From: a virus
Direction: 5' to 3' (one strand)
Virus record (IMG/VR): IMGVR_UViG_3300026097_000008
Location: 1 to 64,000 of that record
Length of the DNA: 64,000 bases
In this document: positions 1-64,000 of the stretch, piece after piece
How the letters are laid out: every line of letters starts with the position of its first letter
How positions within the stretch are numbered: position 1 is the first letter of the stretch
Position numbers and translations under genes: made by a program
The notes under the pieces: model-generated
The model's database searches: none
What the model was told of the DNA's origin: nothing
What the model saw: only the letters and a program-made list of their open reading frames with translations

Positions 1-13
1 TATATACTTCTAG

Positions 14-26
14 TAAGCTATTGATA
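14..26 (-). promoter_or_regulatory. IHF consensus site
   Basis: Reverse complement TATCAATAGCTTA matches WATCAANNNNTTR exactly. Near-matches at 51-63, 113-125 and 330-342. Confidence 0.65.
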
Positions 27-183
27 TTGTTGGAGTTCAAGTTCACACACTAAGCTATTGTTGTTTATGGTGATTTGTTCGAACTGTGTCGCGGGGTCTA
101 ATAGAGCTTATAGAACAATGACTTATGATGTGTTGTTGAGGCTGTGCGTGAGGTATAGCTTCTAACTGTGTGTGAGGGGCCGT

Positions 184-242
184 TGTGGATAACGTTATAC
201 ACAGTGTAGGTTGTGGATAAACTGTGGATAAACTGTGGATAA
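184..242. promoter_or_regulatory. Cluster of 5 DnaA boxes
   Basis: TGTGGATAA (reverse complement TTATCCACA) at 184-192, 212-220, 223-231 and 234-242, plus TTATACACA at 195-203. The last three have an 11-bp period. Confidence 0.9.
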
Positions 243-275
243 CTTTTGCGAGCGAGAAGAACGGACAAACGAACG

Positions 276-303
276 GGTGCGCATAAGACATATTATGTTA
301 AAT
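276..303 (+). other. dif: dif-like XerC/XerD recombination site
   Basis: GGTGCGCATAA-GACATA-TTATGTTAAAT. Both 11-bp arms are identical to E. coli dif; only the 6-bp core differs. Confidence 0.9.
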
Positions 304-351
304 GTGTGTGCGAGGATTTTCCTCAACGTTTTCAAACACTTAGCGGATTGC

Positions 352-399
352 ATTTAACATAATCCCGTGTGTGTGCGCATATAAGTTATTATGTTAAAT
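352..399. other. Second dif-like site (372-399) plus inverted XerD arm (352-362)
   Basis: TGTGCGCATAT-AAGTTA-TTATGTTAAAT (XerC arm 9/11, XerD arm 11/11). ATTTAACATAA at 352-362 is an exact inverted XerD arm. Confidence 0.75.
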
Positions 400-416
400 T
401 GGGGCGAGGGGGCCGC

Positions 417-429
417 TAAGTTGTTGATT
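417..429 (-). promoter_or_regulatory. IHF consensus site
   Basis: Reverse complement AATCAACAACTTA is an exact WATCAANNNNTTR. It lies in an imperfect inverted repeat, 315-346/413-444. Confidence 0.7.
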
Positions 430-567
430 TTGTTGAGGGAAATCGATTTATAACCTCTTGTTTTTGCTAGTGTTCTTTCTGTGCCGTTTGTGCATTTTTT
501 AGTTGACAGCAGCACAAACTTGTAGTATAGTGTATATACAAGCTTAAACAATATAGAGGGCACTACT

Positions 568-828
568 ATGCAAACACAAACATACACAAACGCTGTTGCA
601 ACTGTTATTGCGTTTTACGCAAAGCAAATTGCAAACGCAAGCTACGACAGCGTAGCGGAAGCTAACGACTACAGCATAACAGACAACTGCGAAAAAATAC
701 AGTACTTGCTTGCGGAAAGTGCGCAACACACTACTGTGCAAAGTTTAGCAGTTGCCGCGCTTAACAGTGCAGCGGATACAGTAGTACGCGAGTGCATGTA
801 TACACAATTGCAAGCGCAAATTAATTAA
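568..828 (+). CDS. Early hypothetical protein (86 aa)
   Basis: Own promoter; GAGGGC at 556; ATG. Confidence 0.8.
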   Translation: MQTQTYTNAVATVIAFYAKQIANASYDSVAEANDYSITDNCEKIQYLLAESAQHTTVQSLAVAALNSAADTVVRECMYTQLQAQIN

Positions 829-901
829 AAAACACTTGACAACTGCGTGTACATATGCTATAGTGTATGTACACGTTAACAATAGCAAAGAGGGCAAACT
901 T

Positions 902-1078
902 ATGCTAAACAAACTTAGTACGCTTAAAGTTAAAAACGGACGCTATGCGCGAATGCAAGTAATTCGCATTTTGGATAATGCTGTACAGTATAGTGCGCTG
1001 TTTATTAAAAACGACGGCTATACAGAAAAGCGCATTTGCACTGTGCGTAATAACACTGTAGTAGCTTGGCAAAGTTAA
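902..1078 (+). CDS. Early hypothetical protein (58 aa)
   Basis: Promoter at 836; GAGGGC at 890. Start moved to ATG 902. Confidence 0.75.
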   Translation: MLNKLSTLKVKNGRYARMQVIRILDNAVQYSALFIKNDGYTEKRICTVRNNTVVAWQS

Positions 1079-1166
1079 CAAATTAATAGTAAAATACAAT
1101 TGTACATTGTAGCATGTGTGTGCTATAGTATACACGTACACTAACAAATAGCAAAGAGGGCTATAT

Positions 1167-1367
1167 ATGCAAAACACACAAACACTGCTACAACAGTATA
1201 ACAGCACCCGCCGTTTTTTACTTACGCTAAACGAAGCGCAACTGCATTTATTAATAGCTGCATTAGATGACAACAACTGCTTGCAAATAACACAAGCACA
1301 AGTGGACAGCGCATACGACGCAATAGACGAACGCACACGCATGCAATATGCACAACACACAAAATAA
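1167..1367 (+). CDS. Early hypothetical protein (66 aa)
   Basis: Promoter at 1101; GAGGGC at 1156. Confidence 0.8.
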   Translation: MQNTQTLLQQYNSTRRFLLTLNEAQLHLLIAALDDNNCLQITQAQVDSAYDAIDERTRMQYAQHTK

Positions 1368-1450
1368 TTTAAAAAACGGTTGACAGCACAGCAAACTTGT
1401 GCTATAGTATACACATACACTAAACAAACAATTGCAATAGAGGGCAAACT

Positions 1451-1588
1451 ATGCAAAAGCTTTTAAACAAAATTACTTTTTACTTTTTGCAACGTGCGTA
1501 TGCGCAAATGGAAGCAACGGGCGACTTGCAAAACGCAGACGACGTTGCGGAGCACGTAGAAGATTATTTTACATATTTTGTAAAATAA
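1451..1588 (+). CDS. Early hypothetical protein (45 aa, not in ORF track)
   Basis: Promoter at 1380; GAGGGC at 1440; MQKLLNKITF...YFVK*. Confidence 0.75.
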   Translation: MQKLLNKITFYFLQRAYAQMEATGDLQNADDVAEHVEDYFTYFVK

Positions 1589-1663
1589 CACTTGACATGT
1601 GTGTGTACTTGTGCTATAGTATACACACACTAAACAAACAATTGCAAAAATAGAGGGCTATAT

Positions 1664-2005
1664 ATGCAAACAATTAATGATACTACATACGTGCAAGCAC
1701 ATGATGCTGCAAACTTAATTACGTTTTTAGCTACAGAATTAGCTATGTATACAGCACGTGTAAAATACACACACGAAACTATTAATAGTATGTGTGTTAA
1801 ACAATTGTGTGATAATATTGATTTTTTAAACTGTGTATATAACGATTGTGTTAATAACACACAGCAACACGAAATGTTTAGTGTAATTGCTGTGTTATTT
1901 GCAGATGGTTATGCAGATGATATTTTAAACAATAATATATTTGACACGTTTAAAGAATTTTGTGCTATTAATAATTTTGAATATGACGAATACAAATATT
2001 TTTAA
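1664..2005 (+). CDS. Early acidic hypothetical protein (113 aa)
   Basis: Promoter at 1592; GAGGGC at 1653. Confidence 0.8.
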   Translation: MQTINDTTYVQAHDAANLITFLATELAMYTARVKYTHETINSMCVKQLCDNIDFLNCVYNDCVNNTQQHEMFSVIAVLFADGYADDILNNNIFDTFKEFCAINNFEYDEYKYF

Positions 2006-2098
2006 ACACTGTATAAATTAACAGTTGACAAGTGTGTGTATGTGTGCTACAATGTACACATACACTAAACAAACAATTGCAAAAATAGAGGGCTATAT

Positions 2099-2293
2099 AT
2101 GCAAAACAAGTACGCTACGCTTAAAGCACAACTGCTTGCAGTAATTGAAGCAGCAGATGATGCATACGATTTGACTGACGTAGATGAATATGCAGATGCA
2201 AGCAACGAATATGCGCTTGTGCTTGAAGAGATTGTGCAACTGTACGAAGCTGCTGATTTTGATACACAAAGCATTGTGCAAAACGCACTGTAA
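2099..2293 (+). CDS. Early highly acidic protein (64 aa)
   Basis: Promoter at 2025; GAGGGC at 2088; D/E-rich. Confidence 0.8.
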   Translation: MQNKYATLKAQLLAVIEAADDAYDLTDVDEYADASNEYALVLEEIVQLYEAADFDTQSIVQNAL

Positions 2294-2371
2294 AAAATAA
2301 CACTTGACATGTGTGTGCGTGTGTGCTATAGTATACACGTACACTACGCAAACAGCAATAGAGGGCAAACT

Positions 2372-2839
2372 ATGTACACATTTGCAAACACACTGCTTAC
2401 TAAACTTGCGGCATGCGAGCATGTTAACGTTGAACAGCGCGACAGCGAAGAATACGTTGTGACAGTAGACTTAGGCGGCGGCTATGCTGACAAGGACTGG
2501 GAAGGCGGCTACTGGGCTGACACAGTGCGCATTACGGACGAAACGCTAGAATTGCAGTTTAGCGTATTTGGTGGAGACAGCAACTGGAACGCTGACGATG
2601 ACTGCGATTACTGCATAGGCGAAGGCTACGTACACATGCACTACGCAGACTATGGCGAAGGCAACTTAGCATACACAAGTGCATTAGAAGATGCGATTAA
2701 CGATGCTATACAAACACGCACAAATGGCATACTGTATGCAGACGGAAGCGAGCAGGGCATGCAAGGCTACGACAGCGCAGACGAGTGCTATTTAAGTTTA
2801 GACATTGAAGAGTGGTACGAGGAGACTGTGCAAGCATAA
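2372..2839 (+). CDS. Early highly acidic protein (155 aa), possible DNA mimic
   Basis: Promoter at 2304; GAGGGC at 2361; start ATG 2372. Very D/E/Y-rich with few K/R. Confidence 0.8.
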   Translation: MYTFANTLLTKLAACEHVNVEQRDSEEYVVTVDLGGGYADKDWEGGYWADTVRITDETLELQFSVFGGDSNWNADDDCDYCIGEGYVHMHYADYGEGNLAYTSALEDAINDAIQTRTNGILYADGSEQGMQGYDSADECYLSLDIEEWYEETVQA

Positions 2840-2934
2840 AAATAAATTGCACTGCTGTTAAAAAAACACTTGACAGCAGTGCAAACTTGTGCTATAGTGT
2901 AAACATAAACTTAAACAAGCGAGAGGGCTACGCC

Positions 2935-3252
2935 ATGTTTTACGTATACGAGAAAGCAACCACTTATATTATCGGCAAGCAGGGCACACCGGATCATCGT
3001 GCTAGCTACAAGACAATGGCTGCGGCTAAGGCAGCACTCACACGCATTGCAAAGGCGAGTGGCTTAATGCCCGTGGATGAGAACTATCCCCTCTACACAC
3101 TAGGCATTGCAGAAGCTGCCTACTTCCACAAGTCGATTGAAAAGCAAGTCAAGCGAAAGGTGCTTGAGGGCTTTGGCGGCAAGGAATATTACGAACCCAT
3201 CAACACTCCCAACTACTGCTCGCCCAGCTCAGAAAGTTATTGGTCGATGTAA
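2935..3252 (+). CDS. Early hypothetical protein
   Basis: Promoter at 2870; GAGGGC at 2923; ends TPNYCSPSSESYWSM. Confidence 0.85.
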   Translation: MFYVYEKATTYIIGKQGTPDHRASYKTMAAAKAALTRIAKASGLMPVDENYPLYTLGIAEAAYFHKSIEKQVKRKVLEGFGGKEYYEPINTPNYCSPSSESYWSM

Positions 3253-3321
3253 AAAGAGGTTGACAGCGTAGCCGTTTGAGGCTATACTGTATATAACAGT
3301 TAGGCAAACGGAGGGCAATCC

Positions 3322-3564
3322 ATGCAAAACACATTTATAACAGACTACGGTATGTTTACTAGCGCAGGCAACTGTGCTGTGGACGAAATCGTTCGCGAAG
3401 CACGTGAGCTGGCAGGTGTAGACGGGCCAGTTAACCCTGTACAACAGGCCATCAACTACATGCTCAACGAACTGGAGTACCTAGGCAAGGAACACTTCGA
3501 AGAAGCAGAGGACACCGCGGTACGTGAAGCCGCACTGGCAGAGTTCTTCGCAGAGGAGGATTAA
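3322..3564 (+). CDS. Early acidic hypothetical protein
   Basis: Promoter at 3260; GAGGGC at 3311. Confidence 0.85.
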   Translation: MQNTFITDYGMFTSAGNCAVDEIVREARELAGVDGPVNPVQQAINYMLNELEYLGKEHFEEAEDTAVREAALAEFFAEED

Positions 3565-3638
3565 AAAGAGGTTGACAGGGTAGCACTTCGGTGCTACACT
3601 GTATATACAGTTAAGCAATAGCAAAGAGGGTAAACGCT

Positions 3639-3914
3639 ATGAACACAGTCCAAACAGCAATCAACGCAATCCGCAACATGAACAACGATGAGCTGAACCA
3701 GATTATCGAAGCGGTCAAACTCCAACGCACATACCTAGCACGTTCGACAGCAAAGGCTTTGGCTGTTGGTGACACTGTGCAATTTACAGGACGCGGTGGC
3801 AATACAGTGACTGGTACGGTCACAAAGATCAATCGCAAGACAGTGGTAGTAGACGAAGGCTTCACACGCTGGAAGGTGCCAGCTAGCCTGCTGTCTTTAA
3901 CGGAGACTGCATAA
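3639..3914 (+). CDS. Early protein with SH3/KOW-like beta C-terminus
   Basis: LAVGDTVQF...GTVTKINRKTVVV...WKVP pattern; promoter at 3572. Confidence 0.75.
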   Translation: MNTVQTAINAIRNMNNDELNQIIEAVKLQRTYLARSTAKALAVGDTVQFTGRGGNTVTGTVTKINRKTVVVDEGFTRWKVPASLLSLTETA

Positions 3915-4033
3915 TGTATGAAGTCCTACTAAATGGCAAGAGGGTTGCGCTATGCAACTCTCTCCAACTTGCAGAAAGCTATGTTCGATCAACCCCGGGT
4001 GCTACAGTCGTAGGCCCCGCTGCTAGGAGATAA
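3914..4033 (+). CDS. Small hypothetical protein (39 aa)
   Basis: TAATG overlap with upstream gene; GGAG upstream. Confidence 0.5.
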   Translation: MYEVLLNGKRVALCNSLQLAESYVRSTPGATVVGPAARR

Positions 4034-4036
4034 GAT

Positions 4037-4612
4037 ATGCCCAACTGGTGCTACAACAATCTAGACATTACCGCAAAGACACCTGAGCAGATGGAGATGC
4101 TTGATCGTGTGAGCAAGGCAGAAGCCGCGGATGGTTTCATCAGTATGTTCCTTCCGCTGCCTGAGGCACTCAAGGAAACTACAAGCCCTGCACCACAGCC
4201 AGGGCAAGCCAACTACAAAGGCGAACAGCCAGTGGTGGACGGTTTCGACAACTGGTATGACTGGCAAGTGGCCAAGTGGGGAACCAAGTGGGATCCAGAA
4301 GTCATGGACTGTGATTACGATGGCGAAACTCTTACTGTATCGTTCGACTCAGCTTGGGCACCGCCCATTGCGTTCTACGAGTGGTTAGTAGAACAAGGCT
4401 ACGAAGTAAGTGCCAACTACTACGAGCCAGGTATGGACTACGCTGGGGAGTGGGTCAACGGCGATGACTTTATGCTAGAGAATGTGAGCGACCTTGCTCG
4501 CCAGACTGAGGAGTCACTGTCCACTCGCGAGTATGACATCCTCGAGATGTTTGGCATCTTTGAAGAGGTTGCTCAATACGACGAAGAAGAAATGTTAGAC
4601 GACGGTGCATAA
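4037..4612 (+). CDS. YubB/DUF1281-family ferredoxin-like protein
   Basis: MPNWCxN, WYDW...WGTKWD, FDSAWAPP and YYEPG motifs; AGGAG RBS. Confidence 0.8.
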   Translation: MPNWCYNNLDITAKTPEQMEMLDRVSKAEAADGFISMFLPLPEALKETTSPAPQPGQANYKGEQPVVDGFDNWYDWQVAKWGTKWDPEVMDCDYDGETLTVSFDSAWAPPIAFYEWLVEQGYEVSANYYEPGMDYAGEWVNGDDFMLENVSDLARQTEESLSTREYDILEMFGIFEEVAQYDEEEMLDDGA

Positions 4613-4671
4613 AACGGTTGACAAACTGGGCTCTCCTTGCTATACTGTATTCATAGTGAGGAGGGCATCCA

Positions 4672-4809
4672 ATGAAGCAGTCAAAGATCAAAGTTCGCAA
4701 CAAGGCGTTTGGCCAAGCTCGTTCAGAAGGACGACTAGCCGCTCGCGTGGAGCGTGACCGCACCAAGTACCATCGCAAAGAAAAACACAAAAACCGGTTG
4801 ACAGCCTAG
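4672..4809 (+). CDS. Small basic protein, ArfA-like (45 aa, not in ORF track)
   Basis: Promoter at 4618; GAGGGC at 4661; RVERDRTKYHRKEKH. Confidence 0.65.
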   Translation: MKQSKIKVRNKAFGQARSEGRLAARVERDRTKYHRKEKHKNRLTA

Positions 4810-4857
4810 GCACTAGGTGCTATACTTTATATAACAGTTAGGGCATTGGAGGGCAAG

Positions 4858-5145
4858 ATGGCTTATTACACTTACACTAAAGATCCAATCGGGTGCTTCG
4901 TTGAGAAGGACACCGGCAACTATTTCGAATATAGTGACATCGGCGACGATCCTATGATGTACGAAGAAAACGGTGGCTTCACTCACAAGGTATGGGTAGG
5001 CGGCGGTGGCGTATGCGGCGACCAAGGATATCGCTATGCCGTGGTTATGAAGACAGTGGCCCTCATCTGTGTGGATGAAGATGACGAAGGACTTCCGGTA
5101 GTAGAGAAGTGGTACTTGAAAAAGAACACGGAGTATGCGGTATGA
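4858..5145 (+). CDS. Early hypothetical protein
   Basis: Promoter at 4798; GAGGGC at 4849; start ATG 4858. Confidence 0.8.
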   Translation: MAYYTYTKDPIGCFVEKDTGNYFEYSDIGDDPMMYEENGGFTHKVWVGGGGVCGDQGYRYAVVMKTVALICVDEDDEGLPVVEKWYLKKNTEYAV

Positions 5146-5351
5146 GCTTGCAATGTCTTACAGAGACCACAGAGGATCTACTGCCTCACACCTATCTAGT
5201 AGACGAAAAGCGAGGCAAGATGTTGGCCTACCGCAAGAGCTCAGGTGAGATTGATGTCTTCTCCAAGCCACTCTCCTTTGGAAAGAAATACAGAAAGTTC
5301 AAAAAAGTGGTTGACAACGAACTGGTTCGAGCATATACTGTATACAGTTAA
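5142..5351 (+). CDS. Hypothetical protein
   Basis: ATGA overlap; GGAG RBS. Confidence 0.7.
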   Translation: MSLQCLTETTEDLLPHTYLVDEKRGKMLAYRKSSGEIDVFSKPLSFGKKYRKFKKVVDNELVRAYTVYS

Positions 5352-5375
5352 ACAATAAAGCAGAGGGCTTACAAA

Positions 5376-5852
5376 ATGGGTACACGTTCAGCAATTGGTT
5401 ACAAGACTCCAGAAGGCAAGATCCGTGCAAAGTACTGCCACTATGATGGCTACGTTGCACACAACGGACGCATCCTGCAGGAGCACTACCAAGCCGCATA
5501 CAAGATCGCACAGTTGGTAGAACTAGGCGACATGAGCACACTTGACGCAGAGATTGGTGTACAAGTAGACTTTGACGATCGTGACGCACACGAAGGACAG
5601 TGTGTGTTCTATGCTCGCGACAGAGGCGAGACAGGTACAGATGCACAAGAGTTTGACACTGTGCAGGAGTTTGTTGACTACTATGCGTCAGCAGGATGCG
5701 AATACTTCTACTTGCACACAGCCGCAGGTTGGATTGTACATGACCGCTACAATGTAGGCAAAGACTCGTTTGGCTACCCTGTGTTTGACGACTTGGAGAC
5801 TTGTGTGGCGCTTGAAGTGTCACGCCTCAAAGCACAAGGCTACGATATCTAA
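5376..5852 (+). CDS. Conserved phage early protein (MGTRS...YCHYDGY type)
   Basis: Promoter at 5311; GAGGGC at 5364; motif common in phage hypothetical proteins. Confidence 0.85.
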   Translation: MGTRSAIGYKTPEGKIRAKYCHYDGYVAHNGRILQEHYQAAYKIAQLVELGDMSTLDAEIGVQVDFDDRDAHEGQCVFYARDRGETGTDAQEFDTVQEFVDYYASAGCEYFYLHTAAGWIVHDRYNVGKDSFGYPVFDDLETCVALEVSRLKAQGYDI

Positions 5853-5916
5853 AAAGAGGTTGACAGTCCTACGGGGCTGTCATATACTTAATGTAAGAGG
5901 AGTAAATAAGTTTCAA

Positions 5917-5993
5917 GCGCCTGTAGCTCAATTGGTTAGAGCGTCGGACTCATAATCCGGGGGTTGGGGGTTCAAGTCCCTCCGGGCGCACCA
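5917..5993 (+). tRNA. tRNA with CAT anticodon, probably Ile2 (else elongator Met)
   Basis: Cloverleaf; TCGGA-CT-CAT-AA-TCCGG; encoded CCA; paired 1-72; C4-G69/C5-G68 as in TilS substrates. Confidence 0.9.
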
Positions 5994-5997
5994 TATA

Positions 5998-6074
<77 letters not shown>

Positions 6075-6179
6075 AACAACGACAGCGCACCTTAGCAATG
6101 GCGATGAGCTAGGAGATCAAACTGCGACTGTCAGGCTCTGGGACTATTAATAGACTTGCCTGGGGTCGCGCAATCCATT

Positions 6180-6266
6180 GCTCGCGTGGTGGAATTGGTA
6201 GACACAAGGGACTTAAAATCCCTCGCCCCAAAAGGCATGCCGGTTCGAGTCCGGCCGCGAGTACCA
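6180..6266 (+). tRNA. tRNA-Leu(TAA)
   Basis: AGGGA-CT-TAA-AA-TCCCT; long variable arm; GTTCGAGT; CCA. Confidence 0.95.
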
Positions 6267-6269
6267 AGT

Positions 6270-6330
6270 TTGCGGAAGTTGATCTCAGAATGTGCCCTCG
6301 TTCTTAGTAGATCCTTCCGCAATATTTTTT
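6270..6330 (+). ncRNA. Hairpin/terminator displaying GCCCUC in its loop
   Basis: TTGCGGAAG/CTTCCGCAA, GATCT/AGATC and AGAA/TTCT stems; loop TGTGCCCTCG; T-tract follows. Confidence 0.7.
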
Positions 6331-6409
6331 GAAAAAAATGGTTGACAAACCTGGGCATTGGTGGTATACTGTATATAACAGTTAGGAAATAGACATTAGA
6401 GGGCACACT

Positions 6410-6808
6410 ATGTCAATCACACTTCTTCAACACATTGAGTCACTTAACGCACAAGCTGATCTGCTCATGGAGCAGGAGCCAGGCTTGTGGATGAGCAAGT
6501 ACACGGACGACATGAGCCATTGGGCAGACATGGGTGTGTACACTGTGGAGGACTTCAAGCGTAGTCAGTTGATCAATGGTATCTCAGATGCATCAAAGGA
6601 CCTCTACGGTTGCCGCATGCGCCTTGCGTGGGATGAGATGAGCATTGAGCAGATGGAGTCTACATACGAGAACATCTGTGCTCAGTTGAACGCACAGTAT
6701 GAAGAGGAGAAGGCTGCGGCTGAGTGGGAAGCAGAGTGTAAGCGTGGATTGCCAGATGACTGTAAGCCACTGCCCTACGAAGACTACGCATACCTGGAGG
6801 AGGTGTAA
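6410..6808 (+). CDS. Early hypothetical protein
   Basis: Promoter at 6342; GAGGGC at 6399. Confidence 0.85.
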   Translation: MSITLLQHIESLNAQADLLMEQEPGLWMSKYTDDMSHWADMGVYTVEDFKRSQLINGISDASKDLYGCRMRLAWDEMSIEQMESTYENICAQLNAQYEEEKAAAEWEAECKRGLPDDCKPLPYEDYAYLEEV

Positions 6809-6809
6809 G

Positions 6810-6887
6810 ATGGAACTGCTGATCGCATTCACACCCGCACTGGTCATCTTCGTTCCTATGGCGATTGCAATCATGCTTCGCCCGTAA
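6810..6887 (+). CDS. Small membrane peptide (25 aa)
   Basis: GGAGGAGG RBS; MELLIAFTPALVIFVPMAIAIMLRP. Confidence 0.6.
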   Translation: MELLIAFTPALVIFVPMAIAIMLRP

Positions 6888-6959
6888 TTAGGGGTTGACA
6901 AACGATCATTTAGATCATATACTGTATAGACAATGAAGCAAACGATGAGGGCAAACATC

Positions 6960-7118
6960 ATGACAGACTACAGAGATTTCGCAATTGAGTTGGTTGAGGA
7001 TATGGGCTACTCCGCAGAGGATATGCTCACAGCCGCGCTGAAGTATATGAGCCAATCCGACGTTGAAGATATGCTTCGCGTCAACGAGTATCCACAACCT
7101 TGTGAGGAGGAAGTGTAA
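6960..7118 (+). CDS. Small acidic early protein
   Basis: Promoter at 6895; GAGGGC at 6947; start ATG 6960. Confidence 0.75.
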   Translation: MTDYRDFAIELVEDMGYSAEDMLTAALKYMSQSDVEDMLRVNEYPQPCEEEV

Positions 7119-7333
7119 TGGAATACTTCACCACAGTCCGCGCAGAGGTGTATATCACCCTGCGAAGCGAGCGTCCATTGGACCGAGAAGAAGTTCACAC
7201 AGTGCTGAGCGAGATGCACTACGAATTCGGAGACGATGAAGGCTACGGCCTCGACGACGGCGAGAGCACTCACATCTGTGCTACACGCTGGGAAGATAAT
7301 GAAATTACTCATATGAATCGGGAGGACGCATAA
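7118..7333 (+). CDS. Hypothetical protein
   Basis: TAATG coupling; GAGGAGG RBS. Confidence 0.75.
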   Translation: MEYFTTVRAEVYITLRSERPLDREEVHTVLSEMHYEFGDDEGYGLDDGESTHICATRWEDNEITHMNREDA

Positions 7334-7494
7334 TGTTCCAGCAATACTTTGTATACTACGATGGCCGGTTCGCTGGCACTGTGATGGCACTGTCAGAGTC
7401 TAGTGCAAAGGACAAAGGCTGTCAACTCGCAGGTGTAAGCGCAAGTGCATACACTGGTAAGGCTCGAAGATTAGTTGAAGTTGTTCGCAGATAA
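7333..7494 (+). CDS. Hypothetical protein (53 aa, not in ORF track)
   Basis: TAATG coupling; GGAGG RBS. Confidence 0.65.
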   Translation: MFQQYFVYYDGRFAGTVMALSESSAKDKGCQLAGVSASAYTGKARRLVEVVRR

Positions 7495-7556
7495 TGGTTG
7501 ACAAACTTGGATAAGACTGTATACTATTATTAATAGTTAGGACAAACGAGGGCGAT

Positions 7557-8558
7557 ATGCAAAACATTAAAATCACAGAAGGGTACTACAAGATTCGAGG
7601 CAAAGACACATCAGTGGCTGGACTTGTGTTTCCCCTAGTAGAAGAATTTAAAGTAGGCAACAAAGGCGGCTATGTCACAGTAGACGGCCGAGCAATTGCA
7701 GGCTTCCCAGACCGTAATATCAAAATCAGTTGCGGTGGCCCGGAGGACTACGAGCTTGTTGGTGCAGACGTATCAGTCAGCCAGCGAGAAGAGACAGACG
7801 AAGAGATCATTGAGCGCCTGCGAGAGCGTTTCGACATGCTAAAGGAAATGACCAAAGCTGTCAAGAAAGGCGATGTGCGAGCGATGATTGTTTCGGGTCC
7901 TCCGGGCGTAGGTAAGAGTCACGGCGTAGAAGAAGTGCTAGACCGCTACAAGATGATGGAGACACTTGGCGGCACCAAGAAGTACGAAGTCGTCAAAGGT
8001 GCTATGAGCCCGATCGGATTGTACGTAAAGCTTTTCAAATATGCAGACAAAGACAATGTATTGGTGTTCGACGACTGTGATTCAATCTTCGACGAGCCGC
8101 TTGCTCTTAATATTTTAAAAGCTGCGCTTGATAGCAAGAAGACACGTACCATTCACTGGAACACAGATTCATTCAAGTTGCGCAACGAAGGAGTGCCAGA
8201 CAGTTTCAAGTTCGAAGGTAGCTGTATCTTTATTACCAACCTGAAGTTTGATAACGTTAAGAGCAAGAAACTACGTGATCACCTTTCAGCACTAGAGAGC
8301 CGTTGTCACTATATGGATCTTACCATTGACACAGAGCACGAGAAGATGCTCAGAATCAAACAGGTGATCCGCGACGGTATGCTAGATACATATGAGTTCG
8401 ATGAAGAACTCAACGAAGAGATTATCGACTTTGTCGATATAAACAAGAAGCGACTGCGTGAGCTGTCATTAAGAACAGTACTTAAGGTCGCCGACTTGGC
8501 CAAAGCTTTTCCCAGCAATTGGGAGGCGATGGCTGAAAACACTGTGATGTCGCGTTAA
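7557..8558 (+). CDS. AAA+ ATPase
   Basis: Walker A GPPGVGKS, Walker B VLVFDDCD, sensor-1 IFITN, ALESR; promoter at 7498; GAGGGC at 7548. Confidence 0.9.
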   Translation: MQNIKITEGYYKIRGKDTSVAGLVFPLVEEFKVGNKGGYVTVDGRAIAGFPDRNIKISCGGPEDYELVGADVSVSQREETDEEIIERLRERFDMLKEMTKAVKKGDVRAMIVSGPPGVGKSHGVEEVLDRYKMMETLGGTKKYEVVKGAMSPIGLYVKLFKYADKDNVLVFDDCDSIFDEPLALNILKAALDSKKTRTIHWNTDSFKLRNEGVPDSFKFEGSCIFITNLKFDNVKSKKLRDHLSALESRCHYMDLTIDTEHEKMLRIKQVIRDGMLDTYEFDEELNEEIIDFVDINKKRLRELSLRTVLKVADLAKAFPSNWEAMAENTVMSR

Positions 8559-8713
8559 TGCCCTCGACGCTATCACAGTTAATAGATATGATTATTGAGC
8601 AACAGCCCTCACTGCTCTGATCATATCACAAGGTGTCAGATGCAAGCCCTCACGCTCTGCACCGCTCTAGCCCTAGCAGGATGTGCCCTCGTCCAATGCT
8701 AGGGCTTTTTTTT
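8541..8713 (+). ncRNA. Four-hairpin candidate sRNA/3'UTR with GCCCUC loops, ending in an intrinsic terminator
   Basis: GCCCTC at 8560, 8605, 8646 and 8685, each at the apex of a different stem. The last stem, AGCCCTAGCA/TGCTAGGGCT, is followed by a T-run. Confidence 0.8.
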
Positions 8714-8788
8714 GATCTTTTCGGTTGACAGCACTGCTGAGTGGTGCTATAGTATATGTATAGTTAGAACAAACGGAGGGCAATCCAA

Positions 8789-9010
8789 ATGTCAACAGAA
8801 CTTAGAAATGTACCAGGATGTGTAGCACAGAATGAATTGCGTCAGACTCGCTTCTGGGGTGGCAAGAATCGTCAGACCTGTGTACAAGTCACAAACCGCA
8901 ATGGTGAGTTCCTGCAACTGGACAAGTTCCAAGCTCGTGCATTGGCTGTAGAGTTGATGCTGTTCGCAGAAGGTCGTGAAGTTGAAGAATTCGAAATGGA
9001 GGAAGTGTAA
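8789..9010 (+). CDS. Early hypothetical protein
   Basis: Promoter at 8725; GAGGGC at 8776. Confidence 0.8.
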   Translation: MSTELRNVPGCVAQNELRQTRFWGGKNRQTCVQVTNRNGEFLQLDKFQARALAVELMLFAEGREVEEFEMEEV

Positions 9011-9156
9011 TGGACCTTTGGGATCGAGTGATTGAGCAACTGCGCAAAGACATTGAAGAGGGCGAAGTGATGCCCATGTACGAAATGCTTCAGCAGGTGC
9101 CCAAGGATGTGTTGATCGCATACTTGCCGGAAGAGGAAGCAGCAGATGTTGGATGA
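9010..9156 (+). CDS. Small acidic hypothetical protein (48 aa)
   Basis: TAATG coupling; GGAGG RBS. Confidence 0.6.
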   Translation: MDLWDRVIEQLRKDIEEGEVMPMYEMLQQVPKDVLIAYLPEEEAADVG

Positions 9157-9247
9157 TCCATGTGATGATTGGTCGCAATTAGGGGTTGACAAAGCACACA
9201 AGTGATGGTATACTGTATATAACAGTTAGGGCAAAGAGGGAATACAA

Positions 9248-9427
9248 ATGCATATCAACGACATCTACGCATTGCGCACAGAGTTAGCCAAAGTATTATG
9301 CAACGAATCTGTGGACCGCACAGCCATCCGTGCATTGTTAAGTGCCGCACAAGAAGAGATCACAGAGTTCGAGAAGTACATGGAACAACGAGCACTTGAA
9401 GAAGAAGCACGGGAGTACGCAGAATGA
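9248..9427 (+). CDS. Hypothetical protein (59 aa)
   Basis: Promoter at 9186; GAGGGA upstream. Confidence 0.7.
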   Translation: MHINDIYALRTELAKVLCNESVDRTAIRALLSAAQEEITEFEKYMEQRALEEEAREYAE

Positions 9428-9534
9428 CACAGTACAACGAGAAGGCAGTAGACGAGGCAATCAAACGTGATCCTCGTATCAAAGGCAAAGAAGCCAAGCT
9501 GATCAAAGCACTATTGAAAGGTCGCAAACAATGA
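9424..9534 (+). CDS. Small basic protein (36 aa)
   Basis: ATGA overlaps at both ends; GGAG RBS. Confidence 0.6.
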   Translation: MTQYNEKAVDEAIKRDPRIKGKEAKLIKALLKGRKQ

Positions 9535-9806
9535 ACCAAACATATTTTGAAGCAACCCCGCAACAGAAGAAGCTGGCAGACATCGGACGAGCCATGATGG
9601 ACTTCTCCGAAGAGTACGGTAAGATCCACGGATTGAAAGCTGTCACAGACGACGGCCTGCGCACTCTCAACAACCTCAGCCAAGTAGGCTATATGCTGAC
9701 CACAGTTGGGGCTACCTTTGGTAAAAACTCTAAGAGCTTCTCAGAGGACGAGAAGAAATTAATTGCAGATTTCATTAACAAAAAGGTTGACATCGAGCGC
9801 AAGTGA
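9531..9806 (+). CDS. Hypothetical protein
   Basis: ORF coupled to the upstream gene. Confidence 0.75.
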   Translation: MNQTYFEATPQQKKLADIGRAMMDFSEEYGKIHGLKAVTDDGLRTLNNLSQVGYMLTTVGATFGKNSKSFSEDEKKLIADFINKKVDIERK

Positions 9807-9847
9807 TGGTATACTGTATATAACAGTTAGGGCAAAGGGCAAATACT

Positions 9848-10090
9848 ATGAAGCGCGATACACTGATCAAAAACCTAAACTCCAAGTTTAACCTTAACGC
9901 TGTTCCTTCAGAAGAGTGGGACGGTGCTGAAGGCGGCATTTGGATCCGCGACAACATCTGCAAGCCGGAAACAGACTACTACCCATATGCGGATGGCACT
10001 ATGCAGGACAACAAGTTGAATCGCTACTTGCGCAAGGCGGGTTGGTTTGCTGAGCCGTACGACAGCGAAACAATAATGATTTGGAAATAA
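9848..10090 (+). CDS. Early hypothetical protein
   Basis: Promoter at 9787; AGGGC occurs twice in the leader. Confidence 0.8.
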   Translation: MKRDTLIKNLNSKFNLNAVPSEEWDGAEGGIWIRDNICKPETDYYPYADGTMQDNKLNRYLRKAGWFAEPYDSETIMIWK

Positions 10091-10156
10091 GAGGTTGACA
10101 AGTGCCAAGGATGGCACTATACTTTATTAAACAGTTAAGCAAAAGAGGGCAAACTA

Positions 10157-10429
10157 ATGCGCACACTTAAAAACTTCATACAAGACAACAACCGCTGGAT
10201 GGCACTGTTCGGCAAGGCGGACATGACTTTCCCACTTACACAATCAGATGTAGATGACTTAGCACGTACACTAGACGCCAAGCTATCACCTGAGAACCTA
10301 CACTGCGATGGAGAGATCACTGTAGCAGAAGCCAATCGCAAGTACAACCGTTTGGCAACAACCTATCGCGAGCTGTGTGAGTACTGCGACTCAAAAGGCT
10401 TGCGTGAACCAACTGTATACGAACTCTAA
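10157..10429 (+). CDS. Early hypothetical protein (LSPENLHCDGE motif)
   Basis: Promoter at 10095; GAGGGC at 10145. Confidence 0.85.
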   Translation: MRTLKNFIQDNNRWMALFGKADMTFPLTQSDVDDLARTLDAKLSPENLHCDGEITVAEANRKYNRLATTYRELCEYCDSKGLREPTVYEL

Positions 10430-10498
10430 GAGGTTGACAAACAGTCAGCTTGAGCATATACTGTATAGACAATGAAGCAAACACAGAGGGCAAACTGT

Positions 10499-10840
10499 AT
10501 GAACATTCAAGAACTTAAGAACATCCTAGTTGAAGCACAGAACGCGGCAACAGCCAAGAGCATGGAAATGTATACTCAACACGGCGACGGTTGGGCATGT
10601 GGCTTTGCTTGGGTAAACATCTACAAGCATGAAGGCAAAGCAATCAAAGGCAACACCAAGCTGGGCAAGCTGCTCAAGCAAGCGGGTGTGCGTCAAGACT
10701 ACACACGAGCATTCCAGGTGTGGGGTGGTGAGTGGTACAACGGACAGAGCATTGACATCAAGGAAGCTGGTGCTAGGGCTTATGCAGATGTGCTCAAGCG
10801 TTATGGCTTCGAAGCTTACGCAGGCAGCAGACTAGACTAA
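10499..10840 (+). CDS. Conserved phage protein (CGFAWV motif)
   Basis: Promoter at 10434; GAGGGC at 10486; start ATG 10499. Confidence 0.85.
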   Translation: MNIQELKNILVEAQNAATAKSMEMYTQHGDGWACGFAWVNIYKHEGKAIKGNTKLGKLLKQAGVRQDYTRAFQVWGGEWYNGQSIDIKEAGARAYADVLKRYGFEAYAGSRLD

Positions 10841-10863
10841 CTGTTAAGCAACACTTAATAGTT

Positions 10864-10944
10864 GAGAGGTAGTCAAATGATTTGGCTACCTTTTTTATGC
10901 ACAACACACAGTCAAAAAAAAGCACAGCCCAAATGCTGTGCTTG
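10864..10944. terminator. Convergent intrinsic terminators
   Basis: AGGTAGTCAAA/TTTGGCTACCT plus T-run on +. A-run followed by AAGCACAGC/GCTGTGCTT for the - strand. Confidence 0.75.
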
Positions 10945-10961
10945 TATGTTAGTAGCGTATG

Positions 10962-11135
10962 CTACACGTCAAAGTTTAACAGTACTGCTTCCTCATCATA
11001 TGTGTAGTGTTCCGCATTGTACAGTTCAAGTTCTTTTGCGTTATAGTGCGAGAACGCAATAACGGGCAAGTGCTGTGGTAGTGCTTGTAGTTGTGCTACT
11101 AGTTGCGCTACTGTTAGTTGCTGTTGCTGTTGCAT
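10962..11135 (-). CDS. Early hypothetical protein (57 aa), convergent with the main early array
   Basis: Minus-strand promoter TTGACT-N17-TATTAT (11195-11167); GGAG RBS; MQQQQQLTVAQL. Confidence 0.75.
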   Translation of the reverse strand: MQQQQQLTVAQLVAQLQALPQHLPVIAFSHYNAKELELYNAEHYTYDEEAVLLNFDV

Positions 11136-11469
11136 ATGTGCTACTCCGTTTTGTTTACTGTTTATATATAATAGCACAACACACTAAAAAGTCAATCAAA
11201 ATTATTTTGAAAAAATTCTCAATGAAATCAATGGGGTCGGAGGTATAATTAGAAAATTTCTGAGGGGGTCGGCGTATACTATTGTTTTTGCTACAGTTTT
11301 TAGTTGCGCTTAATGATCTCCTTCTCTTCTCCCTTTTCTACCTTTCTACACACTACACAAAAATGGGGTGAGTGCAAATCACCACCTCACTTCTGTAAGT
11401 ACTTCACCTAAAAAAACTGCGCAGCAAATTTTTTACCCTGCAGGACCCATTTCGGGCTATAAGTACTGT

Positions 11470-11544
11470 ATGGAACCTTTATCTGCAATTGGTATAGTAT
11501 TCTTCACGGCTATAGTACTTGTACTACTAGGAGTGTTTGATTAA
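11470..11544 (+). CDS. Small hydrophobic peptide (24 aa)
   Basis: TATAAGTA-ctgt-ATG; MEPLSAIGIVFFTAIVLVLLGVFD. Confidence 0.45.
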   Translation: MEPLSAIGIVFFTAIVLVLLGVFD

Positions 11545-11773
11545 CCTCACTCACAGCGAACGCGAACTCTACACGAATACGAGCTAGCGAGTAAGAGTGT
11601 GTGAGTAGCGTGAGATGTCAGACGTAGCCATACGGCTGCTAAATACTCTTAGTACACACAGTGCTATGCACGGCAGTTTGAACATATGTCATACTTGCTA
11701 GTTGTTTATAGCTAGATAAGCTCAGCAGACTAGCCGCTGGCACTGTGTGTATGTTCAACTAGAGTATTCTTAT

Positions 11774-11989
11774 ATGTACACAGTCAAACTCATATACGAT
11801 CCAGAACCATACACTACTACGCTTAAAGAGTCAATCACATACTGTGCTACCATAGAACTATTTCTCAAAGGTATACACACAGTACAAGCAAGTGCTACAC
11901 GCATAGTGTTTGAGAGTGATCGTGACCGTATGCTAGGCTTGATATACTTGTCAGAGTCAACCAGCTTTACAGCAGTATGCATAGACTAG
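11774..11989 (+). CDS. Hypothetical protein
   Basis: ORF only; start uncertain. Confidence 0.45.
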   Translation: MYTVKLIYDPEPYTTTLKESITYCATIELFLKGIHTVQASATRIVFESDRDRMLGLIYLSESTSFTAVCID

Positions 11990-12258
11990 TACACGGTGAG
12001 ACTGTGTGTCAAAAGACTCATCTTTTAGTCGATCAGCATTTGCGGGGTGTTTTAGGGCTATAAAAACAGTCTGTCGTTATGGTTGAGACATTTTAGATTT
12101 TAAGTGTGCGCACAGTATCGTTGTACTGGAGAGCTGTTAAGTGCGTAGTTTAAGAGGGTAAAATTTTTGCTAAAATCTAGCTTCGCTAGCTGCTTCGCAG
12201 CTCTAGGCTTTTGCGCTGACCGCTGTGCGGCTTTTCTGGCGCGGACGCTTCGCGCTTG

Positions 12259-12786
12259 TTAAGCCTTAAGCGGATTGGGCTGCATTCCCCACACAGTAAG
12301 AGCCCAGCGTTCTCCTTGTTTAGGTGCTGTTGCTCTGTGCTCTAGTGTAGCCGGGAACAGTACGGCTTCACCTTTGCCTAGATCGTAGTAGTTGTCTCGT
12401 GTTTGGAACTGTGCGTGTGGTGCTGGTTCTAGTGTGCATGTAAGTGTGAGGCTGCGTATGCTTGAGCGATACTTACTGGGGATTAGGTCTTCGTGCCAGT
12501 CGTAGAACTCTCCTTGCTTGTAGCAGCTCACCTGATAAGGATGCTGTAGCCAAGTCACTGTGTAGTCATCACGACCTGTCATAGCGTCATAGAAGCGTCC
12601 TTGGTCTTCGAACTCTAACCAAGCTACTGTGTTTGATCTTACATCTCGATCATAGCCTGCTGTGGTTCTAGCTAGAGCAAGTTGATCCTGTGCTCTAGCT
12701 ATAATGTCATCACACTCTTGGGCTGTGAACAGTTGAAAAGGTTCTAGTATTTGTGGGTGGTGTTGTACCATTGACTTATACTCCAT
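12259..12786 (-). CDS. 2OG-Fe(II) oxygenase (prolyl hydroxylase-like)
   Basis: YDWHED...FPATLEHRATAP..GERWAL: HxD...H...R. Confidence 0.85.
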   Translation of the reverse strand: MEYKSMVQHHPQILEPFQLFTAQECDDIIARAQDQLALARTTAGYDRDVRSNTVAWLEFEDQGRFYDAMTGRDDYTVTWLQHPYQVSCYKQGEFYDWHEDLIPSKYRSSIRSLTLTCTLEPAPHAQFQTRDNYYDLGKGEAVLFPATLEHRATAPKQGERWALTVWGMQPNPLKA

Positions 12787-14390
12787 AGTTTAGCATCGCT
12801 TGTTTGTATATAGTCCGAATTGTTGTTGTGGCGAACCACACCTTGGCCGCTTACAATGTCTCCGTCCCTGTAGGCGAATGCTCGGGGAATATGTACATCT
12901 ATGTATTCGCCGTAGTTGGTGCCCAGTGTGAGGAACGTCACCCAACGACCGTTCTTGCCGCGAAACACTCTGCCGTTGGCAATTACACCTGCAAACTCTA
13001 CACGCTCTAACCATTTGGATTGCACACCACAGCGAGGTACGAACTCTTGTTGCCACCATCCTGGTTTAGTTTCGATTCCTCTGCGATGTGCTTCGCACTG
13101 ATACACCCACGGCCTATAGCTGCCTTGACAGTGTTTTAGATTTGCGGCCCAGAACGCTTCCGGGTTGTGTGCTTTCTGATATGCCAGTGCCCATATGAGA
13201 CGTCCAAGGTTGACTGCATGGGCGCGGCATAAGCCGAATCCACTGAGCTCCTGTAGTGCAGCCATTGCTTCGGCCTTGCGAGGGTTGTTGCCCAGCCTTT
13301 CAACAAATTCAAGAATCTTTTCATCGTTCTTTTTGGCAAATGCTCTCCTGTACATGTCTGCTTCATACATATCTACGCCGATGATATTTGAGATAATGTC
13401 AATAGCATCATCTTCAAACACAACAGCATCCTGTACAGCTTCTTGCGACCAGTCCTGGAACATGGCTGCTTTTTGTCTTCCGCTCATAGCCACAGGACGA
13501 ACCATAGCTGTTGCAAACACACAGTCGTATACTGACGTGGGCTGTATTGCTCTGAATAGTCTACGCATAGCAGGGCTCTCTCCTTGTGTGACACCTAGTA
13601 CATCGCCACGACGCAATAGCGCCGCTGTACGGTCGTCATATGCAGGATAATCAGCCAATGCTGTGTGCGGGTCAATCTCTAGTAGTTGGCTTAGTCCCCT
13701 GTTGGCGAGAATGTCAACCTTGAGATGTTCTAGATCTTCTATTTCATATTTGTCTAGTAGTATTTGATTGTCTTGTGTTATAAGTGATTTTGGTAATTGC
13801 CTTGTAAACATTACGATGCCTCCACAGTGTTTTGATATTGCTCTTTTCTTGCCTATCAGCTTGCGCTCTATGCGCTTGGCTTCTTTAGGATCAACCCCTA
13901 TGCCTTCATAGGTAAAGTTGCGTGGGAGCGTACCTGTGGCACCGAGTCGCTTGGCAGCTTCTCGTCGTGCGCTTTTTTCTTTGTAGGTGACATAGTTGCT
14001 CAGTCGAGCTGTCTTACCCGGCCATTTGCGGAATATCCTTTCCATGACTTCCGTCTGTCGATGATGTTCAAAGTCTATGTCCACGTCAGGCAAGTCGTCC
14101 CTCAAAGGGTTCATGAACCGTGCCACAGGTATGTTCCACTCTATTGGATCAACGTCTGTTATACCCAATAGATAGCACACAAGTGAACTGCCTGCTGACC
14201 CACGTGTCATGTGTTGTAGGTCTTCAGTGAGGTCGATGATATCACAAATTTGAAGGAAGTAATCAGTGAATCGCTGAGAGAGAATGAGCTCGAATTCTTC
14301 AGCTAAACGATTTTGATAGTTGTCTCCGGGTGGGATAGGCCTTTTGAATCGATTGAGTAGCCTCTGTATGTTTTCTAAATCTGTTGCCAT
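12744..14390 (-). CDS. dnaE: Truncated DNA polymerase III alpha-like protein (no PHP domain)
   Basis: RGSAGSSLVCYLLGITDVDP, PDVDIDF, HCGG, KVDIL, FGLCRAHA; C-terminal OB-like segment. Confidence 0.88.
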   Translation of the reverse strand: MATDLENIQRLLNRFKRPIPPGDNYQNRLAEEFELILSQRFTDYFLQICDIIDLTEDLQHMTRGSAGSSLVCYLLGITDVDPIEWNIPVARFMNPLRDDLPDVDIDFEHHRQTEVMERIFRKWPGKTARLSNYVTYKEKSARREAAKRLGATGTLPRNFTYEGIGVDPKEAKRIERKLIGKKRAISKHCGGIVMFTRQLPKSLITQDNQILLDKYEIEDLEHLKVDILANRGLSQLLEIDPHTALADYPAYDDRTAALLRRGDVLGVTQGESPAMRRLFRAIQPTSVYDCVFATAMVRPVAMSGRQKAAMFQDWSQEAVQDAVVFEDDAIDIISNIIGVDMYEADMYRRAFAKKNDEKILEFVERLGNNPRKAEAMAALQELSGFGLCRAHAVNLGRLIWALAYQKAHNPEAFWAANLKHCQGSYRPWVYQCEAHRRGIETKPGWWQQEFVPRCGVQSKWLERVEFAGVIANGRVFRGKNGRWVTFLTLGTNYGEYIDVHIPRAFAYRDGDIVSGQGVVRHNNNSDYIQTSDAKLWSISQWYNTTHKY

Positions 14391-14442
14391 TTTTAGCCTC
14401 TTGCTTTTACTTGTATGCCTAGTGCGCTACATTGCGCAAGAG

Positions 14443-14450
14443 TATTTATA
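14443..14450 (-). promoter_or_regulatory. T4-type late promoter TATAAATA
   Basis: Exact match upstream of dnaE. Exact copies also at 34464-34471 and 51657-51664. Confidence 0.7.
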
Positions 14451-14488
14451 ATTGGAGACAACAGCGGTGTGCAAAAAGAGACGATTAT

Positions 14489-15925
14489 TTAATCGCCTCC
14501 TAGATTGTTTAGAAACTGTCTTAGCTTGGTACTGTCTGTTTCAGCACGAATCTTACCTACTGTATCACCTTCAGTAGGATCTTCTTTTGGCTCACTAGAA
14601 CTGTTGTCAACCCCTTGGCCACCAGTGCGTTTGATTTGATCAAACACTGTTGACTTGCGTTTGTTGAACTCTTGATATTCTTCGTCCTCACCTAGGTCAC
14701 GTATGCGCAGGCTGTCCACGTCAAACTCCAAATCAATCTTTTGTCCTACGCCACTACTTGAACGTGTCTTCATCAACTGGATCTGATAGCGTCCACGTTC
14801 ACGCATAGCTCTACTTGTAAAGATACCGATCAAGTTGTCCGCTGTATTAATCTTAGATATGCCACCCGAGATGTGCGAGTGATCAAACTCAATCTCTTCT
14901 ACTGAGCTACGGTTCAACTGCGATGCTGTGACAAAGATACAGTTAAGTTCCATAGCCAAGTTGCGTAGCTCTTCCGACACATATTTGTCCTTGACAAACA
15001 AGTTTTCAGCACTGATTTTCTGTCCAATTGGATGCATCAAATCTAGATAGTCAATCAGCAGTACGTCTACTTTGCGGCCTGTTTTGATCTCATACTCTTT
15101 CAAGTAGGCCCTAATATCATTTGCGTTCTTGCCTGTGGGCATGTACTTGACTTGGAATGCACCACTCTTCTTGCCAATCATCTTGACCTTCATTTCAACA
15201 TCATCAATGCTCTTGAAAATGTCGCGTGTTGGAATGTCTGTGGTCATTGAATCAAGACGCATACTAACCAAGTTCTCTGAAAGCTCAAACGTCAAGTATA
15301 ATACATTCAAACCTGCTTCGCACCAGTTCACACCCATGTTCGCTAAGAACAAACTCTTACCAGATCCTGAACCACCTGCAAAGATATTCAGCTCGCCTCT
15401 GTTGAACCCACCGAATAGTTTCTTGTCCAACCCAGGCCACCCTGTGCTCACCTGTCCGTTTTTGTCTTTGATAGCTTCTAGTCTTGCTCGAGGATCCGCA
15501 AAGTAATCAGTACCAAGATCTTTCTGCAAGCCAATCTGTACAGCTTGCTTGACCAGTTCTTCACAGCGTCCATACTCACCGTTCTCTAGCAAGTCTGCGC
15601 TTTTGAGAATAGCTGCCTCTAGTGCTTTGTGTTTAGAGAACGTTTCAAAGTCCTGCAACAACCAGTCATAGTGATTCTCTTGTAGTTGTCCTGGGTCTTT
15701 CAAGTTAGTGTCTGTAGCAGCATTCACCATATCAAATGTAGGCAATGCGTTGTGCTCTTCTACATATGTTTTAATAAACTTAGCCGGCTCTATCAAACGT
15801 CTGTCAAATGTCATAGGATCAAACACACCCTGACAGCGTACAAAGCTCTCAGCGTCTGTCATAAACATTTCTAGATATACCTTCTGTATATCATAACCAT
15901 AATCTGTGTTCTGTCTAGTTGTCAT
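14489..15925 (-). CDS. Replicative helicase, T4 gp41/DnaB-like
   Basis: GGSGSGKS, YLTFELS, LLIDYLD, TASQLNR, KTR. Confidence 0.95.
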   Translation of the reverse strand: MTTRQNTDYGYDIQKVYLEMFMTDAESFVRCQGVFDPMTFDRRLIEPAKFIKTYVEEHNALPTFDMVNAATDTNLKDPGQLQENHYDWLLQDFETFSKHKALEAAILKSADLLENGEYGRCEELVKQAVQIGLQKDLGTDYFADPRARLEAIKDKNGQVSTGWPGLDKKLFGGFNRGELNIFAGGSGSGKSLFLANMGVNWCEAGLNVLYLTFELSENLVSMRLDSMTTDIPTRDIFKSIDDVEMKVKMIGKKSGAFQVKYMPTGKNANDIRAYLKEYEIKTGRKVDVLLIDYLDLMHPIGQKISAENLFVKDKYVSEELRNLAMELNCIFVTASQLNRSSVEEIEFDHSHISGGISKINTADNLIGIFTSRAMRERGRYQIQLMKTRSSSGVGQKIDLEFDVDSLRIRDLGEDEEYQEFNKRKSTVFDQIKRTGGQGVDNSSSEPKEDPTEGDTVGKIRAETDSTKLRQFLNNLGGD

Positions 15926-17399
15926 TCTTTGTTCCGGTGAATACTTTTACGTTATACATTGTAGCAAACTCTTGTGCATCTGTCAAGTCATTTACCATAG
16001 GCTTGCCTTTGATGTTTAGGCTAGTGTTGAGTAGCATAGGACAGCCTGTTAGCGCATACCATCGTTCGAGCAAAGCTCGTATTCCGCTACCATCCTTCGG
16101 TACTGTTTGGACTCGGGCAGTATTGTCGGCATGGGTGATGGCAGGATACAAGTGTGGATCTCTGACTCGGGCTGTAAACTGCATATAATTGTTGTAGTGT
16201 CCTTCAAAATAGTCATCTGCATGTTCGGCGAGCACAACTGGAGCAAATGGTCTGAACTTCTGTCTGCGTTTGATAGCATTGACTCTATCTTTAATATCGC
16301 TGCCGCGGGGATCAGCAAGCAGGCTGCGATTACCAAAAGCTCTTGGACCATATTCCGCTCTGCCATTAGCGATCCCACATATTCCCACAGTTTGGAGTTC
16401 CTTGACTGCTTCTTCAACTGGATACTCTCCTTCTATATTGTAGCCCAAGTATGCATGTGGCATAGGCAGTGTTTGCTTCTTAGACGCAAGCACTGCGCCT
16501 ACAGCACTACCTGCGTCACCTGGGTTGGGCATTATCCATACGCTGTCGTAAAAGCGATAAGCGATGCTGTTTGCACTACAGTTTAAAGCACACCCTCCCA
16601 TGAGCACAAGGTTCTTACTGTCAAAGTTTCTACTGGCCCACAGTAGGGTATTGCATAGTATGTATTCATATACCTTCTGGGTAGCAGCAGCAATGTCAAA
16701 CATATCTTGTTCAGTAGTTAGTTCTGGACGCCACCAACGACACCCTCTATGTAGATTGTGCTTGAGTTTTATTTTAGGGTTATACCCTATGCCTTCTTTG
16801 TCAATAAACTCATTGAGTATGTCCATAAACAGTCGATGGGGGTCACCGTATGCTGCCATACCCATAAGGATGTATTCGTCTTCGTTTGGCTTTAAGCCTA
16901 CACGCTGTGTCATAGCACTATACCACAAGCCTATGCTGTGTGGATACCCTTGGCTATAAACTTTGTTTAGTTTGTCGCCTTTGCCTTCCCATAAGGTTAG
17001 CGTTTCGAATTCGCCAATGCTGTCGATACATACGACAGTAGCATCTCGAAAGCCACTAGTATAATAACCAGCGGCAGCATGACTATGATGGTGATTGCTA
17101 TAGCGAATAGGAGCATGTATACTATACCCTGCAAGATAATTCTTGACATTGTTTTCTCTATAGTTCCACCCTTGTCCTGCTCTAAGCTGTCTAAAAGTTT
17201 TCCTAAGGGGTCGTTCGTACCAAACAACTTCATCAGGCTCTCCCCATTGTAGTGCGTAGTCTATTAGTTCTTTATTTAAGTGTGCATCGTTCTTAGTGCC
17301 GCTGAAGCGTTCACTATGACTAGCGAACTCAAGTCCTTCATCTGTAAACACTGCTAATGCAGCATCGTGACTGTTTGCTGATATGCCCCAAGTAATCAT
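15915..17399 (-). CDS. Carbamoyltransferase (CmcH/NodU family)
   Basis: HDAA, HHHSHAA, MGMAAYG, GGCALN, EYGPRAFGNRS, LNTSLN. Confidence 0.95.
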   Translation of the reverse strand: MITWGISANSHDAALAVFTDEGLEFASHSERFSGTKNDAHLNKELIDYALQWGEPDEVVWYERPLRKTFRQLRAGQGWNYRENNVKNYLAGYSIHAPIRYSNHHHSHAAAGYYTSGFRDATVVCIDSIGEFETLTLWEGKGDKLNKVYSQGYPHSIGLWYSAMTQRVGLKPNEDEYILMGMAAYGDPHRLFMDILNEFIDKEGIGYNPKIKLKHNLHRGCRWWRPELTTEQDMFDIAAATQKVYEYILCNTLLWASRNFDSKNLVLMGGCALNCSANSIAYRFYDSVWIMPNPGDAGSAVGAVLASKKQTLPMPHAYLGYNIEGEYPVEEAVKELQTVGICGIANGRAEYGPRAFGNRSLLADPRGSDIKDRVNAIKRRQKFRPFAPVVLAEHADDYFEGHYNNYMQFTARVRDPHLYPAITHADNTARVQTVPKDGSGIRALLERWYALTGCPMLLNTSLNIKGKPMVNDLTDAQEFATMYNVKVFTGTKNDN

Positions 17400-17518
17400 T
17401 TGTAGATAAAAGGATCTTTTTCTTGAAGTTCTTTTAAACGCTTCTTAAGATATCTGTGTTCTCTCCATGCTGTATAAGGCCAACATACCCATGACCAAAT
17501 CTTCTTTAAGTAAACCAT
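17396..17518 (-). CDS. Small protein (40 aa, ends KDPFIYK; not in ORF track)
   Basis: Fills the gap between primase and carbamoyltransferase with overlapping start/stop codons. Confidence 0.6.
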   Translation of the reverse strand: MVYLKKIWSWVCWPYTAWREHRYLKKRLKELQEKDPFIYK

Positions 17519-18489
17519 TTTTTTGCTCTCAGTCTAATTTTAAGTGCGCTTTCGTTTGCACTTGTTGCAATACTATGTAATGTATATAGTCTACCGTACT
17601 TATCTACAGCATCTCCGATATCATTTATTTCTTCACCCCATTCAGGCATGCTCACACTGAAGCCTAGTTCAATTGCACGTTCCACTAGCTTGCTACCAGC
17701 CTTGTCTCTATCGGGTACAACAATAATGTCTTTTTGTAAACGCTTGAGTAGCATAGCCTGTTGGTCCGATATCTCTGATCCGCCTAAGGCACAACCTTCT
17801 ACGTGTATGGCATCTATCTGACCTTCGCACACGATAGCAAACACCTTAGTATGACGCTGATCGTCTAGCCCATAAACAAAGCCAGGCTGTACTTCTGTAA
17901 GGTACTTGGGCTTCTTGTCAGGCACCACACTACGCCCAGTCCAACCTACTACCCTACCTTCATAGTAGAAGGGTATGATCAATCTATCACGGTACCCTAG
18001 GCTTGGGCTCCAATAGTAGTCAGTGTCATCTACGTTTAGATTACGTGCTGCCATGTATTCTAGCACAGCCATGCTAAACTTGTTAAAGTCTGTGATGTCT
18101 GTGATCTTAACAGCATCGTCTGGCAACGGAACAGTATTGAAGGTAGGCAGGCTCGCTATACGTTCCTTGACCTCAACGCCTTCGTTTTCTCTCATCACTT
18201 CAAGTGCCACCTTGTTGATTATATCGTCAGGTGCTCCCATCCACTGGAGTAGTTTACGCAACTTGTGTGAGAACTGTCTGCCCGGTTGCCAGCTAGCCTT
18301 GAAACCGCAGTTGAAGCAGTGATAGCTGATGCCGCCATCTGGGTTAGCAATCATGCCGCCGCGGCCACGAGTGTCCGCACTGTGTCCATTGTGGTGGCAA
18401 CACTGTGCATTGAAGCTTAACCAGCCACTAGGAGTTTGTTTCCTTTTGGCAGGCAAGTATGTCAGAACTGTTTCGCTTACTACACTCAT
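17506..18489 (-). CDS. DNA primase, T4 gp61-like
   Basis: Zn finger ending CFNC, RLIIPF, KYL, TOPRIM CEGQID and PDRD. Confidence 0.92.
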   Translation of the reverse strand: MSVVSETVLTYLPAKRKQTPSGWLSFNAQCCHHNGHSADTRGRGGMIANPDGGISYHCFNCGFKASWQPGRQFSHKLRKLLQWMGAPDDIINKVALEVMRENEGVEVKERIASLPTFNTVPLPDDAVKITDITDFNKFSMAVLEYMAARNLNVDDTDYYWSPSLGYRDRLIIPFYYEGRVVGWTGRSVVPDKKPKYLTEVQPGFVYGLDDQRHTKVFAIVCEGQIDAIHVEGCALGGSEISDQQAMLLKRLQKDIIVVPDRDKAGSKLVERAIELGFSVSMPEWGEEINDIGDAVDKYGRLYTLHSIATSANESALKIRLRAKKWFT

Positions 18490-18495
18490 ACTCTA

Positions 18496-18524
18496 ATTAT
18501 AGCGCAGAGTGTGCTAGATGTCAA
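18496..18524 (-). promoter_or_regulatory. Perfect sigma70 promoter for the primase-helicase operon
   Basis: TTGACA-N17-TATAAT, 6 nt before the ATG. Confidence 0.85.
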
Positions 18525-19304
18525 TCAGTTTCGGACGAGAATTTTTGTGATTGTGCTTGCTGGACTGGCAGTTGCCTTAAATCTAATATGATTGAATACA
18601 CCATTAAAGTTCGCCGGTGTTGGTTCTGTTTCACTTCCAGTAAACGATATTGTATCAATGTCGGCCCAGGAGGTTGAATCTGTAATTTCGTTATCCAACG
18701 TAGCTTGTATAACAATGTCTCCTATAAAACTATCTGTATATATAACCGCAGTATGGAGTGCTTCGTTTCCATTTATTCCTGGCTGTGCATCTATAGTAGA
18801 CGAATACCAGCTGTCATTGTCAGGCAAAAATGTTGTGACAGATGTGGATTGTTTTGGAGCTGGATACTGTTTGGTGTCGACATAGATAGTTCCGTTGCCA
18901 TTAAAATGTGTATCTGCATAGGTCAGTACATTATCACCGTTAGAATCTACTAGATGAATAGCGTATGTGAGATATTGAGATTTAACATTTAATAAATCGT
19001 TTTCCGTGATCGTGACTTTAAATAATCCTCTTACCGCAGCACTATCATCGCCTGTAATAGCCACACCGTCATGTTCAATTATTAGATTTTGATTTTCGTC
19101 AAACGCTTGGAATTTAGGAGTGTAGCTCCCTATGTTCAAAGGTTTTTGATCAGCATTCAAAACTCTAAATTGTAATATATTATCAATATTTGTGAATACT
19201 TTAATTTGTCTACTATACACTGGTCTATACTCCGTGACGAATCCTGCTTCATTAGCAATAATGGTTATTCTGTTATTGACTAAATATCTAGGTACTATTT
19301 GCAT
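18525..19304 (-). CDS. Conserved hypothetical protein, beta-rich, possibly virion
   Basis: Start moved to ATG 19304, after GATAAATA. Confidence 0.8.
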   Translation of the reverse strand: MQIVPRYLVNNRITIIANEAGFVTEYRPVYSRQIKVFTNIDNILQFRVLNADQKPLNIGSYTPKFQAFDENQNLIIEHDGVAITGDDSAAVRGLFKVTITENDLLNVKSQYLTYAIHLVDSNGDNVLTYADTHFNGNGTIYVDTKQYPAPKQSTSVTTFLPDNDSWYSSTIDAQPGINGNEALHTAVIYTDSFIGDIVIQATLDNEITDSTSWADIDTISFTGSETEPTPANFNGVFNHIRFKATASPASTITKILVRN

Positions 19305-19324
19305 AAGTATATTTATCGAGAAAT

Positions 19325-19696
19325 ATGTTATTAAAAGATATTGAACAAAACTTTCCATACATAAGCGTTGTCACATATGGTGGCAACGAATATGTCGGCA
19401 TCATTGCTAATCAAGATCAGTATATTACAAGCATGTATGTATACACTAATTTAAAAACAGAACAAGAGAAAAAAGCATTTTTAGAACTAGGAGATACTTG
19501 GTGGTGGGAATCAAATAGAATGATTCCTATTAATATCTTTCTTAGAAATGAAATTCAACCATTTTCCTATGCAGTTCTTACAATGAATTCAAAAGATGTG
19601 AGAGTAAGCATAGGACCTTGTGTAAATTTAAATAATCTTGCAGTTAAAAGAGTAAAAAGAAAATCTGTACAATTGGTTAGAAAACCTAAGAGTTAA
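19325..19696 (+). CDS. Conserved hypothetical protein (WWWESNR motif)
   Basis: Long ORF divergent from the previous gene. Confidence 0.8.
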   Translation: MLLKDIEQNFPYISVVTYGGNEYVGIIANQDQYITSMYVYTNLKTEQEKKAFLELGDTWWWESNRMIPINIFLRNEIQPFSYAVLTMNSKDVRVSIGPCVNLNNLAVKRVKRKSVQLVRKPKS

Positions 19697-20183
19697 CAAA
19701 CCATACATTGTTAGGGCCTACTTCGTAATTTGATATTAATTCATTTACAGCTTTATTAACACCTGGATAGTCTATGTCGTGTCCGCTTAAAATTCCGCCT
19801 GAGTGTACTTTGTCCTTATAGGCTATTATGTCTTTGCTACATCCATTATAACTATGATCTGCATCTATAAAAACTAAGTCAACTTTAGGTATTTTGTCTA
19901 CTACAAATGAACTATTGCCTTCAATAGCAATTAGTCTTTCATTATATTTCTTTTTTATATCATTAGTGTAAAATTGTTTGATATTATTATCTACTGCATA
20001 AATTTTTAAATTAGGGTTTTGATCTAACAAATGAAAAGTAGTGCGTCCGTCTCTAACACCTACTTCGGCCATTGTTGTAAAATTATTTTGCTTTATTAAA
20101 TAGTTAAGAAAATGTCTTCTATTACTTTTACCCGACCACTCAACGGTCATAGGAACATGTAATAAGTCATTACGTCTAGCCAT
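19686..20183 (-). CDS. Class I SAM methyltransferase (Methyltransf_24-like)
   Basis: AEVGVRDG, DLVFIDADHSY, GGILSGHD. Confidence 0.88.
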   Translation of the reverse strand: MARRNDLLHVPMTVEWSGKSNRRHFLNYLIKQNNFTTMAEVGVRDGRTTFHLLDQNPNLKIYAVDNNIKQFYTNDIKKKYNERLIAIEGNSSFVVDKIPKVDLVFIDADHSYNGCSKDIIAYKDKVHSGGILSGHDIDYPGVNKAVNELISNYEVGPNNVWFVNS

Positions 20184-20736
20184 TTAATTGCTCCACTAAT
20201 AAATTCATGTGTACTACTACTGCCATTGCGTAAGATACAGCATGCGCTTTCTTAAAGTAGTAATCACCATTAGTCGGCTTTGTCCACACTTCTTTCATTA
20301 TCTCGTTCCAAGTCTTCCCAATCAGATGTCTCTTCGCGGGCCGTATCATAGCAAGGACGGCAGCTAACTGTTCCACGGAAGTTGGGCAAGTCTGCTTCAG
20401 AATTGATGTATGGCCATTTAAATGAAATAGTTGATCCACAAACTCTTCGTGTTGTAAAAGTTCCCACATTGGCTCTTTAGTCATAAGTTCTTCTAAGTGT
20501 GCTTCGTTGCGCACATCTTTGTATATGCTTACATTAAGAAAGTCGAGTTTAAAATAGCCGCGATCTTCTGCAGCCTTGTGTTCGATTGTGGAAATATTGT
20601 CTACAGGGCTATGTGGGATTGCAGTGACATACACGCCAGTGTTGTGTTTCTTGCCACTGTCTAAACGTGCAACATGATGTTGTATCTTAGATAATATAAT
20701 ATCTCTATTTGCAAAATCTATATCAATATCCGGCAT
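20176..20736 (-). CDS. Minimal DnaE-like polymerase fragment (split DnaE C-part)
   Basis: MPDIDIDF, KHNTGVY, YFKLDFLN, AMIRP, FKKAHAVSY. Confidence 0.85.
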   Translation of the reverse strand: MPDIDIDFANRDIILSKIQHHVARLDSGKKHNTGVYVTAIPHSPVDNISTIEHKAAEDRGYFKLDFLNVSIYKDVRNEAHLEELMTKEPMWELLQHEEFVDQLFHLNGHTSILKQTCPTSVEQLAAVLAMIRPAKRHLIGKTWNEIMKEVWTKPTNGDYYFKKAHAVSYAMAVVVHMNLLVEQLNG

Positions 20737-21437
20737 TACAAATTGCTTTCCTTAGCAACATCTTTAACTAATTGTACATCATTAGATAATCGTTTAAACC
20801 TCATAGCCCAGTGTTTAGGATTTATAACATGATATACCATACTTAATTGTTCATCATTAAATTTACTTAGCATTTCTTTCCCACTAGCACAATTAAGAAT
20901 CAGCCAAGGAGACATCTTGCCATCTTTAATATGCCATACTGCTCTGTTTAAGCTTACATGTTGAAAATAATGATTCCAAGGCGCAGGATCATTATCACTT
21001 GCCCATTCTAACATTGTTTGTATACTACGTTCTAACGCTGTAGTGACATCTTCTTTTAAAATAAATTCTAGTACATATTTCTCATACATTTCGTCTCGAC
21101 ACCAGTGATCTAGCTTAACTCCACTAGTGACAACATAGTCTATGTATCTGTCAGGATATAAAGGACGAACATTGCTAATAAAGGAACCAAATTTAACAAA
21201 AGCATTATAATAGGGTGACCCGACAAAATCCGCATACGTTTTTTCTTTTTTGTTGCCTGCACTGAGCGTATAGAATCTTTGGAATGCATAGAAGCCATGT
21301 CTTACTCTCTTTTCATCTTTTTGTAGCCATCGTCTTTTCTTTTCACACATGTGTGCTGCAAGAGTCTTCTCTCTTACATAAGAGCTTCCACAATATTCAC
21401 AGTTATACGGTTTGTCAGAGCTTGGCGTCAATGCCAT
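20736..21437 (-). CDS. C2H2/C2HC zinc-finger hypothetical protein
   Basis: YNCEYCGSSY...LAAHMC; start uncertain. Confidence 0.75.
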   Translation of the reverse strand: MALTPSSDKPYNCEYCGSSYVREKTLAAHMCEKKRRWLQKDEKRVRHGFYAFQRFYTLSAGNKKEKTYADFVGSPYYNAFVKFGSFISNVRPLYPDRYIDYVVTSGVKLDHWCRDEMYEKYVLEFILKEDVTTALERSIQTMLEWASDNDPAPWNHYFQHVSLNRAVWHIKDGKMSPWLILNCASGKEMLSKFNDEQLSMVYHVINPKHWAMRFKRLSNDVQLVKDVAKESNL

Positions 21438-21882
21438 ATTCTTCAGCCAATTGTTTGAGTTCTTTTTTTGTAGATAGTCCAGCAAGTAATTCTACCTCGT
21501 CTGTTTTCATGTTAGGATAAATTTGTTCTAGCAGTTTAACAGCTTTGTCGTTGCCGCCTGCTTTTTTCTTAAAACCAATCCAAGGATGAAACTCGTTCTT
21601 ACCAGTTGCGCCGCTCATACACAACAACTGCCACATCAATTTTTGATGTCCGTTTTCTTTGCCGACACCGATTGTGTTGAAGTGTATGTTGTAATACTCA
21701 TTGGTCTTAAAGATTGCAAGCTCTTGTTTTTCACGACTGCCATTAACACTAGCAACATATCTGTTCAACAACCAGAAACTGATTTGTTTCTTATGCTCGT
21801 CTTCTAGATGATTCCAAATGTCTTTTTCGTCATTGTCAATCCAGCTGAGTATTTCTTTTATTGCAAGTTTTTCTGATGCCAT
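21415..21882 (-). CDS. Probable clamp-loader small subunit (gp62-like)
   Basis: FWLLNRY, FHPWI, terminal helical pattern; replication context. Confidence 0.6.
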   Translation of the reverse strand: MASEKLAIKEILSWIDNDEKDIWNHLEDEHKKQISFWLLNRYVASVNGSREKQELAIFKTNEYYNIHFNTIGVGKENGHQKLMWQLLCMSGATGKNEFHPWIGFKKKAGGNDKAVKLLEQIYPNMKTDEVELLAGLSTKKELKQLAEEYGIDAKL

Positions 21883-22541
21883 GCTTCTACGTCCTCTGGA
21901 GAATTAATTTCTATACCGTTATAGTATACAGGATTTATTCCGATTTGCCAACTATTTTTTAACCATCTTAGTTGTTCTAATTGCTCAATTCTTTCTTCTT
22001 CGGGTACAGGCAGTGAAGGATACATTTCTAATGCATTACGCTTGTATCCGTAAACGCCCAAATGCCAACTACCATATCCTGTTATACCTCTGCCAAACCA
22101 TAATGCATGTTCGCTTGCGTGTACACACTTTACTGTGTTAGGATCGTCTTGCATCTTTTTTGGCATTGTAGCATACACTGTTGACACAGCATAGTACTGT
22201 AATAGGTTATGACATTTGTTGATTACTTCTGCTGTAATGTCCGGCATGTCGCCTTGTACATTGATAAATGTATTGTACTTGTTAAAAAAACTATTCTTGA
22301 TAGCACCTGCACATCGTTCAGTGCCATTTGCATAATCTACTTCTTCAATCCAACAACAACTAGCACCAAACAGATTAAAGATGCGCATATCGTCAGTAAG
22401 CACATACGTATCTAACCCTGTCTTGCGACAGCGTTCATACACCCTGCGTATCATAGGAATGTTATCTAGTGCAATCAAAGGTTTGCCCGGAAGGCGTGTG
22501 CTACCGTATCTAGCAGGTATAAGAATTGCAGTTTTACTCAT
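21858..22541 (-). CDS. kdsB: CMP-Kdo synthetase
   Basis: IPARYGSTRLPGKPL, GTERC, INVQGD, EQLEQLR. Confidence 0.93.
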   Translation of the reverse strand: MSKTAILIPARYGSTRLPGKPLIALDNIPMIRRVYERCRKTGLDTYVLTDDMRIFNLFGASCCWIEEVDYANGTERCAGAIKNSFFNKYNTFINVQGDMPDITAEVINKCHNLLQYYAVSTVYATMPKKMQDDPNTVKCVHASEHALWFGRGITGYGSWHLGVYGYKRNALEMYPSLPVPEEERIEQLEQLRWLKNSWQIGINPVYYNGIEINSPEDVEAWHQKNLQ

Positions 22542-23098
22542 TTAGTTCCTTCATAAAATGCTATTGTATCGCTTTTCCATTTACGCACTGTATAACCTAA
22601 GTCTAACAACAATAGGATAGCGTTATCTGCTTCGTTTCTTTTGTTTTCAAAAAAGATAGTTGGACGATTTTTCTTAATTGTTTTTAAAGCACCTTGGATA
22701 ACATAATATTCGTACTGTTCGGTATCAATTTTAATAAAATCAATGTTTTCAAAAAATTTAAAACTATCCAAAGTCTTTACTTCTACGTTGTACGATTCTC
22801 CTGACCAAGATGCAACCCTATCTTTGTGCAAAGATCCGTGCTCGGGATTATTTGTATTACTATTCATAGCTAAAATAGCTGTTGTATTTTTATCACCTAG
22901 TGCAATATCGTAGCATTCTAATTGTTTATAATTTGAAAGTTCTTTGTAGCTTTCTGGATTAGGTTCAAAACAAATAACTCTATTAAAAGTATCTAAAAAC
23001 GGAACACTAGTATCGCCATTGTGTGCACCAATATCTATATAGGTATGAAATCCTTTAACATATGGCAAAGCCCATTCTTTGATCTTTCTTTCGCTCAT
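22538..23098 (-). CDS. FkbM-family methyltransferase
   Basis: IDIGAHNG, FEPNP, IDFIKIDTE. Confidence 0.9.
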   Translation of the reverse strand: MSERKIKEWALPYVKGFHTYIDIGAHNGDTSVPFLDTFNRVICFEPNPESYKELSNYKQLECYDIALGDKNTTAILAMNSNTNNPEHGSLHKDRVASWSGESYNVEVKTLDSFKFFENIDFIKIDTEQYEYYVIQGALKTIKKNRPTIFFENKRNEADNAILLLLDLGYTVRKWKSDTIAFYEGTK

Positions 23099-23913
23099 TT
23101 GCCAAATCCTGTGTAATTTCTATCAACTGGAATCGTTTCTGTTTTGCGGTATGTGTACTTTACAATGTCTGACACTACGCTTTCGAACTCATCTAGTCGC
23201 AACATGTTAGGACCATCGCTAGGTGCGTTGTCTGGGTCAGCGTGTACTTCTAAAAAGAAATTTGTAATCCCCAAAGCACTAGCTGCACGAGATAGGCTAG
23301 GAACATAATCCCTATTCCCGCCGCTACTACTTCCGTTGCCGCCTGGCTTTTGTACGCTGTGTGTGGCGTCCAATACAATAGGACAATTAAAGTTATCAAG
23401 CATATAGTTAAGGCCGGTGAAATCAACAACCAAAGTATTATATCCAAAGCTAGTACCCCTTTCTGTGATCCACACTTCTTGAGCACCTTCAGTTTTTGAA
23501 AGGATGCCTTTTACATCCCAAGGTGCTAGGAACTGACCTTTTTTGATATTTACAATCTTATCAGTAGCACATGCTGCCGTAATGAGATCAGTCTGACGAC
23601 ATAAGAATGCAGGAATCTGCAGGACATCTACAGTGTCATTGAATTCCCTTGTAATACGATTTACTTGCACATAATCATGTACATCAGTAAGAGTTTTTAC
23701 GCCTAGTGCTTCTTTTATAGCACGAAAGTCTTGTAGTGTTGATTCCATGCCCATGCCGCGCTTACCGTTAGCACTTGTACGATTTGCTTTGTCGTAGCTT
23801 GCTTTGAAATAATAATCTATTCCGTATTTGTCGCAAACACGTTTACACTCTTCAGCGACCTCCGAGCTTTGTCCTAGACTTTCGTGTTGACATGGCCCTG
23901 CTATAATTCTCAT
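23095..23913 (-). CDS. kdsA: Kdo-8-phosphate synthase
   Basis: IAGPC, KASYDKANRTS, QIPAFLCRQT, KKGQF, DATHSVQ, SDGPN. Confidence 0.96.
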   Translation of the reverse strand: MRIIAGPCQHESLGQSSEVAEECKRVCDKYGIDYYFKASYDKANRTSANGKRGMGMESTLQDFRAIKEALGVKTLTDVHDYVQVNRITREFNDTVDVLQIPAFLCRQTDLITAACATDKIVNIKKGQFLAPWDVKGILSKTEGAQEVWITERGTSFGYNTLVVDFTGLNYMLDNFNCPIVLDATHSVQKPGGNGSSSGGNRDYVPSLSRAASALGITNFFLEVHADPDNAPSDGPNMLRLDEFESVVSDIVKYTYRKTETIPVDRNYTGFGK

Positions 23914-25001
23914 TACCATCCAATCCTTTCCCATGGTACGTTTTTGTTTCCAAAGTGTCCATATGTACAATTATCGCTATAATTAGTATATTTGAATAAA
24001 TCAAATCTGTCAATAATTCCTTTTGGAGTCATATCAATATTGTCTTCAATAAACTTTTGAATACTTCGATTGTGTCCATTTGAATCTACATAGATACTTG
24101 TTGGCTCTTTAACACCAATAGCATAACTCAACTGAATTTGACACCAATCTGCCATATTATCTGCTACTACATTTTTAGCAAGCCAACGTGCCATATATGC
24201 TGCACTGCGATCTACTTTAGTAGGATCTTTGCCACTAAAGGCTCCGCCACCGTGTGGTGCAAATCCCCCATAAGTATCTACAATAATCTTACGTCCTGTG
24301 ACACCTGCATCTCCGTCTGGTCCACCAATAACAAAGTTGCCAGTAGGATTAATGTGCCACACAGTATCGTCATCGATTAAACCACCGCATACTCGATTTA
24401 CAGCATCTTTTATCGGCACTTTTATGCTGTGTCCAAATCCTTCGCGATGCTGATGACTTACTACAACTTGGTCAATGCGTTTTACACGACCACCTTCATA
24501 CTCTACGCTAACTTGTGATTTAGCATCTGGCAGCATATAATCATACCCATCCAGTCGCATAGACTTTAATTCTTTAAGTATTTCGTGGCTGTAGTAAATA
24601 GGTGCTGGCAAGTATGCGTCATTGTCATTGCAAGCATACCCAAACATAATGCCTTGATCGCCTGCACCAAAGTTGTCTGTTCCCAATGCAATATCGCCAC
24701 TCTGTGCATGAATTTCGTTGTAGATGTTTAGTTTATCCCAATGAAACCCATCCTGTTCATATCCGATCTCACGAACTTTGTTGCGGATGATTTCTTTGAC
24801 TTCGTCATTGCTTACGTTGAAGTTTTTTACTTCGCCGGCTAATGTGACGTGATTAGTAGTGACAAGCGTTTCAACAGCAACACGAGTAGTTTCGTCTCCT
24901 CCTGCTAAACCAGCATCAACCAGTCCATCTGATATTTGATCTGCAATTTTATCTGGGTGTCCGTCGCTAACACTTTCGCTAGTAAAAATATAGTTATTCA
25001 T
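23913..25001 (-). CDS. metK: S-adenosylmethionine synthetase
   Basis: FTSESVSDGHPDK, GAGDQG, GRKIIVDTYGG, GGGAFSGKDPTKVDRS. Confidence 0.98.
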   Translation of the reverse strand: MNNYIFTSESVSDGHPDKIADQISDGLVDAGLAGGDETTRVAVETLVTTNHVTLAGEVKNFNVSNDEVKEIIRNKVREIGYEQDGFHWDKLNIYNEIHAQSGDIALGTDNFGAGDQGIMFGYACNDNDAYLPAPIYYSHEILKELKSMRLDGYDYMLPDAKSQVSVEYEGGRVKRIDQVVVSHQHREGFGHSIKVPIKDAVNRVCGGLIDDDTVWHINPTGNFVIGGPDGDAGVTGRKIIVDTYGGFAPHGGGAFSGKDPTKVDRSAAYMARWLAKNVVADNMADWCQIQLSYAIGVKEPTSIYVDSNGHNRSIQKFIEDNIDMTPKGIIDRFDLFKYTNYSDNCTYGHFGNKNVPWERIGW

Positions 25002-25261
25002 TTAGTGTCCTTAATTATATAGTAAGTTGTGACTAATTTGTCAAGTTGTTTTTTTAGGGTTTCGTTTGTTTGAGATAATTCGCACAAGTTTTTCCATTCA
25101 CTGTATTCTAATAGACTACCTTGTGCTCTAGCTACTCCTGCAGGATCGCCGCCTATGATCCAACGCGGTATTGTATTATGCGGAGGATCTCGATATCGAG
25201 CGTACACAACACCATCATCACGTTCGTATATCAAAGCTTCTCCAGGTATCATTTTAGTCAT
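24998..25261 (-). CDS. Hypothetical protein
   Basis: Coupled ORF within the operon. Confidence 0.75.
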   Translation of the reverse strand: MTKMIPGEALIYERDDGVVYARYRDPPHNTIPRWIIGGDPAGVARAQGSLLEYSEWKNLCELSQTNETLKKQLDKLVTTYYIIKDTK

Positions 25262-25791
25262 TTTTCGATAGCAATATCTAGCTTACCTTTTTTTGTTAAT
25301 ACAGAATAAACAATTTGGCCTTGAATAAAATTTGTAATTTTATTCTCCCACCATTCTTTCGATTCTAAAATCAAATGGGCATTTCTTCCGTCGGGCAATT
25401 TTTTTCTTGCAGGCAGTGTATCTATTCTTAACCAAATATTTTTTTCCGCTAATCTAGAAATATCAGCAAGCACAGTGTTTAACCATTCAGGTTCAATATG
25501 TTCTAGCACATCATTACAAAATACACAATCAAATTTGGCATGTTGTAGTTGTATTGCAAACATAGGCACTGCAGGATCGTATCCAGTCCATAGTGTATTA
25601 GGATAATTATTTTTTAAATGTGATAGTATAGCACCCTTGCCGCATCCATAATCTAGTGCATTCTTAGGATTCCACTTATCAAAAAACTTATAAAAATTAC
25701 CTAAATCCTTAAGCTTGCCGCCGAAACCTCTAGGTCTATCCTTAGCAGCATGTAAGTATTTTAATTGAGTCAGATAATCTTTACTATACAC
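25258..25791 (-). CDS. Class I SAM methyltransferase
   Basis: LDYGCGKG, YDPAV, DVLEHI. Confidence 0.9.
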   Translation of the reverse strand: MYSKDYLTQLKYLHAAKDRPRGFGGKLKDLGNFYKFFDKWNPKNALDYGCGKGAILSHLKNNYPNTLWTGYDPAVPMFAIQLQHAKFDCVFCNDVLEHIEPEWLNTVLADISRLAEKNIWLRIDTLPARKKLPDGRNAHLILESKEWWENKITNFIQGQIVYSVLTKKGKLDIAIEK

Positions 25792-26140
25792 TTGTGCCTA
25801 CTGAGCGTCTTACAATGTCATTATGATTAAATTCTGCCCAGTATAGTTCAAATGCTACACCGTCTTCCAGTCCTTCAAACTGATGAATCTTACCTGGTTT
25901 GACTTGTGTGAAGTCTCCAGCTTCAAGAATAGTTTCATCAACTAATCCATCTTGATCACCGTCTTGCCAAACACGCACAATCATTTTTCCTGACTCTACA
26001 AAGAATCCATTCCATTTAAATTGGTGTTCGTGTTCACTACACTTGTATCCTGCTTTGTATTCAATACGATGAAACTCTAGTACACCGTTTGCGTGGATCA
26101 GTTCTGTCTGTCCCCAAATCTTCCCTGCTTTCATTGTCAT
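25784..26140 (-). CDS. Cupin-domain protein
   Basis: SEHEH...VESG...GD...PGKIHQF. Confidence 0.85.
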   Translation of the reverse strand: MTMKAGKIWGQTELIHANGVLEFHRIEYKAGYKCSEHEHQFKWNGFFVESGKMIVRVWQDGDQDGLVDETILEAGDFTQVKPGKIHQFEGLEDGVAFELYWAEFNHNDIVRRSVGTSV

Positions 26141-26151
26141 CTTTCCTTCCT

Positions 26152-26658
26152 TTACATTAATTTTGAATAATCTATAGTTTCGCTTTGTCTGCTTATATCT
26201 TTAATAAAAAAAGCACATAAAGGCTTTGGTCCGTCTGTAATGGGTATGCTAAGTAATTGCCCATTTTTAGTTTTAGGAAAATACCATTTTACATCATTAT
26301 AAAAATTAGTTATTTTGATATCACCAAATTCAAGTTTGAAACTGGACAACGGATTAAAAAGAAAAGCTTCAAATCCTCTATCATTAATACTTGTTAATGG
26401 TAATACTTCTAAATCATTCCCACTATAGCTATCACCTACTGCCATGCTCCAATCTACTGGCATCATAATTTCTTTTCCCATTATTTCCATAACTATTGCA
26501 GGACTACTAAATGATTCTAAGAAGATTAACGGAATAAAAAAGAAATCAGGATCTTTAGGATCCGAATTATCTAGTACAGCAAATCTTACGTCGTCCTCTA
26601 ATTCGTCAGGTAAATTTGTTAAATTAAAACATTTATTTTCCAATGTAAGTATTCTCAT
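26152..26658 (-). CDS. Conserved hypothetical protein (possible degenerate Hint fold)
   Basis: ORF directly downstream of uvsW; start ATG 26658. Confidence 0.75.
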   Translation of the reverse strand: MRILTLENKCFNLTNLPDELEDDVRFAVLDNSDPKDPDFFFIPLIFLESFSSPAIVMEIMGKEIMMPVDWSMAVGDSYSGNDLEVLPLTSINDRGFEAFLFNPLSSFKLEFGDIKITNFYNDVKWYFPKTKNGQLLSIPITDGPKPLCAFFIKDISRQSETIDYSKLM

Positions 26659-26660
26659 AG

Positions 26661-28124
26661 TTAGTTCCAATCTACCTTTTCTATTGTGAAGGGGTACTGG
26701 GCTTCCTTATAAAACTTTTTACGTTGCGTAAGGTGCCGCTTCGCAAACTTACATGTTGATGTAAGGTCCCATATTTGCACGAAGTCTTTGTCCTTTGCCT
26801 TTCTTACACCTCTACCAATTGACTGGATTACTCTTACAAAACTCTTGCCCGGTTCAAGCAACACAAGATTAAAGATACGTGGAATGTTCAGTCCAACAGC
26901 CGCAACACCATATGTAGCAATGATTACTTCATTGGTGCCTTCGCGGATTGTGTCATATGTTTCTTTTCTGTCTTTGTTCTTTACAGCACCGCTTACAAAT
27001 GTGCTGCCTGGAATAAGTTCTGCTAGTGCTTCACCTGCACTAATTCTATCTACTAGTATAAGTGTGTTGCCTGATTCTTTAACTGTGTTTAATAATTTGC
27101 CTATATATTCTAATCTTGCTTGATTAGTGACCAAATACTTTAATTCTTCTTGGTACCCTGCATGCGCTACGGTATCCATTAGCTGTACAATGTTAACGTG
27201 ACACTGTGCAAGTACACCCTTGTCTTGCAATTCCTTAGCACTGATCTGTCCAATTACAGGACCTAAGCTAGCATGAATACTTTCAAATTCAAACTTCTCT
27301 TTGGGCACTGTGCCAGTTAGTCCCCAGCGGATCGGAGCATTACGTAGGTTGCGTGTAAGCAAGTTTTTGAGAACCTCTGCTTTGGCTTGATGTACTTCGT
27401 CGACAATAATAGTGCTTACACCTTCTAGGAACTCTGCCAGTCCTAATACTGCACTGCCGTCTTTGAACTTCTTGTCTAGAATGTTCAAGCTCTGCCAAGT
27501 GCAAATTGTATGAGTCTTACCTAGTTGCTTTCTGTCGCCGAAGTATACCCCTACGTCGAGACCGCAGTTAATATAGTCCTCTTCTGTTTGTTCTACTAAC
27601 GACTTGTTAGGAACAATTACTAGAGACCTACCATACGGCTCACTTATGTGTGACAGCGTTGCTGTGGTAATTGTTTTGCCTGCGCCAGTAGCAATCTGTT
27701 GTAAGCTTTGTGGATTCTTAATAAAGTTGTTGATTGCTTCTACTTGATAGTCACGCAGAATAATATCTTCGCCTTCTGCGGGATGTCCCGCCGGCCACTT
27801 AACGCCTTGATCCTTCCAGTAGTTCTCTGTGACTTCTGGAAAGTTAAACTGCACAGGATGTCGATGATCTTCAATGTCTACAATTTGAACATTATTTTTT
27901 TCCAATACACTAACAATAGTATCAAGATGGTTAACATAGCCAGTGCCACCAATACCAAAGAAAGCAACCTTACCGTCCCATCGTCCAAGTTTGTATTGTG
28001 GCATATACTTTGCATATGGCACTTCGAACTTGAGAGCGTTTGCAAGCTTACGGCGTACATCTACTTCAAGTCCTTCTAGCTTGATGTTTACTTCATCTTC
28101 GATTATTAGTTTACATGATGCCAT
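26661..28124 (-). CDS. uvsW: SF2 DNA helicase
   Basis: LRDYQ, ATGAGKT, DEVH, GLTGT, QSIGRGVR. Confidence 0.92.
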   Translation of the reverse strand: MASCKLIIEDEVNIKLEGLEVDVRRKLANALKFEVPYAKYMPQYKLGRWDGKVAFFGIGGTGYVNHLDTIVSVLEKNNVQIVDIEDHRHPVQFNFPEVTENYWKDQGVKWPAGHPAEGEDIILRDYQVEAINNFIKNPQSLQQIATGAGKTITTATLSHISEPYGRSLVIVPNKSLVEQTEEDYINCGLDVGVYFGDRKQLGKTHTICTWQSLNILDKKFKDGSAVLGLAEFLEGVSTIIVDEVHQAKAEVLKNLLTRNLRNAPIRWGLTGTVPKEKFEFESIHASLGPVIGQISAKELQDKGVLAQCHVNIVQLMDTVAHAGYQEELKYLVTNQARLEYIGKLLNTVKESGNTLILVDRISAGEALAELIPGSTFVSGAVKNKDRKETYDTIREGTNEVIIATYGVAAVGLNIPRIFNLVLLEPGKSFVRVIQSIGRGVRKAKDKDFVQIWDLTSTCKFAKRHLTQRKKFYKEAQYPFTIEKVDWN

Positions 28125-29374
28125 TAAATTTTTTCTACCTGACCTTTTAAAAACGGAGAACTATCATTATCATAATGAATGACTAAATCAAGTTCATTTA
28201 AATAATATTGTATTTTCGGGCTTGTCATGTATCTGTCGCTTCCGAACATAATTGCTGCTTTAGGTTTCCATTCAGTTTTTAATATTGTTTTTGGAAACTT
28301 ATTCTTAGTAGTATACACTACTTTGGGGAAGTTGTCAAGTTTGCTGTTTAATTTATTGTTTTTAATATATTCATTAAATTGTTTATCATTATAATCTGCA
28401 TTATCTTTTCTATAAAGTACACAAAAATCGTCATCTGCCAATATATTTTTAAACGATCCATAAGTTTTAACTAATTCATCAAAATCAGTATTTTCATTTA
28501 AAACAATCAGTAAAGGAAATCTATATAACTCAATTAGTGCTTCCGCTAGTCTATCAAAATTAAAAGTTTCAGGATTAATCAAAATTTGACGTTGATTTCT
28601 TTTTACTATTTTTTGGCCAAGAGTAGTAAGTTGGCTAATACTGCTATCTAAATCTATCTGATCAAAATGATGTAGGCCATATAACTTCTGTCTGTCCTTC
28701 AATAATGCTAAGTTGTCATTATCAGGATCTCCTATATCGGATATAATATATTCTATTGCTTTTTTATTTAAATTTTCAAGGTTAAAACTATAAACGCCTG
28801 GCACGTATTTTCGTTTGTTCTCATTCATAAATTTAATCTTTTCGTATTTCTCTTGTAGTTCAGTATCAATCTCGAAGTTTTTATCTTTGAGTGCATCGAT
28901 TACATTGAATATATTTTTTTCCGACAGTGTAAAATAATGTATTTTATTTTCTTTATCGTATACTGCATCCTCATCTGTTCTACGAATTGTCTCTATCAAA
29001 GATATTAATTTTTTATTAAAGATGAATCTAACAGCAATCCAATGATTTGTTTTGTATGATTCATATACAGTGTTTCCGGGATGTTCTACAATTTTCATCC
29101 AACGACTACGATCTAGTTGTCTCAAAGGCAATCTTAAAGATTCTAAAGCAACATCAACATTGTAATCTAACGATGTAAACTGATCAGCATATTTAGATAA
29201 TTTTTCTTTTGATAATTCGTATTGACGGTCTGTCAAACCTGTGCCTTTAAACACCTGTCTTGCCAAACTATATAATAAATTATGATCGCTAGATTCAATC
29301 TGTATTTTAGATTGTCCTTGCAGTCCTGCAAGAATCTCAAGAAGATCTTCGATGGTGTTTGCTACATTTTTCAT
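28124..29374 (-). CDS. Hypothetical protein
   Basis: 416-aa ORF; perfect sigma70 promoter at 29409-29381. Confidence 0.85.
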   Translation of the reverse strand: MKNVANTIEDLLEILAGLQGQSKIQIESSDHNLLYSLARQVFKGTGLTDRQYELSKEKLSKYADQFTSLDYNVDVALESLRLPLRQLDRSRWMKIVEHPGNTVYESYKTNHWIAVRFIFNKKLISLIETIRRTDEDAVYDKENKIHYFTLSEKNIFNVIDALKDKNFEIDTELQEKYEKIKFMNENKRKYVPGVYSFNLENLNKKAIEYIISDIGDPDNDNLALLKDRQKLYGLHHFDQIDLDSSISQLTTLGQKIVKRNQRQILINPETFNFDRLAEALIELYRFPLLIVLNENTDFDELVKTYGSFKNILADDDFCVLYRKDNADYNDKQFNEYIKNNKLNSKLDNFPKVVYTTKNKFPKTILKTEWKPKAAIMFGSDRYMTSPKIQYYLNELDLVIHYDNDSSPFLKGQVEKI

Positions 29375-29388
29375 AAGTTAATTATAAC

Positions 29389-30237
29389 TTAAAATAGCTT
29401 ACTTGTCAAGCGTTTATGTGGGATACCTTGACTAATTTCATCAACAGTATATTCTGTCCATGCGTAGTCGTTTAGCCACTGTGTTCTATCGGGCAAGGGC
29501 GGATTGTTGATGTTTGTAAGACTTTTAATACTGACGTCCCATGCAAGACTACTGTGACTAGTATAGGCAGGTATACCTTCTATAACACTGTGTATACCAG
29601 GATTGCTAGTCCAACTTACAGTACAATAGATATTACCAAATCTCATATCAAAGTCGTCGTATGTACCTGGTATTTGTCGAGGCTCTTGCCTATAAACATT
29701 TTTATATTGTGTTTCTATTGCTTCTAGTCTACATCTAGGATGAGGACGAAACAGTATAGGGCGATCAGTGTGTGCTTGTATGTTTTCAATAGTATCCATA
29801 ACCCATTGACTCATGCGAGGTTGATTACGCCACTGTTCGCTCTTTTCGTGCTGTCCTGCTATAAGAACAAACTCGCCGTCAGTACGCCAAGGCTTTAGTC
29901 TAAGACCAAGTAGATCGCTACGCCTACTATCGTTCCCAGCATCACCGAAAAAAGCATCTCTATTAATCCCATTTAATCCTACCTTCCATGTTGTACCTCG
30001 CTGTATACCACCTACTTCTAAGACCACCACCGGTTTGGATTGCGAACGTGCCCTGTCCCATATAGCTTTATTCTGAGCCATTCGACCATTCCACAGAACA
30101 CTCCAAATGACATCCACATCAGCAGTAGGGTCGTTGTCAACACAATGCCAGCCAAGGCTAGTGGCGCCAGCAGCAAAAGCATCAAAAATTGGTCCACTGT
30201 TAAGTGCGCCATATTGTCTCCATAAACTAAATTTCAT
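29389..30237 (-). CDS. Glycosyltransferase-like protein (capsule KpsS/KpsC-like fold)
   Basis: FRPHP, WTSNPGIHSVIEGIP pattern. Confidence 0.65.
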   Translation of the reverse strand: MKFSLWRQYGALNSGPIFDAFAAGATSLGWHCVDNDPTADVDVIWSVLWNGRMAQNKAIWDRARSQSKPVVVLEVGGIQRGTTWKVGLNGINRDAFFGDAGNDSRRSDLLGLRLKPWRTDGEFVLIAGQHEKSEQWRNQPRMSQWVMDTIENIQAHTDRPILFRPHPRCRLEAIETQYKNVYRQEPRQIPGTYDDFDMRFGNIYCTVSWTSNPGIHSVIEGIPAYTSHSSLAWDVSIKSLTNINNPPLPDRTQWLNDYAWTEYTVDEISQGIPHKRLTSKLF

Positions 30238-30273
30238 TTGTAAATACCTTACTATATTTACAAAGGATTAACA

Positions 30274-31113
30274 ATGTCAGACATAACTGTGATTACAACT
30301 TTCCATAAACCGGGGCTCGAGAAATATGCGCAAAGATTTTTAAATTCGTTTTCTGATCAGGTAGATAAACGCATTAAACTTGTTGTGTATGCAGAAGACT
30401 GTAATCCAATAAATCCCGATACTGATCAAATAACAGTATTAGATGCAAAGGAAGCATTGCCCAAATTAAGCGCATTTAAAGAAAAATGGAAAAATGATCC
30501 TAAAGCAAACGGTATACCGCCAGATGACATTAAGCGTAGACGTCCACGTGATTGGAACAAGGCCTTCAAATGGGATGCTGTTCGCTTTGCTAATAAAACA
30601 TATGCAGTATTCGATGCATGTGAGCATTCAAAGGGATGGGTAGTTTGGATGGACGCAGACAGCTATATTCATAGTCCGTGGAGTTATAAAGACTTTATTG
30701 CATTACTTCCTAACAATGCTTATGTCACATATGTTGGAAGGGGCCGAGGATCACAGACATGGCCAGAGTGCGGCTTTTACGGTATGAATCTAAATCATCC
30801 TACCTGTCACGAATTTCTCAAAGACTTTGAACAAATGTACGAAGATGCAGACAACGGGATCTTTACACTAGAAGAATGGCACGACAGTTATGTGTTTGGT
30901 GAAATACTTAAGAAATATAAGGACTTTCCTTCACATGATTATAGTGCAGACATGTACATGCGAGAAGCAAAAACCGGCGGTGGCGGACACCCGCTTATTA
31001 ATGGCCCTTTAGGTAAATTTATGGATCACATGAAAGGCGGGCGTAAAGATCAAGGAAAAAGCAAACCTTCAGATATAATGGTAAAACGGCAAGAAGCATA
31101 CTGGCAACGTTAG
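30274..31113 (+). CDS. GT-A glycosyltransferase
   Basis: WMDADS, ECGF, WHDS, DHMKG. Confidence 0.75.
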   Translation: MSDITVITTFHKPGLEKYAQRFLNSFSDQVDKRIKLVVYAEDCNPINPDTDQITVLDAKEALPKLSAFKEKWKNDPKANGIPPDDIKRRRPRDWNKAFKWDAVRFANKTYAVFDACEHSKGWVVWMDADSYIHSPWSYKDFIALLPNNAYVTYVGRGRGSQTWPECGFYGMNLNHPTCHEFLKDFEQMYEDADNGIFTLEEWHDSYVFGEILKKYKDFPSHDYSADMYMREAKTGGGGHPLINGPLGKFMDHMKGGRKDQGKSKPSDIMVKRQEAYWQR

Positions 31114-32030
31114 ACGTATTGGCGCATAAATTCCCATGCTTCGCCGCTCATAGTTTGGTCAAAACTCCAATGACACATAGCAATTCTTTCTAGCCATTCT
31201 TGCCTATCATACAACTTTGGATCTTCTAATCTTTTTAATGTACTATTAGCAACTTCCCCGTACATACTATATTCCTTAGCAGGATCCATTTGAAACACTG
31301 GCACGCCTTCGATTAGACTAGCAACTCCAGGACTACTGTTGAATAATACAGTTGCCCAAGCGTTTTTAAGGTCTTCTTGTATAGGCGTATCTTTATTACT
31401 TATTGTAACTCCAGGAATGTTAATCCTTAAATATTGACTAGTTTTTCCATCTCCTGGGTGACCTCTAACTACAATAGGCCTATCAGTATGTTTTTTGATC
31501 TGCATAATAACTGAATTACAAAATTGCATTACATCCATACCTTTCATGCTCCAACCGCCATTACGTTGTAAGCATACTAGAATATAATTGCCTTGCGTTC
31601 TATAATCTTTGACGTCAATACTTAAATCTTTTTTTATAGTTTGCCATCTACTAGGATCCACATCTTTATCAAAATAAAATCCTGTACCTCTAAATATTCC
31701 ATCAAAGGAATATCTCAAATAATGATGAGGTTGATTTGATTTATTAAGATAAAGAAATAAATTACTATCAACAATAAGTGACCTTTTTTTCATAAGACGT
31801 TGATGATCAATTACTCGTTGTCTTAATTGAAGATGCGGTGATTTTTTACTATTTTGATGAACAAATCCTTGCAATACAGCTACATCGCAATCAACTATAT
31901 CTGTTTTAAAATGATCGATTCCTACGTTGCCTTTAGAATTTACACCTTTTACAAAATTTGAAAGAATAGCCGGTTTTTCTGGTTTACTGTTCTTTGGTGG
32001 GATCCCACAGTGATAGCTCACTACTTTCAT
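31110..32030 (-). CDS. Glycosyltransferase-like protein (paralog of 29389-30237)
   Basis: VRGHP, FNSSPGVASLIEGVP. Confidence 0.65.
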   Translation of the reverse strand: MKVVSYHCGIPPKNSKPEKPAILSNFVKGVNSKGNVGIDHFKTDIVDCDVAVLQGFVHQNSKKSPHLQLRQRVIDHQRLMKKRSLIVDSNLFLYLNKSNQPHHYLRYSFDGIFRGTGFYFDKDVDPSRWQTIKKDLSIDVKDYRTQGNYILVCLQRNGGWSMKGMDVMQFCNSVIMQIKKHTDRPIVVRGHPGDGKTSQYLRINIPGVTISNKDTPIQEDLKNAWATVLFNSSPGVASLIEGVPVFQMDPAKEYSMYGEVANSTLKRLEDPKLYDRQEWLERIAMCHWSFDQTMSGEAWEFMRQYV

Positions 32031-33684
32031 TTACAGTCCTCCAAGCATAACCTGATTCCATTTCAGGTATAGTAAATTGACAGTATGCAATATGATTCAT
32101 AAATGCATTCATTTCTTCTTTTGTTGGTATTTTTGGTTTGTCAATATTTTCTATCTGTGTTTCGCAAATAGCTTCTGCGGCATTAGGACCGAGTACAAGA
32201 GCAGGCTTACCCTCCATTAGTGCTTCAATGCTTGCAATACTATTATAAGTTACCAAACAATGGACATCGTCTGCTAGAGCTTGTTGTATAGTTTTATTGG
32301 TAACTCTTTCTGTCCTGTTGGGTTTGAGACGTATTTCGATCGGACGGTCAGTATATTGTTTTAACTGTCTTACAGTTTGTTTAACCCATTCTTCTGGAGT
32401 TGGCTGACCAAACATATCCATAACTTTTAAACTAGGCGGACAAACTAAAATTTTACTTCCTGAGGTAAATTTTTTAAATTTATAACCGAACATCTTAGCT
32501 CTATCATTTGGCCTATCTATAATTGGACCAATTTGTTGTACATTATTTTTTGTAATACGATGTACCCATTTAGTTTTAGTATTGCCAAAATATCCAGTAT
32601 CAACTGCATAAAATGTTCTTCCGGTTTTTTTACAACTGTCGATAGCTTTTCTACTTCCGCCACCTAATCCTCTTATTAGCATCGGAGTGTTAGTATCTTT
32701 TTCTTTATCCCAATTTGACAATTGCGCTTGCGAGCCTATTGCTAAACTTCTTAAGATAGGATCATACTGATGTCCGTTAGATTTATAATTAATTCCTCCT
32801 TCACTATCAATTGCAATTACTTTATTTCCCATAGTGCTTTTTACCTTTTCTGTAATACTCTCCCAAGTATCGTTATAATAGTAATTATTAGGATCTATTT
32901 GATAATTTAAAATTGCTCTAAATAAATCCTTCTTATCATCATCTAAACTTGTAAACTCGCCGGGCTTAGGTACTTTTAACCGATTTACACTCTTAATATA
33001 CTTTTTTTCTACAAGCAACCAATCTGCGGCATACTCACATGTTTCGTATTCTTTAAACCACGGTCCGCCTTCGGTATAATGTAAAGCACATGGATGCCCG
33101 TCTTCTGGTTCTTTATACCATCCTACTAACCAGTTCCATTGATGATGAATTTTTCCAATTAGGTTATCGTTTAACCAACTAAATCTATGTAAAAATTTAC
33201 CTGAAGTTGCTGGATTATTTACTAGTTCTTTTGTTAGTTCTCTATTAGCAGGATGACTACAATTCCATAATACCATTGAACTCCAATTTTTTCTTGGATA
33301 TTGCGTTTGCTGTTTTCCATCCATCTTAGATCCTTCATCAGGAGTGTAATCGTGATGCACACACATAATAGCTTTTTCGTTATCTATTTTTTCAAACAGT
33401 TTTTCGATGCTTACTTTAAATAAGAAATCACAGTCTATGAATAAAGCCCAACCTTCAAATTTACATAGCTCTGGAATTAAAAACCTGCTAAATGTAAATT
33501 CTGTAGATCCTAGTTTATCTTCTTGTCTCCAATACATTCCTTGTTTTCTTAATTCTTCCAACTTTAAAGGAATAATTTCTATATTTTGTGGATGATTAGC
33601 TGTATCAAGAATACTTTGTTTTGCAACCTGATATGCAATGTCTTCTCTGCTATCGTACCCTATAAATATTTTTAGTGTTTCCAT
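31984..33684 (-). CDS. Two-domain glycosyltransferase (GT8-like plus KpsS-like)
   Basis: IFIGYD, STEFTFSRF, FIDCD, PRKNWSS, HYTEGGPW; C-terminal YNSIASIEALMEG. Confidence 0.8.
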   Translation of the reverse strand: METLKIFIGYDSREDIAYQVAKQSILDTANHPQNIEIIPLKLEELRKQGMYWRQEDKLGSTEFTFSRFLIPELCKFEGWALFIDCDFLFKVSIEKLFEKIDNEKAIMCVHHDYTPDEGSKMDGKQQTQYPRKNWSSMVLWNCSHPANRELTKELVNNPATSGKFLHRFSWLNDNLIGKIHHQWNWLVGWYKEPEDGHPCALHYTEGGPWFKEYETCEYAADWLLVEKKYIKSVNRLKVPKPGEFTSLDDDKKDLFRAILNYQIDPNNYYYNDTWESITEKVKSTMGNKVIAIDSEGGINYKSNGHQYDPILRSLAIGSQAQLSNWDKEKDTNTPMLIRGLGGGSRKAIDSCKKTGRTFYAVDTGYFGNTKTKWVHRITKNNVQQIGPIIDRPNDRAKMFGYKFKKFTSGSKILVCPPSLKVMDMFGQPTPEEWVKQTVRQLKQYTDRPIEIRLKPNRTERVTNKTIQQALADDVHCLVTYNSIASIEALMEGKPALVLGPNAAEAICETQIENIDKPKIPTKEEMNAFMNHIAYCQFTIPEMESGYAWRTVNESSELSLWDPTKEQ

Positions 33685-34458
33685 TCAATCTCTTCTTTCA
33701 ATGTCTTCTTCATAGCATTTGCCCCACTGTATTTCGAGTACATGTGCATTAACACCATTGGGATTGCTTGCTTTATGCCATACTTCTTTGCCTATTTCAT
33801 AAGGCATTGCGTGGGGCTGGATGTGAACGACACTTTGTCTTCCTTCCCATTCTGTTTCCATTTTGACAATACCTTCAAGAACAAGCCATTGTTCTGAACG
33901 CTCGAAGTGCTTTTGATTGCTTAAACTCTTGCCGGGGTAAATTACAAGTTCTTTTACTTTATATCCCTTCTCTGGCTTGTCGTCTAGTACACGCCAATAG
34001 CCCCAATCGCGTTCGGTCTTTTGTGTTTTCCACTCGTCAAGTATCCAACTGCTTGAATTAGCTTTGTTACTGCCGCCTACTTTAAATTTAAATTCAACAT
34101 CGGTGTGCTCGCTGTATACTTTGTATTCAGGAGTGTTGGTGTTTATTCTATCGCCGCCGTTTGCAAATACAAGATTCCAGCTACTGCCTTTTGTTGACAA
34201 TACTTGCATAATAGCATTACACGCACTATCGTCATCATCGTTGAATGCAATTACTTCGTCGACACATGCAAGTTCTTTGATAATTGCAGCACGTTCTTCT
34301 AAGGGCATAAATGGTCTGCCTTTTTTACGTGCAAGCCATTCATCTGAATTGACACCTACTACAAGATGATCACCTAATTCCCGTGCTTCTTTAAAATATG
34401 CTATGTGCCCCGAATGCAAGGGATCAAATCCGCCAGTCACTAATACCACTGTGTTCAT
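33685..34458 (-). CDS. Cytidylyl/adenylyltransferase fused to cupin
   Basis: TGGFDPLHSGH, NSD, ANGGDR; C-terminal mannose-6-P isomerase-type cupin. Confidence 0.9.
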   Translation of the reverse strand: MNTVVLVTGGFDPLHSGHIAYFKEARELGDHLVVGVNSDEWLARKKGRPFMPLEERAAIIKELACVDEVIAFNDDDDSACNAIMQVLSTKGSSWNLVFANGGDRINTNTPEYKVYSEHTDVEFKFKVGGSNKANSSSWILDEWKTQKTERDWGYWRVLDDKPEKGYKVKELVIYPGKSLSNQKHFERSEQWLVLEGIVKMETEWEGRQSVVHIQPHAMPYEIGKEVWHKASNPNGVNAHVLEIQWGKCYEEDIERRD

Positions 34459-34493
34459 GTAGATATTTATATTAGTAGTTTATTTTGTGAATT

Positions 34494-35180
34494 TTATTTG
34501 ACTTGTACATACTGTGATCTGTCAACTGTACCTTTAGGTATTTTTTTAATTGTGCGTTCTGGCCAACGAAATCTATGTTTACTCTTATAATGTATAAGTT
34601 TAGCATGCATTTGCGGTTTCTTAAAATAAAAGTTATTATATATATCGCACGGAAAAACATGAATGTTTGTATTATGTCTTGTGACTGTTGTGCCTGTATC
34701 ACTAGAACTAACATGACATAGCTTATTAAGTTCAACTTGATCACTTACTGCTGTTTCACATTGATTGATCCATTGTTTTACAAAATTTTCTGCACGAATG
34801 CTATTCCTAACAAAAACTACACCTGCATTAATAGGCAATCCGTTTTCTTTGTCTTTAGGATTTCTGCCTGTCACACCTATATCAAAATTTTGCATTGTAA
34901 TTTCGTCAAATCTGTCCCAAACAATTACATCAGCGTCGATCCACACGACATAATCATTTTTTGGAATGTTTTTCATAGCATCATATATAATACTGGGCTT
35001 GCAAGGAATCTTTGCTCCTATGTTATCGCTTACCCTTCCTGTAAAAGGTTTTCCAGTATCTAACCCGCCCAAATCGTATATTGTTGTTTTGTACCCTAGT
35101 GTCTTTGAAGAGTCAGCGCATTTATAAACATATTCTTTAAAATTAGCATCAGCTGCTGTAATAACGTGTATATCGCTCAT
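34494..35180 (-). CDS. Nucleotide-diphospho-sugar transferase
   Basis: WIDAD, INAGV, SDQ. Confidence 0.75.
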   Translation of the reverse strand: MSDIHVITAADANFKEYVYKCADSSKTLGYKTTIYDLGGLDTGKPFTGRVSDNIGAKIPCKPSIIYDAMKNIPKNDYVVWIDADVIVWDRFDEITMQNFDIGVTGRNPKDKENGLPINAGVVFVRNSIRAENFVKQWINQCETAVSDQVELNKLCHVSSSDTGTTVTRHNTNIHVFPCDIYNNFYFKKPQMHAKLIHYKSKHRFRWPERTIKKIPKGTVDRSQYVQVK

Positions 35181-36493
35181 TAATTTTTTCCTTTTTCTGT
35201 GACATGAAATCCACGTTTTTCTCTTTCTTGGAATGGAAAATTATTGATTTCTAAATATTCAGCAAGAGCATTCTTATATTTCTTATTTTTGCAATCTGCA
35301 GACAACCATAAAAATTCTTGAACTAAATCTCTATCTAAAAATGGATACCTAGTTTCTATGCCATAATTTCCTGCTACATATTCTTCTTTATTTAGATATT
35401 GTATTTGTGTTCCATCCCAAAAACTATGCCACGGAAAAAACCCTTCTAACGAGTCTGGAAATAACCCGCCAAAAGAACTGTGTTTATAGATCTTTTTACC
35501 TGCAAATCCGTAGTCGCTTAATATTTCGTCAGCACCTTGACCACTAAAATAGATTCTTTGATTTCTGTGGTTAGCATATTTACATATAGTTGTTAACCCG
35601 ACACTTGCTTGATCTTTTTTAATATCGTAATCAAAAAATTTATCTTTGTAAAAAAAGTCTTCACATGTATCTCTTAGCTGTTTTCTATTTGCTTTAAATT
35701 CTTCAGGCTTCATGTCTATTTTTACAACATCTTTGATAATAGAAAATCTTTTATTTAGAACATCGTGGTTTTCATTGTTAATAATACTATATGCAGTAAA
35801 CTTTTTATTTTGTTTTGTTAATTCGCAAGCAATCGCACCACTATCATACCCACTACTCAATCCCAAAAACATTCCTTTTTCTGTGTTAATAGATCTTTTT
35901 TGTATGCTTGTTTGAAATGCACTAATCCAGTCATCATATGTATTCTTATGTTGACGTAGATCAAAATTAAAATTTTGAAATTCGTTTGTTTGCGTGTGGC
36001 TCTTTAGATCAAATATCTTAGTAGTGTTTGCATTTAGTTTTTGAGCGTTTGAAAACCCAAGTTGTGTAAGCTGGCTTTTATAACTAGCAACAGCAAATCC
36101 ATTAGAAAAATCAAACCAAAGAGGTTTGCATGCAAATGTATCTGTACTAATAATTATTTTATTTCTAGCAAAATCTATCAAACAAAGAGCAAACTCTCCG
36201 TCGAGTAATTTTGTAAATTGTTCACCATGTTCTAAATACAAGTCTATTAGACAGTCACCGTCTGACTGATAATCACCGAACGTTTGGAAATTATATATTT
36301 CTCCATTAAAAACACATGCAATGTCGTTCTTGTAAAAAGGTTGTGATGTGTATGTTCCTGTAATGTGCAATAGATTATGTAAAAATTGCACACCATGTAT
36401 TGTTTTAATATTCGTAAGATCAGGTCCACGTTTTTTACAAAACTGATTCGACATTCCTATAGAACCTACGTTTGTGACACCAAACCCACACAT
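35180..36493 (-). CDS. Asparagine synthetase-like amidotransferase
   Basis: N-terminal MCG, RGPD, FNGEIYN, LSSGYDS, SGQGADE, RYPFLD. Confidence 0.92.
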   Translation of the reverse strand: MCGFGVTNVGSIGMSNQFCKKRGPDLTNIKTIHGVQFLHNLLHITGTYTSQPFYKNDIACVFNGEIYNFQTFGDYQSDGDCLIDLYLEHGEQFTKLLDGEFALCLIDFARNKIIISTDTFACKPLWFDFSNGFAVASYKSQLTQLGFSNAQKLNANTTKIFDLKSHTQTNEFQNFNFDLRQHKNTYDDWISAFQTSIQKRSINTEKGMFLGLSSGYDSGAIACELTKQNKKFTAYSIINNENHDVLNKRFSIIKDVVKIDMKPEEFKANRKQLRDTCEDFFYKDKFFDYDIKKDQASVGLTTICKYANHRNQRIYFSGQGADEILSDYGFAGKKIYKHSSFGGLFPDSLEGFFPWHSFWDGTQIQYLNKEEYVAGNYGIETRYPFLDRDLVQEFLWLSADCKNKKYKNALAEYLEINNFPFQEREKRGFHVTEKGKN

Positions 36494-37153
36494 TTATTTT
36501 TTTATCCTTTCTGGATTTCTTTTATCTCTACCATCAATATACATTCCGCCCACTGGACCTGGCAATACATGTATTTTAGAAAGGAGTTCATCTGGATTTA
36601 TAAATCTATCTCCTGTTTTCTTCACAGCATACAGTCTCCATTTAGAAATAGATTTTGATGTATGAGGTAATATTGCTGTATCTATAAATTCATAATCCGA
36701 AAGTTTAGTTATATTTTCCCAAAAAGATAAATCATAATAATATTGACAATGTCCTCGTTTAGTAAATTCAATATCAGGACCGATATGTATGGCAATTCCG
36801 CCAATTTTCAAACTATTATGAACATTTAGGAATGCTGTATGTTGCGATTCATATGGTTCGACATGTTCAATTGTTCCTGCATTTGTGATTACGTCAAAGT
36901 ATTCTTTGTATTCTAAAAAGTCCTCTAACTTTGACAAATCTTTAGCCAAAGCACCATGCAATCCATTTAAATCTACAGAAATGTGTTCATATCCTAGTCT
37001 AGTAAAATATTCCTTGCCTGTAGTTTCAGTTATTTGTTTGTCTGGACGAATTACTTGATTACCAAGTTCTAACATTTTTAGACCATTAGTTGAATCATAT
37101 ACTTTTCCAATCTGGTCATTTATCCAATTTAGATATGACGTCTTATACCCCAT
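36494..37153 (-). CDS. Methyltransferase-like protein
   Basis: LELGN, DVITNAGTIEHV. Confidence 0.75.
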   Translation of the reverse strand: MGYKTSYLNWINDQIGKVYDSTNGLKMLELGNQVIRPDKQITETTGKEYFTRLGYEHISVDLNGLHGALAKDLSKLEDFLEYKEYFDVITNAGTIEHVEPYESQHTAFLNVHNSLKIGGIAIHIGPDIEFTKRGHCQYYYDLSFWENITKLSDYEFIDTAILPHTSKSISKWRLYAVKKTGDRFINPDELLSKIHVLPGPVGGMYIDGRDKRNPERIKK

Positions 37154-37741
37154 TTACAACTTCCGTTTTATGAAAAATAATCCACTTTCGTTTATGTGTT
37201 TTCCATTTTCATTATTAAATTTAGTGCCGGTAGACAATTTTCTAATAGTTAATGAATCTTCTTCGCTCCATTCAAAACCTCTGCTATCCATGTGTTCTAT
37301 CCAATAGTCCTGCCACTGGCAGTTTACATGATGATGACCACGTTGCCCTGGAGTTCCGTGAGTCATAAAAATATATCTTCCGCAACATAAAGTATCTAAT
37401 AAATTACTAATAAACTTTTCTTCTACATGCTCAACTACTTCAACACAATTTACCATATCAACTGGTGCTATATAACTTTGCTCTGTCAAGTCGACCTTAA
37501 CTGTAGGAAATATAGCATTGTCTACATTCTTTTGCAAACCTTCTATCGCGATAGATTCTAAACCTTGTTCTGAAAACCATTTAGGTGCATGCCCGTATCC
37601 GCTGCCTACATCCATTACCGACTTAATTTTATACTTTTCTATAACATAATTCCAACTCTCTGGGCAAAAAGTGTGTCTATTTAACTCAACATTGTTTCCA
37701 CCTAAGTGTGGGTGTGCATCGTCTAATACAACTTTTGTCAT
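37154..37741 (-). CDS. Class I SAM methyltransferase
   Basis: MDVGSGYG, EVVEHV, GHHHVN. Confidence 0.85.
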   Translation of the reverse strand: MTKVVLDDAHPHLGGNNVELNRHTFCPESWNYVIEKYKIKSVMDVGSGYGHAPKWFSEQGLESIAIEGLQKNVDNAIFPTVKVDLTEQSYIAPVDMVNCVEVVEHVEEKFISNLLDTLCCGRYIFMTHGTPGQRGHHHVNCQWQDYWIEHMDSRGFEWSEEDSLTIRKLSTGTKFNNENGKHINESGLFFIKRKL

Positions 37742-37762
37742 AAACTCTCCTTAAACAATTAC

Positions 37763-38371
37763 TTATTCGTTAATGTAATACTCAAAATTATTTCTTTCTT
37801 TAAGAATTTTTTCAGTGAAAAATAGCTCTTCTTTACCCCAATCATGTCCTTTTTGACGTTCATCTTTTTTTCTCTTCCTTGTATAGTTGTAAAAGGTATG
37901 AGTTTTTTTCCAATCAAAACCATATATATTTACTTGCCTCGGTTTTGCAAAGGTTAAAAAGTACAAAAAAACAAGTCCTATAGAGGGACGCAAATCATTA
38001 GAAAAATTTCCATAATCTTGTATTTTTTGTAAAATAAAGCTAGGCATGATATATATTGGATTAGGTAGAGATTTAGAAAAATCTCTTGGATTTTGATATA
38101 CTTGCATCCAATTTGCATTTGTATCTAAACTAAATAGGTCGACCGACTTTGCCCAATTTTCATTATTATAAACTATCCAGTCAGTTTTAGATCCGTGTGT
38201 TTTATAACTATCATGATTTATTCCTAGATTAAATCTGCAAACAATATCATTATTATCTATATGCCTACCAAATTTTCTCTGATATAAAGATCGTGCATTA
38301 CCTACAACAGCTATCGATTTGTTTTCAAACAACTTGTATAGGTCTTGGTGTACAATATCTAATAGAGGCAT
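37763..38371 (-). CDS. GT29 (sialyltransferase-like) glycosyltransferase
   Basis: Sialyl-L-like AVVGN...ID..DIVCRFN...GSKT; S-like PSIG...V.IYGFD. Confidence 0.8.
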   Translation of the reverse strand: MPLLDIVHQDLYKLFENKSIAVVGNARSLYQRKFGRHIDNNDIVCRFNLGINHDSYKTHGSKTDWIVYNNENWAKSVDLFSLDTNANWMQVYQNPRDFSKSLPNPIYIMPSFILQKIQDYGNFSNDLRPSIGLVFLYFLTFAKPRQVNIYGFDWKKTHTFYNYTRKRKKDERQKGHDWGKEELFFTEKILKERNNFEYYINE

Positions 38372-38826
38372 TACAAACTAGCGTCTTCCATTCCCGCTAC
38401 ACGTAGCTTGACTACATTTGTTATCTGCCATTGCTTTTGATCAAGTGCTTTGAGTACACCCAACCACTTATTGCGCATAAGAGCAAATTCGTTAATAATT
38501 TTTTCGTAGTCAACAACGTCTGCCTCACCGTCTACGTATTTTTCAACGTCACGGCTTGACAGAGCTCGTTGATAGTTTTCAAGATATTTCTTAAAGTACG
38601 AGCTACGCAATCTACGTAGCTCGATGTTTAAGTAGTTTAAGATTGCTTCAATTTCTTGAAGCTGATTGAAACGATGTTCAACAATGCCTGGCATAGCAGC
38701 CGCAGCCTTTTCAACATTACCCACAAGTTTACACTCGTTTTTTGCTTCGCTAAGTTGTGTTTCAAAATATGCAACAGCATCAGGTATCTTACTAATGTCA
38801 CGACTAACTTCGCTATACCAGCCCAT
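38371..38826 (-). CDS. uvsY: Recombination mediator UvsY-like
   Basis: Helical ~150 aa, EKYVDGE, WQITN; next to uvsX. Confidence 0.7.
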   Translation of the reverse strand: MGWYSEVSRDISKIPDAVAYFETQLSEAKNECKLVGNVEKAAAAMPGIVEHRFNQLQEIEAILNYLNIELRRLRSSYFKKYLENYQRALSSRDVEKYVDGEADVVDYEKIINEFALMRNKWLGVLKALDQKQWQITNVVKLRVAGMEDASL

Positions 38827-39059
38827 TATTCATCCCATTTGTCTTCTTCTTCAAATACTTCGTCTTCGTCTAGATCTAAATAGTAATTAATTGCATGATC
38901 CAATGTAGCATCTGTACCTAACAAATCAGTAAATGCTTCATCACTTACACCATAATCAGCCATTAAATCTACAAAACGTTCAGCAGCCATCTCGACATGT
39001 TTTTTGTCAAGATATTCTTTAAACATCATCCAAACATCAGCAATTTGTTCTTCATTCAT
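38826..39059 (-). CDS. Small acidic hypothetical protein
   Basis: Coupled ORF. Confidence 0.75.
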   Translation of the reverse strand: MNEEQIADVWMMFKEYLDKKHVEMAAERFVDLMADYGVSDEAFTDLLGTDATLDHAINYYLDLDEDEVFEEEDKWDE

Positions 39060-40143
39060 TAGTAGTAGTTTCCTCGATCAGTTCGTCAGTTGCTTCTTCG
39101 TCAACTTCTGAGGTATTTACCTCTTGAGTCTCTTTAATTAAGTAATCTGACATAACCTTATCGAGTAGCGGGCCTACCCATTTTTTACGATATTCAAGAA
39201 TTTCTTCACCTTCAAGTGTAGTATACTTCAAGCGATTACCACTCTTTTCAATAACGCCTTTTGCTTCAAATAGTTCAAGCAAGCCGCTATATGGATTCAT
39301 ACCTGTTTCGTATGGAATCTTAACCTGTACACCTTCAAACGGTTTAGCATAACGAGTCTTCATAACCTTACAGCCTGCACGAATACCGCGCACTTCTGAA
39401 ATCTTATTGCCGTCCTCGTCTTCTTTTAGTTTTAACTTCTTCATTGCAACAACAATACTACTTGCATATATAAAGCCTTGACCACCTGAGATCTTATCAT
39501 CTGGGTCAAACATGTCCTGACTTGCATATGTATGGTTAGTACACACCAGACCTACATTATAAGAACCAATCATGTTAACTGTATTACGCACAAGTGATGT
39601 TAGTGCTTTAGGCTTACGGCCCATGTCACCTTTCATATCACCTTTGTTAAACTGATCAACATCAGTAGGTGTTAGCAACATACCTAATGAGTCAATAACA
39701 AATAATACCTTAGGACGATCTTCTTCGTTCATTGCTTTGTAGTCTGCCATAAACGTACTAACAGTCTTAGCAACGTCGTCAATCATTGACATGTTTAGTT
39801 TAAGTAGTTTTTCTTCTGAAGTGTCTACGTCAAGTGCTTTTAGCCATGCTTCGTCAAGTGCGTTTTCTGAATCGATAAGCACAACAAAGATGCCTTGATC
39901 TTGTGCATATTTTACAATATTACCTGCACAGATATATGATTTACCTGCACCTGACTCGCCTGCAAACACTGTGACTTTACCTAGAGGAACACCTTTATTC
40001 CAGTCGCCTGAAATAAGATAGTTGAGTGCAAAATTGCCTGTTGAAATCCAATCTGTTGGATCGTTAAAACCACTACTCATACCTGTAATGGATTTTGTTA
40101 GTGAAGTCCGAAACTTTGTCGGATCAAATGCCTTATTCGCCAT
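39052..40143 (-). CDS. uvsX: RecA-like recombinase
   Basis: GESGAGKS, IDSE, VIDSLG, SGG; start ATG 40143 after AGGAG. Confidence 0.93.
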   Translation of the reverse strand: MANKAFDPTKFRTSLTKSITGMSSGFNDPTDWISTGNFALNYLISGDWNKGVPLGKVTVFAGESGAGKSYICAGNIVKYAQDQGIFVVLIDSENALDEAWLKALDVDTSEEKLLKLNMSMIDDVAKTVSTFMADYKAMNEEDRPKVLFVIDSLGMLLTPTDVDQFNKGDMKGDMGRKPKALTSLVRNTVNMIGSYNVGLVCTNHTYASQDMFDPDDKISGGQGFIYASSIVVAMKKLKLKEDEDGNKISEVRGIRAGCKVMKTRYAKPFEGVQVKIPYETGMNPYSGLLELFEAKGVIEKSGNRLKYTTLEGEEILEYRKKWVGPLLDKVMSDYLIKETQEVNTSEVDEEATDELIEETTTNE

Positions 40144-40215
40144 AATGTCTCCTAATCTAAAAAGCGTAAAGAACCCCCAAGCAGTTCTTTCCAGCAACTG
40201 ATGGGGGCCGTGTTA

Positions 40216-41226
40216 TTACTGTCCTTGACGTGCGCGGATCATTGCAAGAATGTCCTGTGCGCCGCCGCCTTCTGCAGGAGCCGCTTCAGCCTCTGGTGCT
40301 GGAGTTGGCTCAGGTGCTGCCTCTGCTACTGGAGCAGGTGCTGCCTCTGGCATTGGTGCTGGAGTTGGTGTCGGAGCACTTTGGCTAGTAGCAGTTGCCT
40401 GTGGGCTTGCTGCCACTTGCGGGTCACCTGTACGCTGTGCCATACCTGCTGGGCGGAAGTATTGTCCCCAACGATCTGCATCATATGCTTCACCGTCTAC
40501 CGACGCTTCAAACATTTCTTGCATTACTTTAAGTTCAACATCAGTTGGCTTTTTAGGTAGGAAGTCGTTTAGATCAAACAACCCGTGTGTGTTAACTGCA
40601 TTCATTTCTGCATCACCTAGTGGACGCTCGCGACGTGCCCAGTTAGATGTTGAATAGTCTGCATAGCCGCCTTTAGATGTTTTGTTAAGACGGAAGTCCA
40701 CACCTGCTGTGTAATCTGTTGGCAATTCTTCCATGTCTGGATCCATAAGCGCCTGCTTAATGATCTGGAAGATTTGAGGTCCAATAATGAATCGACGAAT
40801 CGGATTCTCGGGAGCCTCATCATCTGCGATTGGATTGTCTGTGACAAAACCTTGGAAAATATAAGAGCGTTTTTTCCAGTATTTACGCCCCATATCTTCT
40901 AGTGAAGGATCTTTAAACCATCCACGTACTTCGTTGAGAATATTACAAGTCTCGCCATACATTTCCATACATGGAATTTGTACTTGTACTGGACGTGAAT
41001 CTGTTTCACCTTTTACGCCAGCAAACGGAAGTTTGATAACCAAACGCTCTTTCCAAAAGAAAGTGTTGTCTGCATTACCGTCAGGAAGGAAACGTAGAGT
41101 TGCACTCTCGCCTTCTTTCATATTCCAAAATGGATAAATTGGGTTTGGACCGCTTGGTCCTTTGTTGCCGCCAGCGTTTGCTTCTTGCGCTTTAAGTTTA
41201 GCTCGAATTTCTGCTAATGATGCCAT
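40216..41226 (-). CDS. Single-stranded DNA-binding protein, T4 gp32-like
   Basis: LRFLP, YWKKRSY, GYADYSTS; start ATG 41226. The upstream TTGACA-N17-TAGTAT promoter contains GATAAATA. Confidence 0.85.
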   Translation of the reverse strand: MASLAEIRAKLKAQEANAGGNKGPSGPNPIYPFWNMKEGESATLRFLPDGNADNTFFWKERLVIKLPFAGVKGETDSRPVQVQIPCMEMYGETCNILNEVRGWFKDPSLEDMGRKYWKKRSYIFQGFVTDNPIADDEAPENPIRRFIIGPQIFQIIKQALMDPDMEELPTDYTAGVDFRLNKTSKGGYADYSTSNWARRERPLGDAEMNAVNTHGLFDLNDFLPKKPTDVELKVMQEMFEASVDGEAYDADRWGQYFRPAGMAQRTGDPQVAASPQATATSQSAPTPTPAPMPEAAPAPVAEAAPEPTPAPEAEAAPAEGGGAQDILAMIRARQGQ

Positions 41227-41357
41227 AGTGCCTTTTCTCCTATAATGTTTGCCTATATGCGTTGTGCCTTTAATTGTATAGCACATGTTATATACTACAC
41301 AACTTTATTTATCTTGTCAACCTATAATTGCCAAGATTTTCAAGAATTTAGCCGAAC

Positions 41358-43625
41358 TTATAATCCGGCTAATCTTCTTAAATCTTCTGATTCTTTTTTG
41401 TACTTGTCTTTAATGGCGCCTAGTTCTTCTTCGCTCGCACCGTCTCTTCCGGCTTGTGCAAGAGCAGCCATGCCATCTTTACCGTATTTCTTTTTGCCTG
41501 TGTAGTACTGTAGTCCTGATTCTTCAACTTCGTCATCTTGTGATTCACCCATACCTGAATCTTTTCTAGCTTGTGCAAGCATTGGCTTTAGTTTAGCCAA
41601 CTCTGCTTTTACTTGAGGTACTTTAGGATGATTAGGATTATTTCTAATCAGTTCTTCAAAGTCTTTAATTGACTTTGCAATAAATTCGTACGAACCTTTG
41701 ACTCCAGTTGTTATTAAGTTATCAAGGTCATTTTGCTCATACTTTTCGCCTTGCGCTTTAAGTTTAGCTTGAATTTCTGCTTGATCTTCATCTGTTAAGC
41801 CCATTTTGTCATATATAGCAGGACCATATTTTTGTTGTGCCATTCTCAACAGGTTTACCACTCCGTATTTTGCTGTTGCGACATCACCAAAAAACTGAGC
41901 TACTTTTGATCCCCATTCGGTATTTGCAATTGCCATTGAAATAGGGCCACCCGCACCTAACTCTGAGATGGGTTCTTCTTGTAGTTCAGGATCTCTATAT
42001 CCGTTGAATTCTTCAAACTTTGCATTTACAGCTTCAATAAATGACTTAGCAGGATTAATGTACTCTTCGCCGTAATCTTTTTCTACTGCTGTTAGTACTG
42101 CTGTTTCGCCTTTTGGAAACTGTCCTGTTTCACGATCATACATTGACAAAATAAACTCAGTAACTGGAATCTTTTTGCCATCTATTTCTATTTCGTCTTC
42201 GTCGTTGTCACGTGCTTTGTTTAATGCTTTTGAAAATTTATTTCCTTCATCTGTTTTATCACCACAGATGCATGGACTTTCGCCGCAATCTTCACACATG
42301 GATTCCGCAAATTGTCCCATAGTTTCTTCGAATGCACTCTCAAGTTCACTTTCATACTTTTGGAAGCCGCCTGGCGGCAGCCCTCTAGTAGATCCACTTG
42401 GTCCTGATCCCATGAAGTATGGCATTTTAATAATCATACCTGGCTGAATCATTGACGGATCTTCAATGTCTGGGTTTTCATCCATAATAGCTTGTATTGC
42501 CGTATCTCTATCATGATTTTGGAAGTTATCATATTTAAACTTCATATAGATGCTGTACAATGTATCACCTGGTTGTACTTTATATGTTTCTGCAGGTAAT
42601 CCAACTTCGAGATCATCAACAGGAGCTTCGCCTAGTAGATCGCTTGCACCAACAATTTTAGCCTTTGTTGTTTCGCTCACTAGTCTATAAACAAATGGGA
42701 ATACATCTTTAAGTTCTTCATTAAACTGTTTTATAGTAAGTTGATCAATCCAATTTTCGGCGACATCCTCTGGCACATCTTCAAACACCGGCTGTTCAAA
42801 ATTTTCAAATGCTGTGCGATATGTTGATTCTTTCTGTAGGGATGATATTGTTTTTTTGATGTTGTTTAGTCTTTCATTGACAGGAAGCATGTAGCCACTT
42901 AACCCTTCTGCCATTACACTTGAACGATTTACGTACGATTTAAACTTTTTAAGGCTGTTTAGCTCCTCTGAAAGTCCTGTAATATGATTACCAAAATCAT
43001 CAAATGGTTTACCGCCTTCTGCCACATGACGTGCCATTGCTCTTGCACCGTTGAGATGTTTAAAAGGATATTTAAATCTTTCTCCTTCAGGTGATTCGAT
43101 AAAGATAGAACTTATATTTTGAATTCTTCCTGTTGCTGATTCAGTGTTTACTGGTTTACTATGCTTGATTGCTATCCTTGCTTCTCCGACATTTTGATAG
43201 CTGGTCTTGCTAGTACCATACATCTTTGATTCGTTCATTGTATCATCTCCGGTGCGATTTGTGGCTAAAAATTTGTAATCTCTTTGATCTAGATTTGATT
43301 TATTAATATTTCTTGTGTCAAATTTCAGCATACGTTTTTTGCTAAATTGACGTAATTCTTTTAAAAAGTCATACCAGTTTTCTCTAGTAATTATATCTTC
43401 GTTAGCAACAAAATCATTAGAATACATTACTTCTACTGTTTCATTTGATAAACTTATACTAACTTTGCCAAGTTTACGATCGCCCTCTGTGTAATCAAAA
43501 TCGTAAAATCTTGATTCATTGGGTTTGTTTGTCACTTTACCTTCGCCGTCACCGATAGTGATACTAGGAAAGCGACCTCGTATTTTATTAAAAAGTTCTT
43601 CTGCTATTAAATCTAAATTCTTCAT
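41358..43625 (-). CDS. Large late protein with inserted LysM domain
   Basis: YKVQPGDTLYSI...NPDIEDPSMIQPGMIIKMP; C-terminal LRRLAGL. Confidence 0.8.
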   Translation of the reverse strand: MKNLDLIAEELFNKIRGRFPSITIGDGEGKVTNKPNESRFYDFDYTEGDRKLGKVSISLSNETVEVMYSNDFVANEDIITRENWYDFLKELRQFSKKRMLKFDTRNINKSNLDQRDYKFLATNRTGDDTMNESKMYGTSKTSYQNVGEARIAIKHSKPVNTESATGRIQNISSIFIESPEGERFKYPFKHLNGARAMARHVAEGGKPFDDFGNHITGLSEELNSLKKFKSYVNRSSVMAEGLSGYMLPVNERLNNIKKTISSLQKESTYRTAFENFEQPVFEDVPEDVAENWIDQLTIKQFNEELKDVFPFVYRLVSETTKAKIVGASDLLGEAPVDDLEVGLPAETYKVQPGDTLYSIYMKFKYDNFQNHDRDTAIQAIMDENPDIEDPSMIQPGMIIKMPYFMGSGPSGSTRGLPPGGFQKYESELESAFEETMGQFAESMCEDCGESPCICGDKTDEGNKFSKALNKARDNDEDEIEIDGKKIPVTEFILSMYDRETGQFPKGETAVLTAVEKDYGEEYINPAKSFIEAVNAKFEEFNGYRDPELQEEPISELGAGGPISMAIANTEWGSKVAQFFGDVATAKYGVVNLLRMAQQKYGPAIYDKMGLTDEDQAEIQAKLKAQGEKYEQNDLDNLITTGVKGSYEFIAKSIKDFEELIRNNPNHPKVPQVKAELAKLKPMLAQARKDSGMGESQDDEVEESGLQYYTGKKKYGKDGMAALAQAGRDGASEEELGAIKDKYKKESEDLRRLAGL

Positions 43626-43638
43626 TGCTTTGTATTTA

Positions 43639-45219
43639 TCAATAGTTGGTGCTTATGAAGATCGGCATAGGTGTTTCGTAATCTTCTAAGTCTTCTGCTT
43701 GTGTGAAGGTATTGTAAACTCTTGGATCCCAATCTTTGAGTACATCCATCATTCTTAAGGTTAGCAATGTGGCACTAACCAAATCATCAGTCATGCCAGG
43801 CTTTGCTTGATAACTTGATGCTGTAGCTATAAATCCTTTTAATTCTGAAAGCAATGGTTTAGATTTTACTATCATTTTATCATTTTCTACCATTGTTTTC
43901 AATCGACTACATGCTGTAATCTTGGTGCTATGTGTAGTATTAAAACCTTTACGGAACTTGCGCACATGTCCTTTGCGAATTGGTTCAGACACAAAAAGGC
44001 CTGGTATATTCTCTTCCCCGAAATCGTTTATAACGATTAGTGCTGCTTCTCCGATACCATTGTTTTCTACACTCCAATATATACCGTTAGGATTTTTTGT
44101 TTCTTCCACAAGATATTTACATATATCGGATAGTACCCTAATCTGTCCTGGTATAGCTGTTGTATTGTGTTGCCACTCTGCTACTTGTTCATAAGTAGGC
44201 AATTCAAATACCTGTATAGCCGCATAGTCGCCGCCTGTACCCATACTAGGGTCAAGTGCTACACAATATGTAAACTGGCTTGTAGGTTTTTTATACCAAC
44301 GAGTTTGACCCATATTGAGAATAGGCGATACTCCTTCCATGGATGAAAGTTTAATTGAGTTAATTAGTGTTTCGTCAAATACTAAAAACTCGCAACCGTA
44401 TTCACGACGAAATTTTTCTTCGCCGATACGTCCGATTTCTTCGTCTCTCCATTTTTCGTCTCTGTCAGGATGTTCATCCCAGCTTGCAACAAAACTATGA
44501 AACCCGTTAACGCCGAGCTCTTGTTCATTACCGTGCTCGTCGAACTTTTGCTCGGCCTGCTTCCATATTTGTGCAAATGTATCTTCATCACTGTTAGGTG
44601 TGCTCGTAATAATAGCACGGCCACCTGTTGCTAGTGTAGGTGATATCGAAGTCCAAAATTCTTCAGCAATGTTAGGTTGCACGAATGCAAACTCGTCACA
44701 GTATAGTAGCGAGATTGACATACCACGTCCCGTGTTGCCTGTTGTTGTTTGTGCTACAATACGTGAACCATTTTCAAATTCAATTGACTGTTTATTATAA
44801 CTTGTGACGCCTGCTCTAATATGATCTGGACAAGTTTCGTACACAAAGCGTATGCGTGACATAATCTCCTGCGCACCTGTGTATTTGTGTGCAGCAACCA
44901 GGATAGTTTGATCCGGATTATACATTGCATACCAAGCAAGATAGATACTAGCACAGGTTGTTTTGCCTGTTTGTCTAGGCATCATGTTGATATTAAAACG
45001 ATAGTTGTGATAGCTGTGCATCAAACGTAATTGATACTCATATGGATCGAACAGCAACTTGCCTTTTACAGGGTGTTGAATAAAAGCAAAGTGACGTGCA
45101 AAATGTAAGTAGCCTTCATCAGGATCCATGCATTTAACAATGTCGTCAATCTGCGCTTCAGTAAATGTTTCTTTTTTATTGGCCTTCTTAATTAAGACGC
45201 CGTCTAATGATGCTGCCAT
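43639..45219 (-). CDS. Terminase large subunit (gp17-like)
   Basis: YEYQ, PRQTGKTT, LLYCDEFAF, ITSTPN, LDPSMG, DDLV. Confidence 0.96.
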   Translation of the reverse strand: MAASLDGVLIKKANKKETFTEAQIDDIVKCMDPDEGYLHFARHFAFIQHPVKGKLLFDPYEYQLRLMHSYHNYRFNINMMPRQTGKTTCASIYLAWYAMYNPDQTILVAAHKYTGAQEIMSRIRFVYETCPDHIRAGVTSYNKQSIEFENGSRIVAQTTTGNTGRGMSISLLYCDEFAFVQPNIAEEFWTSISPTLATGGRAIITSTPNSDEDTFAQIWKQAEQKFDEHGNEQELGVNGFHSFVASWDEHPDRDEKWRDEEIGRIGEEKFRREYGCEFLVFDETLINSIKLSSMEGVSPILNMGQTRWYKKPTSQFTYCVALDPSMGTGGDYAAIQVFELPTYEQVAEWQHNTTAIPGQIRVLSDICKYLVEETKNPNGIYWSVENNGIGEAALIVINDFGEENIPGLFVSEPIRKGHVRKFRKGFNTTHSTKITACSRLKTMVENDKMIVKSKPLLSELKGFIATASSYQAKPGMTDDLVSATLLTLRMMDVLKDWDPRVYNTFTQAEDLEDYETPMPIFISTNY

Positions 45220-45233
45220 ACTATTATTTAACC

Positions 45234-45260
45234 AAAAAAATAGGGCCCGCAGGCCCTATT
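45234..45260 (-). terminator. Intrinsic terminator
   Basis: AATAGGGCC-tgc-GGGCCCTATT followed by a T-run on the - strand. Confidence 0.8.
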
Positions 45261-45275
45261 GAATTATTTGAAAAA

Positions 45276-47717
45276 TTACTTGTTGTAGCCTTTTTCTTCT
45301 AATGCTTGTAATAGTTGAGATTTAATTGATTCTACAGCCATTGCATTATCACCATCTTGCGCCTTTGCATACGCCTTCTTCTCTCTATTAAGACCGCCAC
45401 TTAGATCTTTAGTCATATGCTTGTGATCTTTGTAGTCTTCTTCAGGAGCATTGTCCCACTCTTCTTCAACATTTTCTTCTGGTGTATCCATCATACGCAT
45501 CATGTTTACCATATCGTCGTGCTTGTCAACTGGACCCACATGCATATCTGCAACAGGAGATGCGTCTTTTGCTCCTGCTAGCTGCATCATACGAACTAGA
45601 TCTTTAACATTTTCTTCACCGCTTGCATTGAGTGTCACACTCATTGTGACTGGATTGCCTTCGTTTTGCGGCATTGGCATTTGGCCGCATTCGTCTAATT
45701 CGCTCATTATACTTTCCTTTAAAGGTTGTCTATCTGTTATGTTGTTGTCCCAACTAAAATCTGCTCTTATTCTACCTTGGCTGTCGGTACGCCCAGGAGT
45801 TTCTGTTCTTTGTTTTCCGTGCTCACTTTGTATCTGTTTCCAAAATCTATTACTATTTGCAATACTATAATTAGTGTCAGATCCACCCATGTATTTTTTG
45901 TTGAAATAACCATAAAAAGCATTATTCAAATCTGCTCTAGCAATTTGGTAATTAGTATTAGTACTTGTAGATTTTCTAGCTAGTTCTCTAATAGCATCCA
46001 TGTAATAATTATTTAACGTGCCGCTTCCGCCAGCTATAGGTGCACCATTTAATAGCATTTGTTCTGCTTTTTTCACAATAGGATGAGTACCTGCTCTCAT
46101 TTGTGCAGCAACTTTTTGAACATCTTGTGTTTTGTTGCCTGTAGAGCGTGTGGTAGTAGTTGTGCTAAACTTTGAATTATATTGCTGCAAAAGTTTTTTT
46201 GATCTAGGATCACTACTACCTTGTAATTTTTTAATTAAACGGTCTAGTTCGGCTCTTTCGTCTTGTGTTAAAGCTTCTGTAAGTGATTCCATTAATTTTA
46301 ACATGTCGAGCATGCTAAAATCTGTGCTTGCTGTTTGTATACCGCGTTCTCTGCCATCGCGCTCTGCATCTGGTTGCCCTGCTTCTTCATCAGCTTTTCT
46401 TAATAATTCTTCTATCCGCGAAATATCTTTATCTGTGACAGGATTTTCTGCTGCTGGTGGATTTGTTTGATCTCCTCTTGGATCAGTTGCATCTGGATCT
46501 GCTGCTGGTGGATTTGTTTGATCTCCTCTTGGATCAGTTGCATCTGGATCTGCTGCTGGTGGATTTGTTTGATCTCCTCTTGGATCAGTTGCATCTGGAT
46601 CTGCTGCTGGTGGATTTGTTTGATCTCCTCTTGGATCAGTTGCATCTGGATCTGCTGCTGGTGGATTTGTTTGATCTCCTCTTGGATCAGTTGCATCTGG
46701 ATCTACACTTCCGGTGCCACTATCTGTACTATCTGCATCATTTTCTGCGTCCGTCTGCGGTGCGTCTCCGCCTCTTGTGCCATCGCCTGCATCGCCTGAC
46801 TGCGTTGCACCTTCTTCGCCGCCTGTTTGCGGAGCAGATCTTGCATTTAATAGCTCTTGCAATTTAGCCATGGTAGTCGGACCAGCCTCGCCGTCTACTG
46901 TTAAGCCGTTTTGTCTTTGGAATTCTTGCACTGCCGCATAAGTTCCACGACCATACTTGCCGTCAACACCGTTTGGATCAAAACCTAGTCTGCTAAGTCC
47001 TGTTTGTAAATCACGCACACTATCCATTGCCTGACGTCCACCGTCATTGTAAGCATCTAATAAACTAGGCGTTTCTGTGTCTAGTCTACCTGCTAGTGAA
47101 TCACCTTGTGGTGCATTATCAGCACTATCAGCATCTAGTTCTGCATCTGTTTGTGGTGCAGGTGTTTCGCCCTTAGTATCAAGTCTTGAAGTTGGAGTAC
47201 CTGAGTCAGCACTATCAGCATCGTTTTCTGCATCAGTTTGTGGTGCTGCTGGTGGATTTGTTTGATCTCCTCTTGGATCAGTTGCATCTGGATCTGCTGC
47301 TGGTGGATTTGTTTGATCTCCTCTTGGATCAGTTGCATCTGGATCTGCTGCTGGTGGATTTGTATCAACTTGTGGCGCTTCGTCAGAAGCTGGTGTTTCT
47401 GGTTGTGCAGGAGCAGTTGTGTTTGGCTGTGCATCTTGCGTAGGTTCAGGCATGTTGGGCGAATCTTGTGAATCCAAAGGCTCATTTTCGTCTGGGTCAG
47501 ATACTGGTTGCGCAGGACTGTCTGTCATTATACCTGCAAGTTCCTCTGGATTGTTTCCAGTAGCATCTACACTTTTTTCAATTTCCTCAGCGTCTTCCTG
47601 ATCCCAACCTAAGTCTTTAGCAATTCTATCGGCTAATTCGCCTTCTTTTAATTCTGCTAATTTTTTTGTTTCTGTGCCAAAGGCATCGGCAATTTTAATA
47701 TAATCTCTAATATCCAT
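45276..47717 (-). CDS. Acidic repeat protein with peptidoglycan-binding (PG_binding_1) domain
   Basis: VRDLQTGLSRLGF...VDGKYGRGTYAAVQEFQRQNGLTVDGEAGPTT. Confidence 0.85.
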   Translation of the reverse strand: MDIRDYIKIADAFGTETKKLAELKEGELADRIAKDLGWDQEDAEEIEKSVDATGNNPEELAGIMTDSPAQPVSDPDENEPLDSQDSPNMPEPTQDAQPNTTAPAQPETPASDEAPQVDTNPPAADPDATDPRGDQTNPPAADPDATDPRGDQTNPPAAPQTDAENDADSADSGTPTSRLDTKGETPAPQTDAELDADSADNAPQGDSLAGRLDTETPSLLDAYNDGGRQAMDSVRDLQTGLSRLGFDPNGVDGKYGRGTYAAVQEFQRQNGLTVDGEAGPTTMAKLQELLNARSAPQTGGEEGATQSGDAGDGTRGGDAPQTDAENDADSTDSGTGSVDPDATDPRGDQTNPPAADPDATDPRGDQTNPPAADPDATDPRGDQTNPPAADPDATDPRGDQTNPPAADPDATDPRGDQTNPPAAENPVTDKDISRIEELLRKADEEAGQPDAERDGRERGIQTASTDFSMLDMLKLMESLTEALTQDERAELDRLIKKLQGSSDPRSKKLLQQYNSKFSTTTTTRSTGNKTQDVQKVAAQMRAGTHPIVKKAEQMLLNGAPIAGGSGTLNNYYMDAIRELARKSTSTNTNYQIARADLNNAFYGYFNKKYMGGSDTNYSIANSNRFWKQIQSEHGKQRTETPGRTDSQGRIRADFSWDNNITDRQPLKESIMSELDECGQMPMPQNEGNPVTMSVTLNASGEENVKDLVRMMQLAGAKDASPVADMHVGPVDKHDDMVNMMRMMDTPEENVEEEWDNAPEEDYKDHKHMTKDLSGGLNREKKAYAKAQDGDNAMAVESIKSQLLQALEEKGYNK
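46448..46702. repeat. 51-bp tandem repeat x5 (coding DPDATDPRGDQTNPPAA)
   Basis: Units look identical. Two more copies lie at ~47244-47362. Confidence 0.95.
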
Positions 47718-47718
47718 C

Positions 47719-48282
47719 TCAGCTTCCTATTGGACTCGTTGTATTCTGCTTATCGCCAATATCTTTTGACTCACCTGCAGGTGCGCCTTCCATTGGGTCA
47801 ATTTCGCGCTCTTTGCGAGCTGTTTCTAATTCTTTTAGGAGATCCATAACTCTATTACCGCCGACACTTTCTTGCGCACTTGTTCCGCCCATGTCTTCTG
47901 TAGTAAGCATAGTTTGGTATTCGCCTGCTTCTTCTTGCGACTGTTGTTCTTCAATAGGATCAAACTCACCTCGTACAGTGACATGACTGTGTGGCACTTT
48001 ACAGTTTTGTACTACGTATTGTTCTAGGATATAGCTTGTAGTTGGATACTTAACTTCAATATCGTATGTAGTGACTTCTATATTTTGTAGCTGCGGAAAG
48101 TCTAACGGACGTTCTGTAATTGGTGCTCTTTTACCTGCACCCATATTTACTACTTCAAATTTTTGCATATGTGTTTTAAGATTGTTGTCAAAATCTTCGG
48201 GCAATTCGCCTGCAACACGAACTTTAAATTTGTAAGTCTTTTGACTTTCTTGTAATAATTCTTTAAATGATTTCATGGCCAC
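47719..48282 (-). CDS. Conserved hypothetical late protein
   Basis: MKSFKELLQE N-terminus. Confidence 0.8.
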   Translation of the reverse strand: MAMKSFKELLQESQKTYKFKVRVAGELPEDFDNNLKTHMQKFEVVNMGAGKRAPITERPLDFPQLQNIEVTTYDIEVKYPTTSYILEQYVVQNCKVPHSHVTVRGEFDPIEEQQSQEEAGEYQTMLTTEDMGGTSAQESVGGNRVMDLLKELETARKEREIDPMEGAPAGESKDIGDKQNTTSPIGS

Positions 48283-48295
48283 TTCCTATTATATA

Positions 48296-48787
48296 CTATT
48301 TATCCATGTTCTTAAGTTTTTCTAGCAAACTATTACGGTCGGAAATAACATATCCTTCACCGTTAACGATGTCGCTCCCGTCGGAGGATCCTTCTTTGTC
48401 TAATTTTTCTTTCTTAAGTTGTAGTTCGATTGTTTTTAGTTTTTTGTCCATTTTAGCAACTTTAGCATCGAGACTAGTTTTCAAAAGGCCGCCTGCAACT
48501 TCAAATATTCTACCACTATAACGACTTTCTACGTTCATACCTAGATCCATTAAATCGTCGTATGCTTGTGCAGCCTTATCAGCAATATCATCTAGCTCCG
48601 AGTCTGCTTTATCACCTAAGCCTTTTACACTTGGCAGAGCACTTGCAATTTTATCAAACTCTTGCATCGCGCTAAAAGTTTCTTCTTGCTCAACAATAGC
48701 AGCCTCTGCTTTTTCTTTGTTTTTTTCTTCCTGGATCATTTCTTTTGAATCAGGTAAATTTAATAAATCTTCAAGTTTTTTGGTCAT
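48296..48787 (-). CDS. Helical protein, possible terminase small subunit
   Basis: Size, coiled-coil content, GRIFEVA; packaging-gene neighbourhood. Confidence 0.5.
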   Translation of the reverse strand: MTKKLEDLLNLPDSKEMIQEEKNKEKAEAAIVEQEETFSAMQEFDKIASALPSVKGLGDKADSELDDIADKAAQAYDDLMDLGMNVESRYSGRIFEVAGGLLKTSLDAKVAKMDKKLKTIELQLKKEKLDKEGSSDGSDIVNGEGYVISDRNSLLEKLKNMDK

Positions 48788-48816
48788 AGTAGTGGTCCAT
48801 TATATACTACTATTAT

Positions 48817-49251
48817 TTATCGTTTACCTGTGTGGAATATATCAGTTTCAGTTATAACCCTAAAGAATATACCCTTTTGTTTACACCATGCTCTAGCAGC
48901 TTCCCATTTTGCTTGATTAACTACCCAGTGCGCTTGATTAGCTCTACTGCGGCCGGTTTTTTCTTTTATAGTTTGATTGGCAGGTTTTACTTCAATTAGT
49001 TCTACTCTTTGTTTACCGCCCTTGTCTGCATAAGCAATAAAAAAGTCAGGTACATAAATTGTATATTTTCCTGACAGAGGATTTCGATATGGTATTTTAA
49101 TACTTTCACTAGCCCATTGTGCTACGCTAGGATGTTCATCGCAAAATCTCATAAAAGCAAATTCCCAGCTACTTCTATAAGTAGGACTTTTTGTACCTAT
49201 GTATTTTTCTGGAAATTTACAATTAAACTTTCCTTGCGCAAAACGGCTCAT
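48817..49251 (-). CDS. Head completion nuclease (T4 gp4/TnsA-like)
   Basis: YRSSWE, WASE, YVPDF, IEVKP, NQAKWEAA. Confidence 0.9.
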   Translation of the reverse strand: MSRFAQGKFNCKFPEKYIGTKSPTYRSSWEFAFMRFCDEHPSVAQWASESIKIPYRNPLSGKYTIYVPDFFIAYADKGGKQRVELIEVKPANQTIKEKTGRSRANQAHWVVNQAKWEAARAWCKQKGIFFRVITETDIFHTGKR

Positions 49252-49613
49252 ACCACAATATTACGTCTTTCGATTTTTTCAGTAGATCCTTGAATTTTAT
49301 ATCCTAGTACACTTGTTCTTAATCTACTATAGTTGAGTATTTCGGCAACTACTGCACTCAATTGAACTTCATTAAATCCTTTTAAGGTATCAAGAAGTGT
49401 AAAAACTTTTACGCCGTCGATTTTTGCTTGGTTTAATAAACTAGTACTTGTAGCAATAGCTGCTGACTTTTCAAAGCCCCTTTTCTCAAAAAAAGCCACT
49501 ACTGCATCTACTTCATTACTAGGGAAACTTAATTTTTTATTAAAGTAGTTGTCAAAAACTTCTGTGACCTTTCTATCACTAGTTCTTTCTTGGGCAGGCA
49601 AACTGTTTGTCAT
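49248..49613 (-). CDS. Hypothetical protein
   Basis: Coupled ORF. Confidence 0.8.
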   Translation of the reverse strand: MTNSLPAQERTSDRKVTEVFDNYFNKKLSFPSNEVDAVVAFFEKRGFEKSAAIATSTSLLNQAKIDGVKVFTLLDTLKGFNEVQLSAVVAEILNYSRLRTSVLGYKIQGSTEKIERRNIVV

Positions 49614-50914
49614 TAATTTACTCCTAAAGCTCTGTTTCTATAAATCTGTTGCGCACTAGAAGAAAGATTGCTCCATGCAGCATTTCTCTCATTTATACCG
49701 CCTGCATTGCCGTTATTCTGATAATCTTTTCCAAAAGCGTCTCTAGCTGCACTTTCTAAAGCAGCAGGATTATTACGCAACTCCTGTCTTTCTCTATAAT
49801 TATTTACAGCTTGCACGGCTACAGCGGCACCGGCTGTGGCTAATAATAATTTACCCTGACCGCCATCGCCGCTATTTTTTGGAAATAGCGTCTGCGCTAC
49901 ACCGCTTACATTGGCTCCTGCTACATTACCAATAGCTCTAGTTAAAATATTTAAACCACCTTGACGAAGTCCTTCAGAACTTAAATTCCTTACATTTCCA
50001 ATAAGATTAGCTGCGGCAAGTGCTGCTTCTAACGGATTGTCAAATGTATCTCCGCCTGCTATGAAGTCATATAAGTCTAGTGCACCTTCTATAATGCTTC
50101 CTATATTTTCTGTACCACCGCCAACTAAGCTTAATGGACTAGGAGTTTGATCGTAATGGTCTTGGCCAAATCCTTTAGGTTCACCTTGTGCTCCTGTTTC
50201 AATTTGTCCTGCATCATAAAACACTGCTTCGTAAGCAATAGTCATTTGATTCTCTGTTGTTCCTGCGCCGTCACTATTGTCTAGTCTATCGTGACCCCAG
50301 TTAGTGACAATAGGATTTACTAAGGTATAAGTGACATATGATCCTCTAGACAATTGACTTATTTGTATACTGTTAAAAAATGGTAAGCCAGGATTATTAT
50401 TATCTAAGCCAAACTTATATTTGTTTCTAGTAGAACCTTCATATGTACTATCAGGAGTACGAGAATATGCTCGTCCGTTATCTCTTATTTGATTGCCGTC
50501 AGCATAGTGATATCTATAATATGCTTGCATTAAGGCTGTAGTCAAACTTGAGTTGTCGTCATGGAATGATATAGTGATAGGGTCGTAGGTGATTGCAGTT
50601 TGTACATTTTTGACCCTATTATACATTTTTTTAGTTTCTATTTGGGCTTGATATTTGGGTAAATCTGCACTTTTAACAAGCATGCCCATTTCATTTATAA
50701 TTTTTGCACCGTCTACTGTCATTTTAGGAATTAGACTTGCAGCAGTGCCATTTATATCAAAGAATACATGATATAAAAATCTAGTTTTAGGTGCTAGTGC
50801 GTGATTATTATCAGTATATAATCTTGCGGCGTGAGCAAAGTCTCCTAAATTGCCTTTAGGATTTAGGGCGCCGCCCGCTACACTATCAAAGAAACCATTA
50901 TACTTATTTGCCAT
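49613..50914 (-). CDS. Tail tube-related/baseplate tube initiator (gp54/gp48-like)
   Basis: VKSADLP...YDPITISFHDD tube-fold pattern; next to the tube gene. Confidence 0.65.
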   Translation of the reverse strand: MANKYNGFFDSVAGGALNPKGNLGDFAHAARLYTDNNHALAPKTRFLYHVFFDINGTAASLIPKMTVDGAKIINEMGMLVKSADLPKYQAQIETKKMYNRVKNVQTAITYDPITISFHDDNSSLTTALMQAYYRYHYADGNQIRDNGRAYSRTPDSTYEGSTRNKYKFGLDNNNPGLPFFNSIQISQLSRGSYVTYTLVNPIVTNWGHDRLDNSDGAGTTENQMTIAYEAVFYDAGQIETGAQGEPKGFGQDHYDQTPSPLSLVGGGTENIGSIIEGALDLYDFIAGGDTFDNPLEAALAAANLIGNVRNLSSEGLRQGGLNILTRAIGNVAGANVSGVAQTLFPKNSGDGGQGKLLLATAGAAVAVQAVNNYRERQELRNNPAALESAARDAFGKDYQNNGNAGGINERNAAWSNLSSSAQQIYRNRALGVN

Positions 50915-51003
50915 ACAAATATTTATCTTATATAATTATATGCATACATAATAAAAAAGGGAGCATAAGCTCCCTTAATTACGCAGACTAAATGTTCTAG
51001 TTA

Positions 51004-51633
51004 TTATGCGCCGCCGCCTGTCACTAGAGTATTTGTGGTACGTCCAATTGCTGTACCAATACCAGTGCCTTGCGGCGATTGGATAGCATTGTCATATCTA
51101 ATATTTAATGTGACGCTGACTGGATCAGTTGAGTTTGAATAACTTAACTGGTTGTAGTTTGCACTCTCACAATAGCAACCGTAAAGTTCAAAAGTTTCCA
51201 GCACAGTTGGCGTGTTTGCGCCGTTTCCGCCGTCTAAGATTTCAATGCGTGTTGTAAACTTATAGTCTAAACCAGATGCTGCACTCGATTGCTCGTAGAA
51301 GTCAAACTGCTTCTGCAATTGTTCGCCTACTAGTTTTTGAACATTGTTGTTTACATCTTCACGTAAGTTAAGTGAAATCGGTTCCCATGTATGCTTGCCT
51401 GCTAGATATACACGAGAGTTGTAAACATCAATTGTCATTTGTTCAAAACTTACGTTTGGACGAGTCACATCAATAACTTGTTTTGTAAGTTCTGTAGTTG
51501 GCGTGCTTACACCAAAGTTTTCCAGCGTCACTCTAAAGCGATACTGTAGCTTTGGCATTAGCAAGCCCTGATTGCTAGCGGAATCACCGCTAGCAAGTGG
51601 TACTGTAATTTTTGATAGTGTTGAAATAGCCAT
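51004..51633 (-). CDS. Tail tube protein (gp19-like)
   Basis: YRFRV, GKHTWEPI, LYGCY; downstream of sheath. Confidence 0.88.
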   Translation of the reverse strand: MAISTLSKITVPLASGDSASNQGLLMPKLQYRFRVTLENFGVSTPTTELTKQVIDVTRPNVSFEQMTIDVYNSRVYLAGKHTWEPISLNLREDVNNNVQKLVGEQLQKQFDFYEQSSAASGLDYKFTTRIEILDGGNGANTPTVLETFELYGCYCESANYNQLSYSNSTDPVSVTLNIRYDNAIQSPQGTGIGTAIGRTTNTLVTGGGA

Positions 51634-51666
51634 TTAATCTGCTCCTAATCTATATGTATTTATAAC

Positions 51667-54600
51667 TTATAACCCTGCAATTTCACCGGTATTTTTCAAG
51701 CGTAGTGGAATGTAAATAAATTCAACTGCCTTGACTGGTTCAATAGCAATGTCTAAGTATAGCTCATTACGGTCGATTCTGCTTGGAGTATTGTTTGACT
51801 CGTCACATACTACTAGGTAATCATATAGAGCTCTTTGACCAACTAGTTCAAGGAGTAAGCTTTCTGCTGCCTGCTTGATTTCGTCTCGTGTAATCTTATC
51901 GTTTGGTTCAAAGATATACGGCTTAGCAAGCTGATTCAATTGTGAACGTAAGTATATCACCAGTCGTGCTACGTTAATCCTATCTAGTGCGCTTGCACCT
52001 CTTGCACGAGTTTTCTGACCAAATGCAACTAAACCTGCACCACTTATAAACGTAATTGGGTTAATGTTGTTTTGATACAGTGTATCTCTTTGACCTTCAT
52101 TTAGTGCTACTGCTACAAATTCTCCTTCACTATTCAAATAGCCTGTTGAACTTGCATTTGTTATGCCGCCGCGTCTTGTGCCAGCTGGTGCAAACCATGG
52201 GAAGCTAACTTGATCGCTTAGTGCAATTGTTCGTAGCATCATGTGTGATGCTGGAACAACTACATTATTACCGAAGTTGTCACTTGTAAAGCCTGCTGGA
52301 TAAAATACACCTAAGTATTCATCTCTGCTTACAAGACCGTCGTCGTTATCTTCAACAGCAGCATTTACGTTTGTTGCCCATTCGTTTAATGAAGTAGCAT
52401 CTGGTGTTAGTCTTAGTGGACTATCACCAACAATAAATGCTGTCAAACCTCTATCAAAGTTTAAGCTAATCATTTCTCCAATCAGCTCTGGATAGCCCGG
52501 CGTTGCCATTAGATTAAACAATCTTGATTCGTCATCTCTAATATCATCATTGCTATTTACTGTAGCTTGTAGAGCTTGTACAACAACTTTACGTTGTGCC
52601 TTGCGTCCAAAGCTACCTGAACCATCTGCTTGATTGCCTGACTCAGTCACCCAACGGTGTGGGTAGTAAGACCCCATATCTTCGTCGCCGTTGCGAGCAT
52701 TATCTGCATTTAAGTTAATGTAGTTGCGCTCGAAACGTTTTACATTAAATCCGCTTCTACGTAAATTCCATAGCAACATACCTTTTGGATATAGTGCAGG
52801 ATCAGGTGCATCTGGATCTAGGTAGTCGCTAACTAACAGTTCAGCAATAGTTGCATCCGGTGCCGTTGTTGCTGAGCCGCCTGTATCACCATAACGTGCA
52901 TCTGCAAATAGTATACCGTTTTCTGTAGTTTGATCTGACTTGTCAATCGGTGTGCCCCACTTTTGTGCTGTTGTACCTGAAAGTGTTGCATTATAAACAT
53001 AAATTGTTGGATAGTTTTCAAGATCAGAAGTATCAATCCATATATCGCCTGTCACTAGTGGTGTGCCGTCGCTTTGTGCAGTTGGCATACTTGCTGCAAC
53101 AATAGGACCTTCTGGATCTGCATCAGCATATTCGTTTTGATAACCTTTCCAGCTAGTACCGTCATGTACCATAATATCAACTTCGTCAACTACACTGCTA
53201 TACCATAGCTGTCCATCTGCTGCTAAACTTGTGACTTCATTAGGACTCGCAGTGTAAGTTAGGTTGTTCCAATTACTTGCAATCAGCTGCTTAGGTGATG
53301 TTGCACTAGTTGTACCATCTTGATAATATAAATTTGCAGTCCACTGACTTTCGTCTACGGCTGCGTCTTTTGCTTGATAGCCTATTGCTGCTAACAATCC
53401 GTCTGTATCAGTAAGTTTGATTTCACCACCTAATGAGTGTGAAATAACAATTCTATTACTTGCATCTACACTTGCGCTAACGTTTGTAATATTAGCTGCG
53501 TTAATACCTGCTGCAATTGCTGTTGCATCTGCACTAGCACTACCTGTTGTGACCACAGTCACAGTATATGGTGTGCTGTATGCTGCGCTACCGTCGTCAG
53601 TTGCACTAATAGAAAACTGATTAGTGCCTGCTCCTGGAGCCGCTGATGTAATTGGATTACTTGCAATATTTGTGGCACCAATATTTGATCTTCTATACAA
53701 ACTAAATGTGACAAGTGGCTGCGTGTCATCTGCAACATTTGTTTTTGCATAGATATCGCCTACACTAAGATTAGCACCGCCGCCTGTAGGATCTAGTCCG
53801 TAAATAGCTGCTGCACTTGTACCATACAATGGAGCACTTTGTGAATCCCAAAGCAGTGTTTCTGCGTTCCAAAGTTTGACAGATAAATTTGCGCCTCTGT
53901 TTGGTGTTGTAGTTTTAAACCAAACACTTCCTGTAGGACGAGCACTAAATCCAGATGGTTGTCCTAGGCTTGTATCCGTAGTCTTCCATGCAGGAACACT
54001 TGTATGTGCGCTTATCTGTACAGCAGGTGGAAAATAAGTTCCTGCTGTAATGCCTACTAATGTCAAAGTTGCGGCTGTACCGCCAATCAAAATATCACCG
54101 CTTGCACTAGAATCTAGTGCTGCTGATCCTGTACCATCACTATAAATTTCTAAATAGCCGTCAACTGCTTCTGCTGTGACGCCTGTAATTAACGCATCGT
54201 TAATAGCAGTTGCTATAACTGAAACTGTGTCGCCTGTTGTGACACTAATTGAAGATCCGTTAATTTCAATGTTGCCTGCGTCAGCCCCAGTTGCTGTTGG
54301 ATTAGCAGCCGTTCCTTTGATAGTTGGCCAACTCTTTGTCCAATCATCGCCGCCAACTTCTACCCAAGTACCGCCTGTATTCTTGTACCAAAGTTTGTTT
54401 AGTGATGTTACTGCAACAACAGCATAACTTCCAACGGCACCTATTGAAGCTTTAGGAGTATAATCTGCACCTGCATAATCTACAACATCTGCTGTATCCG
54501 TTATAACCGTCGGCGTTTGAGTTGAAAATGTTTGACCACCAGTGGTGTTAATTCCTTCACCGTTCCATTCAAAAATACCATAAATCGAATCAGCTGTATC

Positions 54601-55011
54601 AAACCAATAAGTTCCTGCTGTTGGATTTGACGCTGGTTCTGTAGCACTTGGCTCTAGCTCGCCTAAATCGATGTCAGCCCTTACAACGTAGGCTCTGTTG
54701 CTTACGCCTAATAGTGAATAAGCAGCTTGTAAGCCATATTCATTTAATTCGCTACCATTAATTGGATTATTATTTGCGTCTACTTGGAATAATGGGTCTC
54801 CAAATGTGTCTGCTAAATCTCTTTGCGATGTAAGCAAATAAGGTGTGCCTGCATTAGCTGCTAGCGTCCCTTGTGCTGTTCCTGTGCCTGCTGCATTTGA
54901 TTTGTTTGAAGCAGTGGCAACAAAAATCATTGGTACGGTACCTGGTTCTGCTGGGGTATAGAACGACTCGTCTATTACGCTAACCTGTACTCCTGGTGAT
55001 GTCAATGCCAT
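51667..55011 (-). CDS. Tail sheath protein (gp18-like), extended
   Basis: SPGVQV, PWFAPAGTRRG, RDTLY..NINP, FGQKT, RINVARL, FEPND; start ATG 55011. Confidence 0.96.
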   Translation of the reverse strand: MALTSPGVQVSVIDESFYTPAEPGTVPMIFVATASNKSNAAGTGTAQGTLAANAGTPYLLTSQRDLADTFGDPLFQVDANNNPINGSELNEYGLQAAYSLLGVSNRAYVVRADIDLGELEPSATEPASNPTAGTYWFDTADSIYGIFEWNGEGINTTGGQTFSTQTPTVITDTADVVDYAGADYTPKASIGAVGSYAVVAVTSLNKLWYKNTGGTWVEVGGDDWTKSWPTIKGTAANPTATGADAGNIEINGSSISVTTGDTVSVIATAINDALITGVTAEAVDGYLEIYSDGTGSAALDSSASGDILIGGTAATLTLVGITAGTYFPPAVQISAHTSVPAWKTTDTSLGQPSGFSARPTGSVWFKTTTPNRGANLSVKLWNAETLLWDSQSAPLYGTSAAAIYGLDPTGGGANLSVGDIYAKTNVADDTQPLVTFSLYRRSNIGATNIASNPITSAAPGAGTNQFSISATDDGSAAYSTPYTVTVVTTGSASADATAIAAGINAANITNVSASVDASNRIVISHSLGGEIKLTDTDGLLAAIGYQAKDAAVDESQWTANLYYQDGTTSATSPKQLIASNWNNLTYTASPNEVTSLAADGQLWYSSVVDEVDIMVHDGTSWKGYQNEYADADPEGPIVAASMPTAQSDGTPLVTGDIWIDTSDLENYPTIYVYNATLSGTTAQKWGTPIDKSDQTTENGILFADARYGDTGGSATTAPDATIAELLVSDYLDPDAPDPALYPKGMLLWNLRRSGFNVKRFERNYINLNADNARNGDEDMGSYYPHRWVTESGNQADGSGSFGRKAQRKVVVQALQATVNSNDDIRDDESRLFNLMATPGYPELIGEMISLNFDRGLTAFIVGDSPLRLTPDATSLNEWATNVNAAVEDNDDGLVSRDEYLGVFYPAGFTSDNFGNNVVVPASHMMLRTIALSDQVSFPWFAPAGTRRGGITNASSTGYLNSEGEFVAVALNEGQRDTLYQNNINPITFISGAGLVAFGQKTRARGASALDRINVARLVIYLRSQLNQLAKPYIFEPNDKITRDEIKQAAESLLLELVGQRALYDYLVVCDESNNTPSRIDRNELYLDIAIEPVKAVEFIYIPLRLKNTGEIAGL

Positions 55012-55123
55012 TATAGTTCTCCTGTTGGAAATGATATTTTTATTACTTGTATTTAGCATGTAGTGAACAAAAATGTGTTATAAACCACCACAAAAAGGGA
55101 TCGAAAAGGTGACTAAATACGAT

Positions 55124-55459
55124 ATGAGACCATTATGCAAATGCGGACAGCGTCCGGCAGCTATAAATTATAAAAAAGGAAACAGAATTTATTATCGTAA
55201 ACTGTGCGAAAAATGTTTACGTAATGGTCTAGGATCGGGAGTACCTAAATGGAAACAGTCCGGATACGAAAAAAAGAATATTTGTGAAAAATGTGGATTC
55301 AAATCTAAACACAGCGAACAATTCAATGTATTTCATATAGACGGAGACTTGAACAATTGTCGCCCGTCTAATCTAAAGACAGTTTGTGCAAATTGTCAGC
55401 GTATTATGCAGAAAGAAGGTGTTCTTTGGAAACAGGGAGATCTAGTTCCTGATTTTTAA
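55124..55459 (+). CDS. HNH endonuclease-like Zn protein
   Basis: CEKCG...HIDGDLNN...NL..VCANC; start ATG 55124 after TAAATA. Confidence 0.8.
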   Translation: MRPLCKCGQRPAAINYKKGNRIYYRKLCEKCLRNGLGSGVPKWKQSGYEKKNICEKCGFKSKHSEQFNVFHIDGDLNNCRPSNLKTVCANCQRIMQKEGVLWKQGDLVPDF

Positions 55460-55949
55460 AGATAGTACTCATTAAGACGTACACATTAAATTTAAGTCTA
55501 TCTAGGTCACCATTGTTGTCAATCGTATAATCACACATCCATTGCTCGATGCTCATTGAATTAGGATCTTCAGCAGGCAAGTAATCACAACGATCTACCC
55601 AAATAGCATAATCAAAAATTTCTTCATTTTGCATTGCAAAGAATTCACGCTTATTGCGTAGTCCGCAGTAAATATCGTGTTCTGCAAACAAGTTTCTCCC
55701 AAGGCGTGCTAGATCATCGCTACAATAATCGTGAATCATATTATACCATTCAGTACGATGATTGTGCCTGTCTGCATAACATTCTTCTTCGTCTGCATAA
55801 CCGTACTTGTCCTTTAGTTCATCAAAGATAAACAGCTCTGAACAAAATTTAGACGATGATTGAAATGTATAACCATATGCTTCTAACATCTCGCATACAG
55901 TATCTTTGCCGTGACGGCCGTGGCCTACTATTAGTAGCTTTGGTAACAT
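55404..55949 (-). CDS. dNMP kinase-like P-loop protein
   Basis: GHGRHGKDT, IDNNG; sigma70 promoter at 55999-55972. Confidence 0.75.
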   Translation of the reverse strand: MLPKLLIVGHGRHGKDTVCEMLEAYGYTFQSSSKFCSELFIFDELKDKYGYADEEECYADRHNHRTEWYNMIHDYCSDDLARLGRNLFAEHDIYCGLRNKREFFAMQNEEIFDYAIWVDRCDYLPAEDPNSMSIEQWMCDYTIDNNGDLDRLKFNVYVLMSTIFKNQELDLPVSKEHLLSA

Positions 55950-55982
55950 ACAAACTCCTATATAATTTACTATTATAACATA

Positions 55983-56198
55983 TTAGCGTTGGCTGTCAAG
56001 TATTTTTTTAGCTTCTCGTTCTTTCCAGGCTGCTTCAAAGCCTATTGCATGTATATGTGCTTCATGATTGCCCCATAAGCGAGCAAAATAACTATCGTAA
56101 GTTTTTTTAATGTCTTCTTCTTTCCATGATTCCGGAATAAGCTGGCCTTTTACCATCCAGTATAAACGGTTTGCTTCTTTGAGTTGAAATTGTGTCAT
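55983..56198 (-). CDS. Hypothetical protein
   Basis: TAAATA 5 nt before the ATG. Confidence 0.7.
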   Translation of the reverse strand: MTQFQLKEANRLYWMVKGQLIPESWKEEDIKKTYDSYFARLWGNHEAHIHAIGFEAAWKEREAKKILDSQR

Positions 56199-56236
56199 GC
56201 TAATATTTACTGTATAGTAAAATTATAGCGTTAACA

Positions 56237-57223
56237 TTAGCCTATAGTAAAGCCATATCCTGTGCCGCCAGCAACTGCTAGGCTTACTTCGTTTTCTAGC
56301 TTTTCCATTTCGCCCTGAGCTTCGGCTTTTAGACTGGAACCATTTAAACTTGTACCGCCTTGTGGCCCTGCAATAGTAGCAAATTTTTCTCTTGCTTCTC
56401 CTAGCATATATTTACAGCTTGCAAGTGTGTAATCTTTAATCCATTGTTTTGCCATATAGTCATCTAAAAGACTTAGATCAGGTCTATAGTTATAACAATA
56501 AAGCATAATAGTTTCTTCTGCTCTAGGACGCTGCAACAGAGTAAGTTTTTTACTAGTGGTATTCCATTTAAATTCTATAAAACTTCCGAACATACGTCCT
56601 ACTAATTCTTGATACTGGCTAAAGAAGTCATAGGTTGCAAGTCCGCCCATGCTTGAACTTGAAAGTAGATATGCATTTGTATACGCTAGGTTAAAAGGAT
56701 CAAATAAACTGCCGCCGCCACTTTCGCCCGAAGCATATAATTTTACAGATATAACATCTCCAGGAGTTTGTGGACTAGTAAATGTTATTGTTCTTTGTGT
56801 AGTATCAGTTGCGTATTGTGTAGTAGCATTACCATTTACTTCTACTACAATTGTGTCTACAGCTAAAAGATTATAATTTACTGTAAAAGTTTGATTTTGA
56901 CTTTGTGTGACTGTATATGTTTGGGAGTATAGTGGTCCTCCGCTAGCACTTGTACTAGGTCTTGATCCTATACTTCGACGAAAGATTTTTCTAACTTCTA
57001 CAACTTCATTAGGTAATGTGTATTCATTTTGATCTATAACAGTTTCCATAAACAAATATGATTCTTCTACGGAATTATCACTACGTTGTCTATACCGTGT
57101 TAGAGCTTTTGTAAGTGCAGTTTCATAATGAACTGGATCTAATTCAACGTCGACCATGCCGCCGCCTAGTAGTGCATAAACATAATCATATACTTCTTGC
57201 TTTTTTGTCTGTAAATCTGCCAT
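56237..57223 (-). CDS. Neck protein gp13-like
   Basis: LGGGMVDVEL, WIKDY.LA, GPQGG..LNG; start ATG 57223. Confidence 0.85.
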   Translation of the reverse strand: MADLQTKKQEVYDYVYALLGGGMVDVELDPVHYETALTKALTRYRQRSDNSVEESYLFMETVIDQNEYTLPNEVVEVRKIFRRSIGSRPSTSASGGPLYSQTYTVTQSQNQTFTVNYNLLAVDTIVVEVNGNATTQYATDTTQRTITFTSPQTPGDVISVKLYASGESGGGSLFDPFNLAYTNAYLLSSSSMGGLATYDFFSQYQELVGRMFGSFIEFKWNTTSKKLTLLQRPRAEETIMLYCYNYRPDLSLLDDYMAKQWIKDYTLASCKYMLGEAREKFATIAGPQGGTSLNGSSLKAEAQGEMEKLENEVSLAVAGGTGYGFTIG

Positions 57224-57266
57224 AGAGTTTCTCCGTACAGTATTTATGTTAACGATAAATATGTAT

Positions 57267-58403
57267 ATGCCAAGACTATCATTATATAAACCAGAACGCG
57301 GCAACGACTACGCATTTATAGACAAGCAAGTTCTTGAGATGTTTACTGTTGGCGGAACTGACATACACGTACACAAGTACCTAGGAACAGAAAATCCTAG
57401 CGATGCTGATGCAACAGCCGATCAACCACAATACGATGCTGTTGCAACAACTAATATACAAGACCTGTTATTTTTAGAAAATAGGGATAGAAAATACGAT
57501 CCTGACGTATACACAATGCGTGGTATCTATAATGTATCAGACATAGATTTTGATCTTAGTGCGTTTGGTATGTTTCTTAGTAATGATACACTATTTTTAA
57601 CAATACACATCAATAGTTCAGTTAAAACTCTTGGCAGAAAAATTATTTCAGGCGATGTAGTTGAGCTACCGCATTTAAAAGACGAATATGCACTTAATGA
57701 TTACAGTGTGGCACTCAAAAGATTTTATGTTGTAGAAGATGTTAATCGTGCAGCAGAAGGATTTAGTCAAACTTGGTATCCGCACTTGTACAGATTAAAA
57801 CTAAAACAAATTGTTGACAGTCAAGAATTCAAAGAAATACTGGATCTACCTGCAGAAGAAGATGTGCCAGGTGGTAATACATTACGCGATTTGCTTTCTA
57901 CCTACGACAAAGAAATGCAGATCAATAACGCTGTAATTGCACAAGCAGAAGCAGACAGTGCAAAGGCAGGCTACGATACTAGTCATTACTTTAGTTTACA
58001 GCTAGATGAAAATGGCAATACACAGGTACAAGACACCGATTCAGATGGATTGCCAGATGAAATGACTAGTGTAGATAGGGAAGGTTATAACGGATACTTG
58101 TTAGGAGACGGTATTCCAACAAATGGTGCACCATTTGGGCACGGCATTCAATTTCCTAGTGTAGTTGAAACAGGAGATTACTTCCTAAGAACAGACTTTG
58201 CTCCTACAAGACTGTTTAGATATGACGGGAATCGTTGGGTGAAACAAGAAGACAATGTGCGTATGACGCTAAGTAATACAAACACAAGAAGTACACAAAA
58301 AGGTACGTTTGTTAACAATACAAATACAAGTGAAATTGGCGGCGAGTCAACGGAAGAGCGTCAAAGTTTAAGTCAAGCACTAAGACCTAAGGCAGATAAC
58401 TGA
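57267..58403 (+). CDS. Neck protein gp14-like
   Basis: LSAFG, GDVVELP, YRLK; position next to gp13. Confidence 0.7.
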   Translation: MPRLSLYKPERGNDYAFIDKQVLEMFTVGGTDIHVHKYLGTENPSDADATADQPQYDAVATTNIQDLLFLENRDRKYDPDVYTMRGIYNVSDIDFDLSAFGMFLSNDTLFLTIHINSSVKTLGRKIISGDVVELPHLKDEYALNDYSVALKRFYVVEDVNRAAEGFSQTWYPHLYRLKLKQIVDSQEFKEILDLPAEEDVPGGNTLRDLLSTYDKEMQINNAVIAQAEADSAKAGYDTSHYFSLQLDENGNTQVQDTDSDGLPDEMTSVDREGYNGYLLGDGIPTNGAPFGHGIQFPSVVETGDYFLRTDFAPTRLFRYDGNRWVKQEDNVRMTLSNTNTRSTQKGTFVNNTNTSEIGGESTEERQSLSQALRPKADN

Positions 58404-59590
58404 TGAGATATAAAGATTTAAAAATCGTAGAGCAAATACTTATTGAACAGCCAACACAAATGTGTAGGATGCTTAAACGGGCTGCAAAAGAAAAAGATCG
58501 TGTTAATATGAATCTTGCAATTAGCACTAGAGACAATTATTTAAAATCTTATCCTCAACATACAGATTATTTAATGAGTTGTTCTGCAGGTATGGGTACA
58601 GGTGTAGGCAACGGCACTGGTACAGGAGATGTCGGTGACGGCACAGGTACAGGTAAGGACGGATTTGGTCCAGGCAAGGGAGATTCAGGTTTAGGTACAG
58701 GCGACAGTCAAGGACCAGGCAGCGGCACAGTGCCAGGATCTCCGGGTGACGGTGCAGGCCAAGGAGACCGTGCAGGTTCGGGCGAAGGTCCTAGCGAAGG
58801 TCCAGGTAAACCGGAAGGATCAGAGGACGGCGCAGGTGCAGCAGAAACTCAAAGAAAAGTGGATGAAGTAGAGCAAGCAATTCAAGATGGCGACTATCAA
58901 GGTGCCAAAGATATTATTGAAAATAATCCAGATGTTGCAGAAGCAATGCCTGATAGCCTCGAACAAGCAATTGATGATTTAATCATAGCTCAAGAACAAA
59001 AACAAGAAGCTGAACGTCGACGAGAAGAGGCTGAAACTAAACGCAAAGAACAAGAAGAAAAAGCTAGAGAAGCTGAAGAAGAACGGGAAGCAGCAGAACA
59101 AAGAGCTACAGAAGCACGTGAGCAAGAAGCTAGAGAGCGCGAGGCTAAAGAGCGCAGAGCTAAACAAGAAGAACGCGAAGCTGCAGAACGTGAAGCAGAA
59201 GCAAGGCGCGAACAAGAAGAAGAAGCTCGTAAAGCTGAAAAAGCGGCTGCTGAAGCTGAGCGTAAGAGACGTGAAGAAGCTGAGCGAAGAGCAGAAGAGG
59301 AGGCAGAACGCAAAGCTGCTGAAGAAGCTCGCAAGAAACGTGAAGAAGCTGAGGAAAAACGTAAAGCGGAAGAAGCTCGCAAGAAACGTGAAGAAGCTGA
59401 ACGTGCAAGAAAAGAAGCTGAACGTGCAGAGCGTGAAAGAGAAGCGGCTGAGCAAGCACGTAAAGAAGCAGAAGAAGCAGCTCGCAGAGAAGAAGAACGC
59501 AGACAAAAAGAAACTCCACCAGCAGAACAACCAGGACAGGGTGGTAGCGATCAAGATGTTATTATTATTGACGAGCCATGGGAAGACTAA
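58403..59590 (+). CDS. Low-complexity protein (Gly-rich segment plus E/R/K/A charged helix)
   Basis: GTG/GDG repeats, then ~170 aa of EAERK. Confidence 0.8.
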   Translation: MRYKDLKIVEQILIEQPTQMCRMLKRAAKEKDRVNMNLAISTRDNYLKSYPQHTDYLMSCSAGMGTGVGNGTGTGDVGDGTGTGKDGFGPGKGDSGLGTGDSQGPGSGTVPGSPGDGAGQGDRAGSGEGPSEGPGKPEGSEDGAGAAETQRKVDEVEQAIQDGDYQGAKDIIENNPDVAEAMPDSLEQAIDDLIIAQEQKQEAERRREEAETKRKEQEEKAREAEEEREAAEQRATEAREQEAREREAKERRAKQEEREAAEREAEARREQEEEARKAEKAAAEAERKRREEAERRAEEEAERKAAEEARKKREEAEEKRKAEEARKKREEAERARKEAERAEREREAAEQARKEAEEAARREEERRQKETPPAEQPGQGGSDQDVIIIDEPWED

Positions 59591-60738
59591 TGAAACTAAG
59601 AGATTTATTAAGAGAACAAGAAGAGCCGCAAGCTTATAGAGTAGCTATAGAATTAGATAGTGGTACTATAGTTCTTACTGTGCCTATTCCTATGACGGCT
59701 TTACAACGAGAAGACATAGAAGAAAGACTGAAAGCGTACATAGAGAAACATAAAGCTACATATAATATCGATGACACTTCTTTTAGTGTATGGTATCCAG
59801 TAGACGATGAAAATAACAAAGTAGAATTACCAGATGTAGATCTGCCTGACGTAGAAATTACAGAGCCATCTGATGTCGGCACCAAGGAGCCGAAACGTAA
59901 TGTTGCTACTCCGGGAGAGTCAGATCCTGTAGAAGAGCCAGAAGCTCAGAAGCCTGAAGCAGAGCCTGAAGTGCGTTCGTCGGGCGGTGTAAGATATGTC
60001 TCGCAAATGCAATCTTGGGCTGAACGATATAATAGAAATAATGACAATCAATGGCCACGTATGAATGGATACGGTGATCTTGTTGACGAAGAAGGTAATG
60101 TAGTAGGATCTATTGATGATGTGGTAGAGGATAATCCAGAATTACTAGGTCGTGCGCCACAGGATGAGCGCACTCAACAAATTTTACAAGGTGACGATGA
60201 CGGCGACGGTATAATAGACGATACAGGAGAGCCTGTTAAAATCCAAACAGATATGTATGATATACCTGATGCCAGCGACATACAACGGGCAAGAGAGTTT
60301 CAAGCAGAAGTAGACGCAAAATTTGGTGGCGGTGCCGATGGAGACACAGGTGACGAAGGTGTTAGCGGAGAAGAAGGTGCTGTCACAGGCGAGCAACGAG
60401 CAGAAATACCTAGTATTATTGAAGAATTAAGAGATGCAATGCAGGGACCGGGCACAAGTGAAGGTCAAATGATAGATGCATTAAAAAGAATTGGATCTCC
60501 TGCTCATCTAGAAGCTGTTGTACAAATGTACAGACAAGAGTACGGCGATAGCTTGCCGCAAGATATGATAGACGAGTTTAAATACGATCTAGGAGGTAAT
60601 AATGCAGCACAGGTTGAAGAAATTAACCGTGTGATGCGTCCGTTAGGCTGGGAAATAGTGGGTATGAGATATTCTACAATGAGATGGCAAAAAATTCCCG
60701 GAGTTGAAGTTGAAATCACGCCAGCAGGTGAAGAATAA
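59590..60738 (+). CDS. Acidic protein with C-terminal annexin-like repeat
   Basis: LRDAMQGPGTSE...YRQEYGDSL..DM..E; start ATG 59590. Confidence 0.75.
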   Translation: MKLRDLLREQEEPQAYRVAIELDSGTIVLTVPIPMTALQREDIEERLKAYIEKHKATYNIDDTSFSVWYPVDDENNKVELPDVDLPDVEITEPSDVGTKEPKRNVATPGESDPVEEPEAQKPEAEPEVRSSGGVRYVSQMQSWAERYNRNNDNQWPRMNGYGDLVDEEGNVVGSIDDVVEDNPELLGRAPQDERTQQILQGDDDGDGIIDDTGEPVKIQTDMYDIPDASDIQRAREFQAEVDAKFGGGADGDTGDEGVSGEEGAVTGEQRAEIPSIIEELRDAMQGPGTSEGQMIDALKRIGSPAHLEAVVQMYRQEYGDSLPQDMIDEFKYDLGGNNAAQVEEINRVMRPLGWEIVGMRYSTMRWQKIPGVEVEITPAGEE

Positions 60739-62279
60739 TGCAGCACTTTTATGACGGACAAATAAGACGCTACATAACTCAGATTGTTCGTCTAATGAGC
60801 AACTTCAGTTATAAAGACGGCAAGGGTAATTTAACAGAAATACCTGTGATGTATGGTGATCTTACACGTCAGGTTGCAAATATTATACGTGAAAACTCTG
60901 AAAATAAGATTCCTAGTGCTCCTAGAATGGCTGTGTATGTCACAGGCATTGAGCAAGATCTCGCTCGCATGGCCGATTCAAGTTATGTTAATAAATTAAA
61001 CATTAGAGAACGTGCATATGATGCATCAGGTCAAGAATATCTTAACACAGAAGGTAAAAATTACACAGTAGAAAGATTAATGCCTACTCCTTATCAATTA
61101 AGTTTAAATGTAGACATATGGAGCAGCAACACAGATCAAAAATTACAGATACTTGAACAAATTTTAATGTTGTTTAACCCAAGTTTAGAAATTCAAACCA
61201 CTGACAACTACGTTGATTGGACAAGTTTAAGTGTGGTTAACCTTACCGGAACTACATTTAGTAGTAGGACTATACCTGCAGGTGTTGATAGTGAAATTGA
61301 TATTGCTACACTTAACTTTCAAACACCTATTTGGATAAGTCCTCCGGTCAAAGTTAAGAAACTGGGCGTAATTACAACAATTATACAAAGTATCTTTAAC
61401 GAAAGTGCAGGAACAATAGAAGTAGACCTGTCAAGGCCCACACTGCAAGCATATCAAGATAAAAATTATCCCGAAGCTGATGTGAGAACGGCACTTAGTA
61501 ATGATAAAACTGTCACTACTCCAGGTACTGATGTCAATAGCGTAGTATACACAACTCCAACAGATGGCATACAACAAATCGTAGACGATCCACAATCTGC
61601 AAAAACTGATGCAGATGTAGTTATTAGTACTAGTCATGATAATTATAACTTGCTTGTTCTAGAAGGAACAGCAAAACTTGTTAGGAAAGGTGTAGTAGGA
61701 GCAGAAACCTGGTTAGGGTATTTAAAATCTATGCCATTTGATTTCGAAGGTACAGGAACAATGAATGGTACTGAGCTAAGATTACTACGTACTGACTGGG
61801 ATACTGAAATTGTAGGATATGTTCAAGTTAATCCGACAGATCCGACTGAGCTAGTTGTCAATTGGGACGACGATACATTGCCTGCCGACACTGTTTTCCA
61901 TGGTCCTAACGGTGATCGTAATAAAATCGACTATATTATAGACCCTCAGCGTACCAACCCTGAAGGATTAAAGAGCCAAAACCCAAGAATATTGCTACTA
62001 GGTGATATAAACAACAGTGCAAGTGTAGGGGATAGCTTCTACGACGGACCAGATGCATGGAAAAACGCCGATGGTACAGACTTTGTAGCAAATGCTAATG
62101 ACATTGTTGAGTGGGACGGTAATAATTGGTCAATTGTATTCGATGCTAGCGAAGACGATAGTACTATTGTATACACTACTAACCTAAATACTGGTGTTCA
62201 ATACAAATATGACCAAGATGAATGGATACTTTCGTACGATGGTGAATATCCAGTTGGGACCTGGCGCTTAGAATTCTAA
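60738..62279 (+). CDS. Tail sheath stabiliser/completion protein gp15-like
   Basis: HFYD..IRRY, IPVMYG, PRM, PTPY.L, LQILEQI..FNP. Confidence 0.88.
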   Translation: MQHFYDGQIRRYITQIVRLMSNFSYKDGKGNLTEIPVMYGDLTRQVANIIRENSENKIPSAPRMAVYVTGIEQDLARMADSSYVNKLNIRERAYDASGQEYLNTEGKNYTVERLMPTPYQLSLNVDIWSSNTDQKLQILEQILMLFNPSLEIQTTDNYVDWTSLSVVNLTGTTFSSRTIPAGVDSEIDIATLNFQTPIWISPPVKVKKLGVITTIIQSIFNESAGTIEVDLSRPTLQAYQDKNYPEADVRTALSNDKTVTTPGTDVNSVVYTTPTDGIQQIVDDPQSAKTDADVVISTSHDNYNLLVLEGTAKLVRKGVVGAETWLGYLKSMPFDFEGTGTMNGTELRLLRTDWDTEIVGYVQVNPTDPTELVVNWDDDTLPADTVFHGPNGDRNKIDYIIDPQRTNPEGLKSQNPRILLLGDINNSASVGDSFYDGPDAWKNADGTDFVANANDIVEWDGNNWSIVFDASEDDSTIVYTTNLNTGVQYKYDQDEWILSYDGEYPVGTWRLEF

Positions 62280-62292
62280 TATAATTAATAGT

Positions 62293-62730
62293 ATGAGTGA
62301 AGAAACTATTGTATGTAGTGGTGCACTGGTCTATGCCCTTGATACTAGACGCTTTTTGTTCTTACATAGAGCACAAGGCAAGAGATCTAACCTATGGGGA
62401 CTAGTAGGAGGTACTAATGAAGGTGCTGAAACTCCGTGGGAAGGCTTACAACGTGAAATTTTTGAAGAAATTGGTGAAATTTCTATAAAAAAGACCATAC
62501 CATTAGAGACATTCGTGTCTAATGATAGTAAATTTCTATTTCATACCTACCTTTGTGTAGTTGATACAGAGTTTTTGCCTAAACTTAACATTGAACACAA
62601 CGGATATGCATGGACTGAGTTTAATAAGTGGCCAAAACCTTTACATCATGGATTAAAAAATACGCTATCTAATAAAATTAACCTTACAAAATTAGAAACA
62701 GTATTTAAAGTAATAGACCTGTTGGAGTAA
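62293..62730 (+). CDS. Nudix hydrolase
   Basis: GGTNEGAETPWEGLQREIFEEIG Nudix box. Confidence 0.88.
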   Translation: MSEETIVCSGALVYALDTRRFLFLHRAQGKRSNLWGLVGGTNEGAETPWEGLQREIFEEIGEISIKKTIPLETFVSNDSKFLFHTYLCVVDTEFLPKLNIEHNGYAWTEFNKWPKPLHHGLKNTLSNKINLTKLETVFKVIDLLE

Positions 62731-62732
62731 TA

Positions 62733-63092
62733 ATGAAAGATAACACAGTTATTGAAAATGATTGGGGCAAAGAAATTATTTGGGCAAATTACAGTACTCA
62801 TGGTTGTAAAATTATGCTCTTTGAAAAACAAGGAGGCAAAACTCCGTTCTATTTTAATAAAACAATGGAAAAAACATGGTTTATTAATCACGGTGTATTT
62901 GTTATAAGATGGGTAGATACAGATGACGGTAAAATGTATCAACAAGAACTAAAAGAAGGTTCGGTCTTTCACGTAGAAACATTAAAACCCTGTTCTATTG
63001 AATGTACAAGCATAAACGGAAGTATTACTGAATCTAATAGTGGCATTGTAGAGAATGATGTGTATATAACTTTAGATAGGACACACTTTTGA
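62733..63092 (+). CDS. Cupin-like protein
   Basis: WGKEIIW...EKTWF..HG. Confidence 0.7.
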   Translation: MKDNTVIENDWGKEIIWANYSTHGCKIMLFEKQGGKTPFYFNKTMEKTWFINHGVFVIRWVDTDDGKMYQQELKEGSVFHVETLKPCSIECTSINGSITESNSGIVENDVYITLDRTHF

Positions 63093-63343
63093 TGTTAAAA
63101 ATTAGCCAAAGTCGACAATTTAAAAAAGATATAAAGAAATTTAAGCAAGGTGCAAAGAAAATAACAAATCCATTCTTGCAAAAAGAGTATGATGAGCTAC
63201 TAATAAGGTTTATTGATCAATGTAATATTATAGATAACGCCCATAGCTCGGAATATAATGGAAATATAGATCCAAGAACCATAAGAGATAATGTTATGGA
63301 AATGTCTTTTTTACGAGAAAAATTAAATAGCTTATTAAATTAA
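63089..63343 (+). CDS. Hypothetical protein
   Basis: Coupled ORF. Confidence 0.65.
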   Translation: MMLKISQSRQFKKDIKKFKQGAKKITNPFLQKEYDELLIRFIDQCNIIDNAHSSEYNGNIDPRTIRDNVMEMSFLREKLNSLLN

Positions 63344-64000
63344 GCTTAATCTTTTAACCACGATAGCTCCTACCATAGGAGCATGTGCTGTACACACATA
63401 TCTGTAAGTGCCGCTAAAGGATTCTGGAATTCTCCAATACAGATGTCCTCTGTCAGGATCATGGCTTGCACCGTCTACAACTTGTTCTGTCACATTTCCA
63501 TTATCGCTTACATGAAAAACTCCAGTTGGCAACGGATTGCCTACTGAATCTTGAATTTCTGTAGGATGGCCTGCTGCTTGAGATAAATCAAAACAAATAG
63601 TTGTACCAGATATTGCATATATTGTTGGATTTTGGCCTGAATAATGACTATTGAACTCGTATGCTGTAAATCCTACTGCTGTTGTTCTCAAAGTGACAAT
63701 TGCATGTTCAAATTGACTGTCTATTGTTAATCCTGCTGAATTTGCATCTGTCAAATCTCTAAATCTTTCTGCGCCAGCAACTATATTACTAGAAATAGTG
63801 ATAGTATCTGTCGAAGCGTCTGTTAACATACTAATACCATTACCTGGAACAAAAGTTAATGTATCTGTTGTTGTATCAGCTGATATAGTTGTTTGTGAAG
63901 GAACAGTGTTTACAGCAATATTACTAAATGCATTTTGATTAGCATCTCCGCCACCGCCTCCTGTGGCAGGATCTGCTGGAACCCAATTTGATCCATTCCA
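63335..64000 (-). CDS. Virion/tail-fibre-like protein with C-terminal cupredoxin-like motif (5' end outside window)
   Basis: Frame open to the window edge (WNGSNWVP); GHP...YVCTAHAPMVG. Confidence 0.75.
   Translation of the reverse strand, partial: WNGSNWVPADPATGGGGGDANQNAFSNIAVNTVPSQTTISADTTTDTLTFVPGNGISMLTDASTDTITISSNIVAGAERFRDLTDANSAGLTIDSQFEHAIVTLRTTAVGFTAYEFNSHYSGQNPTIYAISGTTICFDLSQAAGHPTEIQDSVGNPLPTGVFHVSDNGNVTEQVVDGASHDPDRGHLYWRIPESFSGTYRYVCTAHAPMVGAIVVKRLSLI

Follow-up and report, generated by a model that had tools for sequence, protein, structure and literature searches.

A module of DnaA boxes, IHF sites and paired dif-type sites ahead of the early genes of an uncultured jumbo phage

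We analysed a 64,000-nt stretch of viral DNA (the window), the first 64 kb of an IMG/VR virus record of 154,976 bp (class linear, CheckV completeness 44%), and found that positions 14-444 constitute a real cis-acting module combining DnaA boxes, IHF sites and two dif-type sites. The individual sites were confirmed, they are enriched over chance and biased in strand, they are conserved in relatives, and the XerC arms co-vary. Consensus matches and conservation suggest that DnaA, IHF and XerC/XerD of the host bind the module, and we found no conserved host-factor docking module of this kind described in the literature. Our preferred reading, to which we assign a probability of roughly 0.35, is that host XerCD recombines the phage's own DNA here, for cyclisation, monomerisation or both, with IHF and perhaps DnaA as cofactors. 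The combination of DnaA boxes, IHF sites and a dif pair points to a step of lytic infection that depends on host chromosome-maintenance proteins.

Sites in the window and their surroundings

Among the products of the contig behind the window are a tail sheath of 1130 aa, a large terminase, a DNA polymerase and a DnaB-like helicase. Its large terminase (TerL) is 54% identical to that of the Pseudomonas jumbo phage PA5oct, the nearest cultured phage, and the label "T4-like" given in the original prediction therefore holds only loosely, the phage being PA5oct-like by TerL. The source is an uncultured jumbo myovirus of a marine and saltern clade, and neither positions 1-3000 nor 1-1200 of the window matched any cultured phage by megablast or blastn. 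The module occupies a gene-free control region of 1.3-2 kb ahead of the early genes, and all of its motifs lie, as predicted, upstream of the first early promoter (Table 1).

Table 1. Coordinates of the module's sites and repeats and of the adjoining early features, in window positions
Feature	Position	Strand	Remarks
Exact IHF consensus WATCAANNNNTTR	14-26	-	Exact match; in repeat family D1
Repeat family D1	14-33, 51-70, 417-436		Three copies
Near-IHF site	51-63	-	Two mismatches; in repeat family D1
Near-IHF site AACAATGACTTAT	113-125	+	One base from ATCAATGACTTA, a form common in relatives
Perfect DnaA box TGTGGATAA	184-192	-	Exact match; partner in inverted pair
DnaA box TTATACACA	195-203	Opposite to 184-192	Inverted pair 184-203 (palindrome I5)
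Three perfect head-to-tail DnaA boxes TGTGGATAA	212-220, 223-231, 234-242	-	11 bp start to start
dif-type site A	276-303	+	GGTGCGCATAA-GACATA-TTATGTTAAAT; XerC and XerD arms both as in E. coli dif
Imperfect 32-nt inverted repeat I1	315-346 / 413-444		IHF or IHF-like site in each arm; brackets the inverted XerD arm and site B
Near-IHF site between sites A and B	330-342	+	One mismatch
Extra exact XerD arm, inverted	352-362	-	Part of repeats I2 and I4
dif-type site B	372-399	+	TGTGCGCATAT-AAGTTA-TTATGTTAAAT; XerC arm with two mismatches, XerD arm exact
Exact IHF consensus WATCAANNNNTTR	417-429	-	Exact match; in repeat family D1
First early promoter	503-531	+	TTGACA-17-TATAGT, sigma-70-like, first strong one; right-hand limit of the module
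First ORF	568-828		

The original prediction had listed five DnaA boxes (an inverted pair and three in 11-bp phase), two exact and three near IHF sites, one dif site with E. coli arms and a second near-dif site, and we recovered every one of them in place. The boxes occur far above chance: the four perfect ones (starting at 184, 212, 223 and 234) are the only perfect boxes in the 64-kb window, where 0.66 are expected, and the rest of the 154,976-bp contig holds only three more. The fifth box, TTATACACA, is of the E. coli R2 type. For sites A and B, none are expected by chance (100 shuffles), and the exact 11-mer of the XerD arm is present in the 155-kb contig only at A, at B and at 352-362. 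The last of these, a third and inverted XerD arm, extends the list given in the prediction.

The framing of the block as a mimic of both oriC and the terminus was only partly supported. As in an oriC-type origin, a cluster of DnaA boxes is accompanied by an IHF site; the consensus boxes and IHF site resemble those of oriC, datA and DARS2, and the 2-bp head-to-tail gaps are those of oriC arrays. Unlike these loci, the module has no visible unwinding element (neither an AT-rich element nor DnaA-trios were seen by eye after the last box in the window and its relatives), its boxes vary in number and position between relatives, and it pairs DnaA boxes with dif sites, whereas in chromosomes dif lies opposite the origin. 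On the terminus side, both sites have the 28-bp layout of chromosomal dif (XerC arm, 6-bp centre, XerD arm), with 0 arm mismatches in A and 2 in B. The E. coli dif reference sequence (Kono et al. supplement) has the centre TGTATA, unlike GACATA in site A. A chromosome carries a single terminus site with converging KOPS, whereas we found two sites plus one half-site. KOPS (GGGNAGGG) were absent from both strands of the window's contig (G000, 155 kb) and of its relative G001 (262 kb); this absence over 417 kb is uninformative because only ~4 would be expected, G-runs being generally depleted in both contigs.

A separate compositional feature follows the module. On the coding strand of window 481-2930, the first 2.45 kb of early genes, we counted 1 TC where 112 are expected and 5 CC where 83 are expected. 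This depletion is strand-specific, and usage of both dinucleotides is normal before 481 and after 2930.

The block had also been described as terminal, for which a contig end was the only basis. Position 1 is a contig end at an assembly break with no mapped genome end, and contigs from other samples run past it. In G001 the module is internal: at ~61.5 kb it separates a tail-fibre-like gene from the early cluster. A Logan contig of the likely source run spans 1-535 and is longer than that, a Logan contig from a different study continues for 94 nt beyond position 2 on the left, and Logan contigs from three other studies (saltern, marine plankton and marine) also cover the block. Since these contigs extend to the left of position 1, DNA continues beyond the window start. 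Contig ends in many assemblies do cluster at the module and within ~150 nt on either side of an 18-nt anchor described below; we considered them as physical ends and rejected this, as conserved sequence shared among co-occurring relatives, which breaks assembly graphs, explains them better.

The position of the block at the very start of the contig could also have indicated an artefact, namely a host fragment chimerically joined to phage DNA or a chance cluster of motifs. Independent assemblies (L089, G001-G003) place the module next to the same early genes, which rules out a chimeric host fragment. In addition, the Logan contigs of the likely source run and of three other studies hold the block, and the chance expectation of the motif cluster is close to 0. 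The artefact reading is already refuted by the independent assemblies and the Logan contigs, and we leave it practically no probability.

The module in relatives

We searched IMG/VR and metagenome contigs for two dif-type sites 60-90 bp apart. Three other IMG/VR contigs (G001, G002 and G003) and 31 metagenome contigs matched, representing 27 distinct versions, and the metagenome loci came from marine, estuarine and saltern samples. Where the flanks of these loci were long enough, they carried the same early genes as the window or the genes found upstream in G001. In every one of the 27 versions the two dif-type sites are direct repeats separated by 86-108 bp. As the search pattern fixed the arms, it accounts in part for how well they are conserved across the 31 metagenome loci. 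The 6-bp centres differ freely between phages (GACATA, GGCATA and TTGATA among them), and within one phage those of A and B are always unlike. One site type carries TGTGTA, GACATA, TGCATA, GGCATA and similar centres, the other AATATA, AAGTTA and AGTTTA.

The remaining motifs recur as well. Over 17 kb of module regions from relatives, IHF-consensus matches numbered 100 versus 1.5 in dinucleotide shuffles, and DnaA boxes (TGTGNAWAA) numbered 57 on the dif strand versus 1.7 in shuffles, with 2 on the other strand. Of the 27 versions, 13 have an exact IHF consensus between their dif sites, and near-sites were read by eye in some others; the inverted extra XerD arm is likewise present in 13/27. A DnaA box commonly stands 12-20 bp upstream of the XerC arm; box number (0-6) and position are variable, and the arrays share the same 11-12-bp spacing. 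Within the block, only two short stretches could be aligned with G001: window 223-252, with the last DnaA boxes, and window 350-407, which contains site B and the inverted XerD arm. Enrichment, strand bias and conservation in relatives thus strengthened the predicted reading of these motifs as host-protein sites, while binding itself is what we infer from consensus and conservation.

Two further samples of relatives were assembled independently of the motifs, one through a conserved AAA+ ATPase 7 kb downstream of the module (65 loci) and one through the 18-nt anchor ~0.6 kb upstream (37 loci). In these samples, paired dif sites were restricted to one sub-clade, comprising G001/G003, G002, L204, L238 (which sits on the same IMG/VR contig as L163) and the window. 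L238 and L204, both found without the motif, have exact XerD arms, and the XerC arm shows one and the same change, GCGTATAA, at both sites of each, a pattern that would result if the sites followed the XerC of a host. At the same place, other relatives have DnaA arrays without a dif pair (seven boxes in L242, five in L237, convergent arrays in L223 and L240), and further relatives have only IHF-like sites and lineage-specific repeat arrays. The control region is modular, and the dif pair is an optional, non-essential part of it. As to whether the motifs are missing from the same position in relatives, the outcome was divided: they are kept in the sub-clade and missing elsewhere. Searching IMG/VR for two XerD arms at the module's spacing, with free XerC arms, returned mostly chance AT-rich repeats; proper XerC arms beside such pairs were found only in the present clade and in L262/L264, two small unrelated viral contigs.

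We then asked which proteins could act at these sites. Profiles for Phage_integrase, Bac_DNA_binding and Bac_DnaA_C had no match in G000-G003 (contigs 9-73% complete), and among the same contigs ParB_N gave a sub-threshold match only, in G003. With no recombinase, IHF/HU, DnaA or ParB gene found, host proteins are implied. The arm core TGCGCATAA with TTATGTTAAAT fits the dif of several gammaproteobacterial groups, namely enterics, Marinobacter, Aeromonas and Psychromonas; the listed dif sites of Vibrio and Photobacterium do not fit it. Among 185,579 species genomes we found no integrated copy and no isolate or plasmid relative, the only TerL relatives being phage contigs binned into metagenome-assembled genomes (MAGs) of unrelated taxa. 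One 335-kb contig (G004:C57) breaks off within the early cluster and does not reach the module.

The control regions of relatives hold other conserved sequences. The anchor has a core of 18 nt (GTATTTGAACTATGCCTC) that is exact in 37 IMG/VR loci, amid otherwise unalignable DNA, and mostly extends to ~22 nt (AGTATTTGAACTATGCCTCTCG in L041; L041 683-704, L045 7019-7040). It lies ~0.6 kb upstream of site A, beyond the window start, and is a candidate protein site, pac site or repeat boundary. Between anchor and module are short, lineage-specific direct-repeat arrays (L045 7190-7350, L165 4190-4330, L153 3290-3360, L237/L246) that look like iterons. The unit in L045 is CTCACTATATAG, one copy of which resembles a T7 promoter core, and other lineages have units CTACTACAC or ACCGGTA; the window's first bases are similar to the last unit of the L045 array. 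An operator-like palindrome of ~23 nt (TAAATGCGAAT.ATTTGCATTTA type) occurs in the control region of several relatives (L041 1015-1040), with two copies flanking the module in L107. Just downstream of site B, a conserved element of ~50 nt starting CAGGCATCGGTAGTGTTTGTC (L045 ~7810-7865) is found at the same place in at least eight other relatives, e.g. L083, L085, L086, L094, L106, L108, L109 and L111, and is absent from the window. This element had no Rfam match, and an Rfam search of the L041 and L045 loci gave tRNAs only.

Candidate functions and known systems

In the preferred reading, host XerCD would act at sites A and B on the phage's own DNA. Two terminal-repeat copies of an injected linear genome could be joined into a circle, as by Cre-lox in P1, or replicated multimers could be reduced to monomers, as by cer and psi in plasmids, or both. 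Bending by IHF would assist the reaction architecturally or through regulation, and a DnaA oligomer beside the XerC arm might do the same. A self-deleting reaction between A and B would be blocked by the difference between their centres, which is seen in every phage. Centres that vary between phages and differ within a phage fit recombination of phage with phage rather than integration into host dif, and they would be free to drift because each needs to match only its partner copy and not the host site.

Several points support the preferred reading: both core sites are intact, the IHF bend falls halfway between A and B, and the patchy distribution suggests dispensability like that of P1 Cre-lox. 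In addition, PA5oct, the nearest cultured relative, has early genes in direct terminal repeats of 39 kb (PMC7318152). Three points count against it. XerCD at dif normally requires FtsK at the septum, and we found no KOPS; the module is missing from many clade members, which have DnaA arrays alone or neither element; and the model leaves the need for two core sites unexplained. We know of no established role for DnaA in any Xer reaction.

Two established types of Xer- or Cre-like system come near this reading. As the module may be, loxP with Cre in P1 is a recombination site of a large phage, able to circularise injected DNA and to resolve multimers. P1 can do without it where homologous recombination operates, in keeping with the patchy distribution of the module. 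P1 brings its own recombinase, whereas the module would use host XerCD at two non-identical core sites. The plasmid sites cer (ColE1) and psi (pSC101) share with the module a core of XerC arm, 6-8-bp centre and XerD arm. They exploit host XerCD, as the module would, and next to the XerC arm they have ~180 bp of accessory sequence that binds proteins, as the module's flank may do. Their accessory proteins are ArgR or ArcA together with PepA; by eye we recognised no ArgR or ArcA box in the module, whose XerC-side flank holds DnaA and IHF sites instead. The module also differs from cer and psi in that its XerD arm is exactly that of E. coli dif and its core is paired.

Host XerCD is also used by integrase-less phages with dif-like sites (CTXphi, VGJphi and TLCphi; IMEX), and the module might accordingly be read as an attP through which a giant phage integrates at host dif. 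The contigs gave no integrase match, most exact dif-arm matches in IMG/VR fall in small contigs of ~4-15 kb, and CTXphi and TLCphi records are among the INPHARED matches. IMEX phages, however, are small filamentous or satellite phages that integrate at host dif, and here the centres vary widely and are mostly unlike the near-universal TGTATA, with no integrated copy in the 185,579 species genomes. CTXphi has two inverted sites ~90 bp apart that act as a single-stranded hairpin, whereas the module has two direct, double-stranded copies. We consider integration of this type very improbable.

The module's position beside the early genes recalls the "iss" region of T5. In T5-like phages the pre-early genes lie in a terminal repeat whose untranslated part is rich in repeats and palindromes and contains 8 DnaA boxes, paired at a distance of 3 bp (bioRxiv 10.1101/866236). 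As there, we found close-set conserved DnaA boxes in a repeat-rich untranslated region by the earliest genes; like the module, iss is a large gene-free region of a lytic phage whose boxes are kept across relatives. By analogy with the injection stop proposed for T5, membrane-associated DnaA, XerCD (with septal FtsK) and IHF might capture or pause the first-entering DNA by the early genes, or hold the ends. The DnaA arrays adjoining the early genes at the same 11-12-bp spacing agree with such an entry or anchoring handle, and the strand-specific lack of TC and CC over the next 2.45 kb would fit first-exposed DNA or RNA. Conversely, the role of the T5 boxes is itself a hypothesis only (Davison, bioRxiv 10.1101/866236), the T5 region has no dif-type sites, and its boxes lie in inverted repeats, whereas those of the module are mostly head-to-tail on one strand. 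T5 is, moreover, a siphovirus with mapped termini, whereas the present phage is known from assembled contigs, and within its clade the module is optional. We therefore judge an entry handle fairly unlikely.

The clustering of DnaA boxes and IHF sites with possible iterons (the lineage-specific short repeats) in one gene-free region would also suit a plasmid-like replicon, that is, an iteron-type origin dependent on DnaA and IHF with an Xer multimer-resolution site, by which the phage would persist as a carrier or pseudolysogen. The pSC101, P1, F and R6K origins combine iterons with DnaA boxes and IHF sites in this way. Moreover, L262/L264 place 2-3 dif-type sites beside six iterons, just after an ORF with a primase-type zinc finger, and PA5oct has been suggested to enter a carrier state (PMC6950013). 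In the PA5oct genome, however, we found neither a dif-type site nor clustered boxes, its two DnaA boxes being scattered. GC skew along the contig follows gene direction only, with no origin or terminus signal; the boxes lack the unwinding element or trios noted above; ParB stayed below threshold; and relatives appear only as MAG-binned phage contigs, neither in isolate genomes nor as plasmids. These points make a replicon unlikely.

High-affinity consensus sites in phased arrays could instead titrate host proteins, DnaA as at datA and XerCD as well, blocking host initiation and chromosome resolution, or could form a roadblock or insulator before the early promoters. The boxes share one orientation relative to early transcription, and A and B, if bent together by IHF, might form a non-productive XerCD synapse. 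With one locus per genome and nothing specific for titration, and with a fixed two-site geometry and ever-differing A and B centres that a sink does not need, we regard this reading as improbable. Of the three roles in the original prediction, the datA-like sink is thus possible with nothing specific in its favour, and the other two, covering dimer resolution, circularisation and an entry handle, are the best candidates.

dif-type sites in cultured lytic phages

We searched cultured phages (INPHARED) with a perfect dif taken from L085. The matches were mostly rV5-like Vequintavirinae, including many of 131 Escherichia-phage records, in which the site reads GGTGCGCATAA-TGGGTA-TTATGTTAAAT, lies in non-coding DNA and has exact E. 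coli arms. In phage Gotham (MT682716.1; L271 1501-1529) it occupies positions 169-197, within the annotated 459-bp direct terminal repeat, and in several rV5-like records it was seen at both ends. In Erwinia phage Hena1 (MN732867.1; L272), a 519-bp "direct terminal repeat 1" is annotated, and GGTGCGCATAA-GGTGTA-TTATGTTAAAT occupies positions 289-316 of it. The site of both analogues, Gotham and Hena1, thus has the lox-like placement in both copies of the terminal repeat. The IMG/VR loci L063 and L080 also carry a dif-type site as in Vequintavirinae.

These phages share with the module the same XerC and XerD arms, a non-host centre (TGGGTA or GGTGTA) and a location in non-coding DNA, and they are strictly lytic myoviruses with no integrase annotated at the site. 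They differ in having a single site and no DnaA array, and in that the site lies inside mapped repeats of 459 and 519 bp, whereas the present module is known from contigs alone. By analogy, their sites may lend indirect support to circularisation in the jumbo clade. That cultured E. coli phages have such a site within mapped terminal repeats is, like the module, a pointer to a step of lytic infection dependent on host chromosome maintenance.

Exploitation of Xer is known for small integrating phages and for plasmids; we know of none by large lytic phages, and to our knowledge phage DnaA-box clusters are known only from T5 relatives, where their function is unproven. Full-text literature searches returned no paper that connects Xer with the terminal repeats of lytic phages, and none that connects DnaA boxes with dif-like sites in phages. 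A broader proposal, which we put forward as doubtful, is that strictly lytic tailed phages with terminal repeats (the jumbo clade, rV5-like coliphages and Hena1) regularly rely on host XerCD for genome circularisation or monomerisation, the IHF bends and DnaA filament of the jumbo clade being new Xer accessory factors. If so, IHF and DnaA could free the Xer reaction from FtsK or couple it to the replication status of the host. Since every motif agrees with the E. coli consensus, K-12 supports growth of rV5-like phages and the simplest version of the module is present in cultured E. coli phages, the proposal is directly testable in E. coli.

A further arrangement of dif-type sites was seen outside the clade, in the small unrelated viral contigs L262 (minus strand, ~3100-3450 in reverse coordinates) and L264, where six GAAACTATATT iterons are followed by direct dif-type sites. 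In L262 the iterons come directly after a 179-aa ORF with a primase-type CHC2 zinc finger, which suggests another origin-plus-Xer arrangement.

Follow-up and report, generated by a model that had tools for sequence, protein, structure and literature searches.

Why would a large virulent phage keep, just ahead of its first early genes, a compact group of predicted binding sites for proteins that belong to the chromosome cycle of its host? The question is raised by a window of 64,000 nucleotides of viral DNA, at one end of which the original prediction had recognised a symmetric element (315-444). In that element an imperfect inverted repeat, with an IHF-like site in each arm, enclosed two inverted XerD arms around one central XerC-like arm. 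It was proposed that this could be an attachment or resolution site in which one XerC arm serves either XerD arm, or which folds back as a hairpin. Our analysis shows that the cis-element is real and that it belongs to a wider module which appears not to have been described before, and it suggests that this module would be a new variant of Xer exploitation, the purpose of which we infer from its layout and conservation.

The source phage and the module in the window

The window comprises the first 64 kb of a 154,976-bp IMG/VR virus contig (G000). The completeness of this contig was put at 44% by CheckV, and with 44% corresponding to 155 kb the genome size is estimated at about 350 kb, of virulent type. 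Encoded on the contig are a tail sheath of 1,130 aa, a large terminase, a DnaB-type helicase, a primase and a split DNA polymerase. The phage had been regarded as a T4-like myophage. However, its nearest cultured relative by the large terminase (TerL) is the jumbo Pseudomonas phage PA5oct, with 54% identity, and the source is an uncultured, PA5oct-like jumbo myophage that is T4-like in a broad sense only. Comparison of the region with 50,697 phage records by megablast and blastn gave no relevant nucleotide match. The sequencing runs containing this DNA are from marine and saltern samples and from one 'soil' metagenome. It was found that an integrase (PF00589), FtsK, HU/IHF and the DnaA DNA-binding domain are all missing from G000 and from two related contigs, G001 and G004 (42-73% complete). 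Since phage-encoded partners are absent from the available parts of these three genomes, the ligands of the sites described below must be host proteins, and with no integrase detected in the phage, recombination would fall to host Xer. As a separate observation, raw counts of the E. coli Chi octamer are 8 for the plus and 2 for the minus strand of G000, and 0 and 1, respectively, for the 262-kb G001.

The 130-bp palindrome of the original prediction is the right half of a larger non-coding module that spans about 14-444 (Table 1) and ends 60 nt ahead of the first early promoter. This promoter opens the rightward early-gene block, and wherever the module occurs it precedes this block. The region holds no ORF of note, no Rfam family and no internal promoter, and judged by its motifs the module is composed solely of predicted host-protein sites, namely those of XerC/XerD, IHF and DnaA. 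The contig start has probably truncated an upstream IHF array, of which the IHF-type site at the left end of the module would be the last unit; in relatives, 3-6 such units occupy about 300 bp ahead of the DnaA boxes. Three of the four exact DnaA boxes stand in tandem at 11-bp spacing, i.e. with 2-bp gaps; four exact boxes compare with 0.63 expected, and none of 100 shuffles reached that number. DnaA boxes and IHF site are thus clustered as in an oriC-type origin, and the boxes sit in an untranslated region adjoining early genes as in the iss region of phage T5. Exact XerD arms were found at 293-303 (+), 352-362 (-) and 389-399 (+), all within 110 bp, and no other copy exists in the 154,976-bp contig. 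Two of them belong to full dif-type sites which are direct repeats 96 bp apart. Site A, of 28 bp, has 0 mismatches in both arms and is the best site of the region, and site C has the full 11+6+11 geometry with 2 mismatches against the canonical arms.

Table 1. Predicted features of the module and the promoter that follows it (window coordinates)
Feature	Position	Strand	Remark
IHF-type site	14..26	-	perfect consensus
Four exact DnaA boxes	184..242 (starts 184, 212, 223, 234)	-	exact match
Near-consensus DnaA box	195-203	+	
dif site A (type 1)	276..303	+	canonical XerC arm, centre GACATA, canonical XerD arm
Palindrome left arm	315..346	.	contains middle IHF-like site
Middle IHF-like site	330-342	+	12/13 to consensus
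Putative lone inverted XerD half-site (B)	352..362	-	exact XerD arm, no usable XerC arm
dif site C (type 2)	372..399	+	XerC arm ending ...CATAT, centre AAGTTA, canonical XerD arm
Palindrome right arm	413..444	.	contains perfect IHF site
IHF site	417-429	-	perfect WATCAANNNNTTR
First strong sigma-70-type early promoter	503..531	+	11 of 12 consensus

The individual elements that had been recognised at first sight were confirmed. The inverted repeat is 32 nt long and 78% complementary, far beyond chance, and the segment 315-444 folded as single-stranded DNA gives -26.4 kcal/mol (z = -5.9), a value equalled by none of 200 shuffles. The two inverted XerD arms are exact, an IHF-like site lies in each arm of the palindrome, and the central XerC-like arm is present at 371-382, where it forms part of site C. 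The sites are, as far as their motifs can tell, genuine XerC/XerD-type and IHF-type sites. It is the interpretation placed on them that has largely not been borne out. A single XerC arm serving either XerD arm finds no support in the XerC side of the inverted arm, which is not conserved in the six lineages that have this arm. In the window this side carries 5 mismatches, so that the inverted arm fails the test for a dif site, and its inner XerC positions are the variable outer bases of the XerC arm of site C; the segment is best described as a putative lone XerD half-site. The predicted fold-back hairpin fared no better, as the inner hairpin 345-406 does not exceed shuffled sequences (z = -1.0). 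Its fold pairs only the XerD arms (12-14 bp), which are separated by a gap of just 26 nt, and leaves the XerC arm in the loop. The original prediction had itself named a lack of conserved symmetry as what would speak against it, and this is what was observed: the outer IHF-bearing palindrome, with its right arm, is common only to the window and its closest relative L138, and elsewhere among the relatives DnaA boxes replace the right arm and the middle IHF site is flipped. The palindrome is therefore the layout of one lineage. A deletion between sites A and C had also been envisaged. The joints running from 303 to 373 turned out to be short matches of divergent relatives, and no hybrid of the two sites and no circle junction was present among the joints listed, which are from assembled contigs.

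Conservation of the module among relatives

Pattern scans found the same module in four other contigs. G001 is a 261.8-kb contig with the module internal at 61.5 kb, G002 is a near-identical contig of 43.9 kb, and G003 and G004 are 31 kb and 155.5 kb long. These share early genes with the window at 60-88% amino-acid identity. In each of them the module is directly upstream of the rightward early block, and in G001, G003 and G004 it has the same place with respect to homologous early genes; its upstream neighbours in G001 are tail-fibre-like and HNH genes. Altogether 41 metagenome loci with the module, on related marine and saltern phage contigs, were reduced to about 27 distinct variants. Nearly all variants combine two direct full dif sites with one to five DnaA boxes and an IHF array of 3-6 sites. 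In the G004 type there is only one dif, with DnaA boxes converging on it from both sides. A further XerD-arm match at G001:44017 lies in coding sequence and is due to chance.

The dif sites are of two types. Type 1 has the canonical XerC arm and a variable centre, mostly [T/G]G..TA, and the centre of type 2 is AATATA or AAGTTA in 22 of 26 distinct sites. Both types coexist in every two-site module, in an order that can be swapped, and the XerC-side central triplets of paired sites are never identical within one module. In an alignment of 56 distinct full sites, for which one site per locus was selected by the search pattern, the core of the XerC arm and the XerD arm are conserved at 90% or more and the central 6 bp and the flanks are variable. 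Pairwise comparison of flank identity for breakpoints at dif was dominated by noise. An IHF or IHF-like site lies between the two dif sites in every variant, in either orientation, and a 'TTTCAA' variant of this middle site recurs at the same place in about 9 relatives. The 142 IHF-type units collected share the consensus WATCAANNNNTTR and an A/T tract at -14 to -10 but differ at the NNNN positions, and for these reasons they are taken as IHF sites and not as phage-specific iterons.

In nine inner architectures the two dif sites are separated by 74, 86, 95-96 or 106-107 bp and by no other distance. These values are in phase for a period of 10.4-10.8 bp (R = 0.93; P = 5e-5 against random spacings). 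We read this as two sites held on one helix face around an IHF bend, an arrangement suggested by the spacings, and the phasing could also partly reflect gain or loss of 11-bp DnaA-box units. The inverted XerD arm has a fixed register as well. Six lineages have it, and in all of them its start precedes that of the type-2 XerD arm by 37 nt; other lineages have a DnaA box in its place or nothing.

The module is sporadic in its distribution. It is present in only 4 of the 26 relatives having at least 5 kb of sequence upstream of the conserved early ATPase gene, four relatives of 237-275 kb have no such site, and PA5oct has no dif-like site. One relative, G008, retains only IHF-like sites ahead of the early genes, without dif and DnaA boxes; a degenerate dif match in this contig was rejected, being a promoter. 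This distribution indicates that the dif/DnaA part is an accessory gain of a subclade and not a core function. The ATPase gene itself (window 7557-8558) encodes a 333-aa AAA-type protein (phrog_1250) and is the most conserved early gene of the clade, with 70-82% identity across 65 viral contigs; searches of the protein family returned nothing informative and no solved relative by sequence. Between the module and the first early gene, two diverged relatives (L014:1522-1547 and L023:7892-7917) share the same 26-nt block, in which a perfect 15-nt palindrome comes after a -35-like hexamer. The window lacks this block, which resembles a promoter and its operator.

Assembled contigs extend across the module just as frequently as they stop close to it, and their ends show no side bias. 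The window contig starts in the upstream IHF array, and L138, an independent metagenome contig from another strain, ends there no more than 4 nt away. Assembly may have broken off at this place in repetitive or hypervariable sequence, or the shared stop may hint at a physical end. From the likely source run, a Logan contig extends 499 nt beyond position 1 of the window.

Possible roles of the module

The arms of site A are identical to what we take to be the XerC and XerD arms of enterobacterial dif, which means that standard E. coli XerC, XerD, IHF and DnaA proteins could be used directly with this DNA. The same arms with the centre TGTATA were the commonest form at prophage borders in a pattern scan. 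Chromosomal-type dif requires activation by FtsK. The KOPS motif was searched for in the phage genomes and 0 were found against about 1.5-3 expected, which is not significant. The module shares with the dif/XerC-XerD/FtsK system of gamma-proteobacteria the 28-bp geometry of 11 + 6 + 11 (PMC5357621). It differs from chromosomal dif in being carried by a virulent-type jumbo phage, in having two direct copies with mutually different, non-canonical centres, in the IHF site between them and the DnaA boxes beside them, and in its lack of KOPS polarity. The plasmid sites cer (ColE1) and psi (pSC101) also have a Xer core on an extrachromosomal replicon and about 200-300 bp of accessory DNA on the XerC side. 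Xer chemistry at cer and psi is FtsK-independent and XerC-first, which would suit a phage. However, their accessory DNA has ArgR/ArcA/PepA sites where the phage has IHF and DnaA sites, and they have one core site where the phage module has two. The centre of cer is 8 bp (PMC5357621).

The reading to which we tentatively give preference, as a possible though not a probable one, is that the module forms an IHF-folded XerCD complex through which host Xer recombines copies of the phage genome, and that it does not serve integration. According to this model host XerC-XerD would bind both dif sites and IHF would sharply bend the 46-79 bp between them. The sites, being on the same face, would fold into a compact XerCD-IHF complex with DnaA oligomers alongside on the tandem boxes. 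As the XerC-side central halves always differ, the two sites could not delete the DNA between them; A x C deletion would be blocked and each site would exchange only with its own copy on another phage DNA. Xer recombination between such copies could close the circle of terminally redundant infecting DNA, interconvert monomers and multimers, or both. DnaA and IHF would be architectural helpers or would allow a host-driven start of replication. The identity, conservation, phasing and position of the sites and the absence of phage-encoded partners are established at the level of sequence, and the folding into a XerCD-IHF complex is what we infer. A functional model for this kind of recombination is the loxP-Cre system of P1, in which a tyrosine-recombinase site on a tailed phage circularises terminally redundant DNA and resolves dimers. 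P1, however, encodes its own recombinase and has a plasmid prophage; here the enzyme would be that of the host, and no lysogenic state is known. In favour of recombination between phage genome copies is a second, unrelated family of tailed phages with a degenerate dif and an inverted XerD arm near terS/terL. Against it, no recombination product was seen among the joints listed, which are joints of contigs only, and a folded complex of A and C could compete with recombination between copies rather than help it. The dependence of chromosomal-type dif on FtsK, in genomes where no KOPS was found, and the sporadic occurrence of the module also speak against it. Taken further, a clade of virulent jumbo phages could have recruited chromosome-cycle proteins of the host, so that a XerCD complex pre-assembled on the first-entering DNA joins or closes genomes without a phage recombinase, an extension to which we give a slightly lower probability.

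The sites may have another purpose altogether. DnaA is a membrane-associated protein, and DnaA, IHF and XerCD could load on the first-entering DNA without any recombination, in which case the bulky complex would anchor or pause the incoming genome, or insulate or activate the early promoters. Such a role has been proposed for the DnaA boxes of T5, and for our module we regard it as somewhat unlikely. It fits a module that contains host-factor sites only and lies always directly upstream of the first early promoter, and the IHF array that occurs alone in G008 suggests that a promoter-proximal architecture may be the older role. T5-like phages have 8 consensus DnaA boxes in an untranslated region by their first-expressed genes, the iss region, for which a membrane-DnaA stop model was put forward (Davison, bioRxiv 10.1101/866236). 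The T5 boxes lie in pairs within inverted repeats of the left terminal repeat (bioRxiv 10.1101/866236), with 3-bp gaps where the phage boxes are in tandem with 2-bp gaps, and T5 has neither dif nor an IHF array. The T5 model is itself a proposal, as is any function of the present module. Simple binding would not call for complete sites of the form XerC + 6 bp + XerD, nor for two stable types whose centres do not match on the XerC side. The near-coincident stops of the window contig and L138 at the IHF array speak for such a role, and the Logan contig which goes past position 1 speaks against it. Titration of host proteins is a further possibility. Multiplying phage genomes could soak up DnaA, IHF and XerCD and so stall initiation and segregation in the host; the clustering of presumably high-affinity consensus sites for three chromosome-cycle proteins and their sporadic, accessory distribution would suit such an add-on for host takeover. 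Helical phasing, fixed registers and a two-type design would not be needed for this, there are just a handful of sites per genome, and phages usually shut off the host with proteins. We regard titration as very unlikely.

The module could also be a minichromosome-like cassette, in which an oriC-type origin of DnaA and IHF sites and a dif for dimer resolution maintain a circular episome in a carrier state or pseudolysogeny, with origin and dif adjoining as they do in replicons that replicate unidirectionally. The combination of IHF sites with DnaA boxes repeated in tandem every 11 bp matches the architecture of an origin, and a 148.8-kb circular viral contig from a bacterial isolate has one dif-like site. 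Origin-type and dif-type elements also lie side by side on a marine replicon, the unidirectionally replicating Pseudoalteromonas chromid with its ori2-dif2, where they are 4-27 kb apart and the origin is of the RepA type (PMC7858055); in the phage the distance is 35-100 bp. Reading of the sequence by eye revealed no clear AT-rich unwinding element or 13-mer beside the boxes, and the GC skew of the 262-kb relative follows the coding strand only. The module is missing in most relatives, so it is not an essential origin of the clade. No copy of it was found in the genomes of 185,579 bacterial species (one each) or in 72,556 plasmids, which gave only generic 30-40-nt Xer-site matches. We consider an episome of this kind unlikely. 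Integration by XerCD at the host dif, as first proposed and possibly by way of a folded hairpin, is less likely still. It would agree with the lack of a phage integrase, many type-1 centres are one step from the common TGTATA, and the known IMEXs (CTXphi, VGJphi, TLCphi and GGI) are integrase-less elements that use host XerCD with a dif-like attP (PMC5357621). CTXphi also has two dif-like sites close together. However, the sites of CTXphi are inverted and pair in single-stranded DNA so that XerC and XerD arms are both in duplex, and the full sites of the phage are direct and its fold pairs XerD arms only, offering no duplex XerC arm. The combined signature of DnaA boxes and a dif junction had 0 matches in one genome from each of 185,579 bacterial species, and so had exact site C; the host may lie outside this set. 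The phage, a tailed one with double-stranded DNA, resembles the IMEXs in that no recombinase of its own was found, and integrated copies at a host dif were not found. The centres vary quickly between close relatives, which is ill suited to matching a conserved host dif, the genome is of virulent type and about 350 kb, and the known IMEXs among phages are filamentous, microvirus or double-jelly-roll phages and none is tailed. The least likely of all is a relic, i.e. an ancestral single phage dif, as in G004, that was hit by a small Xer-mobilised insert which then decayed and has no present function. Single-dif relatives bracketed by DnaA boxes do exist, and insertion at dif yields two direct sites with different centres (PMC5357621). 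A decayed insert is hard to reconcile with arms kept perfectly in about 27 diverged variants while the flanks drift, with a phase kept across different inner contents and with an IHF-type site that is always in the inner segment. GC skew, KOPS, the positions of contig ends and the mapping of assembled contigs do not discriminate between these explanations.

It should be noted here that parts of this picture were known. Dif-like sites on mobile elements (PMC5357621) and DnaA boxes beside the early genes of T5 (bioRxiv 10.1101/866236) have been described, and the hijacking of Xer is known from filamentous, microvirus-like and double-jelly-roll phages and for integration only. The literature searched contained neither a dif-bearing tailed phage nor an example of a Xer site accompanied by IHF and DnaA sites. 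If host Xer does recombine copies of the phage genome, this would be the first use of Xer by tailed double-stranded DNA phages for the lytic cycle and not for integration. Provided that they are active, the sites would give large virulent phages with a new way to handle their genomes with host enzymes alone, and the Xer field with a natural paired-site, IHF-bent substrate. The module also offers an independent counterpart to the DnaA boxes of the T5 injection-stop region, which are themselves unexplained.

Xer-type motifs in other phages

Several other viral contigs with Xer-type motifs were noticed. The second family of marine tailed phages, which is unrelated to the source phage, is represented by L084:188-246 and L094:1156-1214 and also by L092, L097, L098, L105, L108 and L111. 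Its element consists of a degenerate dif-like site and an inverted exact XerD arm, 48 nt apart from start to start, followed by a C-rich tract, and it lies about 250 nt upstream of the genes for the small and large terminase (terS/terL). Cos and pac sites and genome ends usually lie upstream of terminase genes. Small contigs with inverted XerD arms were considered as CTX-type filamentous phages and rejected, as they are fragments of tailed phages and their fold pairs the XerD arms only; they were accordingly left out as comparators for the hairpin.

The circular viral contig from a bacterial isolate, 148,842 bp long, accounts for both L049:290-316 and L072:6638-6664. Its two ends share an overlap of 519 identical bases, which marks it as circular or complete, and the dif-like site, whose XerC arm is canonical and whose centre is not, is inside the overlap. 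This contig may be a phage-plasmid with a Xer resolution site. In L080, L114 and L077, 5-6 exact XerD-arm 11-mers occur within a few hundred bases without XerC arms; these could be XerD half-sites in an array, or a repeat that means something else in those phages. Finally, many viral contigs of about 34-36 kb (L027, L044, L057, L064, L069, L074 and similar ones) have a canonical dif with the centre TGTATA about 1.5 kb from one end, and these may represent a family of temperate phages situated in the host dif or next to it.

Follow-up and report, generated by a model that had tools for sequence, protein, structure and literature searches.

The GAGGGC extension of the Shine-Dalgarno (SD) sequence found in the early leaders of this phage is most likely, as judged from the sequence, an address for an antisense RNA by which early protein synthesis is controlled. 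The stretch of 64,000 nucleotides that was analysed (the window) is the beginning of a 154,976 bp record of an uncultured IMG/VR virus, with an estimated completeness of 44%, and its early region contains an array of near-consensus sigma70-type promoters (Table 1). Twenty of these score 11/12 against the consensus, while the promoters at 3572 and 1101 score 10/12 and 9/12, respectively; 21 of the 22 serve protein genes, and the one at 5860 serves three tRNAs. The original prediction had placed GAGGGC downstream of 18 of the 21 protein-driving promoters, with GAGGGT, GAGGGA and AAGGGC in the remainder and no tag after the promoter of tRNA-Met, tRNA-Arg and tRNA-Leu, and this was found to be correct; all the + strand sites that it gave are real, the sole correction being from 5364 to 5363.

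GAGGGC has 28 matches on both strands of the window, compared with 11.1 ± 3.3 in shuffled sequences, none of which reached 28, and 20 of the 21 copies on the + strand of the whole record lie within 556-10491. Two of those 20 (3166 and 9058) are in coding sequence, thus leaving 18 leader tags. The hexamer was not found within 22 nt upstream of any of 121 other crude gene starts, and none of the nine internal early genes carries the tag. A look-alike outside the early region (87079, - strand) was rejected as a tag, being inside a longer ORF.

Table 1. Early promoters, leader tags and anti-tag hairpins in the window.
Feature	Positions	Strand	ATG	Remarks
Array of 22 near-consensus sigma70-type promoters	503..10462	+		TTGACA-N16/17-TATA[C/G]T
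GAGGGC tag	556..561	+	568	
GAGGGC tag	890..895	+	902	
GAGGGC tag	1156..1161	+	1167	promoter -35 weak (TGTACA)
GAGGGC tag	1440..1445	+	1451	
GAGGGC tag	1653..1658	+	1664	
GAGGGC tag	2088..2093	+	2099	
GAGGGC tag	2361..2366	+	2372	
GAGGGC tag	2923..2928	+	2935	
GAGGGC tag	3311..3316	+	3322	GGAGGGC
Variant tag GAGGGT	3626..3631	+	3639	
GAGGGC tag	4661..4666	+	4672	GGAGGGC
GAGGGC tag	4849..4854	+	4858	further AGGGCA copy 5' in leader
GAGGGC tag	5363..5368	+	5376	
GAGGGC tag	6399..6404	+	6410	GAGGGCAC
GAGGGC tag	6947..6952	+	6960	
GAGGGC tag	7548..7553	+	7557	NrdC.11-like AAA ATPase gene; anti-tag array ends same mRNA
GAGGGC tag	8776..8781	+	8789	GGAGGGC
Variant tag GAGGGA	9236..9241	+	9248	AGGGCA copy upstream in leader
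Variant tag AAGGGC	9835..9840	+	9848	AGGGCA copy upstream in leader
GAGGGC tag	10145..10150	+	10157	
GAGGGC tag	10486..10491	+	10499	
Anti-tag hairpin 1	8541..8579	+		loop AAUGCCCUC; stem includes ATPase stop codon 8556-8558
Anti-tag hairpin 2	8585..8627	+		loop ACAGCCCUCAC
Anti-tag hairpin 3	8632..8663	+		loop AAGCCCUCAC
Anti-tag hairpin 4, intrinsic terminator	8669..8714	+		hexaloop UGCCCU within AUGUGCCCUCGU, then T8
Anti-tag loop 5, terminator hairpin	6270..6330	+		3 nt after tRNA-Leu; hexaloop UGCCCU within AUGUGCCCUCGU, T-run

In all 21 tags the A of AGGG is 8-12 nt 5' of the ATG, and the distance to the -10 box is 15-35 nt; the spacing is thus fixed to the start codon rather than to the promoter, and this favours a translational role. 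The six tag positions hold 1.7-2.0 bits of information, compared with at most 0.77 bits at all 46 scored flanking positions; anchoring on AGGG forces part of this signal, but not the G (20/21) and C (19/21) on either side of it. The contrast still stands with leaders that belong to at least three unrelated sequence classes, and the low information of the flanks across these classes indicates that the tag is not a mere duplication of promoter cassettes. The original prediction depended on GAGGGC being more conserved than the adjacent leader bases, and it withstood this comparison, the tag lying far above them.

A canonical SD core, GAGG, is present in all but one of the 21 tags (AAGGGC at 9835) and its spacing is also canonical. 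The canonical 16S tail pairs with U and G after GAGG (GGAGGUG), whereas the conserved G and C of the tag face A and C, and anti-SD pairing does not explain the conserved positions of the tag. The downstream coupled genes at 4037, 6810, 7118, 7333 and 9010 have, as proposed earlier, ordinary SDs (AGGAG, GGAGGAGGTG, GAGGAGGAAGTG, GGGAGG and similar), likewise the coupled genes at 3914, 5142 and 9424, and at the untagged gene 6810 the SD GGAGGAGGTG is the canonical extension. Ordinary SDs had also been ascribed to late genes, which was borne out for the sheath gene (AGGAG; true start ATG near 55010, - strand) but not for the tube gene, whose ATG is directly preceded by ATAAATATTTGT, with no SD. 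As the internal early genes use GGAGG(TG) or AGGAG, a normal anti-SD is implied for the host. It is very unlikely that the host anti-SD contains GCCCUC, because the phage's own untagged genes have SDs with canonical extensions (GGAGGTG, AGGAG) and because sister phage lineages use three other tag extensions.

GCCCUC, the exact complement of the tag, is displayed in the loop of each of five strong hairpins. Four of them are in the 3'UTR of the ATPase gene and the fifth follows the tRNA cluster; no other strong hairpin in 155 kb has a GCCCUC loop, and all five are in the early region, where two of the only three clear terminators have anti-tag loops. The four-hairpin array has a predicted fold energy of -67.5 kcal/mol (z = -6.6), and the tRNA-trailer hairpin has a z of -4.8. 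Searching window positions 1-12000 by cmscan, with E up to 1, returned only two chance hits besides the three tRNAs, and no Rfam family for the array.

Related phages were compared with respect to three main types, A (GAGGGC tag, GCCCUC loop), B (GGAGCG, CGCUCC) and C (GGAGCA, UGCUCC). The promoter pattern is within 75 nt of 349 of 408 A-type tags with an ORF, compared with 41 of 239 canonical SDs with an ORF. Arrays in the relatives consist of 2-5 adjacent hairpins, compared with four in the window, and 108 A-type loops are carried on 89 different 5' stems, so that the stems vary and the loops are fixed. For 46 of the 275 unique occurrences of the UGCCCU hexaloop, a stem of at least 4 bp closes the loop, compared with 1.8% for permuted hexamers, and A-U, G-C, U-A and C-G alternatives occur at stem pairs 3-5. 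The tRNA-trailer hairpin was found again, on unrelated stems, in ~16 loci of the A clade.

Across ~200 related IMG/VR loci the tag and the loop co-vary, the cognate pairs being GAGGGC/GCCCUC, GGAGCGA(A)/AUUCGCUCC, GGAGCAA/AUUGCUCC and CACACUA/UAGUGUG. Counting unique arrays with at least four leaders, GAGGGC is paired with GCCCUC in 50 loci, GGAGCG with CGCUCC in 20 (plus L092) and GGAGCA with UGCUCC in one (L112, in 26 of 29 leaders); a single locus, L080, is mismatched, with mostly GGAGCA tags and CGCUCC loops. Dozens of additional loci are in the B state. One compensatory change separates the B and C states: G becomes A in the tag and C becomes U in the loop. AAGGGCA tags are accompanied by a GCCCUU terminator loop in L041/42, and CACACUA leaders by UAGUGUG loops in L168, whereas the hybrid loci L093/95/96 have both GAGGGC and GGAGCG leaders with GCCCUC-type loops only in their available DNA. 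The ATPase tree shows ~2-4 independent switches, with a monophyletic A clade and single lineages for the C and L168 states, and the co-variation is thus strong per event but few in events. The closest cultured relatives, the PA5oct group, share 54% terminase identity with the record and have neither promoter/tag cassettes nor the hairpin array.

The predicted duplex between leaders and their cognate loops has a mean energy of -14.4 kcal/mol, compared with -7.2 kcal/mol for the same leaders with the canonical anti-SD and -7.3 kcal/mol with B-type loops; in the same comparison internal early genes gave -9.2 and other genes -6.2 kcal/mol. Predicted ensembles give the tag no greater accessibility than the remainder of the leader, with probabilities of being unpaired of 0.59 and 0.63, respectively. 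The trailing GC had been proposed to be a regulatory address outside ribosome binding. The complementary loops and the joint switching support an address, but not one formed by GC alone; the predicted duplex spans the SD core together with the extension, (U)GAGGGC(A).

An ordinary SD variant that was copied with duplicated promoter cassettes, the loop matches being due to chance, is hardly credible. Some leaders are clearly duplicated (1380, 1592 and 2025, and also 6895 and 10434) and GAGG alone is a workable SD, but duplication is already contradicted by the flank information in unrelated leader classes and by the tag-loop co-variation; the chance of a given 6-mer occurring at least twice in ~200 nt is estimated at ~1e-3, and such a recurrence is seen, with the matching complement, in every lineage. 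It is also very improbable that the motif acts at the DNA level, as a site for a DNA-binding protein in either orientation, such as a roadblock or regulator at early promoters and terminators. GAGGGC and GCCCTC are indeed one site in double-stranded DNA, with copies that are all in the early region, yet the spacing to the ATG rather than to the promoter, the single orientation of all leader copies and the opposite one of all array copies, and the constant position of the array copies at the apex of hairpins with co-varying stems speak against it.

A protein reader of the tag, either a RegB-like endonuclease or a RegA-like repressor recognizing the SD and its 3' extension, with the loops unrelated or secondary, has a small probability. 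RegB and RegA of T4 show that T4-type phages do have proteins that read early-specific SD extensions (PMC3014915), but binding of a protein to GAGGGC would not extend to the complementary sequence, and the complement in hairpin loops and the joint switching in four states would be left unexplained; no RegA/RegB Pfam match was found in the 155 kb (~44% of the genome), although control genomes gave none either (PF10715 for RegB). Unlikely, but to be taken seriously, is a real pairing with a purpose other than temporal shut-off, namely exclusion of superinfecting or co-infecting phages that share the tag type, as in P1/P7 heteroimmunity, pairing within one molecule between the 5' and 3' UTRs by which each long early transcript is tuned in cis, as in icaR, or protection or activation of the mRNAs. 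Private, lineage-specific tags are the expected look of an immunity determinant, the ATPase mRNA has tag and array together and, with only three clear terminators in the early region, two of them bearing anti-tag loops, most early transcripts would have tags and anti-tags on a single molecule. Activation, however, is hard to square with pairing on the SD, and the present data separate neither cis from trans action nor shut-off from exclusion.

We return to the antisense address, and consider it probable that an SD core with a lineage-private address is occluded by anti-tag RNA loops, thereby damping or shutting off early translation. Since the address overlaps the ribosome site, pairing would be repressive, and we infer that it takes place in vivo and serves to time early protein synthesis or to feed back on it. 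GAGGGC would work as a signal with two parts, located in the 5' leader of the first cistron in every early transcription unit, in which GAGG would act as an ordinary short SD core at a normal distance from the ATG, and the extension GC(A), unpaired with the canonical 16S tail, would complete a 6-8-nt match to the (U)GCCCUC(A) loops. The structured 3' ends, that is the 3'UTR/terminator of the ATPase mRNA and the terminator of the tRNA cluster, would be produced from the same early promoters, and the accumulating loops would outcompete the ribosomal anti-SD for tagged sites and occlude 30S binding. Untagged downstream cistrons would be silenced too, via translational coupling (TAATG/ATGA junctions), and middle, late and host mRNAs, without the tag, would be spared. 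With 21 leaders transcribed from consensus promoters, it is not obvious that five loops would suffice stoichiometrically.

More tentatively, these aquatic jumbo phages may possess a lineage-private early translation code, with matched tags and anti-tags on ~20 leaders and 2-5 RNA loops, that has been rewritten at least three times in concert and would be both a global switch and a specificity determinant; we regard this as possible rather than probable. If true, related co-infecting phages would neither cross-regulate nor escape each other's shut-off, and the code would be a natural, evolvable and orthogonal RBS/antisense system for an entire gene class.

No paper was found that describes a tag/anti-tag system, and we compared it with known regulators. 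The c4 RNA of P1/P7 (Citron and Schuster 1990, as cited in PMC2864571) is reportedly a phage antisense RNA with exposed segments that pair with the RBS region of phage mRNA, and matched changes of RNA and target between P1 and P7 are said to give each phage its own specificity. The likeness is functional only, in the RBS-complementary exposed segments and in the lineage-matched changes, with four tag/anti-tag states in the relatives; c4 concerns one operon (icd-ant) and immunity in temperate phages, whereas the tag is shared by ~20 leaders of a T4-type lytic jumbo phage, and the c4 covariance model (RF01695) gave no match in the same cmscan of window positions 1-12000 (E up to 1). In T4, RegB cuts early SDs at the extended consensus GG*AGRAYARAA and RegA acts at the initiation regions of ~30 early mRNAs to repress them (PMC3014915). 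Early mRNAs are likewise singled out at the SD/initiation region for inactivation, and the RegB site is also an SD with a 3' extension, but the phage motif is GAGGGC[A/T]A, and the reader in T4 is a protein whereas the evidence in this phage points to RNA.

In the icaR mRNA of S. aureus, UCCCCUG in the 3'UTR pairs with the mRNA's own SD, which prevents initiation and yields a substrate for RNase III (PMC3868564). The ATPase mRNA resembles it in bearing tag and anti-tags together, although in icaR a single mRNA acts in cis and the phage has five loops for many tagged leaders, with pairs that co-vary across lineages. RNAIII of S. aureus and other UCCC-loop sRNAs use conserved C-rich loops to pair with the G-rich RBSs of several mRNAs and arrest their translation, with multivalent loop contacts (PMC2837412). 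C-rich loops against G-rich ribosome-binding sites are also what we propose for the phage hairpins, which share neither sequence nor structural homology with RNAIII; RNAIII hits ordinary strong SDs and gains specificity from extra contacts, whereas in the phage specificity is apparently in a short SD extension of ~20 leaders. The cuckoo RNAs of Alphaproteobacteria (CcsR / alpha-r14 / NfeR1 type) have 2 to 4 adjacent hairpins with one C-rich anti-SD-like loop motif and highly variable stems (PMC4615179). The ATPase 3'UTR array shares this architecture of adjacent hairpins on variable stems, but the loop motif is CCUCCUCCC in cuckoo RNAs and (U)GCCCUC(A), AUUCGCUCC or AUUGCUCC in the phages. Cuckoo RNAs are sRNAs of the bacterial chromosome with host mRNAs as targets, whereas in the phage a 3'UTR/terminator and a tRNA trailer provide the RNA, whose loops match a private, lineage-switching tag on the phage's own early leaders. 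We class the tag/anti-tag system with the anti-SD loop RNAs, together with the cuckoo RNAs, RNAIII and c4 of P1/P7.

The original prediction held that GAGGGC is the ribosome site of the first gene after each early promoter. All of the predicted copies were located, with a single correction (5363, not 5364), and 18 of them occupy the leader of the first gene 3' of a promoter; the remaining three protein-driving promoters are followed by GAGGGT (3626), GAGGGA (9236) and AAGGGC (9835), and the tRNA leader lacks this tag, as had been read from the sequence. The window contains 28 copies of GAGGGC against 11.1 ± 3.3 in shuffled sequences, and 20 of the 21 copies on the + strand of the whole record fall within 556–10,491; two more copies lie inside genes (3166 and 9058). 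The tag is anchored on the start codon, with AGGG 8–12 nt 5' of the ATG, and its distance from the −10 box ranges from 15 to 35 nt. Its six positions have relative entropies of 1.7–2.0 bits, against at most 0.77 bits elsewhere between −30 and +21, so that the tag is clearly better conserved than its neighbours, and this contrast holds across at least three unrelated leader sequence classes. No tag was found at other gene starts of the record, using a crude gene-start set (the longest ORFs taken from their first ATG, with some starts misplaced, e.g. that of the sheath gene) that served solely for this search, and a look-alike at 87079 on the − strand was rejected as it lies inside a longer ORF. 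In predicted structures the tag is not freer of pairing than the remainder of the leader, which counts neither for nor against this reading. Two in-frame ATGs (9070 and 9076) lie 3' of the copy at 9058, inside the gene at 9010–9156 (GAGGGCGAAGTGATGCCCATG; 9058–9078); this copy may mark a tagged start within the gene or have arisen by chance.

Internal coupled genes use AGGAG, GGAGGAGGTG, GAGGAGGAAGTG or GGGAGG, in keeping with the ordinary Shine-Dalgarno (SD) sequences predicted for them, and of the late genes that had been credited with an ordinary SD the sheath gene has one (AGGAG) and the tube gene has none. The standard 16S tail, ...CACCUCCUUA, would after GAGG pair with U and G, whereas the conserved G and C of the tag face A and C of this canonical sequence, which may not be the host's. 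The host anti-SD is nevertheless almost certainly normal, judging from the untagged genes of the same phage, which extend canonically (GGAGGTG), and the view that the trailing GC of the tag is not part of ribosome binding is supported at the sequence level. Many further non-early genes have no SD at all. On the − strand, TTGACA-N17-TATAAT (or TATATA) promoters end just 5–7 nt 5' of the ATG of middle-type genes starting at 29374, 18489 and 41286 (416, 327 and 356 amino acids, respectively), which look leaderless.

The window comprises the opening 64 kb of the 154,976-bp record of an uncultured virus with 38.5% G+C. The record, which is ~44% complete (CheckV) and in which psbA, sought as a host clue, was not found, includes the T4-type core genes for sheath, tube, terminase, a DnaB-like helicase and an NrdC.11-like AAA ATPase. 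Among cultured phages, its nearest relatives belong to the PA5oct group of Pseudomonas jumbo phages (terminase identity 54%), and contigs of relatives reach 350–400 kb. Megablast of 7000–12000 against the phage collection returned no close DNA relative among cultured phages, and at the PAC2 locus (PA5oct group) the ATPase gene is present, with promoter cassettes, tag and hairpin array all missing.

The early region spans bases 503–10,900, and its genes, which are short and in many cases joined by TAATG/ATGA overlaps, all run in one direction. On the + strand it has 22 near-consensus sigma70 promoters, 20 of which fit TTGACA-N16/17-TATA(C/G)T at 11 of 12 positions, and only three clear terminators, which divide it into blocks; those at 6330 and 8714 have anti-tag loops, that is, hairpin loops with the complement of the tag, and the third, at ~10860–10900 (GGTAGTCAAATGATTTGGCTACC plus a T-run), does not. 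Since most promoters have no terminator ahead of the next cassette, long read-through transcripts would bear several tags and an anti-tag 3' end. The first seven cassettes (500–2500) have 34–39% G+C, TATAGT −10 boxes and ACACTAAACAAACAATTGCAA-type leaders, whereas the later ones (2500–10900) have 45–50% G+C, TATACT boxes and GTATATAACAGTTAGG-type leaders; the tag is common to both blocks. A DnaA box-like run of TGTGGATAA(C/A) repeats lies at 186–250, 5' of the first early promoter, and the 105-nt spacer between tRNA-Arg and tRNA-Leu (6075–6179), which has no tRNA call, may be a small RNA or a degenerate tRNA.

Of all strong hairpins in the 155 kb, just five have GCCCUC, the exact complement of the tag, in their loops in RNA sense; the GCCCTC copies at 5059, 42380, 43482, 84571, 87074 and 135870 were discounted because they lie outside hairpin loops. 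The ATPase stop codon lies inside the first hairpin of the array, and the last hairpin is the terminator. Both anti-tag terminators have AUGUGCCCUCGU in common and differ next to the loop by a compensatory replacement of G-C by A-U. A single metatranscriptome run contained 6% of the words sampled; contigs from it, 85–95% relatives together with foreign tRNAs, were silent on the array and its ends.

Features of the early region and tag/loop states among related loci (SD, Shine-Dalgarno sequence).
Feature	Position	Strand	Tag	Loop	Description
Promoter	5860	+			transcribes tRNA-Met, tRNA-Arg, tRNA-Leu
tRNA-trailer hairpin	6270–6330	+			terminator 3 nt past tRNA-Leu; z = −4.8
Four-hairpin array	8541–8714	+			3' of ATPase gene; fold −67.5 kcal/mol, z = −6.6
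State A			GAGGGC	(U)GCCCUC(A)	50 unique arrays
Sub-variant of A			AAGGGCA	GCCCUU (terminator loop)	L041/42
State B			GGAGCGA(A)	AUUCGCUCC	20 unique arrays, L092 and dozens more
State C			GGAGCAA (26/29 leaders)	AUUGCUCC (three loops)	L112
State D			CACACUA, directly 5' of SD	UAGUGUG, repeated	L168

About 200 loci were collected in three IMG/VR scans that used the ATPase protein as query, and tag and loop agree at nearly all of them, with one near-miss (L080). Of 408 tag sites in these relatives, 349 are promoter-proximal, against 41 of 239 canonical SD sites. States B and C are one compensatory change apart, and address and reader have been rewritten jointly in different lineages. In the ATPase tree all of state A falls in a single clade, and states C and D are each confined to one lineage, so that ~2–4 independent switches underlie the co-variation; each of them involved 10–25 leaders and 2–5 loops. 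Three hybrid early regions (L093, L095 and L096) combine GAGGGC with GGAGCG/GGAGCA leaders, and their ATPase-trailing loops are only GCCCUC/GCCCUU in the sequence examined; either recombination between tag lineages or a second array beyond that sequence may account for them. In the state D locus, the array 3' of the ATPase gene (L168:2926–3290) has at least four UAGUGUG elements and one B-type terminator loop, and its leaders have ACACACUAGG in common directly 5' of variable SDs, with the address upstream of the SD, not downstream.

First-gene leaders are predicted to form duplexes with anti-tag loops at a mean of −14.4 kcal/mol and with the canonical anti-SD at −7.2 kcal/mol; the values in this comparison are −9.2 kcal/mol for internal early genes and −6.2 kcal/mol for other genes, and non-cognate pairing is weak (A leaders with B loops, −7.3 kcal/mol). 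The A-type loops (n = 108) are carried on 89 different stems, closure by 4 bp or more is nine times as frequent for the UGCCCU hexaloop as for permuted hexamers, and stem pairs 3–5 vary among A-U, G-C, U-A and C-G. The tRNA-trailer hairpin recurs in ~16 A-clade loci on unrelated stems. By these patterns of sequence variation, the anti-tag hairpins behave as RNA structures. The leaders at 4798–4860, 9186–9250 and 9787–9850 have a second AGGGCA copy 5–12 nt 5' of the tag (TTAGGGCAAAGAGGG...), and 13 of the 20 leaders of L090 start with CATAGGGCAAAC; leaders with two AGGGCA-type sites could engage two array loops simultaneously.

The complementary loops, and the switching of tag and loop together, support the predicted role of the GC as a regulatory address. 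A tag read by a RegB/RegA-like protein, a site acting at the DNA level or plain duplication of the cassettes would each leave unexplained why the complementary motif sits at the apices of co-varying hairpins and why it switches jointly with the tag. Pfam searches for RegA and RegB gave no match in the 155-kb record (~44% complete), and gave none in control genomes either. Two further alternatives concern what the pairing does, namely that it serves immunity between phages, or that it is an icaR-like 5'–3' contact inside one mRNA.

We propose that host RNA polymerase would transcribe from all early promoters, that ribosomes would be recruited by the GAGG core and that structured 3' ends with anti-tag loops would arise from two of the three early terminators. 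As they accumulate, these loops would pair with the SD and its extension on first cistrons and keep the 30S subunit off, downstream cistrons would be silenced via translational coupling, and the untagged middle, late and host mRNAs would escape. Tag–loop pairing is strongly suggested; repression, its timing and its action in trans or in cis we infer.

T4 is the one large lytic phage in which, to our knowledge, the switch-off of early proteins is understood in detail; there the proteins RegB and RegA act. In the present phage, a whole class of ~20 early leaders seems to be addressed by a short tag that is joined to the ribosome site and can be read by RNA. If true, this would establish the phage's own 3'UTR and terminator loops as post-transcriptional controllers of a regulon, explain the odd early-gene ribosome sites of many uncultured T4-like phages and offer ready-made orthogonal tag/anti-tag pairs for synthetic biology.

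The lineage-specific matched changes of tag and loop recall c4 of phages P1/P7, an RNA reportedly described by Citron and Schuster in 1990. The architecture of the array is that of the cuckoo RNAs, which likewise have 2–4 hairpins with one C-rich loop throughout and variable stems (PMC4615179). The proposed action is similar to that of RNAIII, whose C-rich loops act on ribosome sites (PMC2837412), and to that of icaR, whose 3'UTR pairs with the SD (PMC3868564), and the biological logic parallels that of T4 RegB/RegA (PMC3014915). Since the loop motif is different, no Rfam family matches the array and RegA/RegB were not seen in the 155-kb record, the tag/loop system probably belongs to none of these. 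No description of it was found in the literature searched on the motif, on phage sRNAs at early SDs and on PA5oct, and the putative system, as read from the sequences, would be a form of RNA regulation by anti-SD loops.

Follow-up and report, generated by a model that had tools for sequence, protein, structure and literature searches.

A probable terminator hairpin at the end of a giant-phage tRNA operon carries the complement of the early-gene ribosome-binding-site tag

Introduction

The locus described here raises the question of whether the hairpin that directly follows the tRNA genes of a giant phage does nothing more than end their transcript, or whether it also acts, as an RNA, on the translation of other genes. 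The hairpin lies in a window of 64,000 nt, the whole stretch of DNA analyzed, which is the first 64 kb of the 154,976-base IMG/VR record IMGVR_UViG_3300026097_000008 (completeness estimate, 44%). The record derives from an uncultured marine giant phage, and its tail sheath, DnaB-like helicase, and DNA polymerase place it among the jumbo myoviruses as distant kin of PA5oct, Atu_ph07, and RaK2. In a DNA-level search of GenBank phages, the tRNAs alone matched and no cultured close relative was found, and among public runs the window sequence is listed for DNA metagenome contigs only. The sequence-only reading of the window had singled out the hairpin as a possible source of an RNA directed against GAGGGC, the tag found at the ribosome-binding sites (RBSs) of the early genes.

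Results

The tag and the genes that carry it are found in the following part of the window.

556..10491, + strand: early block, with 21 near-consensus promoters and GAGGGC 3-8 nt before the ATG in the first gene behind most of them
6399..6404, + strand: GAGGGC tag taken as an example target, 5 nt before the ATG at 6410 and one of the 18 RBS-placed tags

The early block spans about 0.5-10.9 kb, and its 21 sigma70 promoters (TTGACA-17-TATACT/TATAGT) are mostly followed by one or two short ORFs, while in the rest of the window the G+C content is lower and transcription is mainly from the - strand. On the + strand, 556-10491 contains 20 copies of GAGGGC, of which 18 are placed as an RBS, with an ATG 3-8 nt further on. 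In the remaining 144 kb of the record, there is a single + strand copy and there are five - strand copies, and by context none of these is RBS-placed. Seventeen of the 21 consensus promoters lead to GAGGGC and three to the one-base variants GAGGGT, GAGGGA, and AAGGGC; the remaining promoter drives the tRNA operon, and its leader is without such a tag. The 18th RBS-placed copy, at 1156, lies behind a weaker promoter. Genes elsewhere, including late genes, have weak ordinary AAGGA/AGGAG sites, and in relatives of 262 and 275 kb, GAGGGC-N5-ATG is likewise confined to a single block of 7-8.5 kb on one strand. As a sequence, GAGGGC reads as a GAGG Shine-Dalgarno (SD) core with an invariant, private GC extension, and judging from the standard anti-SD sequence, this GC would be unable to pair with the canonical 16S tail. 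The G+C content is 46-49% in the early block (window 2001-10000) versus 33-39% in the structural and replication region (18001-40000), and 37% in the very first 2 kb of the window.

The untagged transcript, the tRNA operon, is made up as follows.

5860..5888, + strand: tRNA-operon promoter, sigma70 type (TTGACA-17-TATACT), with no GAGGGC in the leader behind it
5917..5993, + strand: tRNA-Met (CAT), on which ARAGORN and Rfam agree
5998..6074, + strand: tRNA-Arg (TCT), on which ARAGORN and Rfam agree
6180..6266, + strand: tRNA-Leu (TAA), on which ARAGORN and Rfam agree, with an encoded CCA at 6264-6266
6270..6322, + strand: trailer stem-loop, with a 9-bp outer stem, an internal loop, an inner stem, and an apex, from RNAfold and stem covariation
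6294..6299, + strand: apical GCCCUC, complementary by sequence to the early-gene tag GAGGGC
6325..6330, + strand: T-run finishing the intrinsic terminator, six T residues beginning 2 nt past the stem
6342..6370, + strand: next early promoter, serving a separate transcript for the ORF at 6410-6808

The interrupted stem, loop, and T-tract that had been noticed 3 nt past the CCA of tRNA-Leu are all confirmed. The spacer between CCA and hairpin is AGT (6267-6269), the stem has the sequence TTGCGGAAG..GATCTC.AGAA / TTCT..AGATC.CTTCCGCAA, and the hairpin has a predicted energy of -23.0 kcal/mol, compared with -10.6 ± 2.4 kcal/mol in 200 shuffles (z -5.1), none of which folded as well. The minimum free energy (MFE) structure has the loop UGCCCU and places the final C of the motif in a weak closing pair. 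The transcription unit thus ends in a stable, GC-containing stem-loop with a U-run directly behind it, which is the anatomy of an intrinsic terminator, and as the operon has its own promoter, a strong stem, and T6, with the next promoter only at 6342, the hairpin is very probably the Rho-independent terminator of the Met-Arg-Leu tRNA operon. A simple terminator scanner missed it because the stem is interrupted. Three convincing terminators of stem and T-run are found on the + strand of 500-10,900, and two of them contain GCCCUC. Searches of Rfam, at gathering scores and at E ≤ 1, returned the three tRNAs and chance matches only, leaving the hairpins without a family. Two ORFs across the hairpin (6156-6332, +; 6131-6406, -) were rejected as spurious, since they overlap tRNA-Leu. 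The spacer between tRNA-Arg and tRNA-Leu is 105 nt long (window 6075-6179; also L018, 4136-4240), compared with 2-12 nt in most relatives, and neither an ORF nor an Rfam match nor a folding signal (z -0.5) was found in it.

The second GCCCUC terminator of the early block is the last hairpin of a larger structure.

8541..8713, + strand: main array of four tandem hairpins behind the AAA-like ATPase ORF 7557-8558 (-67.5 kcal/mol, z -6.55)

The apices of the array carry GCCCUC at 8560, 8605, 8646, and 8685, and the fourth hairpin serves as its terminator. The trailer had been described as a fifth hairpin of this kind, and a scan of the record for GCCCTC hairpins agrees with that count: five of the six copies on the + strand of the early region are hairpin apices, one lies within an ORF, and no early-region hairpin accounts for any of the other GCCCTC copies in the 155-kb record. 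When the trailer and the array were compared with the 155-kb record (44% complete) by blastn-short, chance matches of 9-13 nt were all that was returned, with neither an sRNA-like partner nor a mirror copy of the hairpins among them. Two scans of IMG/VR with the AAA-like ATPase that lies ahead of the array yielded 65 loci and then about 27 more. In 62 of the 65 relatives from the first scan, two to five GCCCTC copies at a spacing of 35-50 nt lie directly 3' of the ATPase gene, and the relatives have many GAGGGC-N3-10-ATG sites on the array strand and almost none on the opposite strand. The motif is apical in the MFE fold for 129 of 142 distinct array copies, mostly within 7-nt loops of the form N-GCCCUC; N is U in 56% of the loops, and where it is, the base that follows the tag in the RBS is A in 75%. 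Among cultured phages, the ATPase has its nearest homologue in PA5oct gp126 (44% identity), whose gene has no hairpin array behind it, and more distant relatives lack the array as well.

The trailer loop is closely related to one of the array loops. As had been remarked, the loop region matches that of the fourth array hairpin on an unrelated stem: the 12 nt ATGTGCCCTCGT occur both at 6290-6301 and at 8681-8692, the inner stems resemble each other, and the inner 12-18 nt are almost identical, while the outer stems differ. Because of this near identity, the trailer motif may be a recent copy that has not been selected for long at its present site. It is also what would be expected if the trailer were a terminator only, in which case GCCCUC would have arrived when a piece of array hairpin 4 was duplicated and would be functionless here. 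The relatives bear on this reading from both sides. The comparison set consisted of 30 distinct class I loci with a tRNA cluster, among which the order of the tRNAs varies, and a GCCCUC hairpin was found within 130 nt after the last tRNA (Leu, Met, or Arg) in 14 of them. In total, the 30 trailers (about 3.9 kb) contain 15 copies of GCCCTC, compared with about one expected by chance across all of them, so the occurrence of the motif in trailers is well beyond chance, which had originally been argued from the existence of a second, independent locus in the window. Free variation of the loop among homologous tRNA clusters, named beforehand as the observation that would speak against the proposed role, was not found; it is the stems that differ in sequence, with at least three architectures, and the loop that is constant. 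In an alignment of ten trailers, 87% of the cells of the outer helix are paired versus 68% in shuffles, the covariation score of the outer stem is 0.58 versus 0.245 (0 of 500 shuffles as high; slid controls ≤0.23), and 7 of the 10 outer-stem pairs show compensatory changes. Retention of the motif in 14 distinct lineages from all four main subclades, on covarying stems and with different tRNAs ahead, thus argues against a terminator with a functionless loop.

On the other side, the trailer copy turns over quickly and is missing from 16 of the 30 clusters, with at least six to seven gains or losses on the ATPase tree, and L043 and L044 differ in whether they have it even though their ATPases are nearly identical. 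It is clear from this distribution that the trailer copy is dispensable. Other relatives end the tRNA operon without the motif, L043 with a plain terminator and L009 without one, and therefore GCCCUC is not needed for termination. Taken together, these data make the trailer element an accessory copy of the main array and not a core component, and we regard the terminator-only explanation as rather unlikely.

Several other hairpins were seen behind the tRNAs of relatives. The trailer of L056 has two loops in a branched structure. The trailer hairpin of L030 (3238-3300) shares the outer architecture of the one in the window (GCAGGAG..GATC / GATCCTCCTGC), its loop is without GCCCTC, and the early tags of L030 are mostly GAGGGA/GAGGGT. 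Hairpins of a third type, GGCGGGAGAG-stem-GCCCUC-nnAGAAAGG-stem, mostly with a T-run, lie both downstream of tRNAs and at other places in the early block (L022, 1800-1860; L024, 760-820; L034, 5250-5310; L040, 1040-1100; L060, 1320-1390). No anti-RBS hairpin follows the tRNAs in classes II and III, which have a small hairpin, GUUGUA...UACAAC, in this place; in class II, it is conserved as GUUGUA-N3-4-UACAAC (L063, 1413-1432; L078, 2215-2234; L079, L082, L085, and L086).

The comparison of tags and loops among the classes is most informative for the question of pairing. In class II (L063/64, L078-L089, L101, L102, and L105), the promoter-linked RBS is (A)GGAGCGA and the array loops are UUCGCUCC; GAUUCGCUCCC is found in the two hairpins behind the ATPase gene, and UCGCUCC is the reverse complement of GGAGCGA. 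In L099, 23 of the 28 promoter-linked sites are GGAGCA, mostly GGAGCAA, and all three loops are UUGCUCC, so that the G-to-A change in the tag is matched by a C-to-U change in every loop. Smaller shifts occur within class I, as L049 has mostly AAGGGCA sites and an array terminator loop UGCCCUU (about 7220-7250), and L030 has GAGGGA(A) sites and one array loop UUCCCUC (about 4770-4790). At this fine scale, the association between loop variants and RBS variants is weak, with p about 0.02 each from few loci and uncorrected for relatedness, and we place no weight on it. The joint switching of tag and loop between classes gives strong comparative support, and the strongest available here, to the pairing of loop and RBS, and together with the constant loop and covarying stems it argues strongly for the anti-GAGGGC reading originally proposed for the hairpin. 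Predicted duplexes between loop and leader point the same way, at -12 to -18 kcal/mol for early genes versus about -6 kcal/mol for others. Loop and tag probably pair functionally in this phage family.

The same data bear on two readings in which the complementarity would be indirect or incidental. Multi-hairpin RNAs with a repeated loop motif, such as CsrB and RsmZ, are typical protein sponges, and the loops described here could similarly bind, or act as decoys for, an RNA-binding protein from the phage or the host; the constant position of the array behind the same AAA-like ATPase gene would fit such a function. However, a protein site gives no reason for complementarity, still less for complementary changes of tag and loop in three classes, including a single G-to-A answered by C-to-U, and we consider this reading very improbable. 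Searches of the 44%-complete record for the Hfq and RegB families gave no match, although the RegB control matched in no genome. Alternatively, GAGGGC and GCCCTC could be a signal at the DNA level, for example a site for a DNA-binding or DNA-modifying protein, and the fairly fixed distance between the tag and the -10 box, mostly 19-25 nt, could be read in this way. The strict strand bias and RBS placement of the tag, as well as the display of its complement in apical loops of covarying stems with U-runs behind them, make a DNA signal extremely improbable, and here, too, complementary changes of tag and loop would be left without a reason.

If loop and tag pair, the partners of the trailer loop must be sought on other transcripts. 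An extended form of the loop, UGUGCCCUC, is complementary to GAGGGCACA at 6399-6407, in the adjacent downstream gene about 105 nt away, and this 9-nt match is the longest in the window (predicted duplex, -18.3 kcal/mol). It would allow a cis arrangement in which read-through transcripts have the next RBS blocked by the loop and mRNAs initiated at the promoter alone are translated. However, the distant RBS of ORF 7557 gives a predicted duplex of equal strength, and the stem and U6 should give efficient termination. Across relatives, the RBS next downstream is not favored over other sites in extended complementarity (6.58 versus 6.64 nt for 12 trailer motifs; 6.74 versus 6.73 nt for 86 array loops), and the cis model was rejected on these grounds; we consider it quite improbable. 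GAGGGC is absent from the tRNA transcript itself, so that the trailer copy, if it acts on the tag, must do so in trans, and because the transcript lacks both ORF and tag, contact between the 5' and 3' ends of one mRNA is not available to the trailer loop. For the array, unlike the trailer, contact with the 5' leader of the mRNA that carries it would in principle be possible.

Discussion

The absence of a tag from the tRNA transcript, together with the comparative evidence for pairing, leads us to favor, with somewhat better than even confidence, a trailer copy that acts as a released trans-acting RNA and helps to control early translation. In this scheme, host RNA polymerase would transcribe the tRNA operon early, and RNase P and 3' processing would free the tRNAs. 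Promoters of the sigma70 type and the kinship with jumbo phages point to a marine proteobacterium as the host. In proteobacteria, as established for E. coli, RNase E cuts immediately downstream of the CCA, and exonucleases then trim the 3' end. A similar sequence of events in the phage-infected cell would leave a terminator-capped trailer of about 60 nt (about 6267-6331) as a stable RNA, although tRNA trailers are usually degraded quickly, which counts against its stability. The loop of the trailer (GCCCUC or UGCCCUC) would then bind GAGGGC(A) on early leaders in competition with the 16S anti-SD sequence, with the four-loop RNA from the 3' untranslated region (UTR) of the ATPase gene joining it in occluding early SD sequences in trans. 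As these RNAs accumulate, translation of the early class would be damped or shut off, and late genes with AAGGA/AGGAG sites would be untouched. We infer release by processing, stability, and pairing in vivo. Repression is the most likely direction of the effect, but it is a guess made by analogy with RNAs that occlude SD sequences, as the sequence itself does not constrain direction, and the generic complementarity of loop and tag amounts to only 6-7 nt.

The closest parallel in location is the E. coli 3'ETS-leuZ, the trailer of glyW-cysT-leuZ, which is summarized in a preprint as a sponge of the sRNAs RyhB and RybB (bioRxiv 10.1101/2021.04.25.441314). As summarized there, 3'ETS-leuZ resembles the phage trailer in its origin, a tRNA-operon 3' external transcribed spacer that directly follows tRNA-Leu (bioRxiv 10.1101/2021.04.25.441314), and it likewise ends in the operon terminator hairpin with a U tail. 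It base-pairs in trans, which is only predicted for the phage. The phage trailer lies between the last tRNA and the end of the terminator, with the terminator included, and it thus has the position of a 3'ETS. It differs from 3'ETS-leuZ in that the latter uses a single-stranded stretch and needs Hfq, whereas the phage element would present a hairpin loop to about 18 predicted mRNA RBSs; the two have no sequence relation, and release by RNase E is described for 3'ETS-leuZ. The phage trailer is not a sponge of sRNAs in this sense, as its predicted partners are mRNA leaders with GAGGGC and the 155-kb record yielded no sRNA-like partner.

In their architecture, the array and its relatives resemble the Cuckoo/CcsR RNAs of Alphaproteobacteria (RSs0680, SmelC397, and others), which have two to four adjacent hairpins with the loop motif CCUCCUCCC (PMC4615179). 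Like these, the phage array is modular, with highly variable stems and one invariant C-rich loop resembling an anti-SD sequence (PMC4615179). Two to four hairpins with a shared loop are present in the array at 8541-8713 and in relatives, and the trailer is a single hairpin. The phage loops are (U)GCCCUC rather than CCUCCUCCC, and Rfam gave no match even at E ≤ 1; Cuckoo/CcsR genes are chromosomal and stress-induced, with no known matching private tag on a whole gene class and no known tRNA-trailer copy. The proposed mode of action is closer to that of the S. aureus RNAIII hairpins and RsaE, in which UCCC loops pair with mRNA SD sequences and block translation initiation (PMC2790875, PMC2837412). 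As in those RNAs, where one molecule bears several such loops, an apical C-rich motif of the phage hairpins (GCCCUC) is complementary to the G-rich SD region of several mRNAs (GAGGGC). RNAIII and RsaE differ in being host encoded, in acting on the ordinary SD sequences of selected mRNAs, and in making added contacts, and they have neither a co-evolving tag nor an origin in a tRNA operon.

Among phages, the T4 endoribonuclease RegB inactivates early mRNAs through GGAG in their SD regions (PMC3014915). The phage hairpins are predicted to be a comparable device against early mRNAs as a class, although RegB is a protein nuclease and not an antisense RNA. Small phage RNAs excised from longer transcripts by tRNA-processing enzymes are also known, namely the c4 antisense RNA of P1/P7 and the CI RNA of P4, the loops of which pair with sites that include an RBS. 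They differ from the element described here in that they control immunity at one or two sites, belong to temperate elements, and lie outside tRNA operons, while the phage tag marks a class of about 20 early genes.

Should the pairing be real, phages would be able to mark an entire temporal class of genes with a private RBS tag and control it through one small RNA, an RNA counterpart of T4 RegB/RegA. The tRNA-trailer copy would be the most informative piece of such a system, as its transcript is neither protein-coding nor tagged, which leaves action in trans only. It would also be the second natural regulator from a tRNA-operon trailer after the E. coli 3'ETS-leuZ and, as far as the literature searched shows, the first in a virus; in that search, no paper was found that combined GAGGGC with phage and Shine-Dalgarno, nor any description of such a tag and loop system. 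More broadly, we tentatively propose, as a possibility that we hold at somewhat below even confidence, that a family of giant phages from marine and freshwater environments uses a private, co-evolving code of tag and anti-tag, with the anti-tag supplied from both an mRNA 3' UTR and a tRNA trailer, and that host tRNA processing thereby makes a class-wide timer for early genes that spares late and host messages. The three classes of tag and loop would provide ready-made orthogonal pairs for synthetic translational control and for compensatory-mutation tests.

Two further features of the early block were observed. In window 481-2930, which contains the first seven early genes, the + coding strand has 1 TC versus 112 expected and 5 CC versus 83 expected, and neighboring early stretches, unlike this one, show mild depletion only; this extreme, strand-specific avoidance of YC dinucleotides may reflect an avoided nuclease or deaminase context or avoided self-pairing with the G-rich tag. 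Finally, a palindrome, CTGTATATAACAG(TTAGG), lies behind many early promoters, where it overlaps the -10 box and the start site (window 3288-3302, 6370-6384, 9214-9228, 9815-9829, and others), and it may be an operator or a stem-loop at the 5' end of the leader.
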